A stretch of DNA of 64,000 nucleotides from Planctomycetota bacterium (GCA_046290465.1 JBKAGP010000001.1:2400001-2464000), one strand, 5' to 3'; shown: positions 1 to 64,000, counted from the first letter of the stretch. Notes: generated from the sequence alone by a model not told the origin. Numbers and translations: made by a program.

Positions 1-1997
1 CGCTGCCAGGCGATGAACAGCCCGCCGGCGCAGATGGTGACCGCGAACGCTGCGGTGACCTCGACCTTCTTCTGCTCGGGCTGGCCGCTGCCGCCGGCGA
101 TCGTTGCCGCGACGACCATCGCACCGAGCAGCACCGGCAGCAGCCACGCGGTCAGCACGGCGAGGCCGGCATCGGCGTTGGAGCCGCTGTTGCGCACCCG
201 CCGCACGGCAACGAAGCCGCAGATCGCGAACGTCGCGGCCGTCGGCCCACCGATCGTCATGATGTGCTGCACGCTGCCCGACATCGCATAGAACGCGTAG
301 CTGCACGCCACCACCAGCACCAGCAGCCCCCAGGCGAACAGCAGCGGCCCGCGGGCGCTCGGCGCCGCGACGGCGGCGGCGACGGTCGCAACGGGGCCGT
401 CGTCGACGATGCGGGCGGCCATCCGATGGTAGTTCCAGACCATGAACACGATGCCCAGCACGGCCATCGCCACCGCGACGATGGTCGCGACGATCACCGC
501 GGTGTCGTTGTCGCGGATGTTCTCGGACAACACCACGGCCGGGATCGTCGCCGCGAGCGCGACCGGGCCGATCCACGCGGTGAACACGGTCAGGCCGAGG
601 CCCCCGGGCCCGCGCCGCCGCGCGACGATCGACGACAGCCCGACGAAGCCGAGCACGGTGAACAGCAGGGACGCGACGCCCAGCCCGGCTGCGAAGATCC
701 ACGACATCGCGATCGACGGGTTGTGGCCCGGCTCCGCCAGGATCATCGGCGGCTCCTCGAAGAAGCCGGTGCGCTGCTCCTCTGCCGCCTGGCGACGCGC
801 CTGCCACGCCGGCTGCAACACCTCGCGGTAGTGCTGCTCGACCAGCGCCTGCGAATGCATCGGGTCGTAGGGGACGTCATTCTGCGCCGCCCACGCCTCG
901 GCTTCGGCCAACCGGCGCTCGTACGCCCCCTCGGTCGCGTGGTAGAGGGTGTTCTTCGCATACATCGACTGCGCCGTGTAGGCGCTCGCAACGAACACCA
1001 GGATCAGCATCACCCACGCCATCCGCGTCGCCGTCGGCGCGCCGACCTCGCCGTGCCGAACGTCCGGCGAGGCGGTCGCCGCCGGCCGCGGCGCCTCGGC
1101 GTGCTGCCGCCGCAGTTCGTCGCCGACCTCACTGGCGCGCTGGTAGCGCTGCTCCGGCCGCTGCGCGAGGCTGCGCTGCACGACCTGATCGAGCCCCTTC
1201 GGCACGCCCTGCCGCGCCGACGGCGGGTCGAAGTGTCCGAGCGGCAACTGGCCGGTCAGCATCTCGTAGAGCACGACGCCGACGGAGTAGATGTCGGCGC
1301 GGTGGTCGACGTTCGCGCCCGAACGCCACTGCTCCGGCGCCATGTAGTGCGGCGTGCCCAGCACCTGCGTGCTGCGCGTCAGCGCGACCGCCGGCCCCTG
1401 CTCGCCGACGATCCGCGCCAGGCCGAAGTCGGCGATCTTCAGTTCGCCGTTGCCGTCGACCAGCAGGTTCTCGGGCTTGATGTCGCGGTGCACGACGCCG
1501 TGGTCGTGCGCGTACTGCAGCGCCTCGCAGACCTGCGGCGTCAACCGCAGCGCCTCCTGCGGGCTCAGCTCCCCCATGTCCATCAGCTGCCGCAGGTTCA
1601 TGCCCTCGACGAACTCGGTGACGAGGTAGAAGAACCCGTCGCGTTCGCCGAAGTCGTGCACGGTCAGGATGCGCGGGTGCTCGAGCGTCGCCAGCGCACG
1701 GGCCTCGCGCAGGAAGCGCTCTTCGAACGCCGGATCGGCAGCCAGCTCCGGCGGCAGCACCTTCAGCGCGACCGTGCGGGCGAGCTTGCGCTGCACGGCC
1801 CGGTAGACGGCGCCCATGCCGCCGCGGCCGATCAGCTCGACGATCTCCAGTTCGGGGAAGCGCTGGTCGAGCTCGGTCAGCGGCGGCGGCTGCCAACCCG
1901 CCGCGGCGGCCGACTCGTCACCGCCGGCGATCGCCTGCTGCAACAGCTTCTTGGGGTCCAGCGGGCCCTGGCCCGCACTGCGCTCGAACTCGTTCAT
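1..1997 (-). CDS. Membrane-anchored Ser/Thr protein kinase (3' end runs off the window)
   Basis: Absent from the ORF track because it has no stop in the window. Manual translation from ATG 1997 gives IGRGGMGAVY, VALK, HRDIKPEN, DFGLA, GTPHYMAPE, then several hydrophobic segments. Confidence 0.93.
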   Translation of the reverse strand, partial: MNEFERSAGQGPLDPKKLLQQAIAGGDESAAAAGWQPPPLTELDQRFPELEIVELIGRGGMGAVYRAVQRKLARTVALKVLPPELAADPAFEERFLREARALATLEHPRILTVHDFGERDGFFYLVTEFVEGMNLRQLMDMGELSPQEALRLTPQVCEALQYAHDHGVVHRDIKPENLLVDGNGELKIADFGLARIVGEQGPAVALTRSTQVLGTPHYMAPEQWRSGANVDHRADIYSVGVVLYEMLTGQLPLGHFDPPSARQGVPKGLDQVVQRSLAQRPEQRYQRASEVGDELRRQHAEAPRPAATASPDVRHGEVGAPTATRMAWVMLILVFVASAYTAQSMYAKNTLYHATEGAYERRLAEAEAWAAQNDVPYDPMHSQALVEQHYREVLQPAWQARRQAAEEQRTGFFEEPPMILAEPGHNPSIAMSWIFAAGLGVASLLFTVLGFVGLSSIVARRRGPGGLGLTVFTAWIGPVALAATIPAVVLSENIRDNDTAVIVATIVAVAMAVLGIVFMVWNYHRMAARIVDDGPVATVAAAVAAPSARGPLLFAWGLLVLVVACSYAFYAMSGSVQHIMTIGGPTAATFAICGFVAVRRVRNSGSNADAGLAVLTAWLLPVLLGAMVVAATIAGGSGQPEQKKVEVTAAFAVTICAGGLFIAWQ

Positions 1998-2059
1998 GCC
2001 CGTTCCCGAACAAAACGGCGCCGCGGGTTACCGAACGGATCGAGAAAATGCATGCCGGC

Positions 2060-2797
2060 TCAGCCGAGGGCCGCGAACAGCTCGCGCAACTCCGCCTCGG
2101 CGTCGGCTGGATCCTCCACGGTCGCCCCGAGCTGGCTCAAGAGCGCAGCCCGGAATCGCTGCCGCAGCCGGTGCGCCGCCACCTTGATGGCCGCCTCGCT
2201 GGCGCCGAGCTCGGCCGCGACCGCGGCGTAGCCGCCCGGCAGCGGCTGGCCGTCGAGCACCAGCCGCAGCCGCTCGAACTGCGCGCCCCGCCCCTTGGCC
2301 CGTTCGTGCTCGCCGACTTCACGCAGGGCCCGCGCGACCGATTCCTGCACCCAGGCACGCAAGTAGGCCTGCTCGGGGGTCTCGTCGCACGATGGCTCGA
2401 GCGCGTGCAGGCCCGCACCTTCGTCGCCGTCGTCGACCTGCACCCGGATCGGCACGTGCGCGACGTCGCCGCCGCGCTTCTGGGCCCGTTCGCGGTCGCG
2501 CTGGTTGCTGCGATAGTGCCGCGCGCACGCCAGCAGGTAGCTGCGGAACCGACCCTTGCCCGGATCGCCACCGGCGACGTCGCCGCGCTCGAGCAGTTCG
2601 GCGAACAGTCCCTGCGTCAGGTCGCGGGCCGCCGCCTCGGCCATGCCGTCGCGCCGGAAGAACGCGTAGACGGGCGCCCAGTAGCTGGCGCACAGCTCTG
2701 CGAGCGCCTGCCGGCCCTGCTCGTCGCCGGCGCGGGCGCGCTGCACCAGGCTCCAACGGGTCGGCTCGAAGCGCGCGCGCGTGGTCCGCCCGTCCAT
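2060..2797 (-). CDS. ECF-type sigma-70 factor (kinase-associated type)
   Basis: F.PTRWSLV N-terminus, LC..YW.PVY, GRFRSYL region 2 and C-terminal HTH (VAAELGASEAAIKVAAHRLR). Directly upstream of the kinase. Confidence 0.9.
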   Translation of the reverse strand: MDGRTTRARFEPTRWSLVQRARAGDEQGRQALAELCASYWAPVYAFFRRDGMAEAAARDLTQGLFAELLERGDVAGGDPGKGRFRSYLLACARHYRSNQRDRERAQKRGGDVAHVPIRVQVDDGDEGAGLHALEPSCDETPEQAYLRAWVQESVARALREVGEHERAKGRGAQFERLRLVLDGQPLPGGYAAVAAELGASEAAIKVAAHRLRQRFRAALLSQLGATVEDPADAEAELRELFAALG

Positions 2798-2806
2798 CGG
2801 CTGCCC

Positions 2807-3727
2807 CTAGCGGTCTTCCGCCTCGTCGACCGTCGGCGCCGCCTCGACGCGCTCCTCGATGCGCGGCTCGGTCGCGAACTTCTCGCCGCCGTGCGTGTCG
2901 ACCCAGACCTCCTCGACCTTCGAGCAGTTGCCGTCCTGCCACGTCATGCGCACGAAGTGCGACAGCTCGACGCCGTTCTCGTCGCGTTCGACGCGCGGCA
3001 CGACCGCGCAGTTGACGAACAGCGTGTCGCCGCGCCGCACGAACCGCTTGCGCTCGGCGCCGCGCGGATGCAGCAGGCGGTGGTGCATGTGGCCGGCGAC
3101 GACCGCGCGCACGCGCAGGCCGAAGCCCTCGATCCGCTGCAGCGCCAGCGCCAGGTCGTAGTCGCCCCAGTCCCCGCCCGGCTTGCCGAAGTCCTTGCCG
3201 TAGATGTCGGACGGGTCGCTGCCGAGGCCGAGCGGACCGTTGTGCGCGAGGATCACCAGGTCGCGGTGCTGCGCATTGCGCGCCGCGTCGACGATCGCGG
3301 CCGCCGACTGCCGCATCGTGCGCACACCGTAGATCTCGTCGTAGAGCTCCGGGCTGCGCAGGCTCTGGCCGCCCCACGAGAACGGCCGGGCGCCGATCAC
3401 CGAGATGCCGGCTGCCGGAACTTCCCGCACGGCGTACGCGACGTGGTCGGCGCCGAGCACATCGAGGCTCTGGTGCAGGTCGTCGGTCGGCTCCTTGTTG
3501 GTGAAGCTGCGCCAGGCGTCGTGGTTGCCGAGCAGCACCGCCTTGGGCACGGCGATGTCCGCAATGCGCTGCACCATGGCGACGTCCTCGTCGCCGAGGT
3601 CGCCGACGAACATCGCCAGATCTGGCTGTGAACGCTCGAGATACACCGAATCGACCTCACGCCAGCAACGATGGATGTCGCCGATGGCGACCAGCGTGGC
3701 CGGGGCGGATGTCGGGCGGGTAGTCAA
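2807..3727 (-). CDS. Calcineurin-like metallophosphoesterase (TIGR04168-like)
   Basis: GDIH, GDLG, GNHD, AHNGP and GHMH motifs; GRPFSWGG-like and GGDWGD segments. Confidence 0.88.
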   Translation of the reverse strand: MTTRPTSAPATLVAIGDIHRCWREVDSVYLERSQPDLAMFVGDLGDEDVAMVQRIADIAVPKAVLLGNHDAWRSFTNKEPTDDLHQSLDVLGADHVAYAVREVPAAGISVIGARPFSWGGQSLRSPELYDEIYGVRTMRQSAAAIVDAARNAQHRDLVILAHNGPLGLGSDPSDIYGKDFGKPGGDWGDYDLALALQRIEGFGLRVRAVVAGHMHHRLLHPRGAERKRFVRRGDTLFVNCAVVPRVERDENGVELSHFVRMTWQDGNCSKVEEVWVDTHGGEKFATEPRIEERVEAAPTVDEAEDR

Positions 3728-3881
3728 GGCGAAGGAGGGTAGCGGGGCTCGTGGTCCAAGTAGCAGGACAAACCGAGCGAAATGGCCTCACCGCATCCGA
3801 TGCGGTCAGAAAACCGTCCGGCAGTCGTGGTTAGCACGTATTGCCGCCGTCGCCGACGCCCCTAGCGTGGCATACCGATCC

Positions 3882-4256
3882 ATGAGGGACCCCATTGCGA
3901 GCGACCAACCAAAGCGCCTGCTGGTCGTCGACGACGACCAGCTCGTTCTGCGCATGATGGAACGGGCGTTGCGCGACGACGGCCTCCACGTGACCGCGGT
4001 GCATTGCCCGGAGGCGGCGCTCGACGTGCTGCGCGACGCGCGCCGCCACATCGACGTCCTGCTGACCGACATCGTCATGCCGAAGCTCGACGGCGTCGAA
4101 CTCGCCACGGTCGCCCGCCAGCACCGGCCGCAACTCGAGGTCCTGTTCACCTCGGGCTACATCGAACCGTCGCACCAGCACGGCATGCCGCCCGACGCGC
4201 GCCTGCTCTGCAAACCCTTCACCCCCGACGAACTGCTCGCCTTCGTCCGCCACTGA
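3882..4256 (+). CDS. Single-domain response regulator (receiver)
   Basis: LLVVDDD, LLTDIVMPKLDG, TSGY, KPFT. Start placed at ATG 3882 within track ORF 3405..4256. Confidence 0.92.
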   Translation: MRDPIASDQPKRLLVVDDDQLVLRMMERALRDDGLHVTAVHCPEAALDVLRDARRHIDVLLTDIVMPKLDGVELATVARQHRPQLEVLFTSGYIEPSHQHGMPPDARLLCKPFTPDELLAFVRH

Positions 4257-4346
4257 GTTGCCGTACGGTACCTGGTTCATCCTCCAACTTCCGCGAGCGC
4301 TCGCGCTCGCGGAAGTTGGAGGATGAACCAGGTACCGTACGGCAAC
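4257..4346. repeat. Perfect palindrome with 44-bp arms and a 2-nt centre (REP/MITE-like element, copy 1)
   Basis: gttgccgtacggtacctggttcatcctccaacttccgcgagcgc-tc-exact reverse complement. Core shared with 60507..60599. Confidence 0.95.
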
Positions 4347-4355
4347 ATTGGTGGG

Positions 4356-5687
4356 GTGAATGCCTTGCTTTCGTGTCTGTCGGCGGCCGTCCTTGCGACG
4401 GTGGGTGCCGGGCAGTCTCCCGCCGAACGGATCGACCGGTACCTGGACCGCAAGGCCGAGGGCACGCGCGCCGAGACCGAAGGACTGCTCGCGGCGCTCG
4501 GCCGTGACGGGCACGCGGGGCCGGCGGCGATCGAGGCCCTGCTGCGCGCGCCGCGCAGCAGCTATCCCGACGCGTCGGCGCTGCTCGGCAAGACCACCGT
4601 GCACGACGTGAGCTGCTACCACGTCGACCACACCGCGAAGTACCGGCTGTTCGTGCCGAAGGACTACCGCGACGACCGCCCGACGCCGCTGGTCTTGGTC
4701 GCACACGGCGGCAACTCGTCGATGTCGGCGGCGCGCGCAGCCCGCACCGCCCAGAGCTACCTGCGGGCCTACGCGCCGACGCTGTCGCGCGAGCTCGGCG
4801 CGATCGTCGTCGCGCCGGACACCACCCGCGGCTGGGGCCAGATCGGCAACTCGCTGGCGCTGTCGACGATCTCCGACCTCAAGCGTCGACTGAACATCGA
4901 CCCCGACCGCGTCTACGTCACCGGGCAGTCGATGGGCGGCCACATGGCGTTCCGCGCTGCGCTCGCGATCGGCGACCGGTTCGCCGCGGTGTCGCCGCAG
5001 AGCGGCGGCTACGACTTCGTCGCGAAGGGCTCGATCGGCAACCTGAGCAACGTGCCCGGCTACGTGACGTGGGGCAAGCGCGAGCCGTACGGCATCGACA
5101 AGGACAGCCGCACCAACGCCGCGTGGGCGAAGCAACACGGCCTCGACTGGGTGTTCGTCGAGAAGCCGGGCGGCCACGAGATCTACGGCGACGAACTGCC
5201 GAAGGTCGCGGCGTTCTTCGCCGCCCGGCCGCGCAACCTCTACCGCGAACGCATCTACGCGCGGCTCGGCGGTGCGATGAAGTTCGTCAAGCCATGGGCG
5301 ATCAAGGGTTGGCCGCAGCACACCGTGCACCACGAGACGCGGCCGCTGCGTTGGAACCAGCAGCACTGGCTGGAGCTGACGCCGCGCCCCGACCACGAGG
5401 GACCGCTGCTGGTCCTGGCCGCCAACGTCGGCGACAACCGCTTCGAGATCACCAGCGAGAACGTGCGCGAACTGCACGTGCACCTGCACCCACGCATGGT
5501 CGACTTCGACGAGCCGGTGACGATCGCCGTCAACGGTGAGGTCCGGTTCGAAGGCCGCGTCGAACCCGACCCGGTGCACCTGCTCGAGCACGCGCGCGCG
5601 TTCGACGACCGTGGCAAGGCGTTCTGGGCACGCGTGCGGGTGACGGTCGAGACCGACGGCGAGGTGGCGTTCCCGGAGCGCTGGTAG
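4356..5687 (+). CDS. Secreted alpha/beta-hydrolase (esterase/peptidase-like)
   Basis: Signal-like N-terminus from GTG 4356, AHGG, nucleophile motif GQSMGG, GGHE. Confidence 0.85.
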   Translation: MNALLSCLSAAVLATVGAGQSPAERIDRYLDRKAEGTRAETEGLLAALGRDGHAGPAAIEALLRAPRSSYPDASALLGKTTVHDVSCYHVDHTAKYRLFVPKDYRDDRPTPLVLVAHGGNSSMSAARAARTAQSYLRAYAPTLSRELGAIVVAPDTTRGWGQIGNSLALSTISDLKRRLNIDPDRVYVTGQSMGGHMAFRAALAIGDRFAAVSPQSGGYDFVAKGSIGNLSNVPGYVTWGKREPYGIDKDSRTNAAWAKQHGLDWVFVEKPGGHEIYGDELPKVAAFFAARPRNLYRERIYARLGGAMKFVKPWAIKGWPQHTVHHETRPLRWNQQHWLELTPRPDHEGPLLVLAANVGDNRFEITSENVRELHVHLHPRMVDFDEPVTIAVNGEVRFEGRVEPDPVHLLEHARAFDDRGKAFWARVRVTVETDGEVAFPERW

Positions 5688-5794
5688 TCGGCGCCGCAGC
5701 ATCGCTCCGCAGGATTTCGATCCAGCCCGGAGCTTCCCGGGCCGATGCCCGTTGACGGTGGCGTGCCGGCGAGGTATGCCCAAGCAGACCGAAG

Positions 5795-6349
5795 ATGCAG
5801 CCCTCCTCACGCGAACCCGAGACCGAACGCGCCCACCCGCAGCGGCCCGCGTCGGCCGCGGCCGCCTGGCTGGACCGGATCGCGCTGCAGGTCGGATGCC
5901 TGCTGGTTGGATTGCTGCTGATCGGGATCCTCTCGGCCGCAGCTCCTTTGGTCGAAGGGCCAGAGGCCAACCCAGGAGGCTCCGGCGCCAACACGGCGGC
6001 GGCATCGATCGCGTTCGCCGAGGTCGAAGCCGCCGATGGCTGTGACCGGCAACTGCCGATCGATCGATCGGACGCCCCGGTCGAGCAACGACGCCTGCCG
6101 GGCAGCGGCCACGGCGACGCCGATGCGTCGAGCGCCGAAGAGCCCGAGGAGGAAGAAGAGGAGGAGGAGGAGGCCCAGACCTGCTCTGGTGACCAGCTGC
6201 GCTGGTCCTGCGGCGAGTGCGCCGCCACCTGGGCGCGGCGCCGCGACGGCCCGTTGCTGGTCGCGACCTGCCGCCCCGCAGCGCCCCCGCGCGCGCCGCC
6301 AGCCTCGCGGTCCGATGACTGCTCGAGGCCGTTCTGGATCGCCGCCTGA
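5795..6349 (+). CDS. Putative regulatory leader protein (TM segment, poly-Glu, CxxC, RAPP)
   Basis: Hydrophobic LQVGCLLVGLLLIGILSAAA, E-tract, CGEC and PPRAPP. Lies upstream of tolC. Confidence 0.6.
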   Translation: MQPSSREPETERAHPQRPASAAAAWLDRIALQVGCLLVGLLLIGILSAAAPLVEGPEANPGGSGANTAAASIAFAEVEAADGCDRQLPIDRSDAPVEQRRLPGSGHGDADASSAEEPEEEEEEEEEAQTCSGDQLRWSCGECAATWARRRDGPLLVATCRPAAPPRAPPASRSDDCSRPFWIAA

Positions 6350-6552
6350 GGCGTTCGTGATCCAGCGTAGCTGACCGCAGGGCAGCTGACCGACGCCGCG
6401 CCCGAGGGTGCGCGTGGCCAGACGCCTTCGGCGACCTCGAGACGTCGTTCCCCCTCCGTCCCGGCTCGCGGTCCGTCATCGCGATCCGGACCCGGCCCCT
6501 CGACCGCATTCCCGGTGGGGGTCGGCTGACCTCACGGGAAGTCTCCGATCGC

Positions 6553-8136
6553 ATGCTGCAGTCCATCCATCGCCGGAAACCGGCGATCCTCGCTCCGTCC
6601 ACCACCGACCTGCTGACCACCAACGGGACGCCGGAGCCTCTGCGCCTCCGGGCGCGACGACCTGCCGCACCGGTGCTCGCCGCGCTCGGCGTCGCCGCGA
6701 TGCTCGGCGGCTGCGTTCCCCAGCTCGGCTCGCGCGCCCCGCGTCCTGTCGACCTGAGCATGCCCGATGCGTTCGCCGGCACCGCCACCGCGAACGTCGC
6801 GAGCGCAGCGGTCACGAGCGTACGTGACTTCTTCCGCGACGAGCAGTTGGTCGCGTTGATCGAGCAGGCGCTTGCCAACAACCAGGAGCTCGCGATGCTC
6901 GCGGCCGAGGTCGGCATTGCCGATGCAGAGGTCCTCGACAAGCGAGGTGAATCCCTGCCCAAGGTCTCCGCGGGTGTTGGCGTCGGCATCGAGAAGGTCG
7001 GCCGCTACACCAGCCAGGGCGCCAGCGACGAGTCCGACCAGATCAAGCCGGGCACCAGCGTGCCCGAACATCTCGGCGACTTCCGCGCGGGCTTTCGCGC
7101 AACCTGGGAGGTCGACATCTGGCGCAAGCTGCGCAACGCGTCGAAGGCCGCCGGCTACCGCTACCTCGCGAGCATCGAGGGGCGCAACTTCGCGGTCACC
7201 CAGCTCGTCGCCGAGCTGGCGCGCTCCTACTACGAGCTGATGGCGCTCGACAACCAGCTCGAGGTGCTCGGGCAGAACATCGAGATCCAGGAGCAGGCGC
7301 TGCAGATCGTGCGGGTGCAGAAGCAAGCCGCGCAGGTCACCGAACTGGCGGTCCAGCGCTTCGAGGCCGAGGTGCTGCGCAATCGCGGCCGCCTGTTCGA
7401 CATCCAGCAGCGCATCGTCGAGACGGAGAACCGGCTCAACGTGCTGGCCGGTCGCTTCCCGCAACCGATCCAACGCAGCTCCACTGCCTTCCTCCAGATG
7501 ACGGCGCCGATCGCGGCGATCGGTTCGCCGCAGCTCCTGCTCGAACACCGTCCGGATCTGCGCCGCGCCGAACGCGAACTCGAGGCCGCCCGGCTCGACG
7601 TGCAGGTCGCGAAGGCGGGCTTCTACCCGTCGTTCGGCATCGACGCCGAAGCAGGCGTCGATGCCTACCGGATGTCTCGCCTGTCGTTCTGGCCCGAGTC
7701 GCTGGCCTACTCGGCGGTCGGCGGACTGATGACGCCGCTGTGGAACCGCAACTCGCTGACCGCGGCGTGGTTCGCCGCCAACCTGCGGCAGACGCAGGCC
7801 ACGCTGCAAGTGGAGAAGACGATCCGCATGGCCTACGCCGAGGTCTGCAACCAGGTCTCGAGGATCGAGAAACTCGGCGGCAAGCTCGCAACCGCCAACC
7901 GCCAGGTCGAGATCCTGCGCGCCGCGATCGCCGTGTCGAACCAGCTCTTCGGCTCGGCGCGCGCCGACTACATGGAGGTGCTGCTGACCCGGCGCGACGC
8001 GCTCGAGTCGCAGATGGAGTTGATCGAGACCAAGACGCGGCAGCTGCGCGCAACGGTCGAACTCTACCAGGCACTCGGCGGCGGCTGGCGCGATGCGACC
8101 GACGCCACCGCCGCCATCGACGGGGAGGACGCGTAG
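6553..8136 (+). CDS. TolC/OprM-family outer membrane efflux lipoprotein
   Basis: Lipobox LGGC, ALANNQEL, WEVDIWRKLR, RPDLRRAE, LYQALGGGW. The true start may lie further downstream. Confidence 0.93.
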   Translation: MLQSIHRRKPAILAPSTTDLLTTNGTPEPLRLRARRPAAPVLAALGVAAMLGGCVPQLGSRAPRPVDLSMPDAFAGTATANVASAAVTSVRDFFRDEQLVALIEQALANNQELAMLAAEVGIADAEVLDKRGESLPKVSAGVGVGIEKVGRYTSQGASDESDQIKPGTSVPEHLGDFRAGFRATWEVDIWRKLRNASKAAGYRYLASIEGRNFAVTQLVAELARSYYELMALDNQLEVLGQNIEIQEQALQIVRVQKQAAQVTELAVQRFEAEVLRNRGRLFDIQQRIVETENRLNVLAGRFPQPIQRSSTAFLQMTAPIAAIGSPQLLLEHRPDLRRAERELEAARLDVQVAKAGFYPSFGIDAEAGVDAYRMSRLSFWPESLAYSAVGGLMTPLWNRNSLTAAWFAANLRQTQATLQVEKTIRMAYAEVCNQVSRIEKLGGKLATANRQVEILRAAIAVSNQLFGSARADYMEVLLTRRDALESQMELIETKTRQLRATVELYQALGGGWRDATDATAAIDGEDA

Positions 8137-8295
8137 GCCATGCACGCCCCGCGACGCCCCCACTCCGTCCGCACCGCGAACCGCACCGACGCGGTTTCGG
8201 ACTCCTGCAACTTGCCGCCGCTCCACCCCTACCGCCCGTTCCGCCGGTTCTCCGGCGTGCGCCTTTCCCTTCCGTCCGCAACCAAGGACCTCACG

Positions 8296-9429
8296 ATGCT
8301 GCGAACTTCCCTCCTGACCTCGCTCTGCCTGCTGTCGGCAGCATGCAAGAAGTCCCACACCGACCACGAGCAGCACGGCGCGCACGGCCACGGGGCAGCG
8401 CACACGATCGTCGCGACCAGCCCACTCCGGCAGGACGTTCACGTGACGTGCAAGTACGTGTCGCAGATCCACTCGCGCCGCCACATCGAACTGCGCGCGC
8501 TCGAGCGCGGCTACCTCGAGCAGGTGCTGGTCGACGAAGGCCAGCGGGTCGAGCGCGGGCAACTGCTCTTCAAGCTGCTGCCGGTGCTCTACAAGGCGAA
8601 GCTGCATGGCGACCAGGCCGAGCTGTTGAGCGCCGAGATCAAGCTGCGCAACACCGAGCAGCTGTTCCGTGAGCACGTCGTCTCCGACCAGGAGGTCGCG
8701 CTGGCGCGCGCCGAGGTCGAGAAGGCCAAGGCCAAGGTCGAACTCGCGCAGGCGGAGCTCTCGTTCACCGAGATCCGGGCGCCGTTCGCCGGCATCGTCG
8801 ACCGCCAGTTCGAGCAGCAGGGCAGCCTGTGCGAAGAAGGCGACATGCTCACGACCGTCTCCGACAACACGGTCATGTGGGTCTACTTCAACGTGCCGGA
8901 GGCCGACTACCTCGACTTCCACGAACGGCAGGACGAGCAGCAAGCCGCGGCAAGCCAGCAGCTGCGACTGCCCGACGCGAGACTGCAGCTGAAGCTCGCC
9001 AACGGCAGGATCTTCGATCAGGTCGCCGACGAGACCGTGACGGTCGAATCGACGTTCCACCACGAGACCGGCAACATTCTGTTCCGCGCCGACTTCCCCA
9101 ACCCACGCGGCCTGCTCCGCCACGGCCAGACCGGCACGCTGCTGCTGCAGCAGACCCTCGCCAGCGCAACGGTGATCCCGCAGCGCGCGACGTTCGAGGT
9201 CCTCGACAAGCTCTACGTGTTCGTCATCGACGACCAAGGGTTGGCGCACCAGCGCCGGATCACGGTCGCACACGAACAGGACGACGTGTTCGTCGTCGAG
9301 GACGGCCTCGCGTGCGACGAGAAGATCGTGCTCGACGGCGTGCGCCAGGTGCGTGACGGCGAGCCGATCGCGTTCGAGTTCCGCGATCCCAAGGAGGTCC
9401 TGAAGAACCTCAAGCACCGCGCCGAGTAG
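8296..9429 (+). CDS. RND efflux periplasmic adaptor (MFP), lipoprotein with His-rich N-terminus
   Basis: AAGGA RBS before ATG 8296, lipobox LSAAC, EGQRVERGQLLF, IRAPFAG, ETGNILFRADFPNP. Confidence 0.93.
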   Translation: MLRTSLLTSLCLLSAACKKSHTDHEQHGAHGHGAAHTIVATSPLRQDVHVTCKYVSQIHSRRHIELRALERGYLEQVLVDEGQRVERGQLLFKLLPVLYKAKLHGDQAELLSAEIKLRNTEQLFREHVVSDQEVALARAEVEKAKAKVELAQAELSFTEIRAPFAGIVDRQFEQQGSLCEEGDMLTTVSDNTVMWVYFNVPEADYLDFHERQDEQQAAASQQLRLPDARLQLKLANGRIFDQVADETVTVESTFHHETGNILFRADFPNPRGLLRHGQTGTLLLQQTLASATVIPQRATFEVLDKLYVFVIDDQGLAHQRRITVAHEQDDVFVVEDGLACDEKIVLDGVRQVRDGEPIAFEFRDPKEVLKNLKHRAE

Positions 9430-9474
9430 CGCTCCCGTTTCGTTGCGAAGGCTGATTCGTCCCGAGGGGCAACC

Positions 9475-12400
9475 ATGATCACCAAGATTCTCAAGCGACC
9501 CGCGCTCGCGCTCGTCACCGCGATCCTCATCCTGTTCCTCGGCGGCCTCGGCATCGCAACCCTCCCGGTGGCGCAGTTCCCCGACGTCGCGCCGCCGACC
9601 GTCTACGTCTCGATCGCCTATCCGGGGGCCAGCGCCAACGTGCTGATCGACTCGGTGATCATCCCGTTGGAGCAGTCGATCAACGGCGTGCAGAACATGC
9701 GCTACATGGTCTCCGACGCCACCAGCGCCGGCGAGGCGACCATCCGTGTGTTCTTCGAGCCCGGCACGGACCCCAACATCAACGTGGTCAACGTGCAGAA
9801 CCGGGTCAACATCATGTTGAGCCGATTGCCGCCGCTGGTCGTGCGCGAAGGCATCCTCGTCAGCCAGGTCGTGCCGAGCATGTTGATGTACCTCAACCTG
9901 TACAGCACCGACCCCGACACCGACCAGAAGGACCTCTTCAACTACTCGAACGTCTACGTCATGCCCGTGCTCAAGCGCATCCAGGGCATGGGCATCCCGA
10001 CCAACCTCGGCAACCGCAACTTCGCCATGCGCATCTGGCTCAACCCGGAGCGCATGCGGGCGTACAACGTCTCCGTCGAGGACGTGATGGAGGCGCTCGC
10101 CGAGCAGAGCATCATCGGTTCTCCGGGCCGCCTCGGGCAGGCGACCGGCATGACGTCGCAGTCGAAGGAGTACGTGCTGACCTACGTCGGCCGCTACAAC
10201 AAGCCAGAGCAGTACGAGAACATCGTGCTGCGGGCGAACGCCGACGGCGAGATCCTGCGGCTCAAGGACGTCTGCGTGCCACCCCTCGGCGACGGCGCAG
10301 GACCGCGCTCGGGCGTCGAGCTGGGCTCGGAGTTCTTCGACATCTACTCCGACGTCGACGGCTATCCGGCGGCATCGGTGGTGCTCAAGCAGGCGCCCGG
10401 ATCGAACGCCGCGGAGGTCATCGCGGAGGTCAAGCGCACGCTCGAGGAACTGCGGCCGTCGTTCCCGCCCGGGATGGACTACGAGATCGCCTACGACGTC
10501 TCCAAGTTCGTCGGCGCGTCGATCGACAAGGTCCTGCACACGCTGCTCGAGGCGTTCATCCTGGTGTCCTTGGTCGTGTTCCTGTTCCTCGGCGACCTGC
10601 GCTCGACGTTGATCCCGACGCTGGCGGTACCGGTGTCGTTGATCGGCACGTTTTTCGTGCTCAACCTGCTCGGCTTCTCGATCAACCTGATCACGCTGTT
10701 TGCGATGGTGCTCGCGATCGGCGTGGTCGTGGACGACGCGATCGTCGTCGTCGAAGCGGTGCACGCCAAGATGGCCGAGAAGTTCCTGTCGCCGTATCGC
10801 GCGACCATGGAGGTGCTGCACGAGATCAGCGGCGCAATCATCGCGATCACGCTGGTGATGACCTCGGTGTTCGTCCCGGTGACGTTCGTGCCTGGCCCGG
10901 TCGGAGTGTTCTACCGCCAGTTCGGGGTCACGATGGCCACCGCGATCATCCTGTCCGGCGTGGTCGCGCTGACGCTGACTCCGGTTCTGTGCGCAATGAT
11001 CCTGCGCCCACACCAGCACGGCGCAACTGCCAGCGGCCCGCCCCGGACCCGCACGGGCCGCCTACGGAAGCTGCTGCTGTTGCTGCTCGGCCTGCCGACG
11101 CTCGGCGGACTCACCTGGCTCGCGTACGAACTCTGGGGCCCACTGGGCCTGCTGCTGGCCGTCGCGCCGTTCGTGCAGCCCGCCTTCAGTCGCTTCGTCG
11201 ATGCGGTCACCAACGTCTACGCCGGCATGCTGCGACCGATCGTCATGCGACGGGTGCTGACGCTCGCGGTGATCGCCGCGTTCGTGTTCGGCATCGTCGG
11301 CGTCAACACGCAGATGGCCAGCGGGTTCATCCCGGGCGAGGACCAGGGGATCATCTACGCGGTGCTGCAGACGCCGCCGGGCTCGACGCTCGAATACACC
11401 AACGCCAAGTCGCAGGAGCTGCAGAAGATCGCCCGCCAGATCCACGGCGTGTCGTCGGTCACCTCGGTCGCCGGCTACGAAGTGCTGACCGAGGGCCGCG
11501 GATCGAACGCGGGCACCGCGATCATCAACCTGGAGCCGTGGTCGGAACGGGAGCGCACCGCGGCCGAGATCATCGAGGAGCTGGAGCTGCAGACGCAGCG
11601 CATCAGCGACGTCAAGCTCGAGTTCTTCGAGCCGCCGGCGATCCCAGGCTTCGGCGCAGCCGGCGGCTTCTCGGTGCGCGTGCTCGACAAGACCCAGTCG
11701 AGCGTCGCGGACTACCGTCGTCTTGGCGAGGTCACCGACACGTTCCTGGCGGCGCTCGGCGAACGCGACGAGGTGCAGAACCTGTTCACGTTCTACGCCT
11801 CCGACTACCCGCAGTACGAACTGGTCGTCGACACCGACCTGGCGATGCAGAAGGGCGTGTCGGTCAGCAAAGCGCTCGAGAACCTCAACATCCTGATCGG
11901 CAGCACCTACGAGCAGGGCTTCATCCTGTTCAACCAGTTCTACAAGGTGTACGTGCAGTCGTGGCCCGAGTTCCGCCGCATGCCACAGGACCTGGACGCG
12001 CTGTTCGTCAAGAACGAGCACGGCGAGATGGTCCCGTACAGCGCCTTCATGCACATCGTCAAGCAGCAGGGGCTCAACGAGATCACGCGCTACAACCTGT
12101 ACCCATCGGCCGCGATCCAGGGCGTGCCGGCGCCCGGCTTCTCGAGTGGCGAGGCGATCCGCGCGATCCAGGAGGTCGCGGCGGCGACGCTACCGCGCGG
12201 CTACGACCTCGGCTGGGAAGGCCTGTCGTGGGACGAGTCGAAGCAGGGCAACGCATCGCTCTACATCTTCTTCGTCGTCGTGGCCTTCGTGTATCTGGTG
12301 CTGGTCGGCCAGTACGAGAGCTTCTTGATCCCGCTGGCCGTGATCCTGTCGCTGCCGATCGGCGTGTTCGGTGCGTTCCTGTTCCTGCAGTCGGTCGGGC

Positions 12401-12849
12401 TCGCCAACGACGTCTGGGCGCAGCTCGGGCTGATCATGCTGGTCGGGCTGCTCGGCAAGAACGCGATCCTGATCGTGGAGTTCGCGGTGCAGCGGCGCCG
12501 CGACGGGCTGTCGCTGCAGGAGGCCGCCGTCGAAGGGGGCAGAACCCGCTTCCGGCCGATCCAGATGACCTCGTTCGCGTTCGTCGCGGGCCTGGTCCCT
12601 CTGGTCGTCGCCACCGGCGCGGGCGCGATCGGCAACCGCACGATCGGCACCGCCGGCGTCGGCGGCATGCTGTTCGGAACGGTGATCGGCGTGCTGGTGA
12701 TCCCGGGGCTCTACTACCTGTTCGCCAGGATCGCGGACGGCAGGAAGCTGCTGCGCGACGAGACCGATCTGCCGCTGTCGGAGGAGTTCGAGCCGGCGAC
12801 GCCGAAAGCCCCGCCGCCGCTGCCGAACGACGACCCGCCGGCGCGGTGA
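9475..12849 (+). CDS. RND efflux permease, HAE1/AcrB-like
   Basis: LPVAQFPDVAPP, GVVVDDAIVVVE, KNAILIVEFA, RFRPIQMT. Confidence 0.96.
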   Translation: MITKILKRPALALVTAILILFLGGLGIATLPVAQFPDVAPPTVYVSIAYPGASANVLIDSVIIPLEQSINGVQNMRYMVSDATSAGEATIRVFFEPGTDPNINVVNVQNRVNIMLSRLPPLVVREGILVSQVVPSMLMYLNLYSTDPDTDQKDLFNYSNVYVMPVLKRIQGMGIPTNLGNRNFAMRIWLNPERMRAYNVSVEDVMEALAEQSIIGSPGRLGQATGMTSQSKEYVLTYVGRYNKPEQYENIVLRANADGEILRLKDVCVPPLGDGAGPRSGVELGSEFFDIYSDVDGYPAASVVLKQAPGSNAAEVIAEVKRTLEELRPSFPPGMDYEIAYDVSKFVGASIDKVLHTLLEAFILVSLVVFLFLGDLRSTLIPTLAVPVSLIGTFFVLNLLGFSINLITLFAMVLAIGVVVDDAIVVVEAVHAKMAEKFLSPYRATMEVLHEISGAIIAITLVMTSVFVPVTFVPGPVGVFYRQFGVTMATAIILSGVVALTLTPVLCAMILRPHQHGATASGPPRTRTGRLRKLLLLLLGLPTLGGLTWLAYELWGPLGLLLAVAPFVQPAFSRFVDAVTNVYAGMLRPIVMRRVLTLAVIAAFVFGIVGVNTQMASGFIPGEDQGIIYAVLQTPPGSTLEYTNAKSQELQKIARQIHGVSSVTSVAGYEVLTEGRGSNAGTAIINLEPWSERERTAAEIIEELELQTQRISDVKLEFFEPPAIPGFGAAGGFSVRVLDKTQSSVADYRRLGEVTDTFLAALGERDEVQNLFTFYASDYPQYELVVDTDLAMQKGVSVSKALENLNILIGSTYEQGFILFNQFYKVYVQSWPEFRRMPQDLDALFVKNEHGEMVPYSAFMHIVKQQGLNEITRYNLYPSAAIQGVPAPGFSSGEAIRAIQEVAAATLPRGYDLGWEGLSWDESKQGNASLYIFFVVVAFVYLVLVGQYESFLIPLAVILSLPIGVFGAFLFLQSVGLANDVWAQLGLIMLVGLLGKNAILIVEFAVQRRRDGLSLQEAAVEGGRTRFRPIQMTSFAFVAGLVPLVVATGAGAIGNRTIGTAGVGGMLFGTVIGVLVIPGLYYLFARIADGRKLLRDETDLPLSEEFEPATPKAPPPLPNDDPPAR

Positions 12850-12871
12850 CGGCCGGACGCCTGATCGGGAC

Positions 12872-14740
<1,869 letters not shown>

Positions 14741-14901
14741 CTTGCAGTTGCTGGCAGCGGCCGGCGGGGACTCTCCAGCAGACTCGGGACCATCTCCCTC
14801 ATCCACCGTATGCCCCAGTTTCTGCTAGGCTTGTCTCGTCGTCCAGCACCACCTGGGCCTTCGCCCCCACGGACGACGGGCACCTGCCGTCTCTCGCCCC
14901 A

Positions 14902-17532
14902 ATGCCGGTTTCCCCTGCCGCAGCCTCGGCCGACCGGGCCTGTCTGCACTGTTCGCCGCAACGAACGGTGTGGCATACGCACGCGCTCGACGCGGACGCG
15001 GGCGAGGTCCGCAAGGTCTACGTCGCCGGCGCCATGGCCGACGCCGAGCACGAACACGCGATGGGCATCGCGGCGTCGGGCCCGGGCGTGGTGCGCTACC
15101 TCGGCACCTGCACCGACGAGGCCAGCAGCCGCCCGGCGGTGCGGCTGCAGTTTGCCGACGGCGACAACCTCGAGGCGCTCGTGCTGCATGCCGGCGCGCT
15201 GCCGGCCGAACGCGCGCTGGCCCTGGTCAGCAGGGTCGCGACGACCCTGGCGCGGCTGCACGCGATCGAGACCGCGGCCACGCCGCGCGGCATCTGCCAC
15301 GGCGACGTCAAACCACAGAACCTGCTGGCGACCAGCGACGGCGACGTGCTGCTGCTCGACTTCGAGCACGCGCGTCCGATCGGCACCACCCGCAGCGAAC
15401 GCGCGTTCACCGGCGGCACCACCGCCTGGTCCCCGCCCGAGGCGCACGGCGGCGCGCAGCCGGATGCGGCGTTCGACGTGTTCGGGCTCGGGGCGACGCT
15501 CGCGTTCCTGCTCGACGGCGGCACCTCCCGGCGGGTGCCGCGGCACGCGGAGGTCGACGCGCTGGTGCTGGCCTGCTGCGACGCCGATCCGTCGTGCCGC
15601 CCCACGGCCACCGAGGTCGCCGCGCGCTGCGAACGGCTGCTGGCGGTCGTGCGCGACGACGAGGCCGAGCGCCACCTCGCCGACTGGACCACCGGCGCGT
15701 GCGCGGTCGAACCGACCTGCGACGACGACCCGCGCAGCGCGATGTGGTCGCGCCGCCGACGCCTGCTGCAGCGACTGCCGAACCTGCTGCGCCGGCCGCA
15801 GTCGAAGCTCCCGGGCACGGTGCCGACGGACCCGGTGCCGACGGACCCGGTGCGCCTGCAAGCCGAGCTCGAACTGACCGCGCGCGTGCTGCGGCGCTTC
15901 CCGCGCAGCGAGGCGGCGCTGGCCCGACGCCGTGAGCTGCTGGCGGCGATCGCCGAACTGCTGGCCGGCGCGGCCGAGACCGTGCACGCGCTGCACAAGG
16001 CCGAGCGCTTCGACGATGCGCTGCACTGGCTGCGCACGACCGAGCTGCTGGTGTCGACCGCGACCGCGATGCCGGCGGGCCTCGCCAGCATCGTGCCGGT
16101 CGCCGGCGGCGCGTCGCCGGGGCCGCTGCAGCGCGCGCCGTTCGAGTTCTTGCAGCTGCTGGTCGACAAGACCGATGCCGCGCGCGACGAACTGCGCGAC
16201 CGCACCGCCGAGGTTTCGGAAGCCGAGCGCGCGCTCGACCTGGCGCTCGCCGAGCAGCGCATCGACGCGATGGCCAACGACTACGGCGGCACGTCGCCGA
16301 CGGTCGCCGAGCGGCGCGACCAGCTGCACCGACTCGGCTTCTACCTCGATCGGATTGCGCGCGCCGCGACCAACGTCGAGCGCGTCGGCCCGCTGTGGGA
16401 CCCGGTCGCGCTGCAGCCGCTGCAGGCGCTGGTCGCCGCGGCCGGACGTTCACTGGAGGCGCGCGCGCAGCGCGACACCGGCAGCGGCGCGGTCGGCCTG
16501 CGCAGCCTGCAGTTGACGCTTGCCAACGTCGTCGAGGAGTTTCCGCACCTCGATCAGGTCGGTCCGGCCCTCGACGCGCTGGCGCAGGCGCTGATGCACC
16601 TGACCGACCAGGCCTGGCAGCAGCTGGCCGACGCCGAGCAGCGCCTGACCGTGGTGCCGGTGCCGGTGCGGCCGCTGCAGCTGGCGCTCGGACGGCTCGA
16701 CACGTTCCGCATGCTGGAGGCGTTCGTCGACCGCGACGGCCGCCCTCGCAGCGAACTGCTCGACGGCCTCGAGCGGCTGCGCCTCGGCCTCGAGCAGGCG
16801 CGCTCGGCGCGCGACCAGCTGGCGGAGAACGCCGAGCACGCGCTGGCGCGCGGCCACTGGACCACCGGGCTGTTCGAGATGGAGCGCGCGGTCGCCGGCC
16901 TCAACCCGATCGACGACAGCGAACGCGTCGAGGCCGAGCGGCTGCAGGAACGGCTGCAGGCGGCGCGCCGCACCAAGCAGGAGCTCGAGACGGCCGTTCG
17001 CCGCAACGTCGAGCTCAACGCCAGCTACGCCGCGCTCGAGGACGACGCGACCAGCACCGCCGCCGCGCGCCTGCAGGTGCTGCAGGATCGGCGCGACTGC
17101 CTGCTGTTCCTCGGCATGCACATGCAGAGCGAACGCGCCGAGCTGTACCGCAAGGACCTGCGTCAGGTCGAGGCCCAGATCGCGCTCGAGCGCGCCGGCG
17201 ACGCCGAGCGGCGCCTCAACGCGCTGACCGATCCGGTGCAGCGCTTGCGGCTGGCGCGCGACACCCTCGAGAGCCTCGGCGTCGACAGCTCGGGCGACGG
17301 TTCGTCGGAGCAGTCCGGTCGCGTGCTGCGCCTGCAGGAGCACTGGCGCACCGTCGCCGGCCAGTGCCAGCGCGCCGTCACCGCGATGCACGAGCAGCAA
17401 CAGCAGAAGCGACGCGAGAAGCGCCGCATGGTCCTGGTCACGATCCTGCTCGTGCTCGCCACCACCACCGCCGTCGGCTTCGCCCTCAAGCCCCTCCTCT
17501 TCGGCCAACCCGCCCTGGCCAACCAGAAGTAG
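14902..17532 (+). CDS. Atypical Ser/Thr kinase with long helical region and C-terminal TM anchor
   Basis: HGDVKPQN, DFE, GGTTAWSPPE, DVFGLG. No canonical Gly-rich loop. TM segment MVLVTILLVLATTTAVGFAL. Confidence 0.85.
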   Translation: MPVSPAAASADRACLHCSPQRTVWHTHALDADAGEVRKVYVAGAMADAEHEHAMGIAASGPGVVRYLGTCTDEASSRPAVRLQFADGDNLEALVLHAGALPAERALALVSRVATTLARLHAIETAATPRGICHGDVKPQNLLATSDGDVLLLDFEHARPIGTTRSERAFTGGTTAWSPPEAHGGAQPDAAFDVFGLGATLAFLLDGGTSRRVPRHAEVDALVLACCDADPSCRPTATEVAARCERLLAVVRDDEAERHLADWTTGACAVEPTCDDDPRSAMWSRRRRLLQRLPNLLRRPQSKLPGTVPTDPVPTDPVRLQAELELTARVLRRFPRSEAALARRRELLAAIAELLAGAAETVHALHKAERFDDALHWLRTTELLVSTATAMPAGLASIVPVAGGASPGPLQRAPFEFLQLLVDKTDAARDELRDRTAEVSEAERALDLALAEQRIDAMANDYGGTSPTVAERRDQLHRLGFYLDRIARAATNVERVGPLWDPVALQPLQALVAAAGRSLEARAQRDTGSGAVGLRSLQLTLANVVEEFPHLDQVGPALDALAQALMHLTDQAWQQLADAEQRLTVVPVPVRPLQLALGRLDTFRMLEAFVDRDGRPRSELLDGLERLRLGLEQARSARDQLAENAEHALARGHWTTGLFEMERAVAGLNPIDDSERVEAERLQERLQAARRTKQELETAVRRNVELNASYAALEDDATSTAAARLQVLQDRRDCLLFLGMHMQSERAELYRKDLRQVEAQIALERAGDAERRLNALTDPVQRLRLARDTLESLGVDSSGDGSSEQSGRVLRLQEHWRTVAGQCQRAVTAMHEQQQQKRREKRRMVLVTILLVLATTTAVGFALKPLLFGQPALANQK

Positions 17533-17547
17533 CGGTCCACAAGATTG

Positions 17548-17598
17548 GTTCCGAGGCAGGACCTCACGGACCGATCGGTGAGGCCTTGTCCCGGAACC
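17548..17598. terminator. Imperfect hairpin between convergent genes
   Basis: gttccg...cctcac...gtgagg...cggaac. No U-tract. Confidence 0.4.
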
Positions 17599-17602
17599 GT
17601 TC

Positions 17603-18529
17603 TTACCGACCGAGGGCGTGGTCGTCGCCGCGCACGGGGTCGGGGGAGAGCGCGCGCAGGTCGAAGCCGGCGAGCAGGTCGCGCGGGGTGCACCCGGCGC
17701 GCTTGCTGCGCAGGCCGCAGAGCACGGCGAGGTAGCCGCACAGGTCCTCCGACGTCACGCCTTGCTGGCGGAAGGACCGCAGCGAAGTGTCGCCGTGGCG
17801 CTTGGCCAGCCGCAGGCCGTCCTGGCCGACGACCAGCGGCACGTGCACGAAGCCCGGCTCCACCAGCCCGAGCGCCCGATACAGCAGCAGCTGCCGCGGC
17901 GTGCTCGGCAGCAGGTCGTCGGCGCGCAGCACCTCGGTGACCTCCTGCGCGGCATCGTCGACGACCACGGCCAGCTGGTAGGCCGGATCGCCGTCGCGCT
18001 TCTGGATCACGAAGTCGCCGCGGATCGCACCGCGCTGCTCGCCGCGAAAGCCGTCGACGAACGGCACCTCGTCGACGTCGACCCGGAACCGCAGCGCCGC
18101 CTGCCGGCCGGTTTGCGCGGTCGCCTCGCTGAGCGACGCGAACCGCCCCCGGCAGGTGCCGGGGTAGATCGGCCCGTCGGCCGGATCGCCCTCGTGCGGC
18201 GCCGACGCCGCCTCGTCGACCTCCTTGCGGGTGCACACGCACGGATACGCGACCCCGGCATCGACCAGCCGCTGCGCCGCCGCGCGATAGAGCATGCGCC
18301 GCGAACTCTGCACGAACACCTCGCCGTCCCAGTCGAGTCCGAGCCACCGCAGGTCCTCGATGGTCTGCTCGGCGGCCCCCGCTTTGACCCGCGGACCGTC
18401 GATGTCCTCGATGCGAAGCAGTAGGGTTCCTCCGCGCGCGCGAGCCGACAGCCAGGCCAACAAGAACGTGCGCGCATTGCCGAGGTGCAGGACCCCCGTG
18501 GGGCTCGGCGCCAACCGTCCCACCGCCAT
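17603..18529 (-). CDS. gluQ: tRNA glutamyl-Q(34) synthetase
   Basis: GRLAPSPTGVLHLGN, RIEDID, YPCVCTRK, YPGTCR, YQLAVVVDD, RLAKRHG. About 308 aa with no anticodon domain. Confidence 0.93.
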   Translation of the reverse strand: MAVGRLAPSPTGVLHLGNARTFLLAWLSARARGGTLLLRIEDIDGPRVKAGAAEQTIEDLRWLGLDWDGEVFVQSSRRMLYRAAAQRLVDAGVAYPCVCTRKEVDEAASAPHEGDPADGPIYPGTCRGRFASLSEATAQTGRQAALRFRVDVDEVPFVDGFRGEQRGAIRGDFVIQKRDGDPAYQLAVVVDDAAQEVTEVLRADDLLPSTPRQLLLYRALGLVEPGFVHVPLVVGQDGLRLAKRHGDTSLRSFRQQGVTSEDLCGYLAVLCGLRSKRAGCTPRDLLAGFDLRALSPDPVRGDDHALGR

Positions 18530-18546
18530 CGATCCCGACGTTCCGG

Positions 18547-19527
18547 ATGCAGCAGCCATCAGAAGCAGGCCTCGTTCTACGCATCGACGCGAAGGTCTGC
18601 CACGTCGAGATCGACGGAGAACGTCGCCAGCTGCCGCTGGCCGGCAAGCTGTTCGAGCAGAAGACGCACGAGAAGCGGCCGCTGGCGGTCGGCGACCACG
18701 TGCTGCTCGACAACTCCGGCGAGGTCATCGACCAGGTCCTGCCGCGCAGCTCGCAGCTGCACCGCCGCGCCGCGACCGAAGGAGAAGAACTCGCGCAGGT
18801 GCTGGCCGCCAACATCACCCACGTGCTCGCGGTCGCGTCGGTAAAGTCCCCGCCGTTCCAGCCGGAGCTGGTCGACGGCGTGCTCGCTGCCGCCGCGCGC
18901 CAACGCATCCCCGCGACGCTGGTGCTGACCAAGGTCGACGTCGCGCCGAAGCTCGCCGAGAAGTGGGCCAAGGTCTACGAGGGCGCCAACGTGCGCGTGC
19001 TGCGCACGTGCTCGATCGGCGACGGCCGCACCGAGGACACGCTCGCCGAAATCGAGCAACTGCTGCACCAGAAACGTTCGGTCGTGATCGGCCTCTCGGG
19101 CGCGGGCAAGTCGTCGCTGCTCAACGCGGTCGTGCCCGGCGTGCAGCTGCGCACGGGCCACCTCAACCACATCCAGCAGGGCCGCCACACCACGACGCAC
19201 ACCGAACTGCTGCCGCTGCCCGGCGGCGGCCACGTGCTCGACACGCCCGGCGTGCGCAACTTCCACCTGTTCCACACCGGCTCGCAGGAGCTGCAGTTCT
19301 TGTTCCCGGAGATCGCCGAGCGGCTGCCGGAGTGCGAGTACCGTTCGTGCCTGCACGACGGCGAGACGACGTGTGCGGTCAAGAAAGCGCACGGCAACGG
19401 CGAGATCGCGGACACGCGCTACGCGTCCTACCTGCGCATGCTGCACGACGCGTTGGCGGCGGAGCAGCCGTCGGCGAAGACGTCGCGCGGCACCGTGCGC
19501 GGCGGCGGCCGACGCCGGCCGCGCTGA
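18547..19527 (+). CDS. rsgA: Ribosome small subunit-dependent GTPase A
   Basis: AVGD OB-fold, TKVD, GLSGAGKSS, GRHTTT, DTPG, CEYRSCLH.GE..C Zn motif. Confidence 0.95.
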   Translation: MQQPSEAGLVLRIDAKVCHVEIDGERRQLPLAGKLFEQKTHEKRPLAVGDHVLLDNSGEVIDQVLPRSSQLHRRAATEGEELAQVLAANITHVLAVASVKSPPFQPELVDGVLAAAARQRIPATLVLTKVDVAPKLAEKWAKVYEGANVRVLRTCSIGDGRTEDTLAEIEQLLHQKRSVVIGLSGAGKSSLLNAVVPGVQLRTGHLNHIQQGRHTTTHTELLPLPGGGHVLDTPGVRNFHLFHTGSQELQFLFPEIAERLPECEYRSCLHDGETTCAVKKAHGNGEIADTRYASYLRMLHDALAAEQPSAKTSRGTVRGGGRRRPR

Positions 19528-19613
19528 GCGCGACCCGCGACGCTCCAGCCACGCACGAGCAGGCCCCCGGGGCGCTACTTCGAGGGCTGAGGCTGCGGCG
19601 GCCCCGCCCAGGA

Positions 19614-22100
19614 CTACTGCACCATCAACAGCGGCACCGCGTTGCTCGCGAAGCGCGGCTGCAGCGTCTGGTTGTCCGTCACCAGATACGCATGCGAGAA
19701 CTGCAACCCCAGCAGGCTCGCCAGCTGTGGCACGACCAACGTCGCGGTCGCCTCGCCGTTGGCGTCGAGCACGCCGATCGTGTTCTGCAGGATCACCGGG
19801 CTGAACACCGCCTGCGTCAGCGCGAACCACGGGTCGTTCTGGCTGTTGAGCGGCAGCAGCACGTTGCCGAACTGCGTGCCCGGCGCGGTGCCGGTCATCG
19901 AGCCGAGCAGCTGGTAGTTCTGGCCGGCCTCGTCGATGCCGGCGCGCAGCGTGAAGTCGACCTGGCCGATCTGCGCGACCGACGCCTGGTCGGTGCTGGC
20001 CTGCAGCGGGTCGCAGACGTCGAGCACGCCGTTGGCGTCGAAGTCGTCGGCGCCGTTGGCGAGTTCGCAGGTGTCGGGCTGGCCGTTGCCGTCGCAGTCG
20101 GCGACGTCGCCATAGCGAACGCGCAGGATCCGGCCGCCGACGGTGGTCGGGCCGTTGAGGCCGTTGTCGGCGTAGAGCTCGCTGAAGTAGAGGCCGTCCG
20201 GCCCCGCCGTCAGCGCGACCGCGGTGGCACGGCCGTCGCCGGTATACTCGACGAACGGCAGCGGCCCCTGCTGCAGGTTGCCGTTGAGGTCGAACACCCA
20301 CTCGGTGATCACCTTGCCGATCGCCTGCTCGCCCTCGGCGTAGGTCGCACCGCTCTCGGTGACGAACGCGTGGTCCTGCTTGTCCTGCGGGTAGCCGCTG
20401 CCGCCGAACGTCTGCGGCTGCACGAACGCGATGTTGACCGGCCCGGTCGACGGCGCCCAGTTGTGGATCGCGAAGTTCGACATGCTCTGGTCGGAGCCGT
20501 TCCAGCCGAAGTTGCGGCCGCCGACGAGCCGCGACAGGCGATCGACGTTGGGACCGTTCTCGACGCAGTAGCGCTCGCCGTCGGCCGCGCGGAAGGCGCC
20601 GCCGAACGGGTTGCGCACGCCGTAGCACCAGACGTAGTCTCGCGCGTCGACGGTGCCGCCGTTGTAGAACGGGTTGCTGGCCACCGGCGCGCCGTTGAGG
20701 TCGAGGCGCAGGATCTTGCCGCGATACGACGACAGGTTCTGGGCGGTGCCGCTGTTGAAGCCGTCGCCCATGTGGCAGTAGAGCAGGCCGTTGACGATCT
20801 CGAGGTTGGAGATCTGGTGCGACTGGCCCTGCGTCTCGCCCTGCATGTCGAGGATCACCTGGCTCGATGAGGCGCTCAGACCGCCGTTGCTCGACGAGTA
20901 ACGGGTGATGCGCGGATAGTTGTTGTTGCCGGTGCGCCACAGGTGCGACACGAACACGTCGCCGCTGACCGGATCGACCGCGATGCCGGCGAGGCCCTGC
21001 TCGCCGCTGCCCGGGAACGCGCCGGACGGGGTGTAGTTGATCACGTTGGTCGCGTAGTTGGCGACCAGGCCGCTGTTGGTGACGACCTTGATCGTGCCGT
21101 AGAGCTCGGTCACGTAGAACTTCGGCGCGGTCGGCAGGCTGCTCTGGTTGGGCGCGAACGCGATGTTGACCGGCAGCTGCAGCCCCTGCGCGACCACGTC
21201 GAGCGTGTAGCCGGCCTGCACCGGCTGCCACGGCACCGGCACGGTGCGCGCCAGCGACGAGAAGTCCGGCACGAACGAGGTCGGGTCGGCGTCGTAGGTC
21301 GAACCGTGCTCGCCGACCCAGTAGACGACCTGACCGTGCGCCGGCAGGTTGACCGCCGGCAGGTGGATCGAGAACGGCTCGCATTCGGTCTCGAAGCCGT
21401 GCAGGTCGGTCGGCGGCAGCACCAGCCCGTTGCTGCCGGCCTTGAACACGACGCGCACGGCGCGGTGCACCGGCAGCGGCGGCGGGTTGCTGACCTTGTT
21501 GCCGACGCCGGGGTCCCCCTCGATGCGCAGCAGCTGCCAGTGCGTGTCGGTCTCGACCCGCAGCATCGGCTGCGGCGCGCCAGTCGGCAGGTCGACCGCG
21601 TTGCCCTGCAGGTCCTCCCAGCGCGGCGCCGCGACGTGGTCGATGTCCTGCAGGAACAGCGCGTCCTTGACGCCGGCCGCCCCGGTCGCGAACGGGATCG
21701 ACGACCACGGGCTCCACTCGGTGGCCGGGTCGCCACTGTCGTCGCGGTGCCGCACGCGCAATTCGAACGAGGCGTCGGCGAACAGCCGCTGGAAGCCCAG
21801 GTGCGAGTTCTCGAACACGCCGTCGCCGAGGTGCGCGTGCACCTTCTCGAGGCCGGTGACGTTGTCGGCGACCCAGACCCGCTGGCTGGGCGTGACGGTC
21901 CAGATCTCCCACGTCGACGCGAGGTGCTGGTCACCCGGGTCAGGATCCGAGAACGGCGCACTCTCCATGTGCACGTCGCTCGGGTTGACGACCAGGTTGG
22001 CGACCGGCGGCTCGGTGAACGTCGGCGCGAGCGGTGCGGTGTTCTGCGCGGCGAGCGCGCAGGAGAGGGCCGCGAACGGCAGGTGGCGGAGCATCGTCAT
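19614..22100 (-). CDS. Secreted PQQ-dependent glucose/sorbosone dehydrogenase-family protein with shared C-terminal domain
   Basis: Start ATG 22100 (MTMLRHL...LAAQ). GEQGLAGIA, YRGKILR, YGVRNPFG, NFGW, DCDGNGQPD repeats. Confidence 0.88.
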   Translation of the reverse strand: MTMLRHLPFAALSCALAAQNTAPLAPTFTEPPVANLVVNPSDVHMESAPFSDPDPGDQHLASTWEIWTVTPSQRVWVADNVTGLEKVHAHLGDGVFENSHLGFQRLFADASFELRVRHRDDSGDPATEWSPWSSIPFATGAAGVKDALFLQDIDHVAAPRWEDLQGNAVDLPTGAPQPMLRVETDTHWQLLRIEGDPGVGNKVSNPPPLPVHRAVRVVFKAGSNGLVLPPTDLHGFETECEPFSIHLPAVNLPAHGQVVYWVGEHGSTYDADPTSFVPDFSSLARTVPVPWQPVQAGYTLDVVAQGLQLPVNIAFAPNQSSLPTAPKFYVTELYGTIKVVTNSGLVANYATNVINYTPSGAFPGSGEQGLAGIAVDPVSGDVFVSHLWRTGNNNYPRITRYSSSNGGLSASSSQVILDMQGETQGQSHQISNLEIVNGLLYCHMGDGFNSGTAQNLSSYRGKILRLDLNGAPVASNPFYNGGTVDARDYVWCYGVRNPFGGAFRAADGERYCVENGPNVDRLSRLVGGRNFGWNGSDQSMSNFAIHNWAPSTGPVNIAFVQPQTFGGSGYPQDKQDHAFVTESGATYAEGEQAIGKVITEWVFDLNGNLQQGPLPFVEYTGDGRATAVALTAGPDGLYFSELYADNGLNGPTTVGGRILRVRYGDVADCDGNGQPDTCELANGADDFDANGVLDVCDPLQASTDQASVAQIGQVDFTLRAGIDEAGQNYQLLGSMTGTAPGTQFGNVLLPLNSQNDPWFALTQAVFSPVILQNTIGVLDANGEATATLVVPQLASLLGLQFSHAYLVTDNQTLQPRFASNAVPLLMVQ

Positions 22101-22108
22101 CGCGGGTC

Positions 22109-23863
22109 TCAGTTTCCGATGGTGAAGGCGAGGGCGTCGCCGAGCACGAAGCCGCACGCGGCCGCGCTGAGTTCGACGTACTGGCCGACGACGACCTGGC
22201 CGCACAGCCCGGGCGTGCCCGGCATCGGCAGCGTGAAGGTCGCGCCGCCAGCGCCGTCGACGAGCGCCGGCAGCAGCACCGGGCTGAGCACGTGCACCGT
22301 GCCCGAGCAGGCCGGGAACACCGTCGACAGCGGCAGCGACGTCTGGCCGACCGACAGCGCCCACAGGCCGAACGGCGTGTTGGGCGTCGCGCCGGCGACG
22401 GTCCAGTCGAGGTCGCAGCCGAGCGCGCCGTTCGAGGTCGTCGAGATGGTCGGGCCGACGCCGCCGCCGAGCACCACCGCGCCGCCGGCGTTGGCGCAGG
22501 CCAGGCAGCCGGTGACGTTGGCAGCGAGCACCGCGCAAGCGCCGCTCTGGTTGGAGAAGTTGGAGAACGTGATGCCGGTCAGCACGAAGCCCTGCAGCGG
22601 CGACAGGTCGACCGTGCCGCGTTCGATCCGCAGGGGCAGCCCGGGCAGGGCGCGGTCGGCGTTGCCGGTGCCGGCGAAGCTGCCGCCGACCCAGTCGCCG
22701 CCGCGCAGCGTCGCGGTGATCGAACCACCCTGCAGCGAGAACGTCACGTCGAACGCGCCGCCGCCGTGCGTCATCTGGAACAAGAACTCGGCTTCCGAGG
22801 CCCCGTCCAGCAGGATCGGTGCAGCGAGCGTCGTCGTCTGCGGACCGGTCAGGTCGACGTTCGGCAGCCACGCCGGCTGCACGCCGAGGTCGTCGCCATC
22901 GGGCGTGGGATCGAACGCGAGCGAACCGCCGGCGAGCGTGTCGCGGTTGCCGATCATGACCAGGTCGAGCACGCCCGGCTGGTCGACCAGTTCGAAGCCG
23001 TCGAGCAGCGCGTTGCTCGGCACACCTCCCTGGAAATCGAGCGCGCGGTCGGCGACCGCACGGAAGCCGTTGGGTGCGTCGGGCTGCTGCGCCTCGCCGG
23101 CGTGCACCATGCCGTTCCAGTTGTAGTCGAGGGCAATCGCGTTGACGCGCTCGGGCAGCACGGCCGCCTCGACGTTGACCCCGTAGAAGCCGTAGCCGGC
23201 GTTCTGGTTGCTGCGGTTGGCGAACGTGACGCTGGTCATCGCCTCGCCCGCCTGGCCGCTGAGGTCGATGACGAACTCGACCAGGTTGAGGTTGGACCCG
23301 CTGTTGGCGCGGTCGACGCTGTCGCGGCCGGGGATCGAGCCCCCGAACCAGTCCGGCGCGGTGACCACGTGGGTGCTGCTCGCGCCACTCTGGTAGCCGA
23401 AGGTCACGTCGCACGAGCCGCCGCCGTTGCTGACGTGGAACAGCACGCTGGCCGTCGACGTCGCGCCGAGCGGGATCGGCGTCGCGATGGCCGTCGTCTG
23501 CGGCCCGGCCTGGTCGGGATTGCCGAGCCACGACGGCTGCACGCCGACGTCGTTGCCGTTGGCGAACGAATCGAACGCCCAGTTGCCGTTGTCGACCGTA
23601 TCGCGGTTGCCAAGGTGCACCATGTCGAGCACGCCAGCGGTCTCGACCAACGCGAAGCGCTGCAGCACCGCGCTCGCCGGCACGCCGTTGGTGAAGTCGA
23701 GCGCGCGGTCGCTGATCGAACGGAAGCCGTTCGGCGCGTCGGGGCTGCCCGCCTCGCCGCTGTGGGCGATGCCGTTGAAGTTGTAGTGCAACGGCACCTG
23801 CACGGTGTTCTGGGCGGCGAGCGCGCCGGCCAGCGCGAACGAGACGAACAGGATCCTCGGCAT
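22109..23863 (-). CDS. Secreted hypothetical protein with two ~210-aa repeats and shared C-terminal domain
   Basis: Signal peptide ending LAAQ. YN[F/W]NG..H.GE...DRALDF...GNRDT occurs twice. Confidence 0.88.
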   Translation of the reverse strand: MPRILFVSFALAGALAAQNTVQVPLHYNFNGIAHSGEAGSPDAPNGFRSISDRALDFTNGVPASAVLQRFALVETAGVLDMVHLGNRDTVDNGNWAFDSFANGNDVGVQPSWLGNPDQAGPQTTAIATPIPLGATSTASVLFHVSNGGGSCDVTFGYQSGASSTHVVTAPDWFGGSIPGRDSVDRANSGSNLNLVEFVIDLSGQAGEAMTSVTFANRSNQNAGYGFYGVNVEAAVLPERVNAIALDYNWNGMVHAGEAQQPDAPNGFRAVADRALDFQGGVPSNALLDGFELVDQPGVLDLVMIGNRDTLAGGSLAFDPTPDGDDLGVQPAWLPNVDLTGPQTTTLAAPILLDGASEAEFLFQMTHGGGAFDVTFSLQGGSITATLRGGDWVGGSFAGTGNADRALPGLPLRIERGTVDLSPLQGFVLTGITFSNFSNQSGACAVLAANVTGCLACANAGGAVVLGGGVGPTISTTSNGALGCDLDWTVAGATPNTPFGLWALSVGQTSLPLSTVFPACSGTVHVLSPVLLPALVDGAGGATFTLPMPGTPGLCGQVVVGQYVELSAAACGFVLGDALAFTIGN

Positions 23864-23878
23864 GGGTCTCGCGGGGTT

Positions 23879-25309
23879 CTAGAAACCGAACATCAGCTGC
23901 TGGCCGTTGCTCGACGCCAGGCCGAGCGAGGTCAGCGTCGAGAACGCGACGCCCTGCGCCGACACCATCTGGCCGGCGAGGTTGGGGTCGGCGGGCAGCG
24001 GCAGCGCGAACGCGCCGGCACCGGCGGCAAGCGGCCCGGTGAGGTAGAGGCCGAGGTCGAGGTTGGTGTAGCCGAAGCAGCCGGCCATGCCGACCGCGGT
24101 CAGGTCGATGCCCGGGTTGACGACCTGCGTGCCGAACCCGACCAGCGCGGCCGGCGACGCCGCCGGCACGCCCGAGACGACCAGTTCGAAGCCGGCGTTG
24201 CCGATCGACGGCGCGCCGTTGGTCGCGAGCAGCAGGTTGTCGCAGCCGATGCCGTAGCCGCTGGCGTTGGCGAGTCCGCCGAAGTCGACCAGGAACGCCT
24301 GGATGCCCTGGTTGGTGCTCATCGCGTAGAGGATCGCCGTGCTGCCGGCCACCGCCCCCCACTGCACCGAACCGACGCCGTTGACGTTGCCCGGCAGCGC
24401 ACCGACCGTGTTGTTGGCGGTCGCCAGCTGCACCGGCGCGGCCGGGTCGGTGACGTCGAAGACGAGCACGTCCGACGAGTTGGTGTCGACCACGGCGAGC
24501 ACCGGCGTGTTGCCGATCACGGTGTAGTCGAGCGGCCGGCGGGCGGTGCCGCCGAGCGGGATCGACCCCGACACCGTCGCGATGCCGCCGGGCGTGAAGT
24601 CGGTCTGGCGCGCCAGGCCGCCCTGGTTGCCGATCAGCGTGTCGCCGTCGACGAACGACAGCGACAGGCGGTAGTCGTTGGACGCGCTGCCGGTGCCGGG
24701 CACCGACAGGTAGGCGGTCGCGAGGTTGGTGCCGTCGAGCGGGCCGACGACGAAGTTGCTGGCCTGCACGTTGTTGGTGCCGGCGGCGGCGAACGTCACC
24801 GGCGTCGGGCCGACGCCGCCGGTCACCGCGAACGCGTCGCCGGTGCGGGTGACGCCGGTGATCGCGGTGTAGGCGACGGTCGGCGGAGTCGTGAAGCCGG
24901 TCGCCTCCGAATCCCACTTGTAGACCGTGAACGGCGCCGTCGCCGACGTGCTCAGGTTGGCGACGTAGATCGAACCGTCGTCGGCGCAGCCGGCCATGTT
25001 GACCAGGAACGTGCCGCCGCTGAAGCCGGTGTTGTCGAGGCCGCCGAGGTCGGTGCCCGACGCGCCGTCGAGCACGCGGATGTTGTTGGACACGCCAGCG
25101 ACGTTCTGTCGCGCGACCAGCACCAGGTTGCCGGTCAGCGGGTTGTAGGCAAAGCCACGCTCGGTGTTGGCGGTGCTGAGGTACGGCGTGCTGCCGGGGG
25201 CGAGCCAGCCGTTGCTGCCGAACGTGGTCAGCGGGGTCATCGAGACCTGGGCGGCGGCGGACGCGGTGACGGCCAGCGTCGCCGCGGTGGCGAGAAGGGT
25301 GGTGCGCAT
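23879..25309 (-). CDS. Secreted DUF4623-like (beta-propeller) protein with shared C-terminal domain
   Basis: Start ATG 25309. ERGFAYNP.TGNL, DDGSIYVANL, FTVYKW, YAMSTNQGIQAF. Confidence 0.8.
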   Translation of the reverse strand: MRTTLLATAATLAVTASAAAQVSMTPLTTFGSNGWLAPGSTPYLSTANTERGFAYNPLTGNLVLVARQNVAGVSNNIRVLDGASGTDLGGLDNTGFSGGTFLVNMAGCADDGSIYVANLSTSATAPFTVYKWDSEATGFTTPPTVAYTAITGVTRTGDAFAVTGGVGPTPVTFAAAGTNNVQASNFVVGPLDGTNLATAYLSVPGTGSASNDYRLSLSFVDGDTLIGNQGGLARQTDFTPGGIATVSGSIPLGGTARRPLDYTVIGNTPVLAVVDTNSSDVLVFDVTDPAAPVQLATANNTVGALPGNVNGVGSVQWGAVAGSTAILYAMSTNQGIQAFLVDFGGLANASGYGIGCDNLLLATNGAPSIGNAGFELVVSGVPAASPAALVGFGTQVVNPGIDLTAVGMAGCFGYTNLDLGLYLTGPLAAGAGAFALPLPADPNLAGQMVSAQGVAFSTLTSLGLASSNGQQLMFGF

Positions 25310-25503
25310 CGGAGTTCTTCGGATGGGATTGCAGGTAGGAAGCCGCCACACAATGCGCGCTGTCGCACCGGGATCCAGGCACCGTGCGTGAATGTCACAA
25401 TCGGATGCGCGGTGCCGCATCCGACCCGGAGTCGCCGCACTTTGCCGCGCTGCAGATGCACGACGAACTGCTACCTTCGCGGCGTCTTCGACCCAACCAC
25501 TTC

Positions 25504-27270
25504 ATGAACCGCTCCATCCTCGCTTCGGCCGCCCTGCTCGGCCTCTCCGGCGCCGCGTTCGCGCAGGCGATCCCGGTCCCGCTCGCCTACAACTTCAACG
25601 GCATCGTGCACGCCGGGGAGGCCGGCCTGCCCGACGACCCCAACGGCTACCGCTCGATCAGCGACCGCGGCCTCGACTTCACGCTCGGGGTGCCGAACGA
25701 CACGCTGCTCAACGCCTACCAGCTGATCGGCAGCGCCGGCGCGCTCGACATCGTGCACCTCGGCAACCGCGACACCGTCGACGGCGGCAACCGCGCGTTC
25801 CAGGCGACGGCCAACGGCGACGACATCGGCATCCAGCCGGCGTGGCTGCTCACCGTCGACCAGTCGACGCCGCAGACGACCGTGCTGCAGACGCCGCTGC
25901 CGATCACCAACACGACGTCGGTCGCGTTCCTCTACCAGATCAGCAACGGCGGCGGCGCGTTCGACGTGACCTTCACGTTCTTGAGCACCAACACGCACAC
26001 CGCGACGCTGAGCGGCGGCGACTGGTTCGGCGGCACCTACGCCGGCACGGCCAACACCGACAACGGCTTCGGCGGCAACAACCTGTCGATCACCGAAGGT
26101 CGCATCGACATGTCGGCGTTCGACGGCGAGGTCGTCAGCGAGATCGCGTTCTCGAACCGCAGCAACCAGAACGCCGGCTACGCGATCCTGGCCTGCAACT
26201 TCGAGTACCCGCTGCCGCCGTCGCGCGTGAACCAGATTCCGCTGAACTACAACTTCAACGGCGTCGTGCACGCCGGCGAGTCGGGCAACCCCGACGACCT
26301 GGTCGGCTTCCGCGCGATCAGCGACCGGGCGCTCGACTTCTCCAACGGCATCCCGGCCGACCCGCTGCTCGCCGAATACCAGCTCGTCGACCAGCCGCTG
26401 GCGCTCGACATGGTGCACCTCGGCAACCGCGACACCGTCGACGGCGGCGCGCGACCGTTCGACGCGGTCGCCAACGGCGACGACTTCGGCGTGCAGCCGG
26501 CGTGGCTGCTGAACGTCGACCAGACCGGGCCGCAGACGACGACGCTGGCCGACGCGATCCGCATGGACGCGACCTCGTCGGCGAGCGTGCTGTTCCAGAT
26601 CAGTAACGGCGGCGGCGCCTTCGACGTCGAGTTCACGTTTGCCAGCGGTGCGCCCGTGGTCGCGACGATCTCGGGGCCGGACTGGTTCGGCGGCACGCTG
26701 CCGGGCACCGGCAACACCGACAACGGCCTGCCCAGCGCCAACCTCTCGCTGACCGAACGCACCATCGACCTGTCGGCGCAGACCGGCCGCGTGCTGACGG
26801 CGGTGACGTTCCTCAACCGCACCAACCTCAACGCCGGCTACGCGGTGCTCGGCCTCAACGTCGTCGGCTGCATCGAGTGCGCCAACGGCGCGAGCGCGGT
26901 GATCACCAACCTCGGCGGCGGCACCAGCGGTTCGATCTCGACGGCCAGCACCGGCAACCTCGGTTGCGACCTCGACTGGACCGTGTCGGGCGGCACGCCC
27001 AACGCGTTCGGCCTGTGGGCGCTCGGTGAGGGCACGACCGCGGCCCCGCTGTCGCTGATCACCCCCGGCTGCCCGGGCACGATCCACACGCCCAACCCGA
27101 TCCTGATCACCTCGCCGCTCGACGCGCTCGGCGCCAGCACGTTCGTGCTGCCGCTGCCGCCGGACCAGGCGCTGTGCGGCTACCAGGTGACCGGCCAATA
27201 CGTCACGCTGGCGCCCGGCCCGTGCTTCCTGGTGCTCAGCGACGCCCTCGCGATCACGATCGGCAACTGA
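25504..27270 (+). CDS. Secreted hypothetical protein, paralog of 22109..23863
   Basis: Same duplicated domain and near-identical end (DALAITIGN). Start ATG 25504. Confidence 0.88.
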   Translation: MNRSILASAALLGLSGAAFAQAIPVPLAYNFNGIVHAGEAGLPDDPNGYRSISDRGLDFTLGVPNDTLLNAYQLIGSAGALDIVHLGNRDTVDGGNRAFQATANGDDIGIQPAWLLTVDQSTPQTTVLQTPLPITNTTSVAFLYQISNGGGAFDVTFTFLSTNTHTATLSGGDWFGGTYAGTANTDNGFGGNNLSITEGRIDMSAFDGEVVSEIAFSNRSNQNAGYAILACNFEYPLPPSRVNQIPLNYNFNGVVHAGESGNPDDLVGFRAISDRALDFSNGIPADPLLAEYQLVDQPLALDMVHLGNRDTVDGGARPFDAVANGDDFGVQPAWLLNVDQTGPQTTTLADAIRMDATSSASVLFQISNGGGAFDVEFTFASGAPVVATISGPDWFGGTLPGTGNTDNGLPSANLSLTERTIDLSAQTGRVLTAVTFLNRTNLNAGYAVLGLNVVGCIECANGASAVITNLGGGTSGSISTASTGNLGCDLDWTVSGGTPNAFGLWALGEGTTAAPLSLITPGCPGTIHTPNPILITSPLDALGASTFVLPLPPDQALCGYQVTGQYVTLAPGPCFLVLSDALAITIGN

Positions 27271-27283
27271 CCGCGCCCGGACG

Positions 27284-27314
27284 CCGCATACCGAACCGGG
27301 TTCAGGATGCGGCA
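27284..27314 (+). repeat. 31-bp intergenic element, copy A
   Basis: ccgcataccgaaccgggttcaggatgcggca; 27/31 identical to the reverse complement of 27859..27889. Confidence 0.8.
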
Positions 27315-27349
27315 TCTACGGCGCCGCGGCCGCTCGCGTTCGTGGGGCT

Positions 27350-27820
27350 TCAGGTCTCCCAGACCAGATACTTGTAGCCCCACGCCGCCCACAGCAGCAG
27401 GAACATCGCGGCCACGATCTTCCAGAACGGCAGCCGCACCAGCGCGTCGACGAACGAGCGGCCGCGCAGCAGGCACAGCAGCGCGTGCACGCCGGCGACC
27501 AGGCCGAACAGCGCGATCGCGGCGCCGAACGGCTGCGTGACGAACGCGCCGACCAGGTCGCCGTGCACCACCTGGCACGCCGCGGTCGTGCAGCCGCAGG
27601 TCGGGCACGGAATGCCGTAGACCTTCGGCCAGCCGCACTCGGCCATGCCGAACGCCTCGTGCGTTCCGTGGCCGCGCGGATCGGGCGGGACCCCGCCCAG
27701 CTTCCAGGTCATCACGATCGCGACCCCGGCGACGACCGCCGCGGTGATGCGATCGGTCACCACCGACACCGGCCCGTCGGCGACAGGAATCGTCCAGGCG
27801 GGCTTCGGGGCGACGGGCAT
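27350..27820 (-). CDS. DUF2752-family membrane protein
   Basis: HGTHE..G...C......IPCPTCGCTT, AF..QPFG, TM helices. Confidence 0.85.
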   Translation of the reverse strand: MPVAPKPAWTIPVADGPVSVVTDRITAAVVAGVAIVMTWKLGGVPPDPRGHGTHEAFGMAECGWPKVYGIPCPTCGCTTAACQVVHGDLVGAFVTQPFGAAIALFGLVAGVHALLCLLRGRSFVDALVRLPFWKIVAAMFLLLWAAWGYKYLVWET

Positions 27821-27858
27821 CGCCCGCAGGATCGGCCCTGGCCGCGCCAGCCGCAAGG

Positions 27859-27889
27859 TGGCGCAACATGAACCCGGTTCAGTATGCGG
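27859..27889 (-). repeat. 31-bp intergenic element, copy B
   Basis: Reverse complement reads ccgcatactgaaccgggttcatgttgcgcca. Confidence 0.8.
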
Positions 27890-27899
27890 TGTTTGGGGG

Positions 27900-28436
27900 T
27901 TAGCCGAAGTCGTAGACGTAGGCCATGCGGTCCTTGCGCAGGATCGCGTAGTCGAGGGAGCCGAGGATCTTGAGTTCGGGGTGCTTCAGGTCGAGGCCGC
28001 GAACGGTCGGGGCCTGCATGATGAAGTACTTGCGGCCGGTCAGCGGGTTGGACTCGTAGGCGCCCGGTTCGATCTGGCCGCCGACCTCGAACTGCACCGA
28101 GCCGTTGTAGAACGCGCGGATGCGGTTGCGCTTGTCGTTGCCCGCCAGCCGGCGCAGGGTGTCGTCGCCGGCGACGTCGACCAGTTCGTGCGCCAGGATC
28201 AGCTCCCGCGTGTTGACCATCACGGTCGGCGTCTTGATGACCTCGTTGTTGCGCAGCGACACCAGCGTCGCGTCGTGCACCGCCAGGTAGCTGCGCTGGT
28301 AGTCCTCGAGCACGTTCGACAGCCGCTTGGTCTTGTTCTGCAGGCGCCCCTTGATCAGGAACACGTCGGTCAGGAACAGGTCCTCGACGAACACCGGCGA
28401 GGCGGTGCCGCCGCTCTGATCAGGATTCTCGTTCAT
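27900..28436 (-). CDS. Conserved hypothetical protein (DUF6812-like, internally duplicated)
   Basis: Start ATG 28436. IKGRL...RLSNVL...YLAVHDA...VN...I; typical codon usage. Confidence 0.7.
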   Translation of the reverse strand: MNENPDQSGGTASPVFVEDLFLTDVFLIKGRLQNKTKRLSNVLEDYQRSYLAVHDATLVSLRNNEVIKTPTVMVNTRELILAHELVDVAGDDTLRRLAGNDKRNRIRAFYNGSVQFEVGGQIEPGAYESNPLTGRKYFIMQAPTVRGLDLKHPELKILGSLDYAILRKDRMAYVYDFG

Positions 28437-29727
28437 GCTGTGGGCGCGGGTCGTTGCCGTCGACGAGCCGTCGCACGGCTCCGGCGAGGTAGAACGAACC
28501 GACGACCAGCCGCGGCCCAGGTCGATCGCGCAGCGTGCGCAACCCCGAGACGACGTCCGGCGCCACTTCGCTCCGCGCGCCGCGCTCGGCGAGCCACCCC
28601 GCGATCGTCGCGGGATCCTCGCCGGGCGTGCCCGACAGTTCGGTGACAACGAAGCTATCGGCAACGGGCAGCAGCGCACTCAAGCCTTCCCGCCAGCGTT
28701 TGCCGGCCGCCGCGGCGGTCAGCACGGCCGGCCGCAGCCCCGGATAGCGGCGGGCGAGCTCGTCGGCGACGGCCCGCAGCGAGTCCACGGTGTGCGCGCC
28801 GTCGAGCACCAGCACCTGCCCGTCGGCCTCGACGAACACCTCGAACCGGCACGCGAGCTGCGGCGTCGGCACCGGATCGAGCACCAGCGGCAGGTCGGGC
28901 AGCACGCGGTGGAGCGTCGCCGCCGCCAGCGCCAGCGCCGGCAGCGCGAACGCGCTCGCGTCCGGCAGCACGAACGGCTGGCAGCTGCCGTCCGGCAGCC
29001 ACAGTTCGCCGCGCGCCGCATCGGCCCGGTGCGACAGCCCGCGCAGCCCGAAGTGCTCACCGAGGACCAGCAGTTCGGCGTCGACCGCGCGCGCGTGCGC
29101 TCGCACGACCTCGAGCGCGTCGCCGGTCGTGCCGGTCAGGCCGAGCCCGCCCGGCCGGATCACCGGCGCCTTCTCGCCGGCGATCTTCGCGATCGTGTCG
29201 CCCAGCACCTCGGTGTGCTCGAGTTCGATGCGCGTCACGATCGCGGCGTCGACCGCGACGGCCGTGGTCGCGTCGTGGCGGCCACCGAGGCCGACCTCGT
29301 AGATCGCGAGGTCGACGCCGCTCTGCGCGAACCACTCGACCGCCGCCGCCGTCATTGCCTCGAAGAACGTCGGCGGCCGCGCGGCGTCGACCGCCAGCAG
29401 CGCCGTCAGCAGCCGTTCGAGCGCCTCGACCGGCACCGGTTCGCCGGCGACGCGGATCCGTTCGCGCAGCGTCACCACGTGCGGCGAGCTGTAGCTGCCC
29501 GCTCGGCGGCCGGCGGCGCCGACCAGCGCCTCGCAGAACGCGGCGGTCGTGCCCTTGCCCTTGCTGCCGGCGACCTGCACCGCCGGACGCGCGGGACCGG
29601 ATGCATCGTCGCGACGTAGCAGGCGCTGGATCGCCGCGAGATCCCACTCGCGCTGGTCCGGCCGCAGCCGTTCGTAGTCGACCATGCGGTCGAGCAGAGG
29701 TCGCAGACGTTCGGCGGCAGGATCCAC
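28420..29727 (-). CDS. folC: Folylpolyglutamate synthase/dihydrofolate synthase
   Basis: VAGSKGKGTT, YSSPH, RERI, TFFE, EVGLGG..DAT, LDGAHT, GSFYLAG. GTG 29727 with AGGAG RBS. Confidence 0.93.
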   Translation of the reverse strand: MDPAAERLRPLLDRMVDYERLRPDQREWDLAAIQRLLRRDDASGPARPAVQVAGSKGKGTTAAFCEALVGAAGRRAGSYSSPHVVTLRERIRVAGEPVPVEALERLLTALLAVDAARPPTFFEAMTAAAVEWFAQSGVDLAIYEVGLGGRHDATTAVAVDAAIVTRIELEHTEVLGDTIAKIAGEKAPVIRPGGLGLTGTTGDALEVVRAHARAVDAELLVLGEHFGLRGLSHRADAARGELWLPDGSCQPFVLPDASAFALPALALAAATLHRVLPDLPLVLDPVPTPQLACRFEVFVEADGQVLVLDGAHTVDSLRAVADELARRYPGLRPAVLTAAAAGKRWREGLSALLPVADSFVVTELSGTPGEDPATIAGWLAERGARSEVAPDVVSGLRTLRDRPGPRLVVGSFYLAGAVRRLVDGNDPRPQHERES

Positions 29728-29808
29728 GTGAGGCTTTTCTCCTGCGCCCCCTGGGCGCACGGACGACGAAGCGCAACACTACCGACTGGCCCCCCACCCT
29801 GGAAACGC

Positions 29809-30801
29809 ATGCGCGCGATCCTCTACTCCTCCATCGCCCTCTTCACCCTCGTCAGCCTCCTGCCCGGCCAGCGCGGCCGGCGCCGCAGCCAGGCGCCCGC
29901 GGAGATGAAGAACTTCACGTTCGAGGAGGAGATGTTCCAGAGCGACGCCGTCGACCGCCGCATGCCCTACGGCATCTACCTGCCGAAGGACTACGACGCC
30001 GAGCAGAACGCCGGCAAGACCTGGCCCCTGGTGATCTGGCTGCACGGCATGTGGGAGGACCACATGCGCTTCCACACCCGCGGCGGCGCGCAGATGCTCG
30101 ACCGCGCCGTCAGCGAGATGCGCATGCCGCAGTGCATCTTCGTGACGGCCAACGCCGGCCGCTCGTCGATGTACATGAACCGCGGCAAGGAGCGCTGGCA
30201 GGACCTGATCAGCAAGGACCTGCTCGAGCACGTCAGCAAGAACTATCGCGTCAGCAAGAAGCGCGACGAACGCGCGCTGATGGGCGTGTCGATGGGCGGC
30301 ATGGGCGCGCTGCGGATCGCGTTCACCCACCCGGAGCTGTTCGGCGCGGTCGCCGTGCACAGCTCGGCGGTGTTCGCCAAGGACCCCGAGGACATGCCCG
30401 ATCGCATCAAGACGTTCGCCGGCCGGCTCGGCTTCGGCACGCCGATCGACAAGGAGCTGTGGCAGAAGGTCAACCCGACCTGCATCGCCGACAAGCTCGA
30501 GAGCAAGGACCTGTTGGGGCTGCGCATCTACTTCGACGCCGGCTCCGACGACCGCTACGGCTTCGACTCGGGCAACGAACTGCTGCACGAGTGCCTCGAG
30601 AAGCGCAAGATCGCGCACCAGTGGCGGCTGATCCCGGGCGGTGGCCACTCGTGGGGCAACCGCTTCCAGGACCGCACGCTGCCGTTCTCGTTCCAGTTCG
30701 TCGGCAAGCTGTTCCGCGGCGAGGACGTCGACGGCAAGCCGCTGCGCAAGGGCGACGGCAAGGCCGATCGCAAGGGCGATAGGGCCGACGGCGGCCGGTA
30801 G
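29809..30801 (+). CDS. Secreted esterase (alpha/beta-hydrolase)
   Basis: IYLP, WLHG, GVSMGG, DAGSDD, GGHSW. Confidence 0.9.
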   Translation: MRAILYSSIALFTLVSLLPGQRGRRRSQAPAEMKNFTFEEEMFQSDAVDRRMPYGIYLPKDYDAEQNAGKTWPLVIWLHGMWEDHMRFHTRGGAQMLDRAVSEMRMPQCIFVTANAGRSSMYMNRGKERWQDLISKDLLEHVSKNYRVSKKRDERALMGVSMGGMGALRIAFTHPELFGAVAVHSSAVFAKDPEDMPDRIKTFAGRLGFGTPIDKELWQKVNPTCIADKLESKDLLGLRIYFDAGSDDRYGFDSGNELLHECLEKRKIAHQWRLIPGGGHSWGNRFQDRTLPFSFQFVGKLFRGEDVDGKPLRKGDGKADRKGDRADGGR

Positions 30802-30929
30802 CGAACCGTCCCGTTGCGCGAAAATGCGCGGCGATCCGTCAATCGGGGCTGCATCCAGGCCGATCGGCCCTGCTAGAGGAGGAGGGAGGCCGGGCGCCCA
30901 ATGGGGGGCGGTCGCGGCGTCCGATCGCC

Positions 30930-31355
30930 ATGTTCAGCCTCGAACACCGCATCCGCGTCTTTGTGTTCCAGGTGCTCGACGAACGCGTCGAGTTCCTGCT
31001 GTTGCGCCACAAGCCGCGCGAGGAGTGGCCGCTCGGCCCGGTCGTCGGTCCGGTGACACCGGGCGAGAAGCTCGAAGAAGCGATCCGCCGCGAGGTCGAG
31101 GCCGAGACCGGCCTGCGCCGCCCGGTGCACCTGCAGGAACTCACCCAACCCCAGAAGGAACTGTTCGGGGACGTGGGCGTAGTGGAGTGGCCTTACGCGT
31201 GGCAGGCAGGAACCCCCGGCGAACCGGTCGCCGACCTGACCCCCGGCCCGATGATCGGCGAGCTGCAGTGGCTGCCGTTCGACGAGGCATTTCAACGACT
31301 TGAAAACGGCGGCGACAGGGACGCACTGGTGCGCCTGCAGCTCAGCCTGCAATAA
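30930..31355 (+). CDS. NUDIX-fold protein
   Basis: G.V.PGE.LEEAIRREVEAETGL Nudix box. Confidence 0.85.
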   Translation: MFSLEHRIRVFVFQVLDERVEFLLLRHKPREEWPLGPVVGPVTPGEKLEEAIRREVEAETGLRRPVHLQELTQPQKELFGDVGVVEWPYAWQAGTPGEPVADLTPGPMIGELQWLPFDEAFQRLENGGDRDALVRLQLSLQ

Positions 31356-31439
31356 TCTTCCCCCCAGGTTGCGGAGATCGCCGTATACCCGCACCCTTGC
31401 GCCCGCTTTCTGCCGGGTTCGCCCCCTCTGATTCCCCTC

Positions 31440-31832
31440 ATGACCGACGACACCAAGCGCGCTGACGCGCAAGCCCCCGCCGACAACGGCGAAGTCCTCG
31501 CCGACGGCCGCCTGCCCAGCTCCAACATGCGCAGCTATGCGATGCTGACGCCGGAGCTGAAGCAGCTCTACATGGGCTTCTACAAGGCGACCTACGGCAA
31601 GACGCAGCTGGACCTCAAGACCAAGGAGTTCATCGCCATCGCCGCCGCGCTGACGTCGGGCTGCAAGGGCTGCCTCGAGGGCCACCTCAAGAAGGCCAAG
31701 CGCGAGGGCGCGACCAGCGAGGAGATCAGCGAGGTCATCGCCGTGACGCTCAGCGTCAACGCCGCGACGATCGTCGACCGCAGCGACATCGCGAACTTCC
31801 ACCTGGGCGGCCTGTTCGACAAGCCGGAGTGA
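31440..31832 (+). CDS. Carboxymuconolactone decarboxylase/AhpD-family protein
   Basis: LDLKTKEFIAIA...GCKGCLEGH...GAT.EEI. Confidence 0.9.
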   Translation: MTDDTKRADAQAPADNGEVLADGRLPSSNMRSYAMLTPELKQLYMGFYKATYGKTQLDLKTKEFIAIAAALTSGCKGCLEGHLKKAKREGATSEEISEVIAVTLSVNAATIVDRSDIANFHLGGLFDKPE

Positions 31833-31873
31833 TCGGACCAAACCGACCACCCCGTCTGCCCGTTGGAGCTGGT

Positions 31874-33256
31874 GTGAAGACGCTCGGCTCCCGGAACTCC
31901 CACCGCATCCTCCCCCAGATGCCCTCGTGGGTGCGCTACGTGGTGGCAGGTTTCATCGCCGCCTGCTTCGCCTACGCGATCTGGCTGCTCAACCGCGTCG
32001 AGAAGGCCGAGGAGGTGCCCGACCTCCAGCTCGAGAAGGTCGTCACGGTCCCCGAGCTCGACACCAAGATCCTCGCGGCAACCAAGGACGCGACCCGCAG
32101 CGACCGCCTGCAGGTCGAGAAGGAGCCGCTCGCGCACCTGCTCGCCGAGGCGATCGACGTCGGCCCGAGCGTCGCCGCCGCACTCGACGTGCCGGCCACG
32201 ATGGTGCCGGTCGCCGACATCCGCGCACGGCTCGACGACTGGCGCTACCGCTGGCTCTGGTACGAGGGCAAGCTGCTGCAGCTGCTCGGCCCGCGCGCCG
32301 GCCACCCGATCGACGGCTACTCGATCTACGAGGCGACGGTGCAGCTGGCCGACGGCGAGACCGTGATCAGCTCGTTCTCGATCCCGGCTCGGGACGGCGT
32401 CCAGGTCGGGGATTGGGTTCGCGTCGAGGGCTACCTGTTCAAGCTGCGCGACGTCACCTACCCGGAAAAGCACGACAACGTGCCGATGCTGGTCGGGCGC
32501 ACGATCGAGCGCGACTACGAGGACTGGCCGGCCGTGACCGAACTCGACCCGGCGATGCTCGAAGGGCTCGCCGACGACACGCTGTGGCCCGGCGACCTCG
32601 CGATGCGCGACGTCGAGGACGACCAGACGCCGGCGCTCTGGCATCTCGGCGCGTTCGTGCGCGACACCGCCGACCAGTGGAACCTGAAGAAGTGGCGCCA
32701 GGTCGAGCCGCTCTCGGTCGCCGACCCGTACGATCGCCTGGTCGCCGGCGAGATCGAACGCGGCGAACCGATGCGGGTGTTCGGCACGTTGATCCGACGA
32801 CGCACCATCGCGGCGCCGGCCAACCCCGCCAACATCCGCTACTGGACGTCCGCCTGGGTGCAGGTCAGCGGCTTCGGCGGCCACCTCGTGCCGATCTGGG
32901 TGCCTGGCCGCGTCGGCGAACTGCCGATGCGCGCGCAGCTCGAGGTCAAGGGCTTCTACTACCGCTGGTACGTCTACGACAGCCAGCAGGGCAAGCGCTA
33001 CCGCGTGCCGCTGTTCCTCGCCGCCGACCTCGACCAGTTCGAGCTGAAGACCGGCGAGACCATGAAGACCATCGGCATCTGGCTGAGCGGCGTCGCGCTG
33101 CTGCTGGTGATCGGCCTGCTGTGGAGCCAGCGCCGCGCCCACCAGGCCGCGCTCGCCCACAGCCGCGACATGGACGCCCGCCGCCGCAAGCGCCGGCTGG
33201 CGGCGGCCAGCGAGCCGATGGCCGCGACCGTCGACGACGAAGCCACCGGTCGCTGA
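31874..33256 (+). CDS. Hypothetical membrane protein (N- and C-terminal TM, possible OB-fold repeats)
   Basis: GGAG + GTG 31874, two TM segments, repeated VEGYLFK / VKGFYYR strands. Confidence 0.75.
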   Translation: MKTLGSRNSHRILPQMPSWVRYVVAGFIAACFAYAIWLLNRVEKAEEVPDLQLEKVVTVPELDTKILAATKDATRSDRLQVEKEPLAHLLAEAIDVGPSVAAALDVPATMVPVADIRARLDDWRYRWLWYEGKLLQLLGPRAGHPIDGYSIYEATVQLADGETVISSFSIPARDGVQVGDWVRVEGYLFKLRDVTYPEKHDNVPMLVGRTIERDYEDWPAVTELDPAMLEGLADDTLWPGDLAMRDVEDDQTPALWHLGAFVRDTADQWNLKKWRQVEPLSVADPYDRLVAGEIERGEPMRVFGTLIRRRTIAAPANPANIRYWTSAWVQVSGFGGHLVPIWVPGRVGELPMRAQLEVKGFYYRWYVYDSQQGKRYRVPLFLAADLDQFELKTGETMKTIGIWLSGVALLLVIGLLWSQRRAHQAALAHSRDMDARRRKRRLAAASEPMAATVDDEATGR

Positions 33257-33349
33257 GCGGCCCGGTTTCGCGAAGACCGGTCTCGAGAGGACCGGCCCCG
33301 CGGCGGCGACGCCCCCGTCAGGCGCTCTACCGTCTGGCGCTCTGCCGCC

Positions 33350-35107
33350 TCAGGCCGTTCGTTCGCGCACCGCGAGCGCGGTGAAGAAGCCGGGGAAGTA
33401 GCGGCCGTGCTCGAGCAGCGCGCGACGCGAGCGTCGTTCGTAGTCGTGCTCGAGCGCGAACAGCGCGTCCTCGTCGTCGCACGGCCCGAACCGGTTGATG
33501 CTGGTGCTGCGCAGCCGCAGGCCGGCCTTGGCGAACCAGCCACAGACCTCACGCAGCGTGTGGCACGACTCGTGCGGGTGCAGCACCTGGTCGCGGAACC
33601 ACGACCGCGCCAGCACCTCGTCGCCCCCGCGCACGCCGTCGAGCGCCCGGTACTGCGCGAACGCCGCATTCTCGCCCTGCTCGGCGACGAGCGCGGCGAA
33701 GTGTTCGAGGAACGGCCGCCGGCCCGGCTCGTGGTAGAGGCCGACGTAGATCGCGCCGCCCGGCGCCACCAGCTGCTGCACGTGCGCGAACGCCGCGCCG
33801 GCGTCCTCGGTGTGGTGCAGCACGCCGACGCTGACGACCAGGTCGCACGGCTCCGCGGCGAACGCGTGCAGGTCCGACTCGACGAACTGCACGCGGTGCT
33901 CGACACCGAGCGCACGCGCGACCAGCGCGGCGCGCTCGAGCGCCTTCGGCGTGAAGTCGACCGCGGTCACGTCGACGCCGTAGTGGTGCGCCACCGTGCA
34001 CGCCAACCAACCGGCGCCGCAGCCGAGTTCGACCATGTGCCCCACGGCCGCATCCCGCAGGTGCGCGTGCAGATCCGGATGGCTCGCGGCGAGGTCGTGC
34101 TCGCGGATCGACCGCGCCGCCGACGCCACCGAGCCGTGCAGGTTGAACGGCATCACGTCGTAGAACGACCGCACGCTGCGGCCGACGGCCCCGGCGCCGC
34201 GGCGCTCGCCGACCACGGCACGGAGCCGGTCGTCGGCCCCGGCCGCCACGATGCGCTGCCAGACCGAGTCGGCGATGCGCTCATGCACGCCTTCACCGAA
34301 GTGCACGCCATCGGCACCTCGCTCGGTGCGCGCGTGCCGTTCGCCGTGGGTCTGCAGGAAGTCACGGTCGAGCAGCGCGAGCAGCGGTTCGAGCGCGTGA
34401 CCGCGCCGTGCGCCGACGTCGGGCAGCTGCTCGGGCCGGCAGGTCGCGAACGCCGGCACGCCGCGGCGCAGCAGGTGCTCCTGCATCCACAGCAGCGCGC
34501 GCAGGCTGGCGAGCAGGTCGTGCTGTGGGTCGCTGAACTGCAAGTAGTGATGTCCCCCCGCGAAGACGCGCCGCGGCCAGTCGTCGCCGCGCCGCGCCGC
34601 CATGCGCTCGACCTCCGCCGGCGCCTCGTCGTGATCGAACCACGGCCCGACATGGTACCACTGCCCGTCGCACAGCCCCTCGGTGCGGCGATGCTCGGCC
34701 ACGTTGACCAGCACCAGGTCCGGGCGCACCGCCTCGCACTGGCACAGCAGCTGGCGCGCGATCGCTTCGTTGCCGATGCCGCAGTCGGCGATGTTCAGCA
34801 GCGCGACGTCGCCCGCGCCGAGGCCGAGCTGCCGCCGCAGCCGTTCGACCACGCGCACCGGCCAGGCGTGCTGCCACGCGACCCCGAGGCCGAACGCGTC
34901 GCTCTCCCCCGCCACCAGCACCCGCAGCGGCGCATCCGGATCGAACGACGGTCCGCGGAAGCCGAGTTCGTGGAACGCGTAGCAGATCTCGTCGGTGTGA
35001 TCCGGCCCGTAGCCACGCTGCTGGTGGCAGCGGCCGAGCTGCCGCATGCGGCGTTCGTCCGGGCCTTCGTACGGCCGCGGCCCGGCGACCCTCCGGTCGT
35101 CCGGCAT
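33350..35107 (-). CDS. Fusion of SGNH-like domain and class I SAM methyltransferase
   Basis: N-half GFRG...GESDAFGLGV...DGVHF; C-half VELGCGAG, VDFT, GVLHHT. Confidence 0.85.
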   Translation of the reverse strand: MPDDRRVAGPRPYEGPDERRMRQLGRCHQQRGYGPDHTDEICYAFHELGFRGPSFDPDAPLRVLVAGESDAFGLGVAWQHAWPVRVVERLRRQLGLGAGDVALLNIADCGIGNEAIARQLLCQCEAVRPDLVLVNVAEHRRTEGLCDGQWYHVGPWFDHDEAPAEVERMAARRGDDWPRRVFAGGHHYLQFSDPQHDLLASLRALLWMQEHLLRRGVPAFATCRPEQLPDVGARRGHALEPLLALLDRDFLQTHGERHARTERGADGVHFGEGVHERIADSVWQRIVAAGADDRLRAVVGERRGAGAVGRSVRSFYDVMPFNLHGSVASAARSIREHDLAASHPDLHAHLRDAAVGHMVELGCGAGWLACTVAHHYGVDVTAVDFTPKALERAALVARALGVEHRVQFVESDLHAFAAEPCDLVVSVGVLHHTEDAGAAFAHVQQLVAPGGAIYVGLYHEPGRRPFLEHFAALVAEQGENAAFAQYRALDGVRGGDEVLARSWFRDQVLHPHESCHTLREVCGWFAKAGLRLRSTSINRFGPCDDEDALFALEHDYERRSRRALLEHGRYFPGFFTALAVRERTA

Positions 35108-35206
35108 CTAGAACAGCGGGTAGATGTTCGGGCTCTCGGCCTTGCGGCGGCGGAACGGGCGCAGGCACGCGCCCAGCAGCGAACGGATGCGACGAAGCAA
35201 CTTCAT
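35108..35206 (-). CDS. 32-aa basic peptide MKLLRRIRSLLGACLRPFRRRKAESPNIYPLF
   Basis: ATG overlaps the upstream TGA (ATGA), and its TAG abuts the downstream ATG at 35107. Confidence 0.75.
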   Translation of the reverse strand: MKLLRRIRSLLGACLRPFRRRKAESPNIYPLF

Positions 35207-36588
35207 GGGACTGGCGACGAGGGTGGTTCGGGCTTGCCGGGCGGGGGCGCGCCGGTCAGCCGACGATGCAGTGCGGCAAGCGCCGTGCCACCGAGGGCAC
35301 AAACGACCGCGGCGGCGGCGGCCGCGACGCGCCACCAGCCGTCGAGCAGCGCCGCTGCCGCCAGCAGCGCGACGATCGCGACCGGAGTCCAGCCGTGCAT
35401 CACGGCCGCCACCGCGACCGCACGCCGACACGACGCGCAGTGCCGCGCGTGCAGGTGCCAACGGTCGATCGGCCCGTCCGGAGCCGCCGCGCCGACGGCG
35501 TCGCCGCGCGTGCGCAGGCCGAGGTGATCCGGACGCTCGGCGTCGTGTTCGTCGATCCAGCTCCGGTAGGCGACCACCAGCGCATCGCTGCTCTTGAGCG
35601 GCAGCCACGCGTGGCCGAGCGTCTCGCGGCCGCGCGCGAGGTTGTCGCTCTGGCCGACGACCACCGCCATGTCCTGTTCGAGCAGGTGGCACTGGTGGCC
35701 GTGCTCCCAGAAGCGCGGCCGCAGCCGGTCGCGCAGCGTCCAGAAGTTGCTGTAGGCGCGGTAGAGCAGACGACAGCGGCCGCGGTCGAGCGGCAGCGAG
35801 TAGAGCAGCAGGCCGGCGACGCGGGGCGCGCCGCCGCCGCGTTCGTAGACCGACTGATAGTGCACCAGCCCCGGCGCCTCGAACGTCACCTCGGCCGCCC
35901 GGAGCGCGCCGGAATCCAGCCGACCGTCGGCGGACCGACCGATGTGCGCCGAGAAACCGTCGGTGTCCCGACGGTCGAACGCGAACGCGAGCGGGCCGGC
36001 CAGCGCCGCGTGCCCCCCACCGCGCACGCCGTCGTGTGCGATGTGGATGTGGGCATAGTCGAGCACGTTCTCGATCAGGAACTCCTGCGCGTAGGGCAGG
36101 TCCATCGCGAAGTCGATCGTGCGGCAGCCGTCGCGCTCGAGCGCGTCGCAGACCGGAATCGTCGCCGGATCGACGCCGGCATCGTCCCCGCCGTGCAGCC
36201 AGACGATGCCCTGCCGCACGGCCGTCGCTGCGGCGCGCGCACAGGCCGCCGCAGGGATCGCCTGGCCGGCTTCGAGCTGCGGGATGTGCCGGCAGGTTCC
36301 GTCGCCGTCGAAGCGCCAACCGTGGTACAGGCACTCGAGCCGGCCGTCGCGCACGCGGCCGTCGGACAGCCTGGCGGCCCGGTGCGGGCAGCGATCGCGC
36401 AGCGCGCGCAGCTGGCCCTCGCCGTCGCGGAACAGCGCGTAGGCCTCCCCCCACACCTCGACGCGCACCGGCCGGTCGGCCGGCACGTCCTGCGCGAACG
36501 CCACCGGGAACCAGTGGTCGCGCCACGATGGCACGGTCGCGTCGACGCCCGTAACGGGCGCCGTCGATGCGGGAATGCGAGACGTCAT
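35203..36588 (-). CDS. Rieske non-heme iron oxygenase, pheophorbide a oxygenase/Tic55-like
   Basis: CPHR...CLYHGW, EN.LD.AH...AH, EQD, DRW..H..HCASC, C-terminal TM helices. Confidence 0.9.
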   Translation of the reverse strand: MTSRIPASTAPVTGVDATVPSWRDHWFPVAFAQDVPADRPVRVEVWGEAYALFRDGEGQLRALRDRCPHRAARLSDGRVRDGRLECLYHGWRFDGDGTCRHIPQLEAGQAIPAAACARAAATAVRQGIVWLHGGDDAGVDPATIPVCDALERDGCRTIDFAMDLPYAQEFLIENVLDYAHIHIAHDGVRGGGHAALAGPLAFAFDRRDTDGFSAHIGRSADGRLDSGALRAAEVTFEAPGLVHYQSVYERGGGAPRVAGLLLYSLPLDRGRCRLLYRAYSNFWTLRDRLRPRFWEHGHQCHLLEQDMAVVVGQSDNLARGRETLGHAWLPLKSSDALVVAYRSWIDEHDAERPDHLGLRTRGDAVGAAAPDGPIDRWHLHARHCASCRRAVAVAAVMHGWTPVAIVALLAAAALLDGWWRVAAAAAAVVCALGGTALAALHRRLTGAPPPGKPEPPSSPVP

Positions 36589-36787
36589 GGGCAGGCCGGG
36601 CCTTCCTCCAGCTCGGATTGTGTCCGGACCCAGCAGGTCGTCAAGGCACCCCGAGGGCCCAGTCGCCACGAGCCACGTCGGCTCCGGGCCCCGCCCCCCC
36701 CCCACATCCGCTGGCGGATGCTGCTAGCATGCACCGACACAGGCATCCGCGGATGCCGCGCACCGGACTCGTGAAGGAGGAGCCACC

Positions 36788-38236
36788 ATGCAGAGATCGC
36801 TGACCCGTTGTCTCGCCGCCCTGTCGCTCTGCGGCGCAGTGTCGGCCCAGAACGCCGTCGTCGTGCCGCTGTCGCAGGGACCCGACGCGGCCCGCCGCGC
36901 CACCTCGCTCGCGGTCGTCGGCGGCGACGCACTGGTCGGCGGCCAGCTGGTCGGTCCGACCTTCGACGCCGCCCTGTGGCGCATCGATGCGACCACCCAG
37001 GCGATCGCGACGCAGGGCTTCCCGGTGCCCGGCGGCGCGTCGGTGATGGCGGTCTCGTCGGACGGCACCCGCGTCGGCATCACCGACACGCTGAGCTTCA
37101 GTTCGTGGGCCGATCCCGCCAACCCGACGCTGCAGCCGATCGGCGTCGCCGCGCTGACCGCGATCGAACGGATCGGACCCGAGACGCGCGCCACCGGCTT
37201 CACCCACGTCGGCTTCACGACGCCGAAGTTCTATTCGAGCATGGGCCTGTTCGGCGGCTGGCAGACCCTGGCCGGTAACCAGGGCAACTTCCGCCAACCC
37301 CGTGCGATCAGCGCGTCGGGCAGCCGCGTGCTGGCGGGCGACCTCTACTGGAACTACGGCGGCAGCGGCTACGGCGTCGGCATCGACGTGCCGGGCAACG
37401 ACGACGCCGAGCACCTGTCGCCGGACGGCCGCGAGTGGGTCGGCTTCGGCAGCCGGCCGTTCCCGTTCCCGAACTTCGGCGGCGTGAACTACACGTGCAT
37501 CTGGAGCGAGGACCACGGCCTGCGCCGGACGTTCCTGCGCATGCCGGACGCCAGCTTGGCGGTGGCGCTCGGCCAACGCATCACCGACGACCGGACCGTC
37601 GGCGGCAGGCTGACGCTGCCGGGTGGGATCGAGGCCGGCATGATCTGGCACCCGAGCATGGGCAGCCTCTACCCGCAGCGCTTCGACGACTTCGTCGCGA
37701 GCCACGGCGGCCCGGCGATCGCGCCGGTCTCGTCGCTGCTGGGCATGGTCGACGACGGCACCCACCTGCACTTCCTGTTCGAGGACGCGAGCGCGCAAGA
37801 CCCCGAATACCACTACGTGCGCACGCCGAACTTCTCGACGCCGGCGAGCCCGTTCTCGGTCTACGGCACCGGCCGGGGCGACGAGCCGTTCTTGCCGCCG
37901 CACCTCTACGGCGAGGTCGACACCGGCACCGGCGGCCCCGGCGACACGGTGACGTTCCACGCTGCCGAGATCGAGTCGCCGAACCTGCCGTTCGGCGTGA
38001 TCGCGTTCGCCACGGCGGCCGTCGGGACCCCGGCGCTGCTGGTCGACCCGCAGGCGCTGATCACGACCGAGCTGGTCACGCTGACGCAGCCGCAGAGCCT
38101 CGCTCAGGACCACGGCAGCTACCAGTGGACGATTCCGGCCGGCACCAGCGGGCTGTCGCTGTTCGCGCAATACGTCGGCTTCGGCACCACCAGCGAGCTG
38201 GTGTTCAGCAACGGCCTGCGGCTCGACATCCAGTAG
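36788..38236 (+). CDS. Secreted hypothetical protein with shared C-terminal domain
   Basis: AAGGAGGAG RBS, signal peptide ending VSAQ, SSDG/SASG/SPDG propeller-like repeats, ends FSNGLRLDIQ. Confidence 0.85.
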   Translation: MQRSLTRCLAALSLCGAVSAQNAVVVPLSQGPDAARRATSLAVVGGDALVGGQLVGPTFDAALWRIDATTQAIATQGFPVPGGASVMAVSSDGTRVGITDTLSFSSWADPANPTLQPIGVAALTAIERIGPETRATGFTHVGFTTPKFYSSMGLFGGWQTLAGNQGNFRQPRAISASGSRVLAGDLYWNYGGSGYGVGIDVPGNDDAEHLSPDGREWVGFGSRPFPFPNFGGVNYTCIWSEDHGLRRTFLRMPDASLAVALGQRITDDRTVGGRLTLPGGIEAGMIWHPSMGSLYPQRFDDFVASHGGPAIAPVSSLLGMVDDGTHLHFLFEDASAQDPEYHYVRTPNFSTPASPFSVYGTGRGDEPFLPPHLYGEVDTGTGGPGDTVTFHAAEIESPNLPFGVIAFATAAVGTPALLVDPQALITTELVTLTQPQSLAQDHGSYQWTIPAGTSGLSLFAQYVGFGTTSELVFSNGLRLDIQ

Positions 38237-38325
38237 CGATCCGTTGGCGCGGGCGCGCGGTTGACGACCCCGAACGTCCCCGCGATGCTGCGCGCGGCCG
38301 ACCGCCCGGCCGCAAGCGCTTCCCC

Positions 38326-39495
38326 GTGAACACGATCAAGAACCTCGACGGCGTCCGCGGCATCGCGATCCTGCTCGTCGTGTTCTTCCACCTGCCCAAG
38401 CAGGCGGGCTGGGGCGGCGCAACGAGCCTGACGACGCTGCCGTTCGGCTGGATGGGCGTGCAGCTGTTCTTCGTGCTGTCGGGCTTCCTGATCACCCGGA
38501 TCCTGGTCGGCACCAAGGACCACGGCTTCGGCAGCTACCTGAAGCGCTTCTACGTGCGGCGGGTGCTGCGCATCTTCCCGCTCTACTACGGCTTCCTGCT
38601 CGCGCTCGGCCTGATCTGGGCGGTGACCTCGCTGCCTCCGCAGCTCGAACGGTACTGGCCGTACCTGGCGACGTTCACGTGGAACTGGACGCGCGCCGAC
38701 GTGACCTGGGAGGAGAGCACCTGGTTCGTGCACCTGTGGTCGCTGTCGGTCGAGGAGCAGTTCTACCTGGTGTGGCCGTTCGTCGTGTTCCTGCTGCCGC
38801 GCCGCGGCATCGTGCTCGCGTCGCTGGTCGCCGTGCTCGCGTGCCCGTTCGTGCGCATGGCGTTCGCCGACCACTACGCCGCCCGCGGCCTGCCGCCGTT
38901 CACCGTCTACGACGCGACCTACTGGAACACGCTCGGCCAACTCGACGCCTTCGCGTGGGGTGCACTGCTGTCGCTGGCGCCCTCCGACCTGCTGCAGCGC
39001 ATCCCGTCGGGCCTCACGCTGCTCGGCGGCGCTGCGCTGTTCGTGGCCGGTGGCATCGGCATGCAGCTGTTCGCCGTCGACGTGCCGGCGCCACTGGTCG
39101 ACATGCATCGCGAGGTCGCGCTCGCGACGGCCGGCTACTGGTGGCCGCTCGGTCTGCCGATCCCGCTGGTCGAGACCGCCAGCACGCGGCACGTCTGGGG
39201 CTACACGGTCATCAACGTGTTCTTCGCGACGATCATCCTGTTCGCGATCACGCGCCGCGCCACCTGGCTGCTCGCCAACCGGCCGCTGGTCGACGTCGGC
39301 AAGGTCAGCTACGGCATGTACGTGCTGCACCTGCCGGTGCTGGTGATGGTGACGCACTACGGCGCCGGCCACCTCGACATCCACTCGTGGCTCGGCGCAG
39401 GCGTCTACGTCGCGACGCTCTACCTGCTCAGCAAGCTGGTGTTCGCGTTCTGGGAGCGGCCGTTCCTGCGCCTCAAGGATCGCTTCGCCCCGTAG
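38326..39495 (+). CDS. Acyltransferase family 3 (OafA-like O-acyltransferase)
   Basis: LDGVRGIAILLV, GVQLFFVLSGFLI, RRVLRIFP, HLWSLSVEEQFY, SYGMYVLH. Confidence 0.95.
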   Translation: MNTIKNLDGVRGIAILLVVFFHLPKQAGWGGATSLTTLPFGWMGVQLFFVLSGFLITRILVGTKDHGFGSYLKRFYVRRVLRIFPLYYGFLLALGLIWAVTSLPPQLERYWPYLATFTWNWTRADVTWEESTWFVHLWSLSVEEQFYLVWPFVVFLLPRRGIVLASLVAVLACPFVRMAFADHYAARGLPPFTVYDATYWNTLGQLDAFAWGALLSLAPSDLLQRIPSGLTLLGGAALFVAGGIGMQLFAVDVPAPLVDMHREVALATAGYWWPLGLPIPLVETASTRHVWGYTVINVFFATIILFAITRRATWLLANRPLVDVGKVSYGMYVLHLPVLVMVTHYGAGHLDIHSWLGAGVYVATLYLLSKLVFAFWERPFLRLKDRFAP

Positions 39496-39566
39496 CGATC
39501 TGCAACGGCACTGCGATCTGCAACGGCACGGCGATCCACGACGGCGCTACGATCAACGACGGCGCA
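39495..39566. repeat. 18-bp tandem repeat, four degenerate copies
   Basis: gcgatctgcaacggcact / gcgatctgcaacggcacg / gcgatccacgacggcgct / acgatcaacgacggcgca. Confidence 0.85.
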
Positions 39567-40191
39567 CCGTCGCGGCACCGATCGCGGCGAACGCGCAGCC
39601 GAGCAGCACCGTGAACGCCATCCAGAAGCACAGCTGCGCCTTGGTCAGCATCCAGATGCGCGCGTCGGCGTCCATGCCGGCGAGCTCTTCCGGGACCTTG
39701 CCGTAGTGCGTCTGCCAGCCGTTCTGGATGTCGAGGTACTGGATCAGCATCACCGGCACGCGCGCCAGCATCCAGTAGGCCACCATCGCGACGAACGCGC
39801 GCGGCCAGACGAACAGCGCCAGCAGCGACAGCACCGGCGCACCGAGCATCACGTAGCCCATCGCCTCGACCAGCTGCTCGCCTTCGAAGTAGTTGTTGAC
39901 CGAAACGATCGACGCCATCAGCACCGAGAAGCCGAACATCGGCACGAAGAAGCCGGCGACGAACTTCGGCGCGCCGCCCCCCTGGGCGAGCCGGCGCCCG
40001 AACAGCAGGCCGGCCACCGGCACCAGCCATACGATGCCGAACGGGTTCATCGGGCTGCCCGCGTCGGTCGAGAACCAGGTCGGGTTCCACCCCTGCAGTT
40101 CGCCGACGAGGCGCACGACGGTGACGACCAGCGTCAACACGCCGAACACGAGCAGCATCGGCAGCACCCTCGGGCGATAGTCGTCGGCCAT
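39553..40191 (-). CDS. Hypothetical integral membrane protein
   Basis: About 6 TM segments; GW.THYG loop. Confidence 0.8.
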   Translation of the reverse strand: MADDYRPRVLPMLLVFGVLTLVVTVVRLVGELQGWNPTWFSTDAGSPMNPFGIVWLVPVAGLLFGRRLAQGGGAPKFVAGFFVPMFGFSVLMASIVSVNNYFEGEQLVEAMGYVMLGAPVLSLLALFVWPRAFVAMVAYWMLARVPVMLIQYLDIQNGWQTHYGKVPEELAGMDADARIWMLTKAQLCFWMAFTVLLGCAFAAIGAATVRRR

Positions 40192-40343
40192 GCGCGCATC
40201 GTGCCGTGGCGCCGTCGCCATACAACCTTAGGTCGCCTCAGGGCCGCTGGGATCCGATCCGACCGTGTCTCGCGGAGGCAATTCGAACGGCAGGACGGAA
40301 CCTCGGTGCGCTGGGCGGACGTCGGCTCTGTTGGAGGTTTCCA

Positions 40344-40697
40344 ATGGCAAACCGGTTCGAAGTCGTGCTCGAGCACGACGACACGTTCCTCTTCCAGCTG
40401 CGCACCAAGGACGGCGACGTCGTGCTGCGCGGTCTGGGCAGCCCGAGCAAGATCATGACGCAGAACGAGATCTTGCACCTACGCAACTCGCTGCGCGACG
40501 ACGCACGGCGGGTCCCGCACGAGAGTGCGGACGGCGAGCACTTCCTCGTGATCAAGGATCGCGACGGATCGGTCCTCGCCAAGAGCCCGAGGGTCGCCTC
40601 GAAGGAGGCCCTCGAGGGGCTCGAACAACGCATCCTCGACGCCTGCGGCGCGCCGATCGTCGACCTGACGAAGCGCAGCCGTTCGGCGGCCGGATGA
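40344..40697 (+). CDS. YegP/DUF1508-like protein (divergent)
   Basis: GGAGG RBS, two F.L...DG.V....SK half-repeats, ends IVDLT. Confidence 0.7.
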   Translation: MANRFEVVLEHDDTFLFQLRTKDGDVVLRGLGSPSKIMTQNEILHLRNSLRDDARRVPHESADGEHFLVIKDRDGSVLAKSPRVASKEALEGLEQRILDACGAPIVDLTKRSRSAAG

Positions 40698-40713
40698 CGC
40701 GACCGACGGTCGA

Positions 40714-41469
40714 TCAGCGGCGCAGCGCCGACAGGGCTCGACCGAGCCCGTCGGCCATGCGCACCCCGTGCCAGCAGAAGTCCCGCCCGTCACACAGCAC
40801 GATCGGGACGTCTTCGAACACCCGCGCCGCGGCGAGCTCGTCGCGCTGCGCCTCGTCGAACGCCCACGGCTCGCTCGCGAGCAACACGCGTTCGACGCCG
40901 CGTGACAACGCGTCGCGCGGATCCATCGCCGGATAGCGATCGTGCGCATCGGCGGCGACGCTGTGCGCTCCGCACAGCTTGAGCACGTCGTGCACGAACG
41001 TGTCCGCGCCGATCGTCATCCACGGCTTGCGCCAGATCGCGTAGTAGACGCGCAGCGGCCGCCGATCCAACGCGTCGACCTCGGCCGCCGCGATCCGCGC
41101 CTCGATCCGCAGCAAGAACGGCTCGGCCGCGTCGAGCCGATCGAGACGCGTCGCCAGCACGCGCAGGTCGTTGGCCGCTTCGACCACCGAACGCGGCGTC
41201 TGCACCAGCGTCGGCACGCGCGCCGCCAGCTGCTCGAGGTCCTCGGCGCGGTTCTCCTCGGCGTTGCCGAGCACCAGGTCCGGCTCCAGCGCCAGGATCG
41301 CCGGCAGGTCCGGGTTCTTGGTGCCGCCGATGCGCGGCACGTGTGCGAGGTGGGCCGCCGGCTCGGTGCAGTACCGCGTGCAGCCGACCAGCCGGTCGGT
41401 CGCACCGAGTTCGCAGACCGACTCGGTGGTGCTGGGGACCAGGCTGACGATCCGCTGCGGCGCGCTCAT
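40714..41469 (-). CDS. BtuF-like helical-backbone (cobalamin/Fe) binding protein
   Basis: RIVSLVPSTTE, VGCTRYC, IGGTKNP, EEN, IWRKPWMT, SEPW.F, WHG. No signal peptide. Confidence 0.88.
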   Translation of the reverse strand: MSAPQRIVSLVPSTTESVCELGATDRLVGCTRYCTEPAAHLAHVPRIGGTKNPDLPAILALEPDLVLGNAEENRAEDLEQLAARVPTLVQTPRSVVEAANDLRVLATRLDRLDAAEPFLLRIEARIAAAEVDALDRRPLRVYYAIWRKPWMTIGADTFVHDVLKLCGAHSVAADAHDRYPAMDPRDALSRGVERVLLASEPWAFDEAQRDELAAARVFEDVPIVLCDGRDFCWHGVRMADGLGRALSALRR

Positions 41470-42248
41470 CGCGGCCGCGGCCCGCCGCGGAACGCGCGCG
41501 GCACGAACCGCCACCAGCCGAGCCCGTACCAACGCTGCAGCGTGCGGCGGTCGATCGTGTGCGCGTGCAGCGGCATGCCGTCGCCGTCGGCGTGCTCGGT
41601 GCCGATCGGGCACGCCTTGCGCGAACCGCAGCCGGTCTCGCAGCCACCGTCGTCGCGATGGCTCGCGCAGCGCTCGCGGTCGGCGCGACCGAGGTCGACG
41701 TGCACCTTGGGCGGGCACGCCTCGACGCACGGACGGTCGCACGTGCAGCACGGCTTGAAGCGATCGGTGATCGACGCATCGTCGACCTGCCCGAACGGCC
41801 GCCCCTCGATCAGCAGCGCGGCGCGCACCCGCAGCCACGGACCGTAGGTCGGGTTGAGCAGCATGCCGGAGACCGGCGAGACGATGCCGAAGCCGGCCGC
41901 CTCGGCGAGCCTGCCGAAGTTCAGTCGCGGCCAGCGCGCGTCGACCTTGGTCCAGCGCAGGCCCGCCTGCTCGAGTTCGTCGGCGACCGCGTCGACCGAG
42001 CTGGCGACCAGCTCCTCGACCTCTTCGCAGGTCGGACGTTCGGACAGCCCGCGGCCCTGGCGCTGGAACTCCAGCCAGAACGACTGCCCCGCCGTGCCGA
42101 GCACGAGGATCGTGCCGCAGCCCGGCAGCACGGAGGTGCTGCGCTGTTCACAGGGCTGGCAGCCGTCGAACCGCTGCGCATCGACGAGACCGAACAGGTT
42201 CAGGCCGTTGCGCGCGGCCCGCTGTTGCAGGGGACCGAGCAGGGACAT
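41466..42248 (-). CDS. QueG/CblC-like 4Fe-4S protein
   Basis: LAEAAGFG, NPTYGPWLRVRAAL, CCTCDRPCVEACP, C..GC.SR.ACP. ATGA overlap with the BtuF-like gene. Confidence 0.75.
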   Translation of the reverse strand: MSLLGPLQQRAARNGLNLFGLVDAQRFDGCQPCEQRSTSVLPGCGTILVLGTAGQSFWLEFQRQGRGLSERPTCEEVEELVASSVDAVADELEQAGLRWTKVDARWPRLNFGRLAEAAGFGIVSPVSGMLLNPTYGPWLRVRAALLIEGRPFGQVDDASITDRFKPCCTCDRPCVEACPPKVHVDLGRADRERCASHRDDGGCETGCGSRKACPIGTEHADGDGMPLHAHTIDRRTLQRWYGLGWWRFVPRAFRGGPRPR

Positions 42249-42329
42249 GGGAAACCGCACAAGGGCGAAGGCACCCGTGTTTTCGGACGAGAGCCCCGCC
42301 GGAGCAACCCCTTGCCCCGACCGGGGCGC

Positions 42330-42492
42330 GCCGGTACCGTGCGAAAGCTCCTCACGGGGAAGTCCGGTGTGAATCCGGCGCTGTCCCGCAGCTGTATCCG
42401 GGGACGAACGTCCATCAGCCACTGGCGACGCCGCGTCGGCAAGCCGGGAAGGCGGACCAGTAGGTCGATCCGGGAGCCAGAACATCCGCGTC
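42330..42492 (+). ncRNA. Cobalamin (B12) riboswitch
   Basis: GGGAA-gtccGGTGtgAATCCggcgCTGtCCcGCAgCTGT, GCCACTG...GGGAAGG and B12-box GAGCCAGAA, in canonical order. Boundaries approximate. Confidence 0.92.
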
Positions 42493-42710
42493 GAGCCGGT
42501 CTCATCGAGGCCGCCATCGCCATTCCTTCGCGGCGCGCAAGACGCCCGGTTGGCTCATGACCCACGGACTCCGAGGCCGCGCTGCGTGCGCGTGCCGCTG
42601 GCTGCTGGTGCCCCGCGCGGGCACCGCGTGGGCGCATTCCTCCAGCGAAGGCAGGCACCCCCGGTCGCCCGCGCGACCTGCCGCGCCCATCCGGCGCGCT
42701 GCGTGATCGC

Positions 42711-44015
42711 ATGCTTCGCTCCCCCATCCTGCTGCTGGCCGCCACCGCGGGCATCTGCCTTCCCGCCCAACAGGTCGCCGATGGCTACGCCCAGACCACC
42801 GCGACGCTGCCCGCCGGCGCCGGCAGCTTCCTCGAGACCACCTTCGGAACGGTCTACTTCGACGGCTTCGACCTGATGCTCGATCCGGGCACCGGCGGCA
42901 CGTCGCTGCTGACGTTCCCGTCGTTCACGTTCGGGTCGTTCTCGGCGCCGATCGGCGCCACCGAGGTGCTGTTCGGCGAGAGCAGCAACGGCGGCATCTG
43001 GACCGTGCCGCTCAACGGCCTGCCGGCGCAGCTGGTCGCCAACGTGCCGTTCAACTACGACGCCGTGCTGCTCGACGACGACCGTGCGCTGGTGTCGGCC
43101 AAGACCGGCGGCTTCTCGGCGCCGGACAACGACGTGATGTTCGTCGACCTGCTGACCGGCCAGACCCAGCTGCTCGCCCAGTTCCCCGGCGCATCGGGTC
43201 CGCTCGCGATCGACGCCAACGGCGACGTCTACTACGCGACCTCGCCGGCGGTCTTCCCGGCCCCCGCCGGCACCGTCGAGGTGCTGCGGCTGCCGCGCGC
43301 GGTCGTCGATCTCGCCATCAGCAACCAGACGGTGCTCGGCGTCGCCGACGCGACCGTGGTGATCGCGGGCCTCGACGCCGCTGGTGACCTGGCGTTCGAC
43401 GACGACGGCGACCTGTTCTTCGTCGACTGGTTCAACGGCACCATCGGCGAAGTCGACGGCGCCGACGGCGGCCAGGCGACGCTGGCGCCGACGCTGATCG
43501 ACTACGCCGGCACCGGCCTGAGCGGCAGCGTGCTGCAGTTCGCGCCGACCGCGGCGCCGGTGCCGCAGGTGTTCGAGCCGTTCCAGCCGGCCGGCGCCGC
43601 GCTGCTGGTCCACGAGACCGACTACGTCAGCATCAGCCAGGTCCGCAGCCTGGTCGCGGCCCCGCCGCAGCTGTCGGCCTCGGCCGCATCGCCGATCCCG
43701 GCCGGGGTCTTCACGCTCGACACCACCGGCGGCCCGGCCACCGGCCTCGGCCTCTTGCTGTTCGCCCCGGCGACCGGCCTCGGCCCGGTGACGCTGTCCG
43801 TGCCGGGCTTCGAGCAGCCGCTGTTCGTCGACGGCGCGCTGGCGCCGGCCCCGGTGATCCTGCCGATCAGCTTCGATGCCGCCGGCCACGCCTCGTTCCC
43901 GGTCACCAATCCGGGCTTCGCCCAGGCCTTCGATGCCATCGCGCAGACGGTCGTCGTGTCGACCTCGGGCGCGATCGGCGCGAGCGCCGCGCTGCCGCTG
44001 CAAGTCGGGCAGTAG
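42711..44015 (+). CDS. Secreted beta-propeller-like protein with shared C-terminal domain, downstream of the B12 riboswitch
   Basis: Signal peptide ending LPAQ, GPLAIDANGDVYY and GDLAFDDDGDLFF blades, ends SAALPLQVGQ. Confidence 0.85.
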   Translation: MLRSPILLLAATAGICLPAQQVADGYAQTTATLPAGAGSFLETTFGTVYFDGFDLMLDPGTGGTSLLTFPSFTFGSFSAPIGATEVLFGESSNGGIWTVPLNGLPAQLVANVPFNYDAVLLDDDRALVSAKTGGFSAPDNDVMFVDLLTGQTQLLAQFPGASGPLAIDANGDVYYATSPAVFPAPAGTVEVLRLPRAVVDLAISNQTVLGVADATVVIAGLDAAGDLAFDDDGDLFFVDWFNGTIGEVDGADGGQATLAPTLIDYAGTGLSGSVLQFAPTAAPVPQVFEPFQPAGAALLVHETDYVSISQVRSLVAAPPQLSASAASPIPAGVFTLDTTGGPATGLGLLLFAPATGLGPVTLSVPGFEQPLFVDGALAPAPVILPISFDAAGHASFPVTNPGFAQAFDAIAQTVVVSTSGAIGASAALPLQVGQ

Positions 44016-44132
44016 GAGGGCGTTCGCACCAAGCCCGTCGCGGTGCACAGCTGTTACAGCGACTATCTGTCGGCAAACCCGGGGGGTGGACGTAATGGCG
44101 CACCGTGGCCCGGGCGGGCCGCCCACTACGCA

Positions 44133-47100
44133 ATGCAAAAGCAAACCGTCGTCCTCCTGCTGGTCGCGCTCGTCGCGATCGCCGCCGGAGCCCTCCTCGT
44201 CCCCAAGATGTTCGACGAGTCCCCCGCTCCGGTCATGCACTGGGACACCGAGGACGAGGTCGAAGGGGCCGAAGAGCAGCAGGCCGATCCCGGCGCCACC
44301 GAGACGGCGGCATTCGAACGCACCGAGGCCGAACTGTCGCCGACGGTCGCGCCGGTCTCCAACGAGCCGCGCGTCGACGCGATCCTGCGCGGCCGGGTGG
44401 TCGACAAGTTCAACGCGCCGGTCGCCAACGCCAAGGTCTGGCTCGAGATCGGCCGCAGCCGCCAGCAGAACGGCGGCCAGCCCGGCCGCGGCGGGCGCGA
44501 CCGCGGCGGCCGCGGCGGTGGCCGCTCGCGACGCATCCCGGAGCCGGTCATCACCAACGCCGAGGGCCTGTTCGCCTTCCAGGGTGAGACGTTCCGCAAC
44601 CTGCGCGTGACGCTGCAGGTCAAGAGCAACCAGCATGCGGTCGGCCTGTTCGAGAAGGACGTCGGCGACATCCAGGCCGGCCAGGCGGCCGCGGCCGAGA
44701 TCGAGGTCGCGCTCGGCGACCTGGCGCTGAAGTCCGGTGGCCTGGTCCGCGGCCGCGTCACCGACCTCGACGGCAACGCCGTCATCGGTGCCGAGGTCAC
44801 GATGGAGCCGGACTTCCGCAACCGCCTGCGCTGGCAGCGCAACCGCACCGAACTGCTGCCGCCCACCAAGACCGACGCCAACGGCTTCTACGCCTACGCC
44901 AACGTGCCGGAGGGGCAGTTCGCCGTGACGGTGCTCGCCAAGATGCACACGCCCGGTCGCTCGGACGGCTTCGAGGTCACCGAGGACGCCGAGGTCCAGG
45001 TGCCCGACATCGCGCTCGGTCCTGGCTACGAGGTCACCGGCTACGTCAAGGACGCGCAGGGTGAGCCGATCGCCAAGGCCAACGTGCGCCTGCGCGCCTC
45101 GCTGAGCGCCAACGCCCAGCCGGCCGAAGGGCGCGGCGGCGACCGCGGCGGGCGTGGCCGCGGCCGCGGCCGGGGCGGCTTCGGCGGCTTCGGCGGCCGC
45201 GACCACCGCACCGAGACCGACGAGCAGGGGCGCTTCTTCCTGGAGCACCTGCCGAGTTCGCTGATGGAGATCCAGGTCGACGCGCGCGGCTTCCTCGACT
45301 ACGAGGCCGACGAGATCGACCCGAAGGTCGTGCGCCCGATCTACGTGACGCTGCAGCCCGGCCTCTACATCGCCGGCATCGTGCAGACGCCGGACGGCCT
45401 GCCGCTGACCAAGTACTCGGTCCGCACGCGCCGCCTGCGCGGCCTGCCGGACCCGAACCAGCCGCAGGTCGACTTCAACGAACTGATGGCCAAGTTCCGC
45501 GACCCGAACCTCACCGACGAGGGGCGCCGCGAGCTGATGCGCACGATGCGCGACGTTCGCGACCAGTTCACCAGCCAGTTCCGAGGCCGCGGCGGCGACC
45601 GGGGTGGCCGTGGCGGCGACCGCGGCGACCGCGGCGGCGACCGCGGTGGCCGCGGTGGCGACCGCGGTGGCCGCAACGACCGTCAGGAACAGCACGACGG
45701 CGGCCGCTTCCGCGAGGACGGGCTGCAGGAGGGCGTCTACGAGGTCACCATCGAGGCGGACAACTACGCGCGCTTCACCTCGGCCGAGATCCAGGTGCGC
45801 CGCGACGCCGCGCCGCCGGAGCTGACCATCACGGTCGACCCGGGCGTCTACGTCGGCGGGGTCGTGCTCGACGCCTACGGCGATCCGATCGCCAACGCCG
45901 AGGTCACGCTGCGCTCGGCCACGCTCGACGACAACACCCCGCCGACCATCCCGGGCGGCGGCCGCGGTGGCCGCGGCGGTCGCGGCGGCTTCGACGTCAA
46001 CCGCATGGCCCGCGACTGGATGCGCGGCATGAACAGCTCGCCGCTGCGGCTGACCGCCCGCACCGACCAGGACGGCCTGTTCATCGTCAAGAACGTGCAG
46101 CGCGGTGTCTACTCGCTCAGCGCCACGGCCGACAACTTCGCCACGGCGAACGTCGAGCCGTTCCAGCTCGATCGCGAACGTTCGGACTTCGAGATGCGCC
46201 TCGATCCGCTCGGCGTGATCGTCGGCAAGGTGACCGGCTTCCGCCCCGAAGAGGCCGGTGAGGTGCAGGTCATCGCGCTGCTCGTTCCCGAGGACGGCAA
46301 CATCATGGGCTCGCTGATGCGCGGCGGCATGCGCGGTCGCGGTGGCCGCGGCGGCGGCCGTGGCGGCAGCACGTTCCGCAACGTCAACATCGAAGCCGAC
46401 GGCAGCTACCGCATCGAAGGCCTGTCGGCGGGCGACTACTTCGTGCGCAGCGCCACCGGCGGCATGCGCGACATGATGCGCATGTTCGGCTCGACCGCCA
46501 TGAACGGCACGATGGCCGCGGACGTCACCGTGCGCCCCGGCACCGAGTCGCGCTGGGACATGCAGATGACCCGACCGCAGTACGGCGTCGTCGCCGGCAC
46601 CGTGATGCACAACGGCGAGAGCGCCGCGGGCTTCCGCGTCGAGCTGCGTCGCCAGGACAACAACCCCGGCAACGGTGGCGGCCAGCAGCCGGGCGGCATG
46701 TTCGGCCGGATGATGAACTTCGGCCGCAGCCAGTCGGACACGGTCGAGAAGGACGGCACGTTCGAGGTCAAGGACGTCACCGCCGGCCTCTACCGGCTGC
46801 GGGTCACCGCCGGCCGCCGCGGCGGCGTGCTCTACGAGGAGCAGGTGCAGGTGGTCGCCGACGTGACCCTGCAGCGCAACCTGTCGCTGACGACCGGCTC
46901 GGTGAAGGGCTCGATCACGACCGACGACGGCACCGACCCGAAGGCGATCGGTGGCCGCATCTCGCTGGTCCAGGGCCTGATCGAGATCCCCGAGGACCTC
47001 AACCGCTACCTGCGCGAGAACACGTCGTTCGACGCGCGGATCCGCGACGGCGCGTTCGAGATCGAGTCGATCCCGCCCGGCACCTACATGCTGATCTTCC

Positions 47101-47210
47101 AGGCGCGCAACCGCGAGCGGACCACGCAGACCGTCGTCGTCAGCGGCACCGAGAACATCACCGTGCCCGCAGGCAAGGCGACGCCCCAAAACGGCGGCGC
47201 GCCGAAGTAG
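44133..47210 (+). CDS. Membrane-anchored carboxypeptidase-regulatory-like (Ig-like) repeat protein with RGG inserts
   Basis: N-terminal TM, repeated G.V.D..G.P..A.V...TD..G.F units, several RGG(D) tracts. Confidence 0.88.
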   Translation: MQKQTVVLLLVALVAIAAGALLVPKMFDESPAPVMHWDTEDEVEGAEEQQADPGATETAAFERTEAELSPTVAPVSNEPRVDAILRGRVVDKFNAPVANAKVWLEIGRSRQQNGGQPGRGGRDRGGRGGGRSRRIPEPVITNAEGLFAFQGETFRNLRVTLQVKSNQHAVGLFEKDVGDIQAGQAAAAEIEVALGDLALKSGGLVRGRVTDLDGNAVIGAEVTMEPDFRNRLRWQRNRTELLPPTKTDANGFYAYANVPEGQFAVTVLAKMHTPGRSDGFEVTEDAEVQVPDIALGPGYEVTGYVKDAQGEPIAKANVRLRASLSANAQPAEGRGGDRGGRGRGRGRGGFGGFGGRDHRTETDEQGRFFLEHLPSSLMEIQVDARGFLDYEADEIDPKVVRPIYVTLQPGLYIAGIVQTPDGLPLTKYSVRTRRLRGLPDPNQPQVDFNELMAKFRDPNLTDEGRRELMRTMRDVRDQFTSQFRGRGGDRGGRGGDRGDRGGDRGGRGGDRGGRNDRQEQHDGGRFREDGLQEGVYEVTIEADNYARFTSAEIQVRRDAAPPELTITVDPGVYVGGVVLDAYGDPIANAEVTLRSATLDDNTPPTIPGGGRGGRGGRGGFDVNRMARDWMRGMNSSPLRLTARTDQDGLFIVKNVQRGVYSLSATADNFATANVEPFQLDRERSDFEMRLDPLGVIVGKVTGFRPEEAGEVQVIALLVPEDGNIMGSLMRGGMRGRGGRGGGRGGSTFRNVNIEADGSYRIEGLSAGDYFVRSATGGMRDMMRMFGSTAMNGTMAADVTVRPGTESRWDMQMTRPQYGVVAGTVMHNGESAAGFRVELRRQDNNPGNGGGQQPGGMFGRMMNFGRSQSDTVEKDGTFEVKDVTAGLYRLRVTAGRRGGVLYEEQVQVVADVTLQRNLSLTTGSVKGSITTDDGTDPKAIGGRISLVQGLIEIPEDLNRYLRENTSFDARIRDGAFEIESIPPGTYMLIFQARNRERTTQTVVVSGTENITVPAGKATPQNGGAPK

Positions 47211-47240
47211 GATGCACGGCTCCCCGACGGAGCCGACACC

Positions 47241-48041
47241 ATCCGCACGCTCGTTTCGATCCTGATCTCCCTGCTGATCGCAGTCGCGCTCGGCACCGTG
47301 CTCTACGCGCTGGTGCTGGCGGTCGGCCGCGATCCGCTGCCCGGTGCCGAAGAGCGCTTCGTGGTCGCACCGCCGACGCAACTGCCTGCACCGACGCGGC
47401 TGGCGCCGATCCCCGGCATCGAGACGTCGCAGGTCCCCGACACCAACATCGGCGCCGTGGCGACGCGCGTGACGGTGCCGGTGCACATCTCCGACCTGCC
47501 GGAGTCGTTGCGCAACGGCACCGCCGGCGTCGCCACCTACCACACCGACACCGGCGGCGACTTCCGCTGGTATCCGCTCGACGAGGCCATCCCGGGGCAG
47601 CGCGGCGGGCTGCTGATCACCGCGCAGGCGCCGCAGGGGACCCGGCTGACCGTGACGTTCTCGGCGCGGCGCGAACACGCCCGGCGCGGCTACCTCGATC
47701 GCCACGAGTTCGAGGTCGACGCGACCGACACCGGGGCGACGCCGATCGTCGAACTCGACGGGGCGGTGCACGCCGTGCGCTTCGACCTGCCGACCGACGT
47801 CGACCAGGCCGGCCCGCTGCGGCTGCAGCGCGTCGACGACCGCCAGTGGCTGCCGATGCTGCACAGCACCGCCGGCCTCAAGCTGCGCAGCGGCACGGAG
47901 CTGACGCTGCAGCTCGGCAGCGGTGCCTACGAGCTGCAGGACCCGCTCGCGCCCGAACGCGCGCAGCGCTTCGAGGTGCCGGGCACGCCGGCGGTGACGG
48001 TCACTGCGGCGCTTCCACCGGCTCGAGACGGCCGTCTCTGA
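47241..48041 (+). CDS. Hypothetical membrane-anchored protein (start uncertain: ATC 47241 or GTG 47298)
   Basis: The hydrophobic helix begins upstream of the first canonical start; GGAG lies 8 nt before ATC. Confidence 0.65.
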   Translation: MRTLVSILISLLIAVALGTVLYALVLAVGRDPLPGAEERFVVAPPTQLPAPTRLAPIPGIETSQVPDTNIGAVATRVTVPVHISDLPESLRNGTAGVATYHTDTGGDFRWYPLDEAIPGQRGGLLITAQAPQGTRLTVTFSARREHARRGYLDRHEFEVDATDTGATPIVELDGAVHAVRFDLPTDVDQAGPLRLQRVDDRQWLPMLHSTAGLKLRSGTELTLQLGSGAYELQDPLAPERAQRFEVPGTPAVTVTAALPPARDGRL

Positions 48042-48858
48042 CCCGGAACAGCTTGCCCGAGACCGGGTGCGGGGCGCGGTCGGCCAGGTCCTCGGTCGCC
48101 GACATCAGCGCTTCGATGTTCTGCCCCTCCTCGGGGCCGGCCCACAGCGTGTCGCGGTCGGGGACCGCCACCAGCAGGCCCTCCTGCTGGTCGAGCAACA
48201 GCACGCGCGAGGCGTCGAAGCCGTCGCCCGACTGCAGCAGCACCGACTCGGCACAGGCCTCGTCGATGCCGTTGCGCCCCAGGCGGGCGAGGTTGGCCAG
48301 CGCCAGGTTGTGCAGGTCCTCGGCCGTCTTCTGCCAGCGCTGCAGGTGCGCGCGGCACAGGAACACCATGCACGAAGCGTCGTCGACGACGTAGACCGTG
48401 ACCAGCTCGTCGTTGAGCGGCGTGTGCACGAGCCCCGAGTCGCCGAACGTGCCCTGCTCGTCGAGCCAGGCGCGGCTGCGCACCTGCGGCATCAGCAGCT
48501 GCGCGGCGGTCGCGAACTCGAGGTCGTCGCAGCGATCGAGGCCGACCTCGCGGATGTCCTCGACCAGCTGGGCGACCATGCGCGGGAACGCTTCGGGAAA
48601 CGCTTCGGCGTGGCGGAATGCCTCGTGCAGGCCAACCGGGGTCTCCTGGCCGTCGACGGACAGCAGGCAGGCGAAGCGGTCGGGCAGCATGCCGAGGAAG
48701 CGGACCCGCGGGTGCGCGGCGATCAGTTCGTTCTCCAGCTGGAGCACGAACGCGGCGACCTCGGGCGGATACCGCGAGGAGCGTTGCCGCAGCCGGTGGT
48801 GCACCACCACGCCCGCGAGCGCCAACATCGACCAGCCGAGACCGACCCACAGCCACAT
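48001..48858 (-). CDS. DUF1444/YtpQ-like protein with N-terminal TM
   Basis: LMPQVR, YVVDD, ALANL, GDGFDASRVLL, VAVPDRD.L, HPVS..LF. Confidence 0.75.
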   Translation of the reverse strand: MWLWVGLGWSMLALAGVVVHHRLRQRSSRYPPEVAAFVLQLENELIAAHPRVRFLGMLPDRFACLLSVDGQETPVGLHEAFRHAEAFPEAFPRMVAQLVEDIREVGLDRCDDLEFATAAQLLMPQVRSRAWLDEQGTFGDSGLVHTPLNDELVTVYVVDDASCMVFLCRAHLQRWQKTAEDLHNLALANLARLGRNGIDEACAESVLLQSGDGFDASRVLLLDQQEGLLVAVPDRDTLWAGPEEGQNIEALMSATEDLADRAPHPVSGKLFRVRDGRLEPVEAPQ

Positions 48859-49143
48859 GCAGGCGCTATCGGCCGTTCGCGGCCGCGGCTTCAGGCCGGG
48901 CGCCCAATCGAGGCACACGCGCCGAGGCACACGCGCCGGGGCGGCGCCGTCGACGGTCTGGGGAGTGACTCCCCGGGGGGATGCCCACGCCAGGACGACT
49001 TGACGCTCCTTCCTCTGCTTGCAGAGGCTACGGACGAACTGACAAACCGACAAGTGCGAGGCACCGATTTCCGAACGCTCCCCACCACCTTGCACAAACC
49101 CTCCGGAAATCGGAGACTCTGCGCTGCCCCCACGGTGCAGAAG

Positions 49144-50877
49144 GTGACGACGACCACGCAAGAAGCCCACTTCCGGCTGCTGATCCTGGGGGACGGATCC
49201 GTCCGCACCATCCCGCTGACCGGCAGCCGGTGGACCATCGGCCGCTCGCTGGACTGCTCGATCACGCTGCGGGATCCGACCGTCAGCCGCCGCCACCTGG
49301 TGCTCGAGCGCGACGGCAACACGTTCCGCTTCCAGGACCTGGGCAGCGCCAACCCGCCGGTGCTCGACGGCCGCTCGACGCGCCAGGCGGTGCTGGCGCC
49401 GGGCCAGCAGCTGACCATCGGGCTGACGCGGCTGGTGCTCGAGGAGCGCCGCCGGCCGGCACCGATCGCCACCAACCAGGTCAGCACCGTCATCCTGTCG
49501 CGCGAGGTCATCGACGAAGAGCTGCCGCACGACGAGGACCCCGGCGCGTTCACGACGACCGCGTCCAAGGTGCTGCAGAGCATCGAGTGGACGTTCGCCG
49601 ACCTCGGCGATCTGGCCGACGCCGCCGAGCCGCTGCTCGAACTGGCGCTCAACCTGTCAGGCCGGCGCAGCGGCTGGCTGGCGCGGTTCCCGACGCCGAC
49701 CACGATCGAGACGCTGGCGGCGATCAGCGCGACCGGCACCCCGTCGGTGCCGAGCCTGCCCGAGAACGCGCTCGAAGACGCCCGGCGGATCCCCCACCCC
49801 CACCTGCTGCGAACCCGCGAGGACGAGTCCGAACGGGAACGGCTGCTGGTCCCGCTCGGGGACGCCAGCGCCGGCCTGCTGGTGCTCGAGGACCCGGTCG
49901 ACGCGGCCCCGCACGGCCAGGAGCTGCTGCGGCTCGCCCAGTCGCTGGGCAAGGTCGTCTGGCACCGCCTGCAGGAGACGATGGAGCGGCTGCGGCTCCG
50001 CGACGAACTCGAGCGGCTGCGCTTCCACGGCACCGACGCGCACAACGCGCTGCTGACCAGCGTGCGCCTGCAGGCCGCGCGCGAGCGGATCCGTTCGCGC
50101 GCCGCCGACCAGCAGGGCGTGCTGCTGATCGGCGAACCCGGCACCGAGCGCGAGGACCTCGCCCGCTTCCTGCACGCCGAGAGTGCCCGCCGCGCCGCCC
50201 CGTTCGTGGCCTGGGACGCGAGCTCCGATGCCAGCTCCGCGAGCGACCTGCTCGGCGACGACGACCAGCTCGGCGCCCTGCAGCGAGCCGCCGGCGGCAC
50301 GCTGTTCCTCGACGAGACCCCGACGATGCCGGTCAAGCTGCAGGCGCGGCTGGCGGCGGCGATCGCCAGCGACCGGCACGACGTGCGGTTGGTGATGGCG
50401 TGCTGCGAGGACGGCTCCGGCTGGTCGCCGGCGCTGCGCAAGCTGGTGACCGGCGAACCCGTGCAGATCCCGCCGCTGCGCGACGACGCGCGCGACGTGC
50501 TGGCGCTCGCCGAGCTGATCCTGTCGGGCCTCGGCACCTGCCCCGACGGCTCGCCGCGCCTGATCACCGAACGCGCCAAGCGCGTGCTGACCACGCACAG
50601 TTGGCCCGGCAACGTGCGCGAACTGCGGCTGACGCTCGAGGCGGCGGCCGCGCGCGCCGGCAACCACGCGATCGCGCCGCGCCACCTGCCGATCGACCAT
50701 GGCGGGGACGGCGCCCGCGACGCCGCGCCGCTGCCGACGCTCGAGGACGTCGAGCGCGAGCACATCCAGGAGGTCATGCGCCGCACCGGCGGCGTGCGCG
50801 CGCGCGCCGCGCAGGTGCTCGGCATCGCCAGCTCGACGCTCTACGAGAAGCTCAAGCGCTACCAGATCGACGCCTGA
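49144..50877 (+). CDS. FHA-domain Fis-family regulator with degenerate sigma-54 AAA+ domain
   Basis: FHA motifs IGRS, VSRRH, GSAN; GEPGTERE, GGTLFLDE, WPGNVREL, HTH. GAFTGA absent. Confidence 0.85.
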   Translation: MTTTTQEAHFRLLILGDGSVRTIPLTGSRWTIGRSLDCSITLRDPTVSRRHLVLERDGNTFRFQDLGSANPPVLDGRSTRQAVLAPGQQLTIGLTRLVLEERRRPAPIATNQVSTVILSREVIDEELPHDEDPGAFTTTASKVLQSIEWTFADLGDLADAAEPLLELALNLSGRRSGWLARFPTPTTIETLAAISATGTPSVPSLPENALEDARRIPHPHLLRTREDESERERLLVPLGDASAGLLVLEDPVDAAPHGQELLRLAQSLGKVVWHRLQETMERLRLRDELERLRFHGTDAHNALLTSVRLQAARERIRSRAADQQGVLLIGEPGTEREDLARFLHAESARRAAPFVAWDASSDASSASDLLGDDDQLGALQRAAGGTLFLDETPTMPVKLQARLAAAIASDRHDVRLVMACCEDGSGWSPALRKLVTGEPVQIPPLRDDARDVLALAELILSGLGTCPDGSPRLITERAKRVLTTHSWPGNVRELRLTLEAAAARAGNHAIAPRHLPIDHGGDGARDAAPLPTLEDVEREHIQEVMRRTGGVRARAAQVLGIASSTLYEKLKRYQIDA

Positions 50878-50918
50878 CGGCGCCGGCAGGTGCGATCGAT
50901 CCGCTAGGATTTCGGGCG

Positions 50919-52886
50919 ATGACCCGCCGCCTGATCCTGCTCCCGCTGCTCGCCGCGACCCTGGCCGCGCAGGAGGTCCCCGAGCGCTTCCGCGACCTCT
51001 ACGAGGACGTCAGGGACAACGCCTACATGCAGCAGCAGCTGGCGTTCCTGTTCGAGCACATGCCGCAGCAGGACCGGGAGACGCTGGCGGTCGAGACGCT
51101 GCGCGACAACGTCTTCTACGCGATCGCCGCCCGCGGCGCCCACGGCTGGGCGATGGGCGTGCCGAACGAGCTGTTCCAGAACTACGTGCTGCCCTACGCG
51201 CAGGCCGACGAGAAGCGCGAGAACTGGCGCAAGGCGATGTACGAGCGCTGCGCGCCGCTGGTCGCGGACTGCAAGACGCCGGGCGAGGCGGCGAAGGTGC
51301 TCAACGAGCAGCTCTTCGACCTCGTCGACGTGCACTACTCGACCAGGCGTCGCCGGGCGCTGCAGGCTCCCGGCGAGTCGATCGCGCAGGGTCGCGCGAC
51401 CTGCACCGGCCTGTCGATCCTGCTCGCCGACGCGTGCCGCTCGGTCGGCGTCCCCGCGCGCATCGTGTCGGTCAAGTGGCCGCACAAGGCCGGCAACCAC
51501 ACCTGGGTCGAGATCTGGGACGGCAACCGCTGGCGCTTCTGCGGCGCCGACGAGCCGGACCCGAAGGGCTTCGACCGCGCCTGGTTCGTCGGCGACGCCC
51601 GGCAGTGCGACGTCGAGGACAAGCGCAACCGGATCTACGCGGTCTCGTTCGCGAACACGGGCACGACGTTCGTACCGGGCTGGAGCGCGACCACGCTGTC
51701 GGGCACCGACGTCACCTGGCGCTACGACGGCACCCTGCCCAACGACACCAACGCGCCGCTGCTGGCGCAGCTCGGCCGCTACTTCGGCAGCGAGCCGCGC
51801 CGCCAGCGCGAGTTCGAGTTCGACCGCAACCTCGACGAAGAGCTGCGCACCCGAGCCGGTGACGCGCGGCTGCGCGCGCTGGTGTGGCGCGCGCTGCGGG
51901 AGTTCGAGCACGCGTCGCTGCGCGAGGGCCACGCCGACGGCCGGCTGCAGGTCGCGGGCAAGACCACGACGTTCGCGCTGCGCGAGGTCGGCGAGGAGCC
52001 CGACGGCGGCTGGCCACTCGTGATCACGCTGCTCGGCGATGGCAAAGCGGAGGCAGGCTACTTCCACGACGCACCGAAGGCCGGCGGCTACCTGCGCTGC
52101 GACCTGCAGGCGCCCGAGGACCGCGACGCAATCGCGCCGACCATCGAGCGGCTGATCCGGCAGTGCGTGATCTGCAGCGGCGTCGATCCGGGCCGCGTGG
52201 TCCTCGTCGGCCACGGCGCCGGCGGCGACGCGGCGATCCTCGCGGCGACGCGGATCCCGCACCGCTTCGCTGCGGTGCACGCCAGCGCCGCCGCCCCCCG
52301 ACTCGAACGAGGGGCCGCGCTCAGCCTGCACTCCCTGCCGCTGACGCTGGTGACCAGCGCCGAAGACACCACCGAACGGTTGGCCCGCACCCGCACGCTG
52401 CGCGACGAGCTGGCAAAGCTGCGCGCCATGTTCGAAGGGGAGGAGCCGAAGCTGTGGACCGCCGCGGTCACGCTGGTCGACGGCCGAGACCGGCGCGACC
52501 TCGGAGATCGGGACATGCTCGCGAAGCTCGTCTCGGCCCGCCGCGGCGCCATGCGCAACCCGCCGGCGATGCTCGCGGGGCCGCACGCGCAGCACCACTA
52601 CAACCTGCACGTCGAGACCACCGCGTCCGGCGTGCGCATCGAGTCCACCGTGGCCGACGGCATGTGGACCTTCCGTCCGTCGCAAGCCGCTGCGGTATCC
52701 GGCTGGTTCGACGCCCGCACCCTCGACCTGTCGCGGCCGTTCTCGTTCGTCGACGAGTCCGAACGGCCGTCCGGGCACTACGGGCCGCGCGACCCGAGCC
52801 CGTCGCTGCGGGTGCTCTGCGCGACGATGCAGCAGGTCGGCGATCCCTGGCTGGCCGCGACCTGGATCCCGCGCAAGATCCCGTAG
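50919..52886 (+). CDS. Secreted transglutaminase-like protein fused to a degenerate alpha/beta-hydrolase fold
   Basis: F.NYVLPY...E.RE.WR, ATCTGLSILL, NHTWVE; GHGAGG in place of GxSxG. Confidence 0.85.
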   Translation: MTRRLILLPLLAATLAAQEVPERFRDLYEDVRDNAYMQQQLAFLFEHMPQQDRETLAVETLRDNVFYAIAARGAHGWAMGVPNELFQNYVLPYAQADEKRENWRKAMYERCAPLVADCKTPGEAAKVLNEQLFDLVDVHYSTRRRRALQAPGESIAQGRATCTGLSILLADACRSVGVPARIVSVKWPHKAGNHTWVEIWDGNRWRFCGADEPDPKGFDRAWFVGDARQCDVEDKRNRIYAVSFANTGTTFVPGWSATTLSGTDVTWRYDGTLPNDTNAPLLAQLGRYFGSEPRRQREFEFDRNLDEELRTRAGDARLRALVWRALREFEHASLREGHADGRLQVAGKTTTFALREVGEEPDGGWPLVITLLGDGKAEAGYFHDAPKAGGYLRCDLQAPEDRDAIAPTIERLIRQCVICSGVDPGRVVLVGHGAGGDAAILAATRIPHRFAAVHASAAAPRLERGAALSLHSLPLTLVTSAEDTTERLARTRTLRDELAKLRAMFEGEEPKLWTAAVTLVDGRDRRDLGDRDMLAKLVSARRGAMRNPPAMLAGPHAQHHYNLHVETTASGVRIESTVADGMWTFRPSQAAAVSGWFDARTLDLSRPFSFVDESERPSGHYGPRDPSPSLRVLCATMQQVGDPWLAATWIPRKIP

Positions 52887-52944
52887 CGCCCGGCATCGCC
52901 CGCATGCGCCCGCCAAGCCGGGCGAACAACCCCGGGCCAGGCCG

Positions 52945-52976
52945 TTGACGCCATCACTTAACTGGTTAAGCTTAAG
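52945..52976 (+). promoter_or_regulatory. Sigma-70-like promoter with overlapping palindromic operator
   Basis: TTGACG-16nt-TAAGCT; palindromes cttaac-tg-gttaag (52957..52970) and ttaagcttaa (52966..52975), AT-rich in a GC-rich background. Confidence 0.7.
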
Positions 52977-53010
52977 CCCATCGTCGACCGAAGAGGTCCC
53001 TGCCTCTACC

Positions 53011-53415
53011 ATGCCGACCATGAGCGACATCGAGCCGACCGAACGCGAACTGCAGATCCTCAAGGTGCTCTGGGAGCGCGGCGAGGCGACCGTGCGCGAG
53101 GTCTACGAGAGCCTGCGCGGACAGCTGCCGATCGTGCAGAACACCGTGCAGGCGTTCTTGCGGATCATGGAGGAGAAGGGCCTGGTCACGCACACGACGC
53201 GCGGCCGCTCGTTCGTCTACACGGCGAAGAAGCCGCGCGACGAGACCAGCGAGAAGCTGCTGTCCGGCGTGCTCGACGGTGTCTTCGACGGCGCGCTCGA
53301 CGCGCTGGTGGCGTCGGCGTTCGCGCTGAAGAAGCCGAACGGCGCCGAACTCGAACGCCTGCGCGAGCTGCTCGCGCAGCACGAGGAGAAGCAGAAGAAC
53401 CGGAGGAAGCGATGA
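53011..53415 (+). CDS. BlaI/MecI/CopY-family repressor
   Basis: TERELQILKVLW..GEATVREV, TVQ..L..MEEKGLV, R.FVY. Confidence 0.93.
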   Translation: MPTMSDIEPTERELQILKVLWERGEATVREVYESLRGQLPIVQNTVQAFLRIMEEKGLVTHTTRGRSFVYTAKKPRDETSEKLLSGVLDGVFDGALDALVASAFALKKPNGAELERLRELLAQHEEKQKNRRKR

Positions 53416-55718
53416 GCACGTTCGAAGCCTTCGTAGCGTTCCTCGTCGAGCATGGGCTGGCGCTGCTGGTCGGCACGACGATCGTGCTCGGTGCGTTCTC
53501 GCTGCTGGTGCTGTGCCGCCGCTCGCTGCCACAGCAGCACCGGCTGGCCGGCACGGCGATGTTCGCCGTCGCCGCCTACGCCGCCGTCGCGCTGGTGCCG
53601 CTGCCGCGCTGGAGCGCCGAGGGCGGCCTCGAAGCGACGACGCAGGCAACCGCCCGAACCGAGCAGCCGATCTCGACCGAGCAGCCGATCCCTGTGGCGC
53701 AGCCCCAAACGGTGGCGCAGCCGGGCACGCCCCCGGCAGCCGCCGAACGGAGCACCCCGCCGGGCGCTCCCACCGCGCACGAAGCGCTCGACGCACCCGA
53801 CGCCGCCAAGGCGAACGAAGCGAGCGAGCCGGCCGAGTCGCCGCTGGTGCTGGCGCGACACGAACCGGAGGAACCGACGCGCCTGAGCGGCGACGCGCCC
53901 CGACCACGAGCCGTGCGGCAACGGCCGGCCGCAGCCGCGCACCCGTTCCCGTGGCGCGCGGTGGCCGCCGGTGCGCTCGCGCTCGGCGCGCTCGGATTCG
54001 CGCTGCAGCTGCTGTGCGGCTGGTGGCGCCTGCGCCGCGTGCTGCGCAACACGGCCGCTGCGCCCGACGAGATCCAGACGCTGGTGCCGCTGCCGCGCCG
54101 CGCCCGCGTGCGAATCGCCGACGAACGCGTGCAGCCGTTCTGCTTCGGCACGCTGCGACCGACCATCGTGCTGCCGCGACACCTGGCGCAGGCGACCGAC
54201 GAGACCCGCTTCGTGCTGCTGCACGAACGCGCCCACCTCGACGCGCGCGATCCGGCGACGCGGCTGGTCGCGGCGCTGCTGCGGCCGCTGCTGTTCTGGC
54301 ACCCGCTCTACTGGTGGCTGCAGAAGAAGCTGCGCTTCACCGGCGAACTGCTCGCCGACGACGCGGCCGCCAGCGGGTCCGTGGCGCAATACGTGCGCTG
54401 CATGATGACCCTGTCCACCCACCCCGATCCGGTCGCTGGCGACGTGCTCGCGGCCACGATCTTCCGACGTAGGTCCGAGTTGTTTCGGAGGCTCGAGATG
54501 ATGCTGCAGAGAGACGAGACGATCACCCGTTCCCAATCGCGCACCGGCCGCCTCGCGCGCGCCGCCGCGACCACCCTGCTGGTCGGCCTGTGCGCCGGCG
54601 CGTTCGGCGTCGAACGCGCGGTCGCACAGGACCCGGGTCAGGAGAACGCCCGCGCCCAGACGCGCGCGCTGAAGGAGGAGATCAACCGGCTGCGCGCCGA
54701 GATCTCGAGCCTGCAGGAGCAGGCGCGTCAGGTCGGCCGCGACCGGCAGCCAGAACCGGCCGCCACCCCGCAGCCGGACTTCCGCGGGTTCCCGAGCGTC
54801 GGCAGCGGCAGCGGAGGCGCCGCGCGCCGTTCGTTCCGCAGCTACAAGGTCAAGAAGGGCGACACGCTCGCGCAGATCGCGCGCCGCCACTACGGCGACT
54901 CGAGCCGCACCGACCTGATCCTGAAGGACAACCCGAAGCTCGACGTGCGCCGCCTGCACGTCGGCCAGAGGATCAAGCTGCGTGACTCGCGGTCGGGTCG
55001 GTATGGCATCGCCACCGCCAACTCCGCCCCTCGGGGGCTGCGCGCCCCGCAGGAGCCGGCCGCGCCCAACACGACGGCCCCCGAACCGGCGCCGCTGCCG
55101 CGTGCGACGATGCGTTCGCTGCCCGGCGCAACGGCCGCCGCGCCGTCGACCTCGGCGATGGAACCTGGCCGCGACGCCCGCTTCCCTGGCGCCACCGCCG
55201 AAGCACCATCGGCCTCGGCCCTCTCGCCCGGCCAGGGCGCCCGCGCGCCTGGCGCTGGCCAGCCGCCCCGCGCCAACCGAGCATCCAATCCGATCGCCAG
55301 CACCACTCCCCGGGCATCCGGCCTGACCCGCCTCGACGCGCCGGTTTCCGCACGCAGCCTGCCGCCGGTTGCGCAGCAGCCGCGCGTGGCCGGACAGGCA
55401 CGGGCCCCGCGCTCCGACAGCCTGTCGGGCCTCGCCGACCTGATGACGCGCTGCATCGAGCTGCGCGGTGAGATCGAGATCGCCAAGATCGACATCGAGT
55501 GTGCGACCACCGAGCGCGACCGGCGCGTCGCGCAGATCCGCATGCGTACCAAGGAGGAGCAACTCGACGCGATGCGCTCGATGCTCGGGACCGAACTCGA
55601 GACCGCGGAGATGAATCTCGCGCACGCCGCCAAGCTGCACAAGAACGGCTTCGTGTCGGAGCAGGACGTTCGGGCTGCCGAGCGTCGCGTGTTGATGCTC
55701 AAGCGCGCTCTGCGCTAG
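53412..55718 (+). CDS. BlaR1-like M56 metallopeptidase with LysM domain
   Basis: PFCFG.LRP.IVLP, HERAH, FWHPL.WW, ELLAD; LysM YKVKKGDTLAQIARRHYG. Confidence 0.92.
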   Translation: MSTFEAFVAFLVEHGLALLVGTTIVLGAFSLLVLCRRSLPQQHRLAGTAMFAVAAYAAVALVPLPRWSAEGGLEATTQATARTEQPISTEQPIPVAQPQTVAQPGTPPAAAERSTPPGAPTAHEALDAPDAAKANEASEPAESPLVLARHEPEEPTRLSGDAPRPRAVRQRPAAAAHPFPWRAVAAGALALGALGFALQLLCGWWRLRRVLRNTAAAPDEIQTLVPLPRRARVRIADERVQPFCFGTLRPTIVLPRHLAQATDETRFVLLHERAHLDARDPATRLVAALLRPLLFWHPLYWWLQKKLRFTGELLADDAAASGSVAQYVRCMMTLSTHPDPVAGDVLAATIFRRRSELFRRLEMMLQRDETITRSQSRTGRLARAAATTLLVGLCAGAFGVERAVAQDPGQENARAQTRALKEEINRLRAEISSLQEQARQVGRDRQPEPAATPQPDFRGFPSVGSGSGGAARRSFRSYKVKKGDTLAQIARRHYGDSSRTDLILKDNPKLDVRRLHVGQRIKLRDSRSGRYGIATANSAPRGLRAPQEPAAPNTTAPEPAPLPRATMRSLPGATAAAPSTSAMEPGRDARFPGATAEAPSASALSPGQGARAPGAGQPPRANRASNPIASTTPRASGLTRLDAPVSARSLPPVAQQPRVAGQARAPRSDSLSGLADLMTRCIELRGEIEIAKIDIECATTERDRRVAQIRMRTKEEQLDAMRSMLGTELETAEMNLAHAAKLHKNGFVSEQDVRAAERRVLMLKRALR

Positions 55719-55857
55719 AGGCGGGCCGCCGCGATTCGGGGGCTTCGGCAGGCACGCAGACGGTTCGCGGCGCGGCAATCCACTTGTCCGCGCCCACCAC
55801 CAGGGCTCAGGGCTCGGCCGCAAGCCACCCCATCCCCCTGCAACGAGCCGAAGCCCC

Positions 55858-56595
55858 ATGAGCACCCAACTCACCCAAGTCGTCGTCATCACCGGAGCCA
55901 GCAGCGGCATCGGCGAAGCCACCGCTCGCATGCTGGCCCAGGACGGCGCCAAGATCGTCGCCGTCGCGCGCCGCAAGGAGCGCTTGGACCAGCTGGTCCG
56001 TGACATCGAGGCCGCCGGCGGCAAGGCGATCGCCATCGAGGCCGACGTGACGTCCATCGAGGACATGAACCGCGTCGCCCAGACCGCCAAGGACACCTAC
56101 GGCAGCCTGGACGTCTGGGTCAACAACGCTGGGGTGATGCCGCTGTCGCCGATGGCGATGAACCGCATCGAAGAGTGGCGCTGGATGGTCGACGTCAACA
56201 TCAACGGCGTGCTGAACGGCATCGCGGCGGCGCAGCCGATCATGCTCGAGCAGGGCTCGGGCCAGTTCGTCAACGTCAGCTCGGTCGCCGGCCACAAGGT
56301 GTTCGGCGGTGCCGCGGTCTACTGCGCGACCAAGTTCGCCGTGCGGGCGCTCGGCGAAGGCATGCGGATGGAGTCCGACGGGACCATCCGCGTGACCAAC
56401 ATCAGCCCCGGCGCGATCAAGACGGAGCTGACCGACCACATCGCGGTCCCGGAGGTCAAGGAAGGCGTGCAGGCGTTCGTCGACATCGCGATCGAGCCCG
56501 AGGCGGTCGCCCGCACCATCCTCTTCGCGATCGCCCAGCCGGCCGACGTCGACATCAACGAGATCACCGTCCGGCCGTCCCGGCAGGAGCTGTAG
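55858..56595 (+). CDS. Short-chain dehydrogenase/reductase
   Basis: TGASSGIG, NNAG, YCATK. Confidence 0.95.
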   Translation: MSTQLTQVVVITGASSGIGEATARMLAQDGAKIVAVARRKERLDQLVRDIEAAGGKAIAIEADVTSIEDMNRVAQTAKDTYGSLDVWVNNAGVMPLSPMAMNRIEEWRWMVDVNINGVLNGIAAAQPIMLEQGSGQFVNVSSVAGHKVFGGAAVYCATKFAVRALGEGMRMESDGTIRVTNISPGAIKTELTDHIAVPEVKEGVQAFVDIAIEPEAVARTILFAIAQPADVDINEITVRPSRQEL

Positions 56596-56682
56596 GCCCC
56601 GCTCGGGGGCCGGCTTGCGATCGGCACCGATCGCACCGAATCCACGGTTCACCTGCGCCCCCACATTGGCCATGATCCGGGG

Positions 56683-57915
56683 ATGACCGGCGCCCGCCGC
56701 ATCTACCTGGACAACGCTGCGACGACGCGCCCCTCGCGCCTCGTCGTCGATCGCATGGCCGACGCGCAGCGTGAGCTGTTCGGCAACCCGAGCAGCCCGC
56801 ACGCCTTCGGCCCACCCGCCAGACGCGCCCTCGAGGACGCGCGCGAGTTCTTGCGCGGCACCGTCGCCGCCCACCGCGTGGTGTTCACGTCGGGCGGCAG
56901 CGAGGCCGACTACCTCGGCATCGTCGGCGCCGCGGCGACCCGGCCGTCGGGCCGCGTGCTGATGAGCAAGGCCGACCACCCGGCGCTGCTCAAGTGCGGC
57001 GGCCTGCTGGCGCGCTATCGCCACCACGTCGCCGAACTGGACGTCACCGAGGACGGCGACATCGCCCCGGAGACGCTGTTCGACGCGCTCGGCAGCGACG
57101 TTCGCGTGGTCGCGCTGATGTACGGGCACAACGAGCTCGGCACGCTGTGCAAGCTCGGCGAACTGATCGAGCTGACCCGCCGCTCGGCGCCGCAGGCCCA
57201 CATCCACGTCGACCTGGTGCAGACCTACGGCAAGCTGCCGTTCGACTTCGACGAGTTCGACGTCGACTCGATCGCGGTGTCGGGCCACAAGTTCCACGGC
57301 CCGCGCGGCGCCGGCTTCCTGGCGCTCGCCGCCGAGGCCAAGCTCGCGCCGCTGCAGGAGGCCGGCGGCCAGGAGGGCGGCCTGCGCGGCGGCACCGAGA
57401 ACGTCGCCGGCGCGGTCGGCCTCGCGGTCGCGGCCGAGGAGATGCTGACGCACCAGTCGGAGACCGAGGCGCACACGCGCGATCTGTGCGACCGCGTGTT
57501 CGACATCGTCGCCGACGCCGTGCCCGGCGCCGAGCGGCTCGGCCACCCGACGCGCCGCCTGCCGCACATCCTGTCGCTGCGCCTGCCGGGCGTCGTCGGC
57601 GAGACGCTGATGACGCGCTGCAACAAGCACGGCGTCGCGTTCTCGATCGGCTCGGCGTGCCACGGCGCGGACGACCCCAAGGCCGAGCCGAAGAAGAAGC
57701 CGCGCAAGCACAAGGGTCCCGACAACCACGTGCTGGCGGCGATCGGCATGACGCGCGAGGAGTCGCGCGAAGTCGTGCGGCTGTCGTTCAGCGGTGAGAC
57801 CGGCGTCGACGACGCCGAAGACGCGGCCGACATCGTCGCCGACGAAGCCGTGCGCCTGCTCGAGTCGGCGCCGAAGCCGCGCAAGCAGCCGGCCGGCCGG
57901 GAGCAGGCTCGGTGA
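56683..57915 (+). CDS. Cysteine desulfurase (IscS/NifS family)
   Basis: YLDNAATT, GNPSS, FTSGGSE, SGHKFHGPRG, GSACH. Confidence 0.92.
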   Translation: MTGARRIYLDNAATTRPSRLVVDRMADAQRELFGNPSSPHAFGPPARRALEDAREFLRGTVAAHRVVFTSGGSEADYLGIVGAAATRPSGRVLMSKADHPALLKCGGLLARYRHHVAELDVTEDGDIAPETLFDALGSDVRVVALMYGHNELGTLCKLGELIELTRRSAPQAHIHVDLVQTYGKLPFDFDEFDVDSIAVSGHKFHGPRGAGFLALAAEAKLAPLQEAGGQEGGLRGGTENVAGAVGLAVAAEEMLTHQSETEAHTRDLCDRVFDIVADAVPGAERLGHPTRRLPHILSLRLPGVVGETLMTRCNKHGVAFSIGSACHGADDPKAEPKKKPRKHKGPDNHVLAAIGMTREESREVVRLSFSGETGVDDAEDAADIVADEAVRLLESAPKPRKQPAGREQAR

Positions 57916-60515
57916 GCGGCACCAAGGCGAAGGGCAAGACGCCGGCGATGAAGCAGTTCGACGCCGCCAAGGAACAGCATCCGGACGCGATCCTGTTCTT
58001 CCGGATGGGCGACTTCTACGAGCTGTTCCACGACGACGCCAAGGTCGCGGCCAAGGCGCTCGGCATCACGCTGACCGCACGCGGCAAGGGCGAGAACGCG
58101 ATCCCGATGGCCGGGGTGCCGGTGCGCGCGGTCGACGGCTACCTGCGGCGGCTGGTGCAGATGGGCCACCGCGTCGCGATCTGCGAGCAGATGCAGGACC
58201 CCAAGGAGGTCAAGGGCGTCGTCGAGCGCGCGGTCGTGCGCGTCGTCACCCCTGGCACGCTGACCGAGGACAACCTGCTCGACGGCCGCCGCAGCAACCA
58301 CCTCGCGGCGGTGTGCTTCTCGAAGGAACGCTGCGGCATCGCCTGGGTCGAGCTGTCGACCGGCGCGTTCTACGTCGTCGAGGTCGAGCACCATCGCCTC
58401 GCTGACGAACTGGCGCGCATCGAGCCCGCCGAGCTGTTGCTGGCCGAGGACCAGCGCGGCAAGGACCAGAGCTGGCTGCCGCAGACGCGCACGCCGATCG
58501 CCTACCGCGCCGGCTACGACTTCGGCGCCGAGGGCGGCACGCGGCTCCTGCAGGACCACTTCGCGGTCAAGACGCTGCGCGGCTTCGGCATCGACGACGC
58601 GCCGCTCGCGATCGGCGCGGCCGGCGCGCTGCTGGCGTACCTGCAGGAGACCCAGCAGGGGGCGCTGCCGAACCTGCGACGGCTCGAGCTGTGGCGCGAC
58701 GGCACGTTCCTCGGCCTCGATCGCACTACCAGGCAGAGCCTCGAGCTGGTGCAGACGATGCGCGGTGGCGAGGGCACGCCGCTGCTGTCGATCCTCGACC
58801 GCTGCGACACGCCGATGGGCGCGCGCCGGCTGCGCGCGTGGCTGCTGTCGCCGCTGGCGCAGCTCGACGCGATCCAGGCGCGGCAGGACGCCGTCGCCGA
58901 GATCCACGCCGACTCCGAGCTGCGTTCGCTGGTGCGCGACCGCCTGTCCCAGGTGCTCGACCTCGAACGGCTGTCGTCGCGCGCCGCGTTCGGCCGCGCC
59001 AACGGCCGCGACCTGGTCGGCCTGCGGCTGAGCCTCGAGCAGCTGCCGATCCTGCGCGAACGGTTCGCGTCATGCGCCAGTCGGTTGCTGCGCGAACTCG
59101 GCGAGGCGCTGGACCCGCTGCCCGAACTCAACCAGGCGATCGCCGCTGCGATCGTCGACGAGCCGCCGACGACCATCAAGGAGGGCGGCGTCATCCGACG
59201 CGGCTACCACCAGGAGCTGGACGAGCTGCGCGACCTCGCCAAGGACAGCACCGAGTTCCTGGCGCGCTACCAGCAGCGGCTGGTCGAACAGACCGGCATC
59301 TCGACGCTCAAGGTCGGGTTCAACCGCGTGTTCGGCTACTACATCGAGGTCACGCACACGCACAGCGACGTCGAGCTGCCGGCGGAGTTCGTGCGCAAGC
59401 AGACCACCAAGAACGCCGAGCGCTACATCACCGACGAGCTGCGCGAGCTCGAGACCAAGATCCTCAAGGCCGAGGAGAACAGCAAGGCGCTCGAATACGA
59501 GCTGTTCAACGGCCTGCGGGACCAGGTCGCGCAGGCCGTCGACCGCCTGCAGGCCACCGCGCACGCGGTCGCCGACGTCGACGCGTGCAGTTCGCTGGCG
59601 ACGGTCGCGATCGAGCGTGACTACTGCCGGCCGACGCTCGACGAGTCGCGCACGCTCAAGCTCGAGGACGCGCGCCACCCGGTGCTCGAGGCCACCCACG
59701 CCGCCGGTTCGTTCGTCGCCAACGACACCGACCTGGAGCCGCCACAACGCCGGCTGGTGCTGCTGACCGGCCCCAACATGGCCGGCAAGTCGACGTGGAT
59801 CCGCCAGAACGCGCTGGTCGTGATCATGGCGCAGATCGGCAGCTACGTGCCGGCCAAGAGCGCGCACATCGGGCTGTGTGACCGCGTGTTCACGCGGGTC
59901 GGCGGCGCCGACGACATCAGCCGCGGCGCGTCGACGTTCATGGTCGAGATGACCGAGACGGCCAACATCCTCAACAACGCGACCGACCGCAGCCTGGTCG
60001 TGCTCGACGAGGTCGGCCGCGGCACCAGCACCTACGACGGCATGTCGCTGGCGTGGGCGATCGCCGAGGACCTGCACGAGCGCATCGGCTGCCGCGCGCT
60101 GTTCGCGACCCACTACCACCAGCTGATGGACCTGGCCGGACCGGACCGCGGCATCGTCAACTGCCGCGTCGCGGTCCGCGAATGGGGCGACGAGATCGTG
60201 TTCTTGCACCGCATCGAGCAGGGCGGCACCGACCGCAGCTACGGCCTGCACGTCGCGCGCCTCGCGGGCATCCCCAAGCCCGTTCTCGAGCGCGCCCAGA
60301 CGGTGCTCACCAAGCTCGACGACGAGGGCGACGAGGTCCGCGAAGCCCTGGTCGCCGAACCGGCCCGCCACAAGGCCGGCCCCCAGCAGCGCGAACTGTT
60401 CGCGCCAGCCCCCGAACCGGTGATCGAGGACCTGCAGAACCTCGACCTCGACGACATGACCCCCCGTCAGGCCGTCGAATGGCTGCGCGACCAACAGTCC
60501 CGCCTGCGAAAGTAG
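57912..60515 (+). CDS. mutS: DNA mismatch repair protein MutS
   Basis: FRMGDFYELF, IPMAGVP, TGPNMAGKST, STFMVEM, DEVGRGTST, ATHYH, SYG. Confidence 0.98.
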   Translation: MSGTKAKGKTPAMKQFDAAKEQHPDAILFFRMGDFYELFHDDAKVAAKALGITLTARGKGENAIPMAGVPVRAVDGYLRRLVQMGHRVAICEQMQDPKEVKGVVERAVVRVVTPGTLTEDNLLDGRRSNHLAAVCFSKERCGIAWVELSTGAFYVVEVEHHRLADELARIEPAELLLAEDQRGKDQSWLPQTRTPIAYRAGYDFGAEGGTRLLQDHFAVKTLRGFGIDDAPLAIGAAGALLAYLQETQQGALPNLRRLELWRDGTFLGLDRTTRQSLELVQTMRGGEGTPLLSILDRCDTPMGARRLRAWLLSPLAQLDAIQARQDAVAEIHADSELRSLVRDRLSQVLDLERLSSRAAFGRANGRDLVGLRLSLEQLPILRERFASCASRLLRELGEALDPLPELNQAIAAAIVDEPPTTIKEGGVIRRGYHQELDELRDLAKDSTEFLARYQQRLVEQTGISTLKVGFNRVFGYYIEVTHTHSDVELPAEFVRKQTTKNAERYITDELRELETKILKAEENSKALEYELFNGLRDQVAQAVDRLQATAHAVADVDACSSLATVAIERDYCRPTLDESRTLKLEDARHPVLEATHAAGSFVANDTDLEPPQRRLVLLTGPNMAGKSTWIRQNALVVIMAQIGSYVPAKSAHIGLCDRVFTRVGGADDISRGASTFMVEMTETANILNNATDRSLVVLDEVGRGTSTYDGMSLAWAIAEDLHERIGCRALFATHYHQLMDLAGPDRGIVNCRVAVREWGDEIVFLHRIEQGGTDRSYGLHVARLAGIPKPVLERAQTVLTKLDDEGDEVREALVAEPARHKAGPQQRELFAPAPEPVIEDLQNLDLDDMTPRQAVEWLRDQQSRLRK

Positions 60516-60599
60516 CGGTACGCGACGCGGTCATCCTCCAACTTCCGCGCGCCGCGCGCGGAAGTTGGAGGATGACCGCGTACCGTACCGCTACTTTCG
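60507..60599. repeat. Near-perfect palindrome with 46-bp arms (REP/MITE-like element, copy 2)
   Basis: cgaaagtagcggtacgcgacgcggtcatcctccaacttccgcgcgc-c-reverse complement with 2 mismatches. Includes the mutS stop codon. Confidence 0.95.
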
Positions 60600-60633
60600 T
60601 GAGTCTGTGGGGGCGCGTGCCGATACCCTGCAG

Positions 60634-61635
60634 ATGCCGATGGCTGCTCCGATCACGATCCGCCCCTACCGACCCGGCGACGAGGCCTCGCTGCTCGCCG
60701 GCCACAACCAGATCTTCCCCGAGCGCTCGATGGCGCACTGGCAGTGGAAGTTCGGCAACAACCCGACGGGGCAGGTCCACACGATGGTCGCCGCGCACGA
60801 GGACGAGGGCATCGTCGGCGCCTACGTGACGCTACCGGTGCACTGCAAGGTGCAGGACCGGACGCGCATCATCGGCCAGTGCGTCGACCTCTGGGTGCTA
60901 GAACGGCACCGCCGCCACGGCCCGCGTCCGGGCCTGTTCGTCAACCTCGCGCTGGCGCACTACGAGGAGTGGGGCGGCAAGGGCGAACACCAGAACTCGT
61001 TCCACCACGGCTGGCCGATCGCGACCTGGCGCATCGGCCAGAAGTACCTGAAGTACGAGATGGTGCGCGACTGGGACTTCCTGTTCCGCGAGATGGAGCC
61101 GGGCGGCTTCCGGCCGCGCGCGACGTCGGCCGACCTCGAGGTGCGCAAGGTCGATCGCTACGACGCGGACGTCGACGAGCTATGGGCCGCGTTCTCCAAG
61201 GAGACCGAACTGGCGATCGTGCGCGACCAGCGCTACCTCAACTGGCGCTATGCCGACGCGCACGACGTCGAGTACGAACTCTACGAGTGCCGCGAACGAT
61301 CGACCGGCAAGCTGCGCGGCATCGCGGTCTTCGGCAAGCGTGACTTCGTGATCCCGAACACGTGCTTCGTGATCGACTGGATGGTGCCCGCCGACGACCA
61401 GGACGCGACGCTCGCGCTGGTCGCCAAGGCCGAAGAACGCGCCTCCGCGCTGCAGGCCAGCGCGCTCGCCACGCTGTTCCAGCACCGCGACCCGCGGTTC
61501 CTCGGCTTCCAGAAGCTCGGCTTCCTGGTCTACGGCACGATCTACTTCCAGGTCGTGATCCCGTTCGACCGGCACGACACCCACTTCTACAAGGAGCAGT
61601 GGTACCACACGCTCGGCGACTCCGACCTGCTCTGA
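60634..61635 (+). CDS. GNAT-family N-acetyltransferase
   Basis: IRPYRPGDE, W.W.F..NP.G, VD..V...HR...LF..L, RD..YLNWRY, GDSD end. Confidence 0.85.
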   Translation: MPMAAPITIRPYRPGDEASLLAGHNQIFPERSMAHWQWKFGNNPTGQVHTMVAAHEDEGIVGAYVTLPVHCKVQDRTRIIGQCVDLWVLERHRRHGPRPGLFVNLALAHYEEWGGKGEHQNSFHHGWPIATWRIGQKYLKYEMVRDWDFLFREMEPGGFRPRATSADLEVRKVDRYDADVDELWAAFSKETELAIVRDQRYLNWRYADAHDVEYELYECRERSTGKLRGIAVFGKRDFVIPNTCFVIDWMVPADDQDATLALVAKAEERASALQASALATLFQHRDPRFLGFQKLGFLVYGTIYFQVVIPFDRHDTHFYKEQWYHTLGDSDLL

Positions 61636-61636
61636 A

Positions 61637-62596
61637 CTAGCCGCCCTTCCGCACGGGCTCGCCCGGCATCATCAGCGGCATCAGCAGGGCGGCCAGCTGG
61701 CCGACCGCGTTGCGCACCCGGCCGAGGTCCATGCGCACCACCAGGTCGGTGCCGTGGGTCTCGAACTGCGCCCCCTTCATCACCTTGCGAAGCGACAGGA
61801 ACCGGCGGTCTTCAGCCAGCGCCGCGACCCGCGCCTCGGCCGCCTGGCGGCTGATCGCGAGGCCGTCGCCAGCGCGGGCGTGCCGCAGCGAGACCTCGAC
61901 GACCAGGTGCGGATCGTCCTCGTCACCGCGCACCAGCACCTGCATCCCGAAGAACGTCGGTTCGTCGTTCTCGGGCCACTCCGGCTCCTCGAGCAACGCA
62001 CCGAACTGCCGCCGCACGTTCGGGTGCGACATCGAGCCGACCATGTAGGCGAGGCGGTCCTCGCGCCCCGACAGCATCGACATCACGTCCGCCGACGGCA
62101 GGCCGACGTGCCGCTCCTTCTCGAGGATCGGCTGCAGCACCGCCAGCGAACCCTCGACGTGCACGTGCGGGTGCGGCACGTAGAAGATGCGACCCGAGTC
62201 GAAGCGCTCGCGGTAGCGAACCTGCTTGCCGCCGACCTCGCGGTCCTCCCAGATGCCGCCGGTGACGCGCGGCGGCAGCGCCAGCGGCTGGTTGCCCTCG
62301 GTGACGAACACCTCGAGCGAGTCGCGCACGAAGTCCTTCGACCCCTTCGGCATCCGGGTGGCGACCGTGAACCGATCGACGGCGTCGAGTTCGAAGCCCG
62401 ACTCCTTCTCGATCATGCCGAACAGCATCTTCAGCGCCGACGCCTGCAGCTCGTCCCAGACCTCGCGCTCGCGCATGCGCTTCAGGTCGACGGACATCGT
62501 GTTCTCGTAGCTGGAGAACAGGAAGTCCTTGGCGGTCGGCGGCTGCTGGGCCACGGCCAACGACACGCACGATAGCACCGCAGCGACGAGGCGCAC
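61637..62596 (-). CDS. Secreted hypothetical protein
   Basis: Signal peptide ending AVAQ; paralog of 62598..63677. Confidence 0.8.
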   Translation of the reverse strand: MRLVAAVLSCVSLAVAQQPPTAKDFLFSSYENTMSVDLKRMREREVWDELQASALKMLFGMIEKESGFELDAVDRFTVATRMPKGSKDFVRDSLEVFVTEGNQPLALPPRVTGGIWEDREVGGKQVRYRERFDSGRIFYVPHPHVHVEGSLAVLQPILEKERHVGLPSADVMSMLSGREDRLAYMVGSMSHPNVRRQFGALLEEPEWPENDEPTFFGMQVLVRGDEDDPHLVVEVSLRHARAGDGLAISRQAAEARVAALAEDRRFLSLRKVMKGAQFETHGTDLVVRMDLGRVRNAVGQLAALLMPLMMPGEPVRKGG

Positions 62597-62597
62597 G

Positions 62598-63677
62598 CTA
62601 TCGGCCTCCGCCCTGCTTCTTGCCGGGGCCCTTCTCGGCCTTCGGCGTCTCGGCCTGCGGCTCCTCGACCGCCTCTTCCTCGACCACCTCGACCGCCTCG
62701 AGTTGCGCCGGCATCGCCTGCGCCGCGCGGGCTACGAACAGGAACGGCGCCATGCCGCCGAACATGCCGCCCGCGTTGCGCGCGCGGCCGATGTCCGTGC
62801 GCCAGACCGCGTCGCTGCCGCTGCGTTCGTGCTCGATGTGCTTCAGCATCGGCCGGAACATGCGCGCCTCCGGCATCTTTCGCAGCTCGTCGAGCCTGGC
62901 TTGCACCGCCTTCTCGGTCACCGCGAGCCCTTCGCCCGGCGTGCCGTGGCGCAGCACCATCTCGACGGTCAGGTGCGGGTCGTAGTCCTCACCGGTCGCG
63001 CGCACGCGGAAGCACGCCATCAGCGGCCGGTCGCCCTCGGGCCACTCGGTGTCCGGCAGCGCCTCGGCGAGCATCTTGCTGGGGCCGTCCTCGACGGTCA
63101 GGTCGAGCACGCAGTAGGCGACGACGTCCTTGTGCCCGGCGGTGAACGCCATCACGTCCGCCGACGGCAGCCCGGTGCGCGGCTGTCCGTCAATCACCTC
63201 GCGCAGCAACCGCTGCGGCCCGTAGACGTGCAACTTCGGCGAGACGATGGCGAGGTCGTCGCTCCACCCCCAGCGATGCGAGTAGAGCTCGCACGCGCCG
63301 ACGTCTTCGCGCTCGTATTGGTCGAGGTCGGTCGGCCGGTCGAACGGCGCGTTGCCCTCGATGACGACGACTTCCTCGAAGGCCGCCGGCTCGCCGGCCG
63401 GCTGGTAGCGGCCCGCGGTCATCGTCACGGTGTCGAGCTCGTCCGGCGAGAACCCGAGCTGCTCCTGCATCATGCCGAACACCATCTTCATCGTGGCGAT
63501 GTTCAGTTCGTCCCAGACGCCGGTACTGCGCAGCTTGCGCATGTCCAGGTGCACGACGGTCCGGTAGTCGTCGAACAGGAACTGGCGCGCGGTCGGGGGC
63601 TTCTGGGCGGCGGCACCAACACCGAGGGCGCAGACACCGAGGGCGCAGGACGTGACAAAGGTCAGGGCTCGCATCAT
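62598..63677 (-). CDS. Secreted hypothetical protein (tandem paralog)
   Basis: Shares PPTA..FLF, VWDEL, GLPSADVM, EWPE.D.P, DPHL.VE..LRH and D.GR.RNA with its neighbour. Confidence 0.8.
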   Translation of the reverse strand: MMRALTFVTSCALGVCALGVGAAAQKPPTARQFLFDDYRTVVHLDMRKLRSTGVWDELNIATMKMVFGMMQEQLGFSPDELDTVTMTAGRYQPAGEPAAFEEVVVIEGNAPFDRPTDLDQYEREDVGACELYSHRWGWSDDLAIVSPKLHVYGPQRLLREVIDGQPRTGLPSADVMAFTAGHKDVVAYCVLDLTVEDGPSKMLAEALPDTEWPEGDRPLMACFRVRATGEDYDPHLTVEMVLRHGTPGEGLAVTEKAVQARLDELRKMPEARMFRPMLKHIEHERSGSDAVWRTDIGRARNAGGMFGGMAPFLFVARAAQAMPAQLEAVEVVEEEAVEEPQAETPKAEKGPGKKQGGGR

Positions 63678-64000
63678 GGTCGTTTCGGGCGCGCATTGCG
63701 CGCGACCCGCAAGACTATTCGATGCGAGCCCCAGGACGGTGCGCCAACCCTCTACTTCGCAGCAAACAGCCGTTCTCGGGCTACTTCAGAGAGGTCTGAT
63801 TGTGACGAACTGTCTCCGGCATTCCGTTTAGGCTGCCGGTTGCCCCCACTGCTCGCGCAGTTCGACGCGACGCGGTGCTACCGCATCTGGAAGGCTAGAC
63901 GGACGGGCGTCGGCGACCGTGAGCCGTAGCGCAACGGGGCCGCGTGCTCGCGCACGCGGAAGGTCGAACCACCGGAGTAGAACACCACCCCAGAAGCCGA

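Follow-up and report, generated by a model that had tools for sequence, protein, structure and literature searches.

What does the cobalamin riboswitch at this locus control, and how might its target serve the B12 economy of the host, an uncultured marine planctomycete with a single-contig genome that is 94% complete by markers? The window, that is, the whole 64,000-nucleotide stretch analysed here, had been assigned a cobalamin riboswitch at 42330..42492 on the plus strand by a first-pass annotation. Consistent with this, cmscan places an RF00174 aptamer inside that interval at 42356..42487 (+), covering model positions 45-169 with a score of 77.7 bits (E 2e-17; gathering score 31.5). Rfam matches nothing else in the window, and across the 6.59-Mb genome RF00174 recurs just once. 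Both its score above the gathering cut-off and its conserved position in a same-strand 5' leader identify it as a member of the family. From the aptamer to the start codon, the leader runs for 223 nt (42488..42710, +), and the corresponding gap in 44 related loci ranges from 66 to 259 nt, with a median of about 128. We searched this leader for an intrinsic terminator or a sigma-70 consensus and found neither, and its minimum-energy fold is uninformative (z 0.27). A 207-nt contig from run X20, taken to be RNA by guess, spans 42364-42569 only.

The riboswitch heads a three-gene operon that encodes an exported-looking acidic propeller, a membrane-anchored repeat protein and a 247-aa protein. The first gene (42711..44015, +) specifies 434 aa, and its earlier description as acidic, secreted and propeller-like is borne out, with secretion read from the N-terminal pattern. 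Residues 20-434 contain 38 Asp and Glu versus 5 Lys and Arg, corresponding to a pI of 4.05 within a family range of 4.05-5.04, and the mature part contains zero cysteines. At the N-terminus, a basic residue is followed by a hydrophobic stretch that leads into PAQQ, an arrangement that is kept in 36 aligned homologues and gives the protein a secreted-looking character. Cys16 is not conserved in the alignment, nor is there any other conserved lipobox cysteine. The exported-looking N-terminus, cysteine-free mature part and low pI fit what would be expected of a capture protein. The claim that the protein bears a shared C-terminal tag fared less well: what visual inspection shows in three proteins of the window amounts to no more than a short terminal motif, and a profile of the C-terminal 116 residues searched against the six-frame ORFs of the genome returned only itself and one weak match (E 0.004).

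If the protein has a role in B12 physiology, its association with the riboswitch might be expected to recur in relatives, a check that had been proposed for homologues of this gene. Of the 62 loci, 61 have RF00174 upstream of the gene on its own strand, which amounts to fewer than 61 independent events because the genomes are kin. These comprise 44 of 45 loci with 40-69% propeller protein identity, all three loci in which the propeller is linked to cobT and cobS, and 14/14 distant loci from families f2 and f8; the lone miss, locus L003, has just 261 nt of DNA before the propeller gene. The riboswitch-propeller pairing is conserved throughout the class. At six loci no conserved gene other than the propeller follows the switch, and in most of the f2 loci the propeller likewise stands by itself, without either downstream gene; 11 of the 45 closer loci carry a tandem propeller paralogue. 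No transporter gene lies consistently beside the propeller, either in those 45 loci or in the 14 distant ones. In a class sample of 201 genomes, the propeller family is present in 142 and CobS in 22; in four of the 22 CobS-positive genomes no more than about 2.5 kb separates cobS from the propeller gene, and the order in the three such loci that were read is riboswitch, propeller, cobT, cobS. With the same switch in front of it in nearly every relative, the propeller is, from sequence comparison, a strong candidate for a new mode of B12 capture.

The architecture of the protein is predicted with good confidence. An AlphaFold2 model (pLDDT 91.1, pTM 0.87) comprises a six-bladed propeller at residues ~22-317, within which DSSP assigns 23 strands (residues 26-316), followed by a beta-sandwich at 320-434. 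VIA-align superposes the model on six-bladed propellers with Z of 21-23 over 236-275 residues, including the NHL-derived Pizza6 (240 of 251 residues, rmsd 2.6, Z 22). Scans of Pfam (E <= 0.01) and NCBIfam assigned the protein to no family. At E <= 0.1, a profile of the 36 homologues matched only designed NHL-type Pizza proteins in the PDB, with Pizza6 at 4e-8, and the structure neighbours in the Atlas belong to the NHL and SGL families. Modelled fold and repeat signature together thus indicate a six-bladed propeller of NHL/SGL type. No structural match stands out; the best are six-bladed propellers of a generic kind, many being enzymes. One could suppose that the protein is an exported, calcium-dependent NHL/SGL-type hydrolase or lactonase that, under B12 starvation, frees or remodels extracellular corrinoids present in complexes, analogues or detritus. 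The closest folds at Z 21-23 include SMP-30/gluconolactonase, DFPase, lactonases, PQQ sugar dehydrogenases and strictosidine synthase, phmmer finds weak DFPase matches (E 0.011), Atlas structure rows are named SGL/gluconolactonase, and Asp or Asn is invariant at N115, D117, N140, D230, D234 and D239. Linkage to cobT-cobS in some genomes would also suit corrinoid remodelling. However, no enzyme family model in Pfam or NCBIfam matches the propeller, the sequence-level PDB matches are confined to the designed Pizza proteins, which are non-enzymes, and we know of no exported corrinoid-remodelling enzyme. We regard an enzymatic role as distinctly unlikely.

The structural comparison suggested beforehand was with BtuG of Bacteroides thetaiotaomicron, a surface lipoprotein with a seven-bladed propeller that caps BtuB and whose family we take to be Pfam DUF5074. 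Like BtuG, the planctomycete protein is an exported-looking beta-propeller whose gene follows a cobalamin riboswitch in an organism auxotrophic for B12, and by analogy the strongly negative surface and corrinoid capture outside the cytoplasm may be common to both. Descent from a common ancestor finds no backing: we rejected the protein as a BtuG homologue, since neither Pfam nor a profile search of the PDB gave a match to that family. BtuG is also not among the best 50 matches listed by Foldseek or VIA-align, absence from such a list being no test of kinship. Unlike BtuG, the modelled propeller has six blades of NHL/SGL type and an additional C-terminal beta-sandwich, lacks a conserved lipobox cysteine, has no TonB-dependent receptor beside it (in the window or among the Pfam-scanned neighbours at 14 loci) and comes from a different phylum. 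A second point of reference is provided by BtuK1, BtuK2 and BtuH2, lipoproteins of Bacteroides B12 operons in which PKD or Ig-like domains are combined with a propeller or a B12-binding domain. The planctomycete protein resembles these in pairing such a domain with an Ig-like one within a B12 operon. They differ from it in being lipoproteins of Bacteroidota, and BtuK has a propeller of seven blades preceded by its Ig-like domain, with no homology to the present propeller detected. Excerpts of PMC13616437 report that the negative surface of BtuG attracts B12, cite PDB 8BMZ as an example of its structure, and describe BtuK1 and BtuK2 as tandem paralogues, an arrangement reminiscent of the tandem propeller genes noted above.

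Whether the host has a use for such a protein depends on its own B12 metabolism. We looked for CobS and CbiC in the genome and found neither, yet the genome encodes the B12 users MetH, methylmalonyl-CoA mutase, an IcmF-like MeaB/B12 protein, three B12-radical-SAM proteins and QueG, indicating that the host needs imported B12. The transporters available are one FecCD-type ABC system and four TonB-dependent receptors, none of which is riboswitch-controlled. As the first-pass annotation had stated, btuB and btuCD are missing from the window (2400001-2464000): all FecCD and TonB-receptor matches in the genome fall outside it, and the sole FecCD system is 1.67 Mb away. We lean slightly towards the reading that this planctomycete, auxotrophic for corrinoids, uses the operon under B12 starvation, with the propeller capturing corrinoid and the divergently transcribed pair described below processing it. 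A role of the operon in acquiring corrinoids, broadly understood, is probable, and we put the chance that the propeller itself binds corrinoid at about even. Under this starvation model, plentiful intracellular (adenosyl)cobalamin would bind the aptamer and turn the operon off, and scarcity of B12 would allow its expression. The propeller would then act like BtuG and BtuK of Bacteroides, binding corrinoids on the cell surface or within the periplasm, and would feed the FecCD-type ABC system and the TonB-dependent receptors. B12 riboswitches are also known to govern B12-independent isoenzymes, metE and nrdAB being repressed in this way, and the operon could by the same token replace a B12-dependent function. 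Such a role is extremely improbable, given that all three operon products look exported or membrane-anchored, that no enzyme family is matched, that the pairing with cobT-cobS does not fit, and that, to our knowledge, there is no extracytoplasmic B12-dependent enzyme that would need replacing.

The two downstream genes of the operon, at 44043-47210 and 47298-48041, were absent from the first-pass annotation. Gene 2 (44043..47210, +) encodes a protein of ~1025-1055 aa with one N-terminal membrane-spanning segment, the only hydrophobic segment being at residues 29-47, and tandem CarboxypepD_reg (transthyretin-like) beta-sandwich domains, matched by PF13620 in five stretches (E 6e-51). It follows the propeller gene in 33 of the 43 loci that have at least 600 nt of downstream DNA. 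Two contigs from metatranscriptome run X19, at 44315-44552 and 45027-45263, lie in gene 2 and are a weak sign of its transcription. Gene 3 (47298..48041, +), present as one copy in the genome, encodes the 247-aa protein, for which Pfam and NCBIfam scans gave no match and the Atlas offered only CarboxypepD_reg-like leads (scores 0.88-0.92); among the 33 loci whose downstream DNA extends for 4300 nt or more, 21 carry it. In this lineage, the membrane-anchored repeat protein may hold or present the propeller. The same parts could instead build a surface structure with which the B12-starved cell attaches to or attacks B12 producers or B12-rich partners, for example algae-associated bacteria, the propeller and repeat protein themselves being non-binding. 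The anchored Ig-/transthyretin-like chain of gene 2 gives a weak match to a model for an anammox S-layer glycoprotein (40.7 bits; cut-off 1400), NHL/YVTN propellers occur with Ig domains in surface layers, and the top Foldseek match of the propeller is 1l0q, an archaeal S-layer propeller with a PKD domain. Near-identical DNA also occurs in runs labelled as algae, aquaculture, coral and marine metagenomes, although these habitat labels are coded and are no proof of partnership. However, the propeller dispenses with both genes in the six loci and most f2 loci mentioned above, and the cobT-cobS linkage points to the cofactor itself; we therefore give a surface structure of this kind only a slim chance.

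On the other side of the riboswitch, two genes are transcribed divergently from it. The nearer (41466..42248, -) encodes a 260-aa cytoplasmic protein with a predicted CblC/QueG/RdhA-type cobalamin-binding fold. Its earlier assignment as a QueG/CblC-like Fe-S gene stands as regards the fold, but not as regards a longer ORF reaching 42485, an unlikely start because homologues begin at MSLL. CblC (MMACHC) is a eukaryotic cobalamin decyanase and dealkylase that is without Fe-S clusters and uses flavin or glutathione. A profile of the Fe-S family matches QueG (9e-5), MMACHC (0.02) and NpRdhA (0.04) in the PDB, and among the matches listed by Foldseek at E <= 1e-3 are only QueG (4e-9), MMACHC/CblC (2e-6) and NpRdhA (5e-4), with an rmsd of 3.5 over 181 columns to MMACHC. 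These comparisons place the modelled core in the CblC/QueG/RdhA superfamily; the model has a pLDDT of 78, with the Cys-rich part below 50. About eight cysteines are conserved (positions 167/168, 170, 174, 178, 194, 203, 207 and 213), enough for two predicted [4Fe-4S] clusters as in QueG and RdhA, although no Fer4 model matched in a Pfam scan. The protein resembles QueG and the reductive dehalogenases in its predicted cobalamin-binding core, behind which lies a ferredoxin-like segment that may carry two clusters, and QueG is its best match by both profile and fold. With CblC it appears to share the modified nitroreductase-like fold and, by analogy, the proposed job of reductively processing incoming cobalamin; it differs in its conserved cysteines, and profile E-values of 0.02-0.04 are borderline. 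The best-conserved motif of the family, HPxFGPWxRxR, aligns with MMACHC 151-161, including Trp157 and Arg161 of the ligand pocket, within a local alignment that spans MMACHC 145-169; the role of Arg161 in the pocket is described in an excerpt of PMC9464900.

It had been asked whether the protein might simply be the tRNA epoxyqueuosine reductase with non-conserved linkage. We rejected its identification as QueG, as it scores 18 bits on TIGR00276 against a cut-off of 200 and lacks the HEAT-like tRNA-binding domain, and the true QueG is encoded elsewhere in the genome (C1:5799200-5800204, 290.6 bits). In the 385-aa QueG, the HEAT-like RNA-binding domain occupies residues 257-385 (~130 aa), according to part of PMC5175355. 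The 260-aa protein has neither a C-terminal helical domain nor any added substrate domain, and is, judged by its sequence, a distinct family apart from QueG. Its linkage is conserved: 32 of 45 loci have the gene in divergent orientation no more than 600 nt from the riboswitch, as do 29 of the 39 that have at least 900 nt upstream. The family was seen in families f1 and f5 only, and in 0/109 f2 genomes. A wider search at E <= 1e-10 gathered 604 cluster representatives, and in P0378, a distant member, a PF02310 B12-binding domain is found at the C-terminus.

The second divergent gene (40714..41469, -) overlaps the Fe-S gene in ATGA, and the annotation of it as a signal-less, BtuF-like gene coupled in this way proved sound. 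Lacking a signal peptide, the 251-aa product opens directly with the first strand of its binding-protein fold; it matches the TroA-like/Peripla_BP_2 domain (PF01497 at 2.4e-22, 80 bits; NF038402 at 1.2e-50, 172 bits). Its nearest solved structures are E. coli BtuF (about 6e-13) and then haem binders. It shares this fold with BtuF, the periplasmic component of BtuCD-F, but differs in being signal-less, in having invariant cysteines (Cys34 and Cys226 in the family alignment) and in having no btuCD beside the gene. We rejected BtuF itself as an assignment, the equivalog model NF002894 giving 64.6 bits against a cut-off of 234, with no signal peptide and no BtuCD partner. The gene is present in 17 of 45 loci, or in 16 of 35 where upstream DNA suffices. 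Since the downstream genes and the divergent pair are absent from many loci, they are non-essential to the role of the propeller.

According to the starvation model, the Fe-S protein would strip upper ligands reductively or reduce the cobalt of the imported cofactor, and the BtuF-like protein would hold the corrinoid; that the pair forms such a processing and holding module we put a little short of even. For the pair only, the Fe-S protein could instead be a reductase that depends on cobalamin and acts on a separate substrate, its BtuF-like partner loading the cofactor or binding the substrate, and the genes lying beside the riboswitch only because they consume B12. In its nearest folds, QueG and RdhA, cobalamin is the catalytic cofactor alongside two [4Fe-4S] clusters (excerpt of PMC5175355), the size of the wider family suggests a general enzyme, and the pair, being transcribed away from the riboswitch, would be outside its control. 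Against a reductase stand the lack of any QueG-like HEAT-like or substrate domain (260 versus 385 aa), the correspondence of the HPxFGPWxRxR motif to the MMACHC ligand-pocket region, in which Trp157 and Arg161 lie (role of Arg161 in part of PMC9464900), and the tight divergent linkage to an operon of B12-uptake type; we consider this alternative somewhat unlikely. Of the original proposal, a corrinoid-scavenging protein with an adjacent reduction and chaperone module, the predictions that sequence could address came out as stated, the likeness to BtuG did not, and the pair turned out to be lineage-restricted.

The second RF00174 of the genome precedes another secreted-looking acidic protein, of 344 aa and no named family. 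Members of its family have a same-strand riboswitch in 21 of 23 loci, and the gene lies beside the propeller gene in at least 11 genomes. This raises a broader, though unlikely, reading in which this uncultured class of Planctomycetota has its own complete route for corrinoid acquisition and trafficking, unrelated to BtuB-BtuG and made up of two exported capture proteins, a repeat-protein relay and the cytoplasmic Fe-S/BtuF-like pair. The six-bladed propeller and the non-homologous 344-aa protein, both riboswitch-controlled, would capture corrinoids, and the membrane-anchored transthyretin-like chain would relay them across the envelope. If true, the CblC-like Fe-S enzyme and its BtuF-like holder would be the first bacterial counterpart of eukaryotic CblC/CblD processing.

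The host genome is a single contig of 6,594,045 bp with a G+C content of 70.6%, and is 94% complete as judged by marker genes; the window spans its positions 2400001-2464000. The only Rfam family matched within the window is the cobalamin riboswitch RF00174, located on the forward strand at 42356-42487 (77.7 bits against a gathering score of 31.5, E 2e-17). The open reading frame of a 434-aa protein, referred to here as the propeller (42711-44015, +), starts 223 nt 3' of the riboswitch and is followed on the same strand by two further genes. Gene 2 (44043-47210, +) encodes a protein of ~1025-1055 aa in which a single hydrophobic segment lies near the N-terminus and CarboxypepD_reg is scored in five stretches, and gene 3 (47298-48041, +) encodes a 247-aa protein without a Pfam or NCBIfam family, for which an Atlas search gave only leads scoring 0.88-0.92. 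Divergent from the riboswitch are a gene for a cysteine-rich, 260-aa Fe-S protein (41466-42248, -) and a gene for a 251-aa BtuF-like protein with a Peripla_BP_2/TroA-like domain (40714-41469, -), the stop codon of the former overlapping the start codon of the latter as ATGA. The leader showed neither a terminator nor a promoter consensus, and the minimum-energy fold of 42330-42730 was no better than those of shuffled sequences. The first-pass annotation had described a riboswitch ahead of an acidic 434-aa reading frame, divergent Fe-S and BtuF-like genes coupled by ATGA, and a window free of btuB and btuCD. Since the genes are laid out as claimed, and every genomic match to FecCD or a TonB receptor falls outside the window, this description is correct, with the exception of a C-terminal tag that the propeller was said to share with other proteins. 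A profile of residues 319-434 searched against all six-frame open reading frames of the genome recovered itself and one match at E 0.004, and tblastn found one stretch, 34% identical, so the tag does not form a detectable domain family. By eye only, the C-termini encoded at 36788-38236 (+), 25339-27270 (+) and 42711-44015 (+) end in a similar alternating-hydrophobic strand (…LRLDIQ, …LAITIGN and …LPLQVGQ, respectively), and all three proteins look exported.

A word-indexed search, in which 8000 candidates were scored, returned 201 relatives of the propeller. The 120 relatives listed are mostly ~435 aa long, have no Pfam domain, and are called "hypothetical protein" where they are named at all; the public relatives carry the label of Planctomycetota MAGs. 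At 45 loci from species-representative genomes, at 40-69% identity to the propeller, RF00174 lies upstream of the homologue on the same strand in 44, and at the one exception (locus L003) merely 261 nt of contig precede the propeller gene. The gap from the end of the aptamer to the first gene is 66-259 nt. That first gene is a tandem propeller paralogue in 11 of the 45 loci, and in six the propeller is the sole cluster gene retained. Gene 2 is present in 33 of 43 informative loci and gene 3 in 21 of 33, and both are lineage-specific additions. We then sampled 201 genomes of the class, whose families are designated by f and a number. At a threshold of E <= 1e-20 the propeller family is present in 142 of these, including 38/39 in f1, 95/109 in f2 and 0/35 in f3. 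A same-strand upstream riboswitch was found at all 14 distant f2/f8 loci and at 3/3 further f2 loci, giving a total of 61 of 62 loci in which the propeller homologue is riboswitch-preceded, the repeated association that the first-pass annotation had put forward for checking. Because the genomes are kin, the pairing represents conservation over a deep clade and not 61 independent events. No transporter gene was found beside the propeller in the 45 loci (tblastn with the window proteins) or in the 14 distant loci (Pfam on neighbours). At six of the 14 distant f2 loci (L096, L097, L101, L102, L104 and L106), the riboswitch-propeller unit is immediately preceded by a CvpA (Colicin_V production) gene, an adjacency that we take as lineage synteny.

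Searches of Pfam and NCBIfam assigned the propeller to no family. At its N-terminus a basic residue is followed by a hydrophobic stretch and the motif PAQQ, a pattern common to 36 aligned homologues, from which we infer that the protein is exported. Invariant polar residues of the propeller include N115, D117, S129, N140, Y175, D230, D234 and D239. Residues 20-434 contain 38 acidic and 5 basic residues and zero cysteine, with a pI of 4.05, and the 36 homologues span a pI range of 4.05-5.04. An AlphaFold2 model built from the family alignment (pLDDT 91.1, pTM 0.87) matches six-bladed propellers over residues ~22-317 with Z of 21-23 (Foldseek, VIA-align), whereas residues 320-434 form a beta-sandwich. 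Among the matches listed are PQQ sugar dehydrogenases, SMP-30-type lactonases, NHL domains, strictosidine synthase and the designed protein Pizza6, none of which ranks clearly above the others; the best Foldseek match to the model is an archaeal S-layer protein combining a propeller with PKD. The family profile searched against PDB recovered only the NHL-derived Pizza proteins (4e-8), and neighbours in the Atlas are NHL, SGL or YVTN propellers or else unnamed planctomycete clusters. From these fold and profile matches the protein is predicted to be a six-bladed propeller of the NHL/SGL type and not kin of the seven-bladed BtuG. BtuG and BtuK are absent among the 50 matches listed by Foldseek and by VIA-align, which does not address distant likeness.

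Most microbes that require B12 are unable to make it. CobS and CbiC had no match in the host genome. The host encodes MetH, methylmalonyl-CoA mutase and a MeaB/B12-binding IcmF-like protein, together with three B12-binding radical-SAM proteins and two further proteins with B12-binding domains. Because CobS and CbiC are absent while B12-using proteins are present, the host relies on imported corrinoid. The only Meth_synt_2 (MetE-type) match is at C1:686967-688088 (locus L065; C1 denotes the host genome), with a low score of 108.7 bits and an in-frame TGA. For transport, the host has four TonB-dependent receptors and a single ABC transporter of the FecCD type. The latter, together with its ATPase and Peripla_BP_2 binding protein, is located at C1:4104471-4111575 (L058), and a CarboxypepD_reg protein of 572 aa is encoded ~2 kb away. 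None of these transporters or receptors is riboswitch-controlled, since the genome carries only two copies of RF00174. The second copy, at C1:775531-775707 (74.3 bits), lies ahead of the gene for an acidic protein of 344 aa that looks exported (pI 4.30; locus C1:775531-777561, L002 and L069) and has neither a Pfam family nor a relative in PDB. The family of this protein is present in 48/201 class genomes, and at 21 of 23 loci its gene follows a riboswitch on the same strand; at the other two, the switch faces propeller genes. At least 11 genomes have it next to propeller genes, and in sampled genome G080 the order is riboswitch, 344-aa protein, propeller. A DUF71/Dph6-like gene that follows the 344-aa protein was dropped as a partner because it is kept in only 2/23 loci.

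CobS is found in just 22/201 class genomes, and in 4 of these 22 cobS lies within ~2.5 kb of a propeller gene. In the three of these loci that were read, all of them in f2 (L066, G093:C53; L067, G052:C189; L068, G181:C137), the riboswitch is followed by propeller, cobT (DBI_PRT) and cobS in that order, which is a direct operon link between the propeller family and the enzymes of lower-ligand attachment. The most economical reading of the locus is a B12-starvation operon whose first product would capture corrinoids outside the cytoplasm, because the riboswitch is near-universal, the host is auxotrophic, its B12 regulon consists of exported unknown proteins only, cobT and cobS are occasionally fused to the operon, and the propeller is acidic, cysteine-free and apparently exported. 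BtuG and BtuK (PMC13616437) are analogues of such a protein. According to this model, the operon would be expressed under B12 starvation, the propeller would bind corrinoids outside the cytoplasm, and the membrane-anchored repeat protein of gene 2 and the 247-aa protein of gene 3 may tether or relay it. That the propeller is instead an enzyme is a live rival, because its fold is common to many enzymes. Binding, location, regulation and chemistry are all inferred, and we regard the locus as a candidate system, assembled from unrelated parts, for capturing corrinoids outside the cytoplasm under riboswitch control. A literature search, covering titles and abstract openings outside the subscription journals, returned nothing on the propeller family, on any six-bladed protein that binds B12, or on a bacterial enzyme resembling CblC and carrying Fe-S.

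The Fe-S protein scores 18 bits against the QueG equivalog, for which the cut-off is 200, and a true QueG is encoded elsewhere in the host genome; it is therefore not the tRNA epoxyqueuosine reductase, the identity that, with non-conserved linkage, the first-pass annotation had named as refuting its proposal. Its homologues form a tight family of ~260 aa, some of them mislabelled "epoxyqueuosine reductase". The family profile matches QueG (9e-5), MMACHC/CblC (0.02-0.04) and NpRdhA (0.04) in PDB. An AlphaFold2 model (pLDDT 78, with the cysteine-rich part below 50) gave Foldseek matches, listed at E <= 1e-3, to QueG (4e-9), MMACHC (2e-6) and NpRdhA (5e-4), with PceA-type dehalogenases next, just above 1e-3. 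About eight cysteines are conserved (167/168, 170, 174, 178, 194, 203, 207 and 213), enough that they could hold two predicted [4Fe-4S] clusters in QueG-like fashion. QueG, as PMC5175355 describes it, has a HEAT-like RNA-binding domain, which the Fe-S protein lacks. The best-conserved motif of the family aligns to MMACHC 145-169, including Trp157 and Arg161, and PMC9464900 places Arg161 in the lining of the pocket above the upper ligand. The Fe-S gene is divergent from and no more than 600 nt from the riboswitch in 32/45 loci, and 36 loci have it at some position. Only f1 (33/39) and f5 (7/7) contain the family, with 0/109 in f2. At E <= 1e-10 an exhaustive profile search recovered 604 cluster representatives, almost all of them 230-280 aa long. 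Of 12 more distant members searched against Pfam, 10 have no family at E <= 0.01 and one has a weak, sub-threshold Fer4_6 match; ten distant clusters are named "hypothetical protein" or nothing at all. The last of the 12 members, P0378 (366 aa), has a C-terminal PF02310 B12-binding domain (E 1.5e-8), a single case that may be a gene-call fusion.

Among solved structures, the BtuF-like protein is closest to E. coli BtuF (~6e-13), with haem binders behind, and it scores far under the BtuF equivalog cut-off. It has no signal peptide and contains invariant cysteines, and its gene is present in 17/45 loci, or 16 of the 35 whose upstream DNA is long enough. The two divergent proteins plausibly constitute a cytoplasmic module for corrinoid processing and holding; they might just as well be a B12-dependent reductase that acts on a substrate of its own. 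As a compact Fe-S relative of human CblC, the Fe-S protein could reveal how bacteria strip and reduce scavenged cobalamins. The BtuF-like gene is faced by a small convergent gene at 40206-40697 (+), which encodes ~117 aa counted from the methionine at residue 47 and which tblastn shows to be conserved at 13 related loci; its product may be a tandem YegP/DUF1508-type protein. Beyond the BtuF-like gene in 6/45 loci is a gene (39553-40221, -) whose product, a membrane protein of 222 aa, has five hydrophobic segments and matches no family. On the other side of the cluster, 48067-52886 (+) contains two long overlapping frames, one with a transglutaminase core at residues 759-852 and the other presumably ending like the C-terminus of a sigma-54 activator with its HTH.

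To our knowledge, the proteins that seize B12 from the environment are largely unknown beyond Proteobacteria and gut Bacteroides. The present families would provide candidates for B12 capture from a whole uncultured class, in which the propeller family is found in 142/201 genomes against 22/201 for CobS and the B12 switch precedes unannotated exported proteins, as well as two soluble candidate proteins for a new B12-binding fold. Near-identical locus DNA was found in 20 run rows, nine of which contain at least half of the sampled words, and the runs are labelled, among others, as algae (possibly the source sample), aquaculture, marine and coral metagenomes. Because of these labels the system may bear on competition for B12 around algae, which we offer as a lead only. 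In the metatranscriptome X19, two contigs of ~240 nt fall within gene 2. Run X20, whose status as RNA is a guess, has one contig in gene 2 and a 207-nt contig at 42364-42569 that covers only the aptamer and the beginning of the leader, and that would fit a terminated leader transcript, though contigs cannot show ends. Lack of cover in X19 and X20 elsewhere along the stretch is uninformative, and these short contigs are no more than weak signs that the locus is transcribed.
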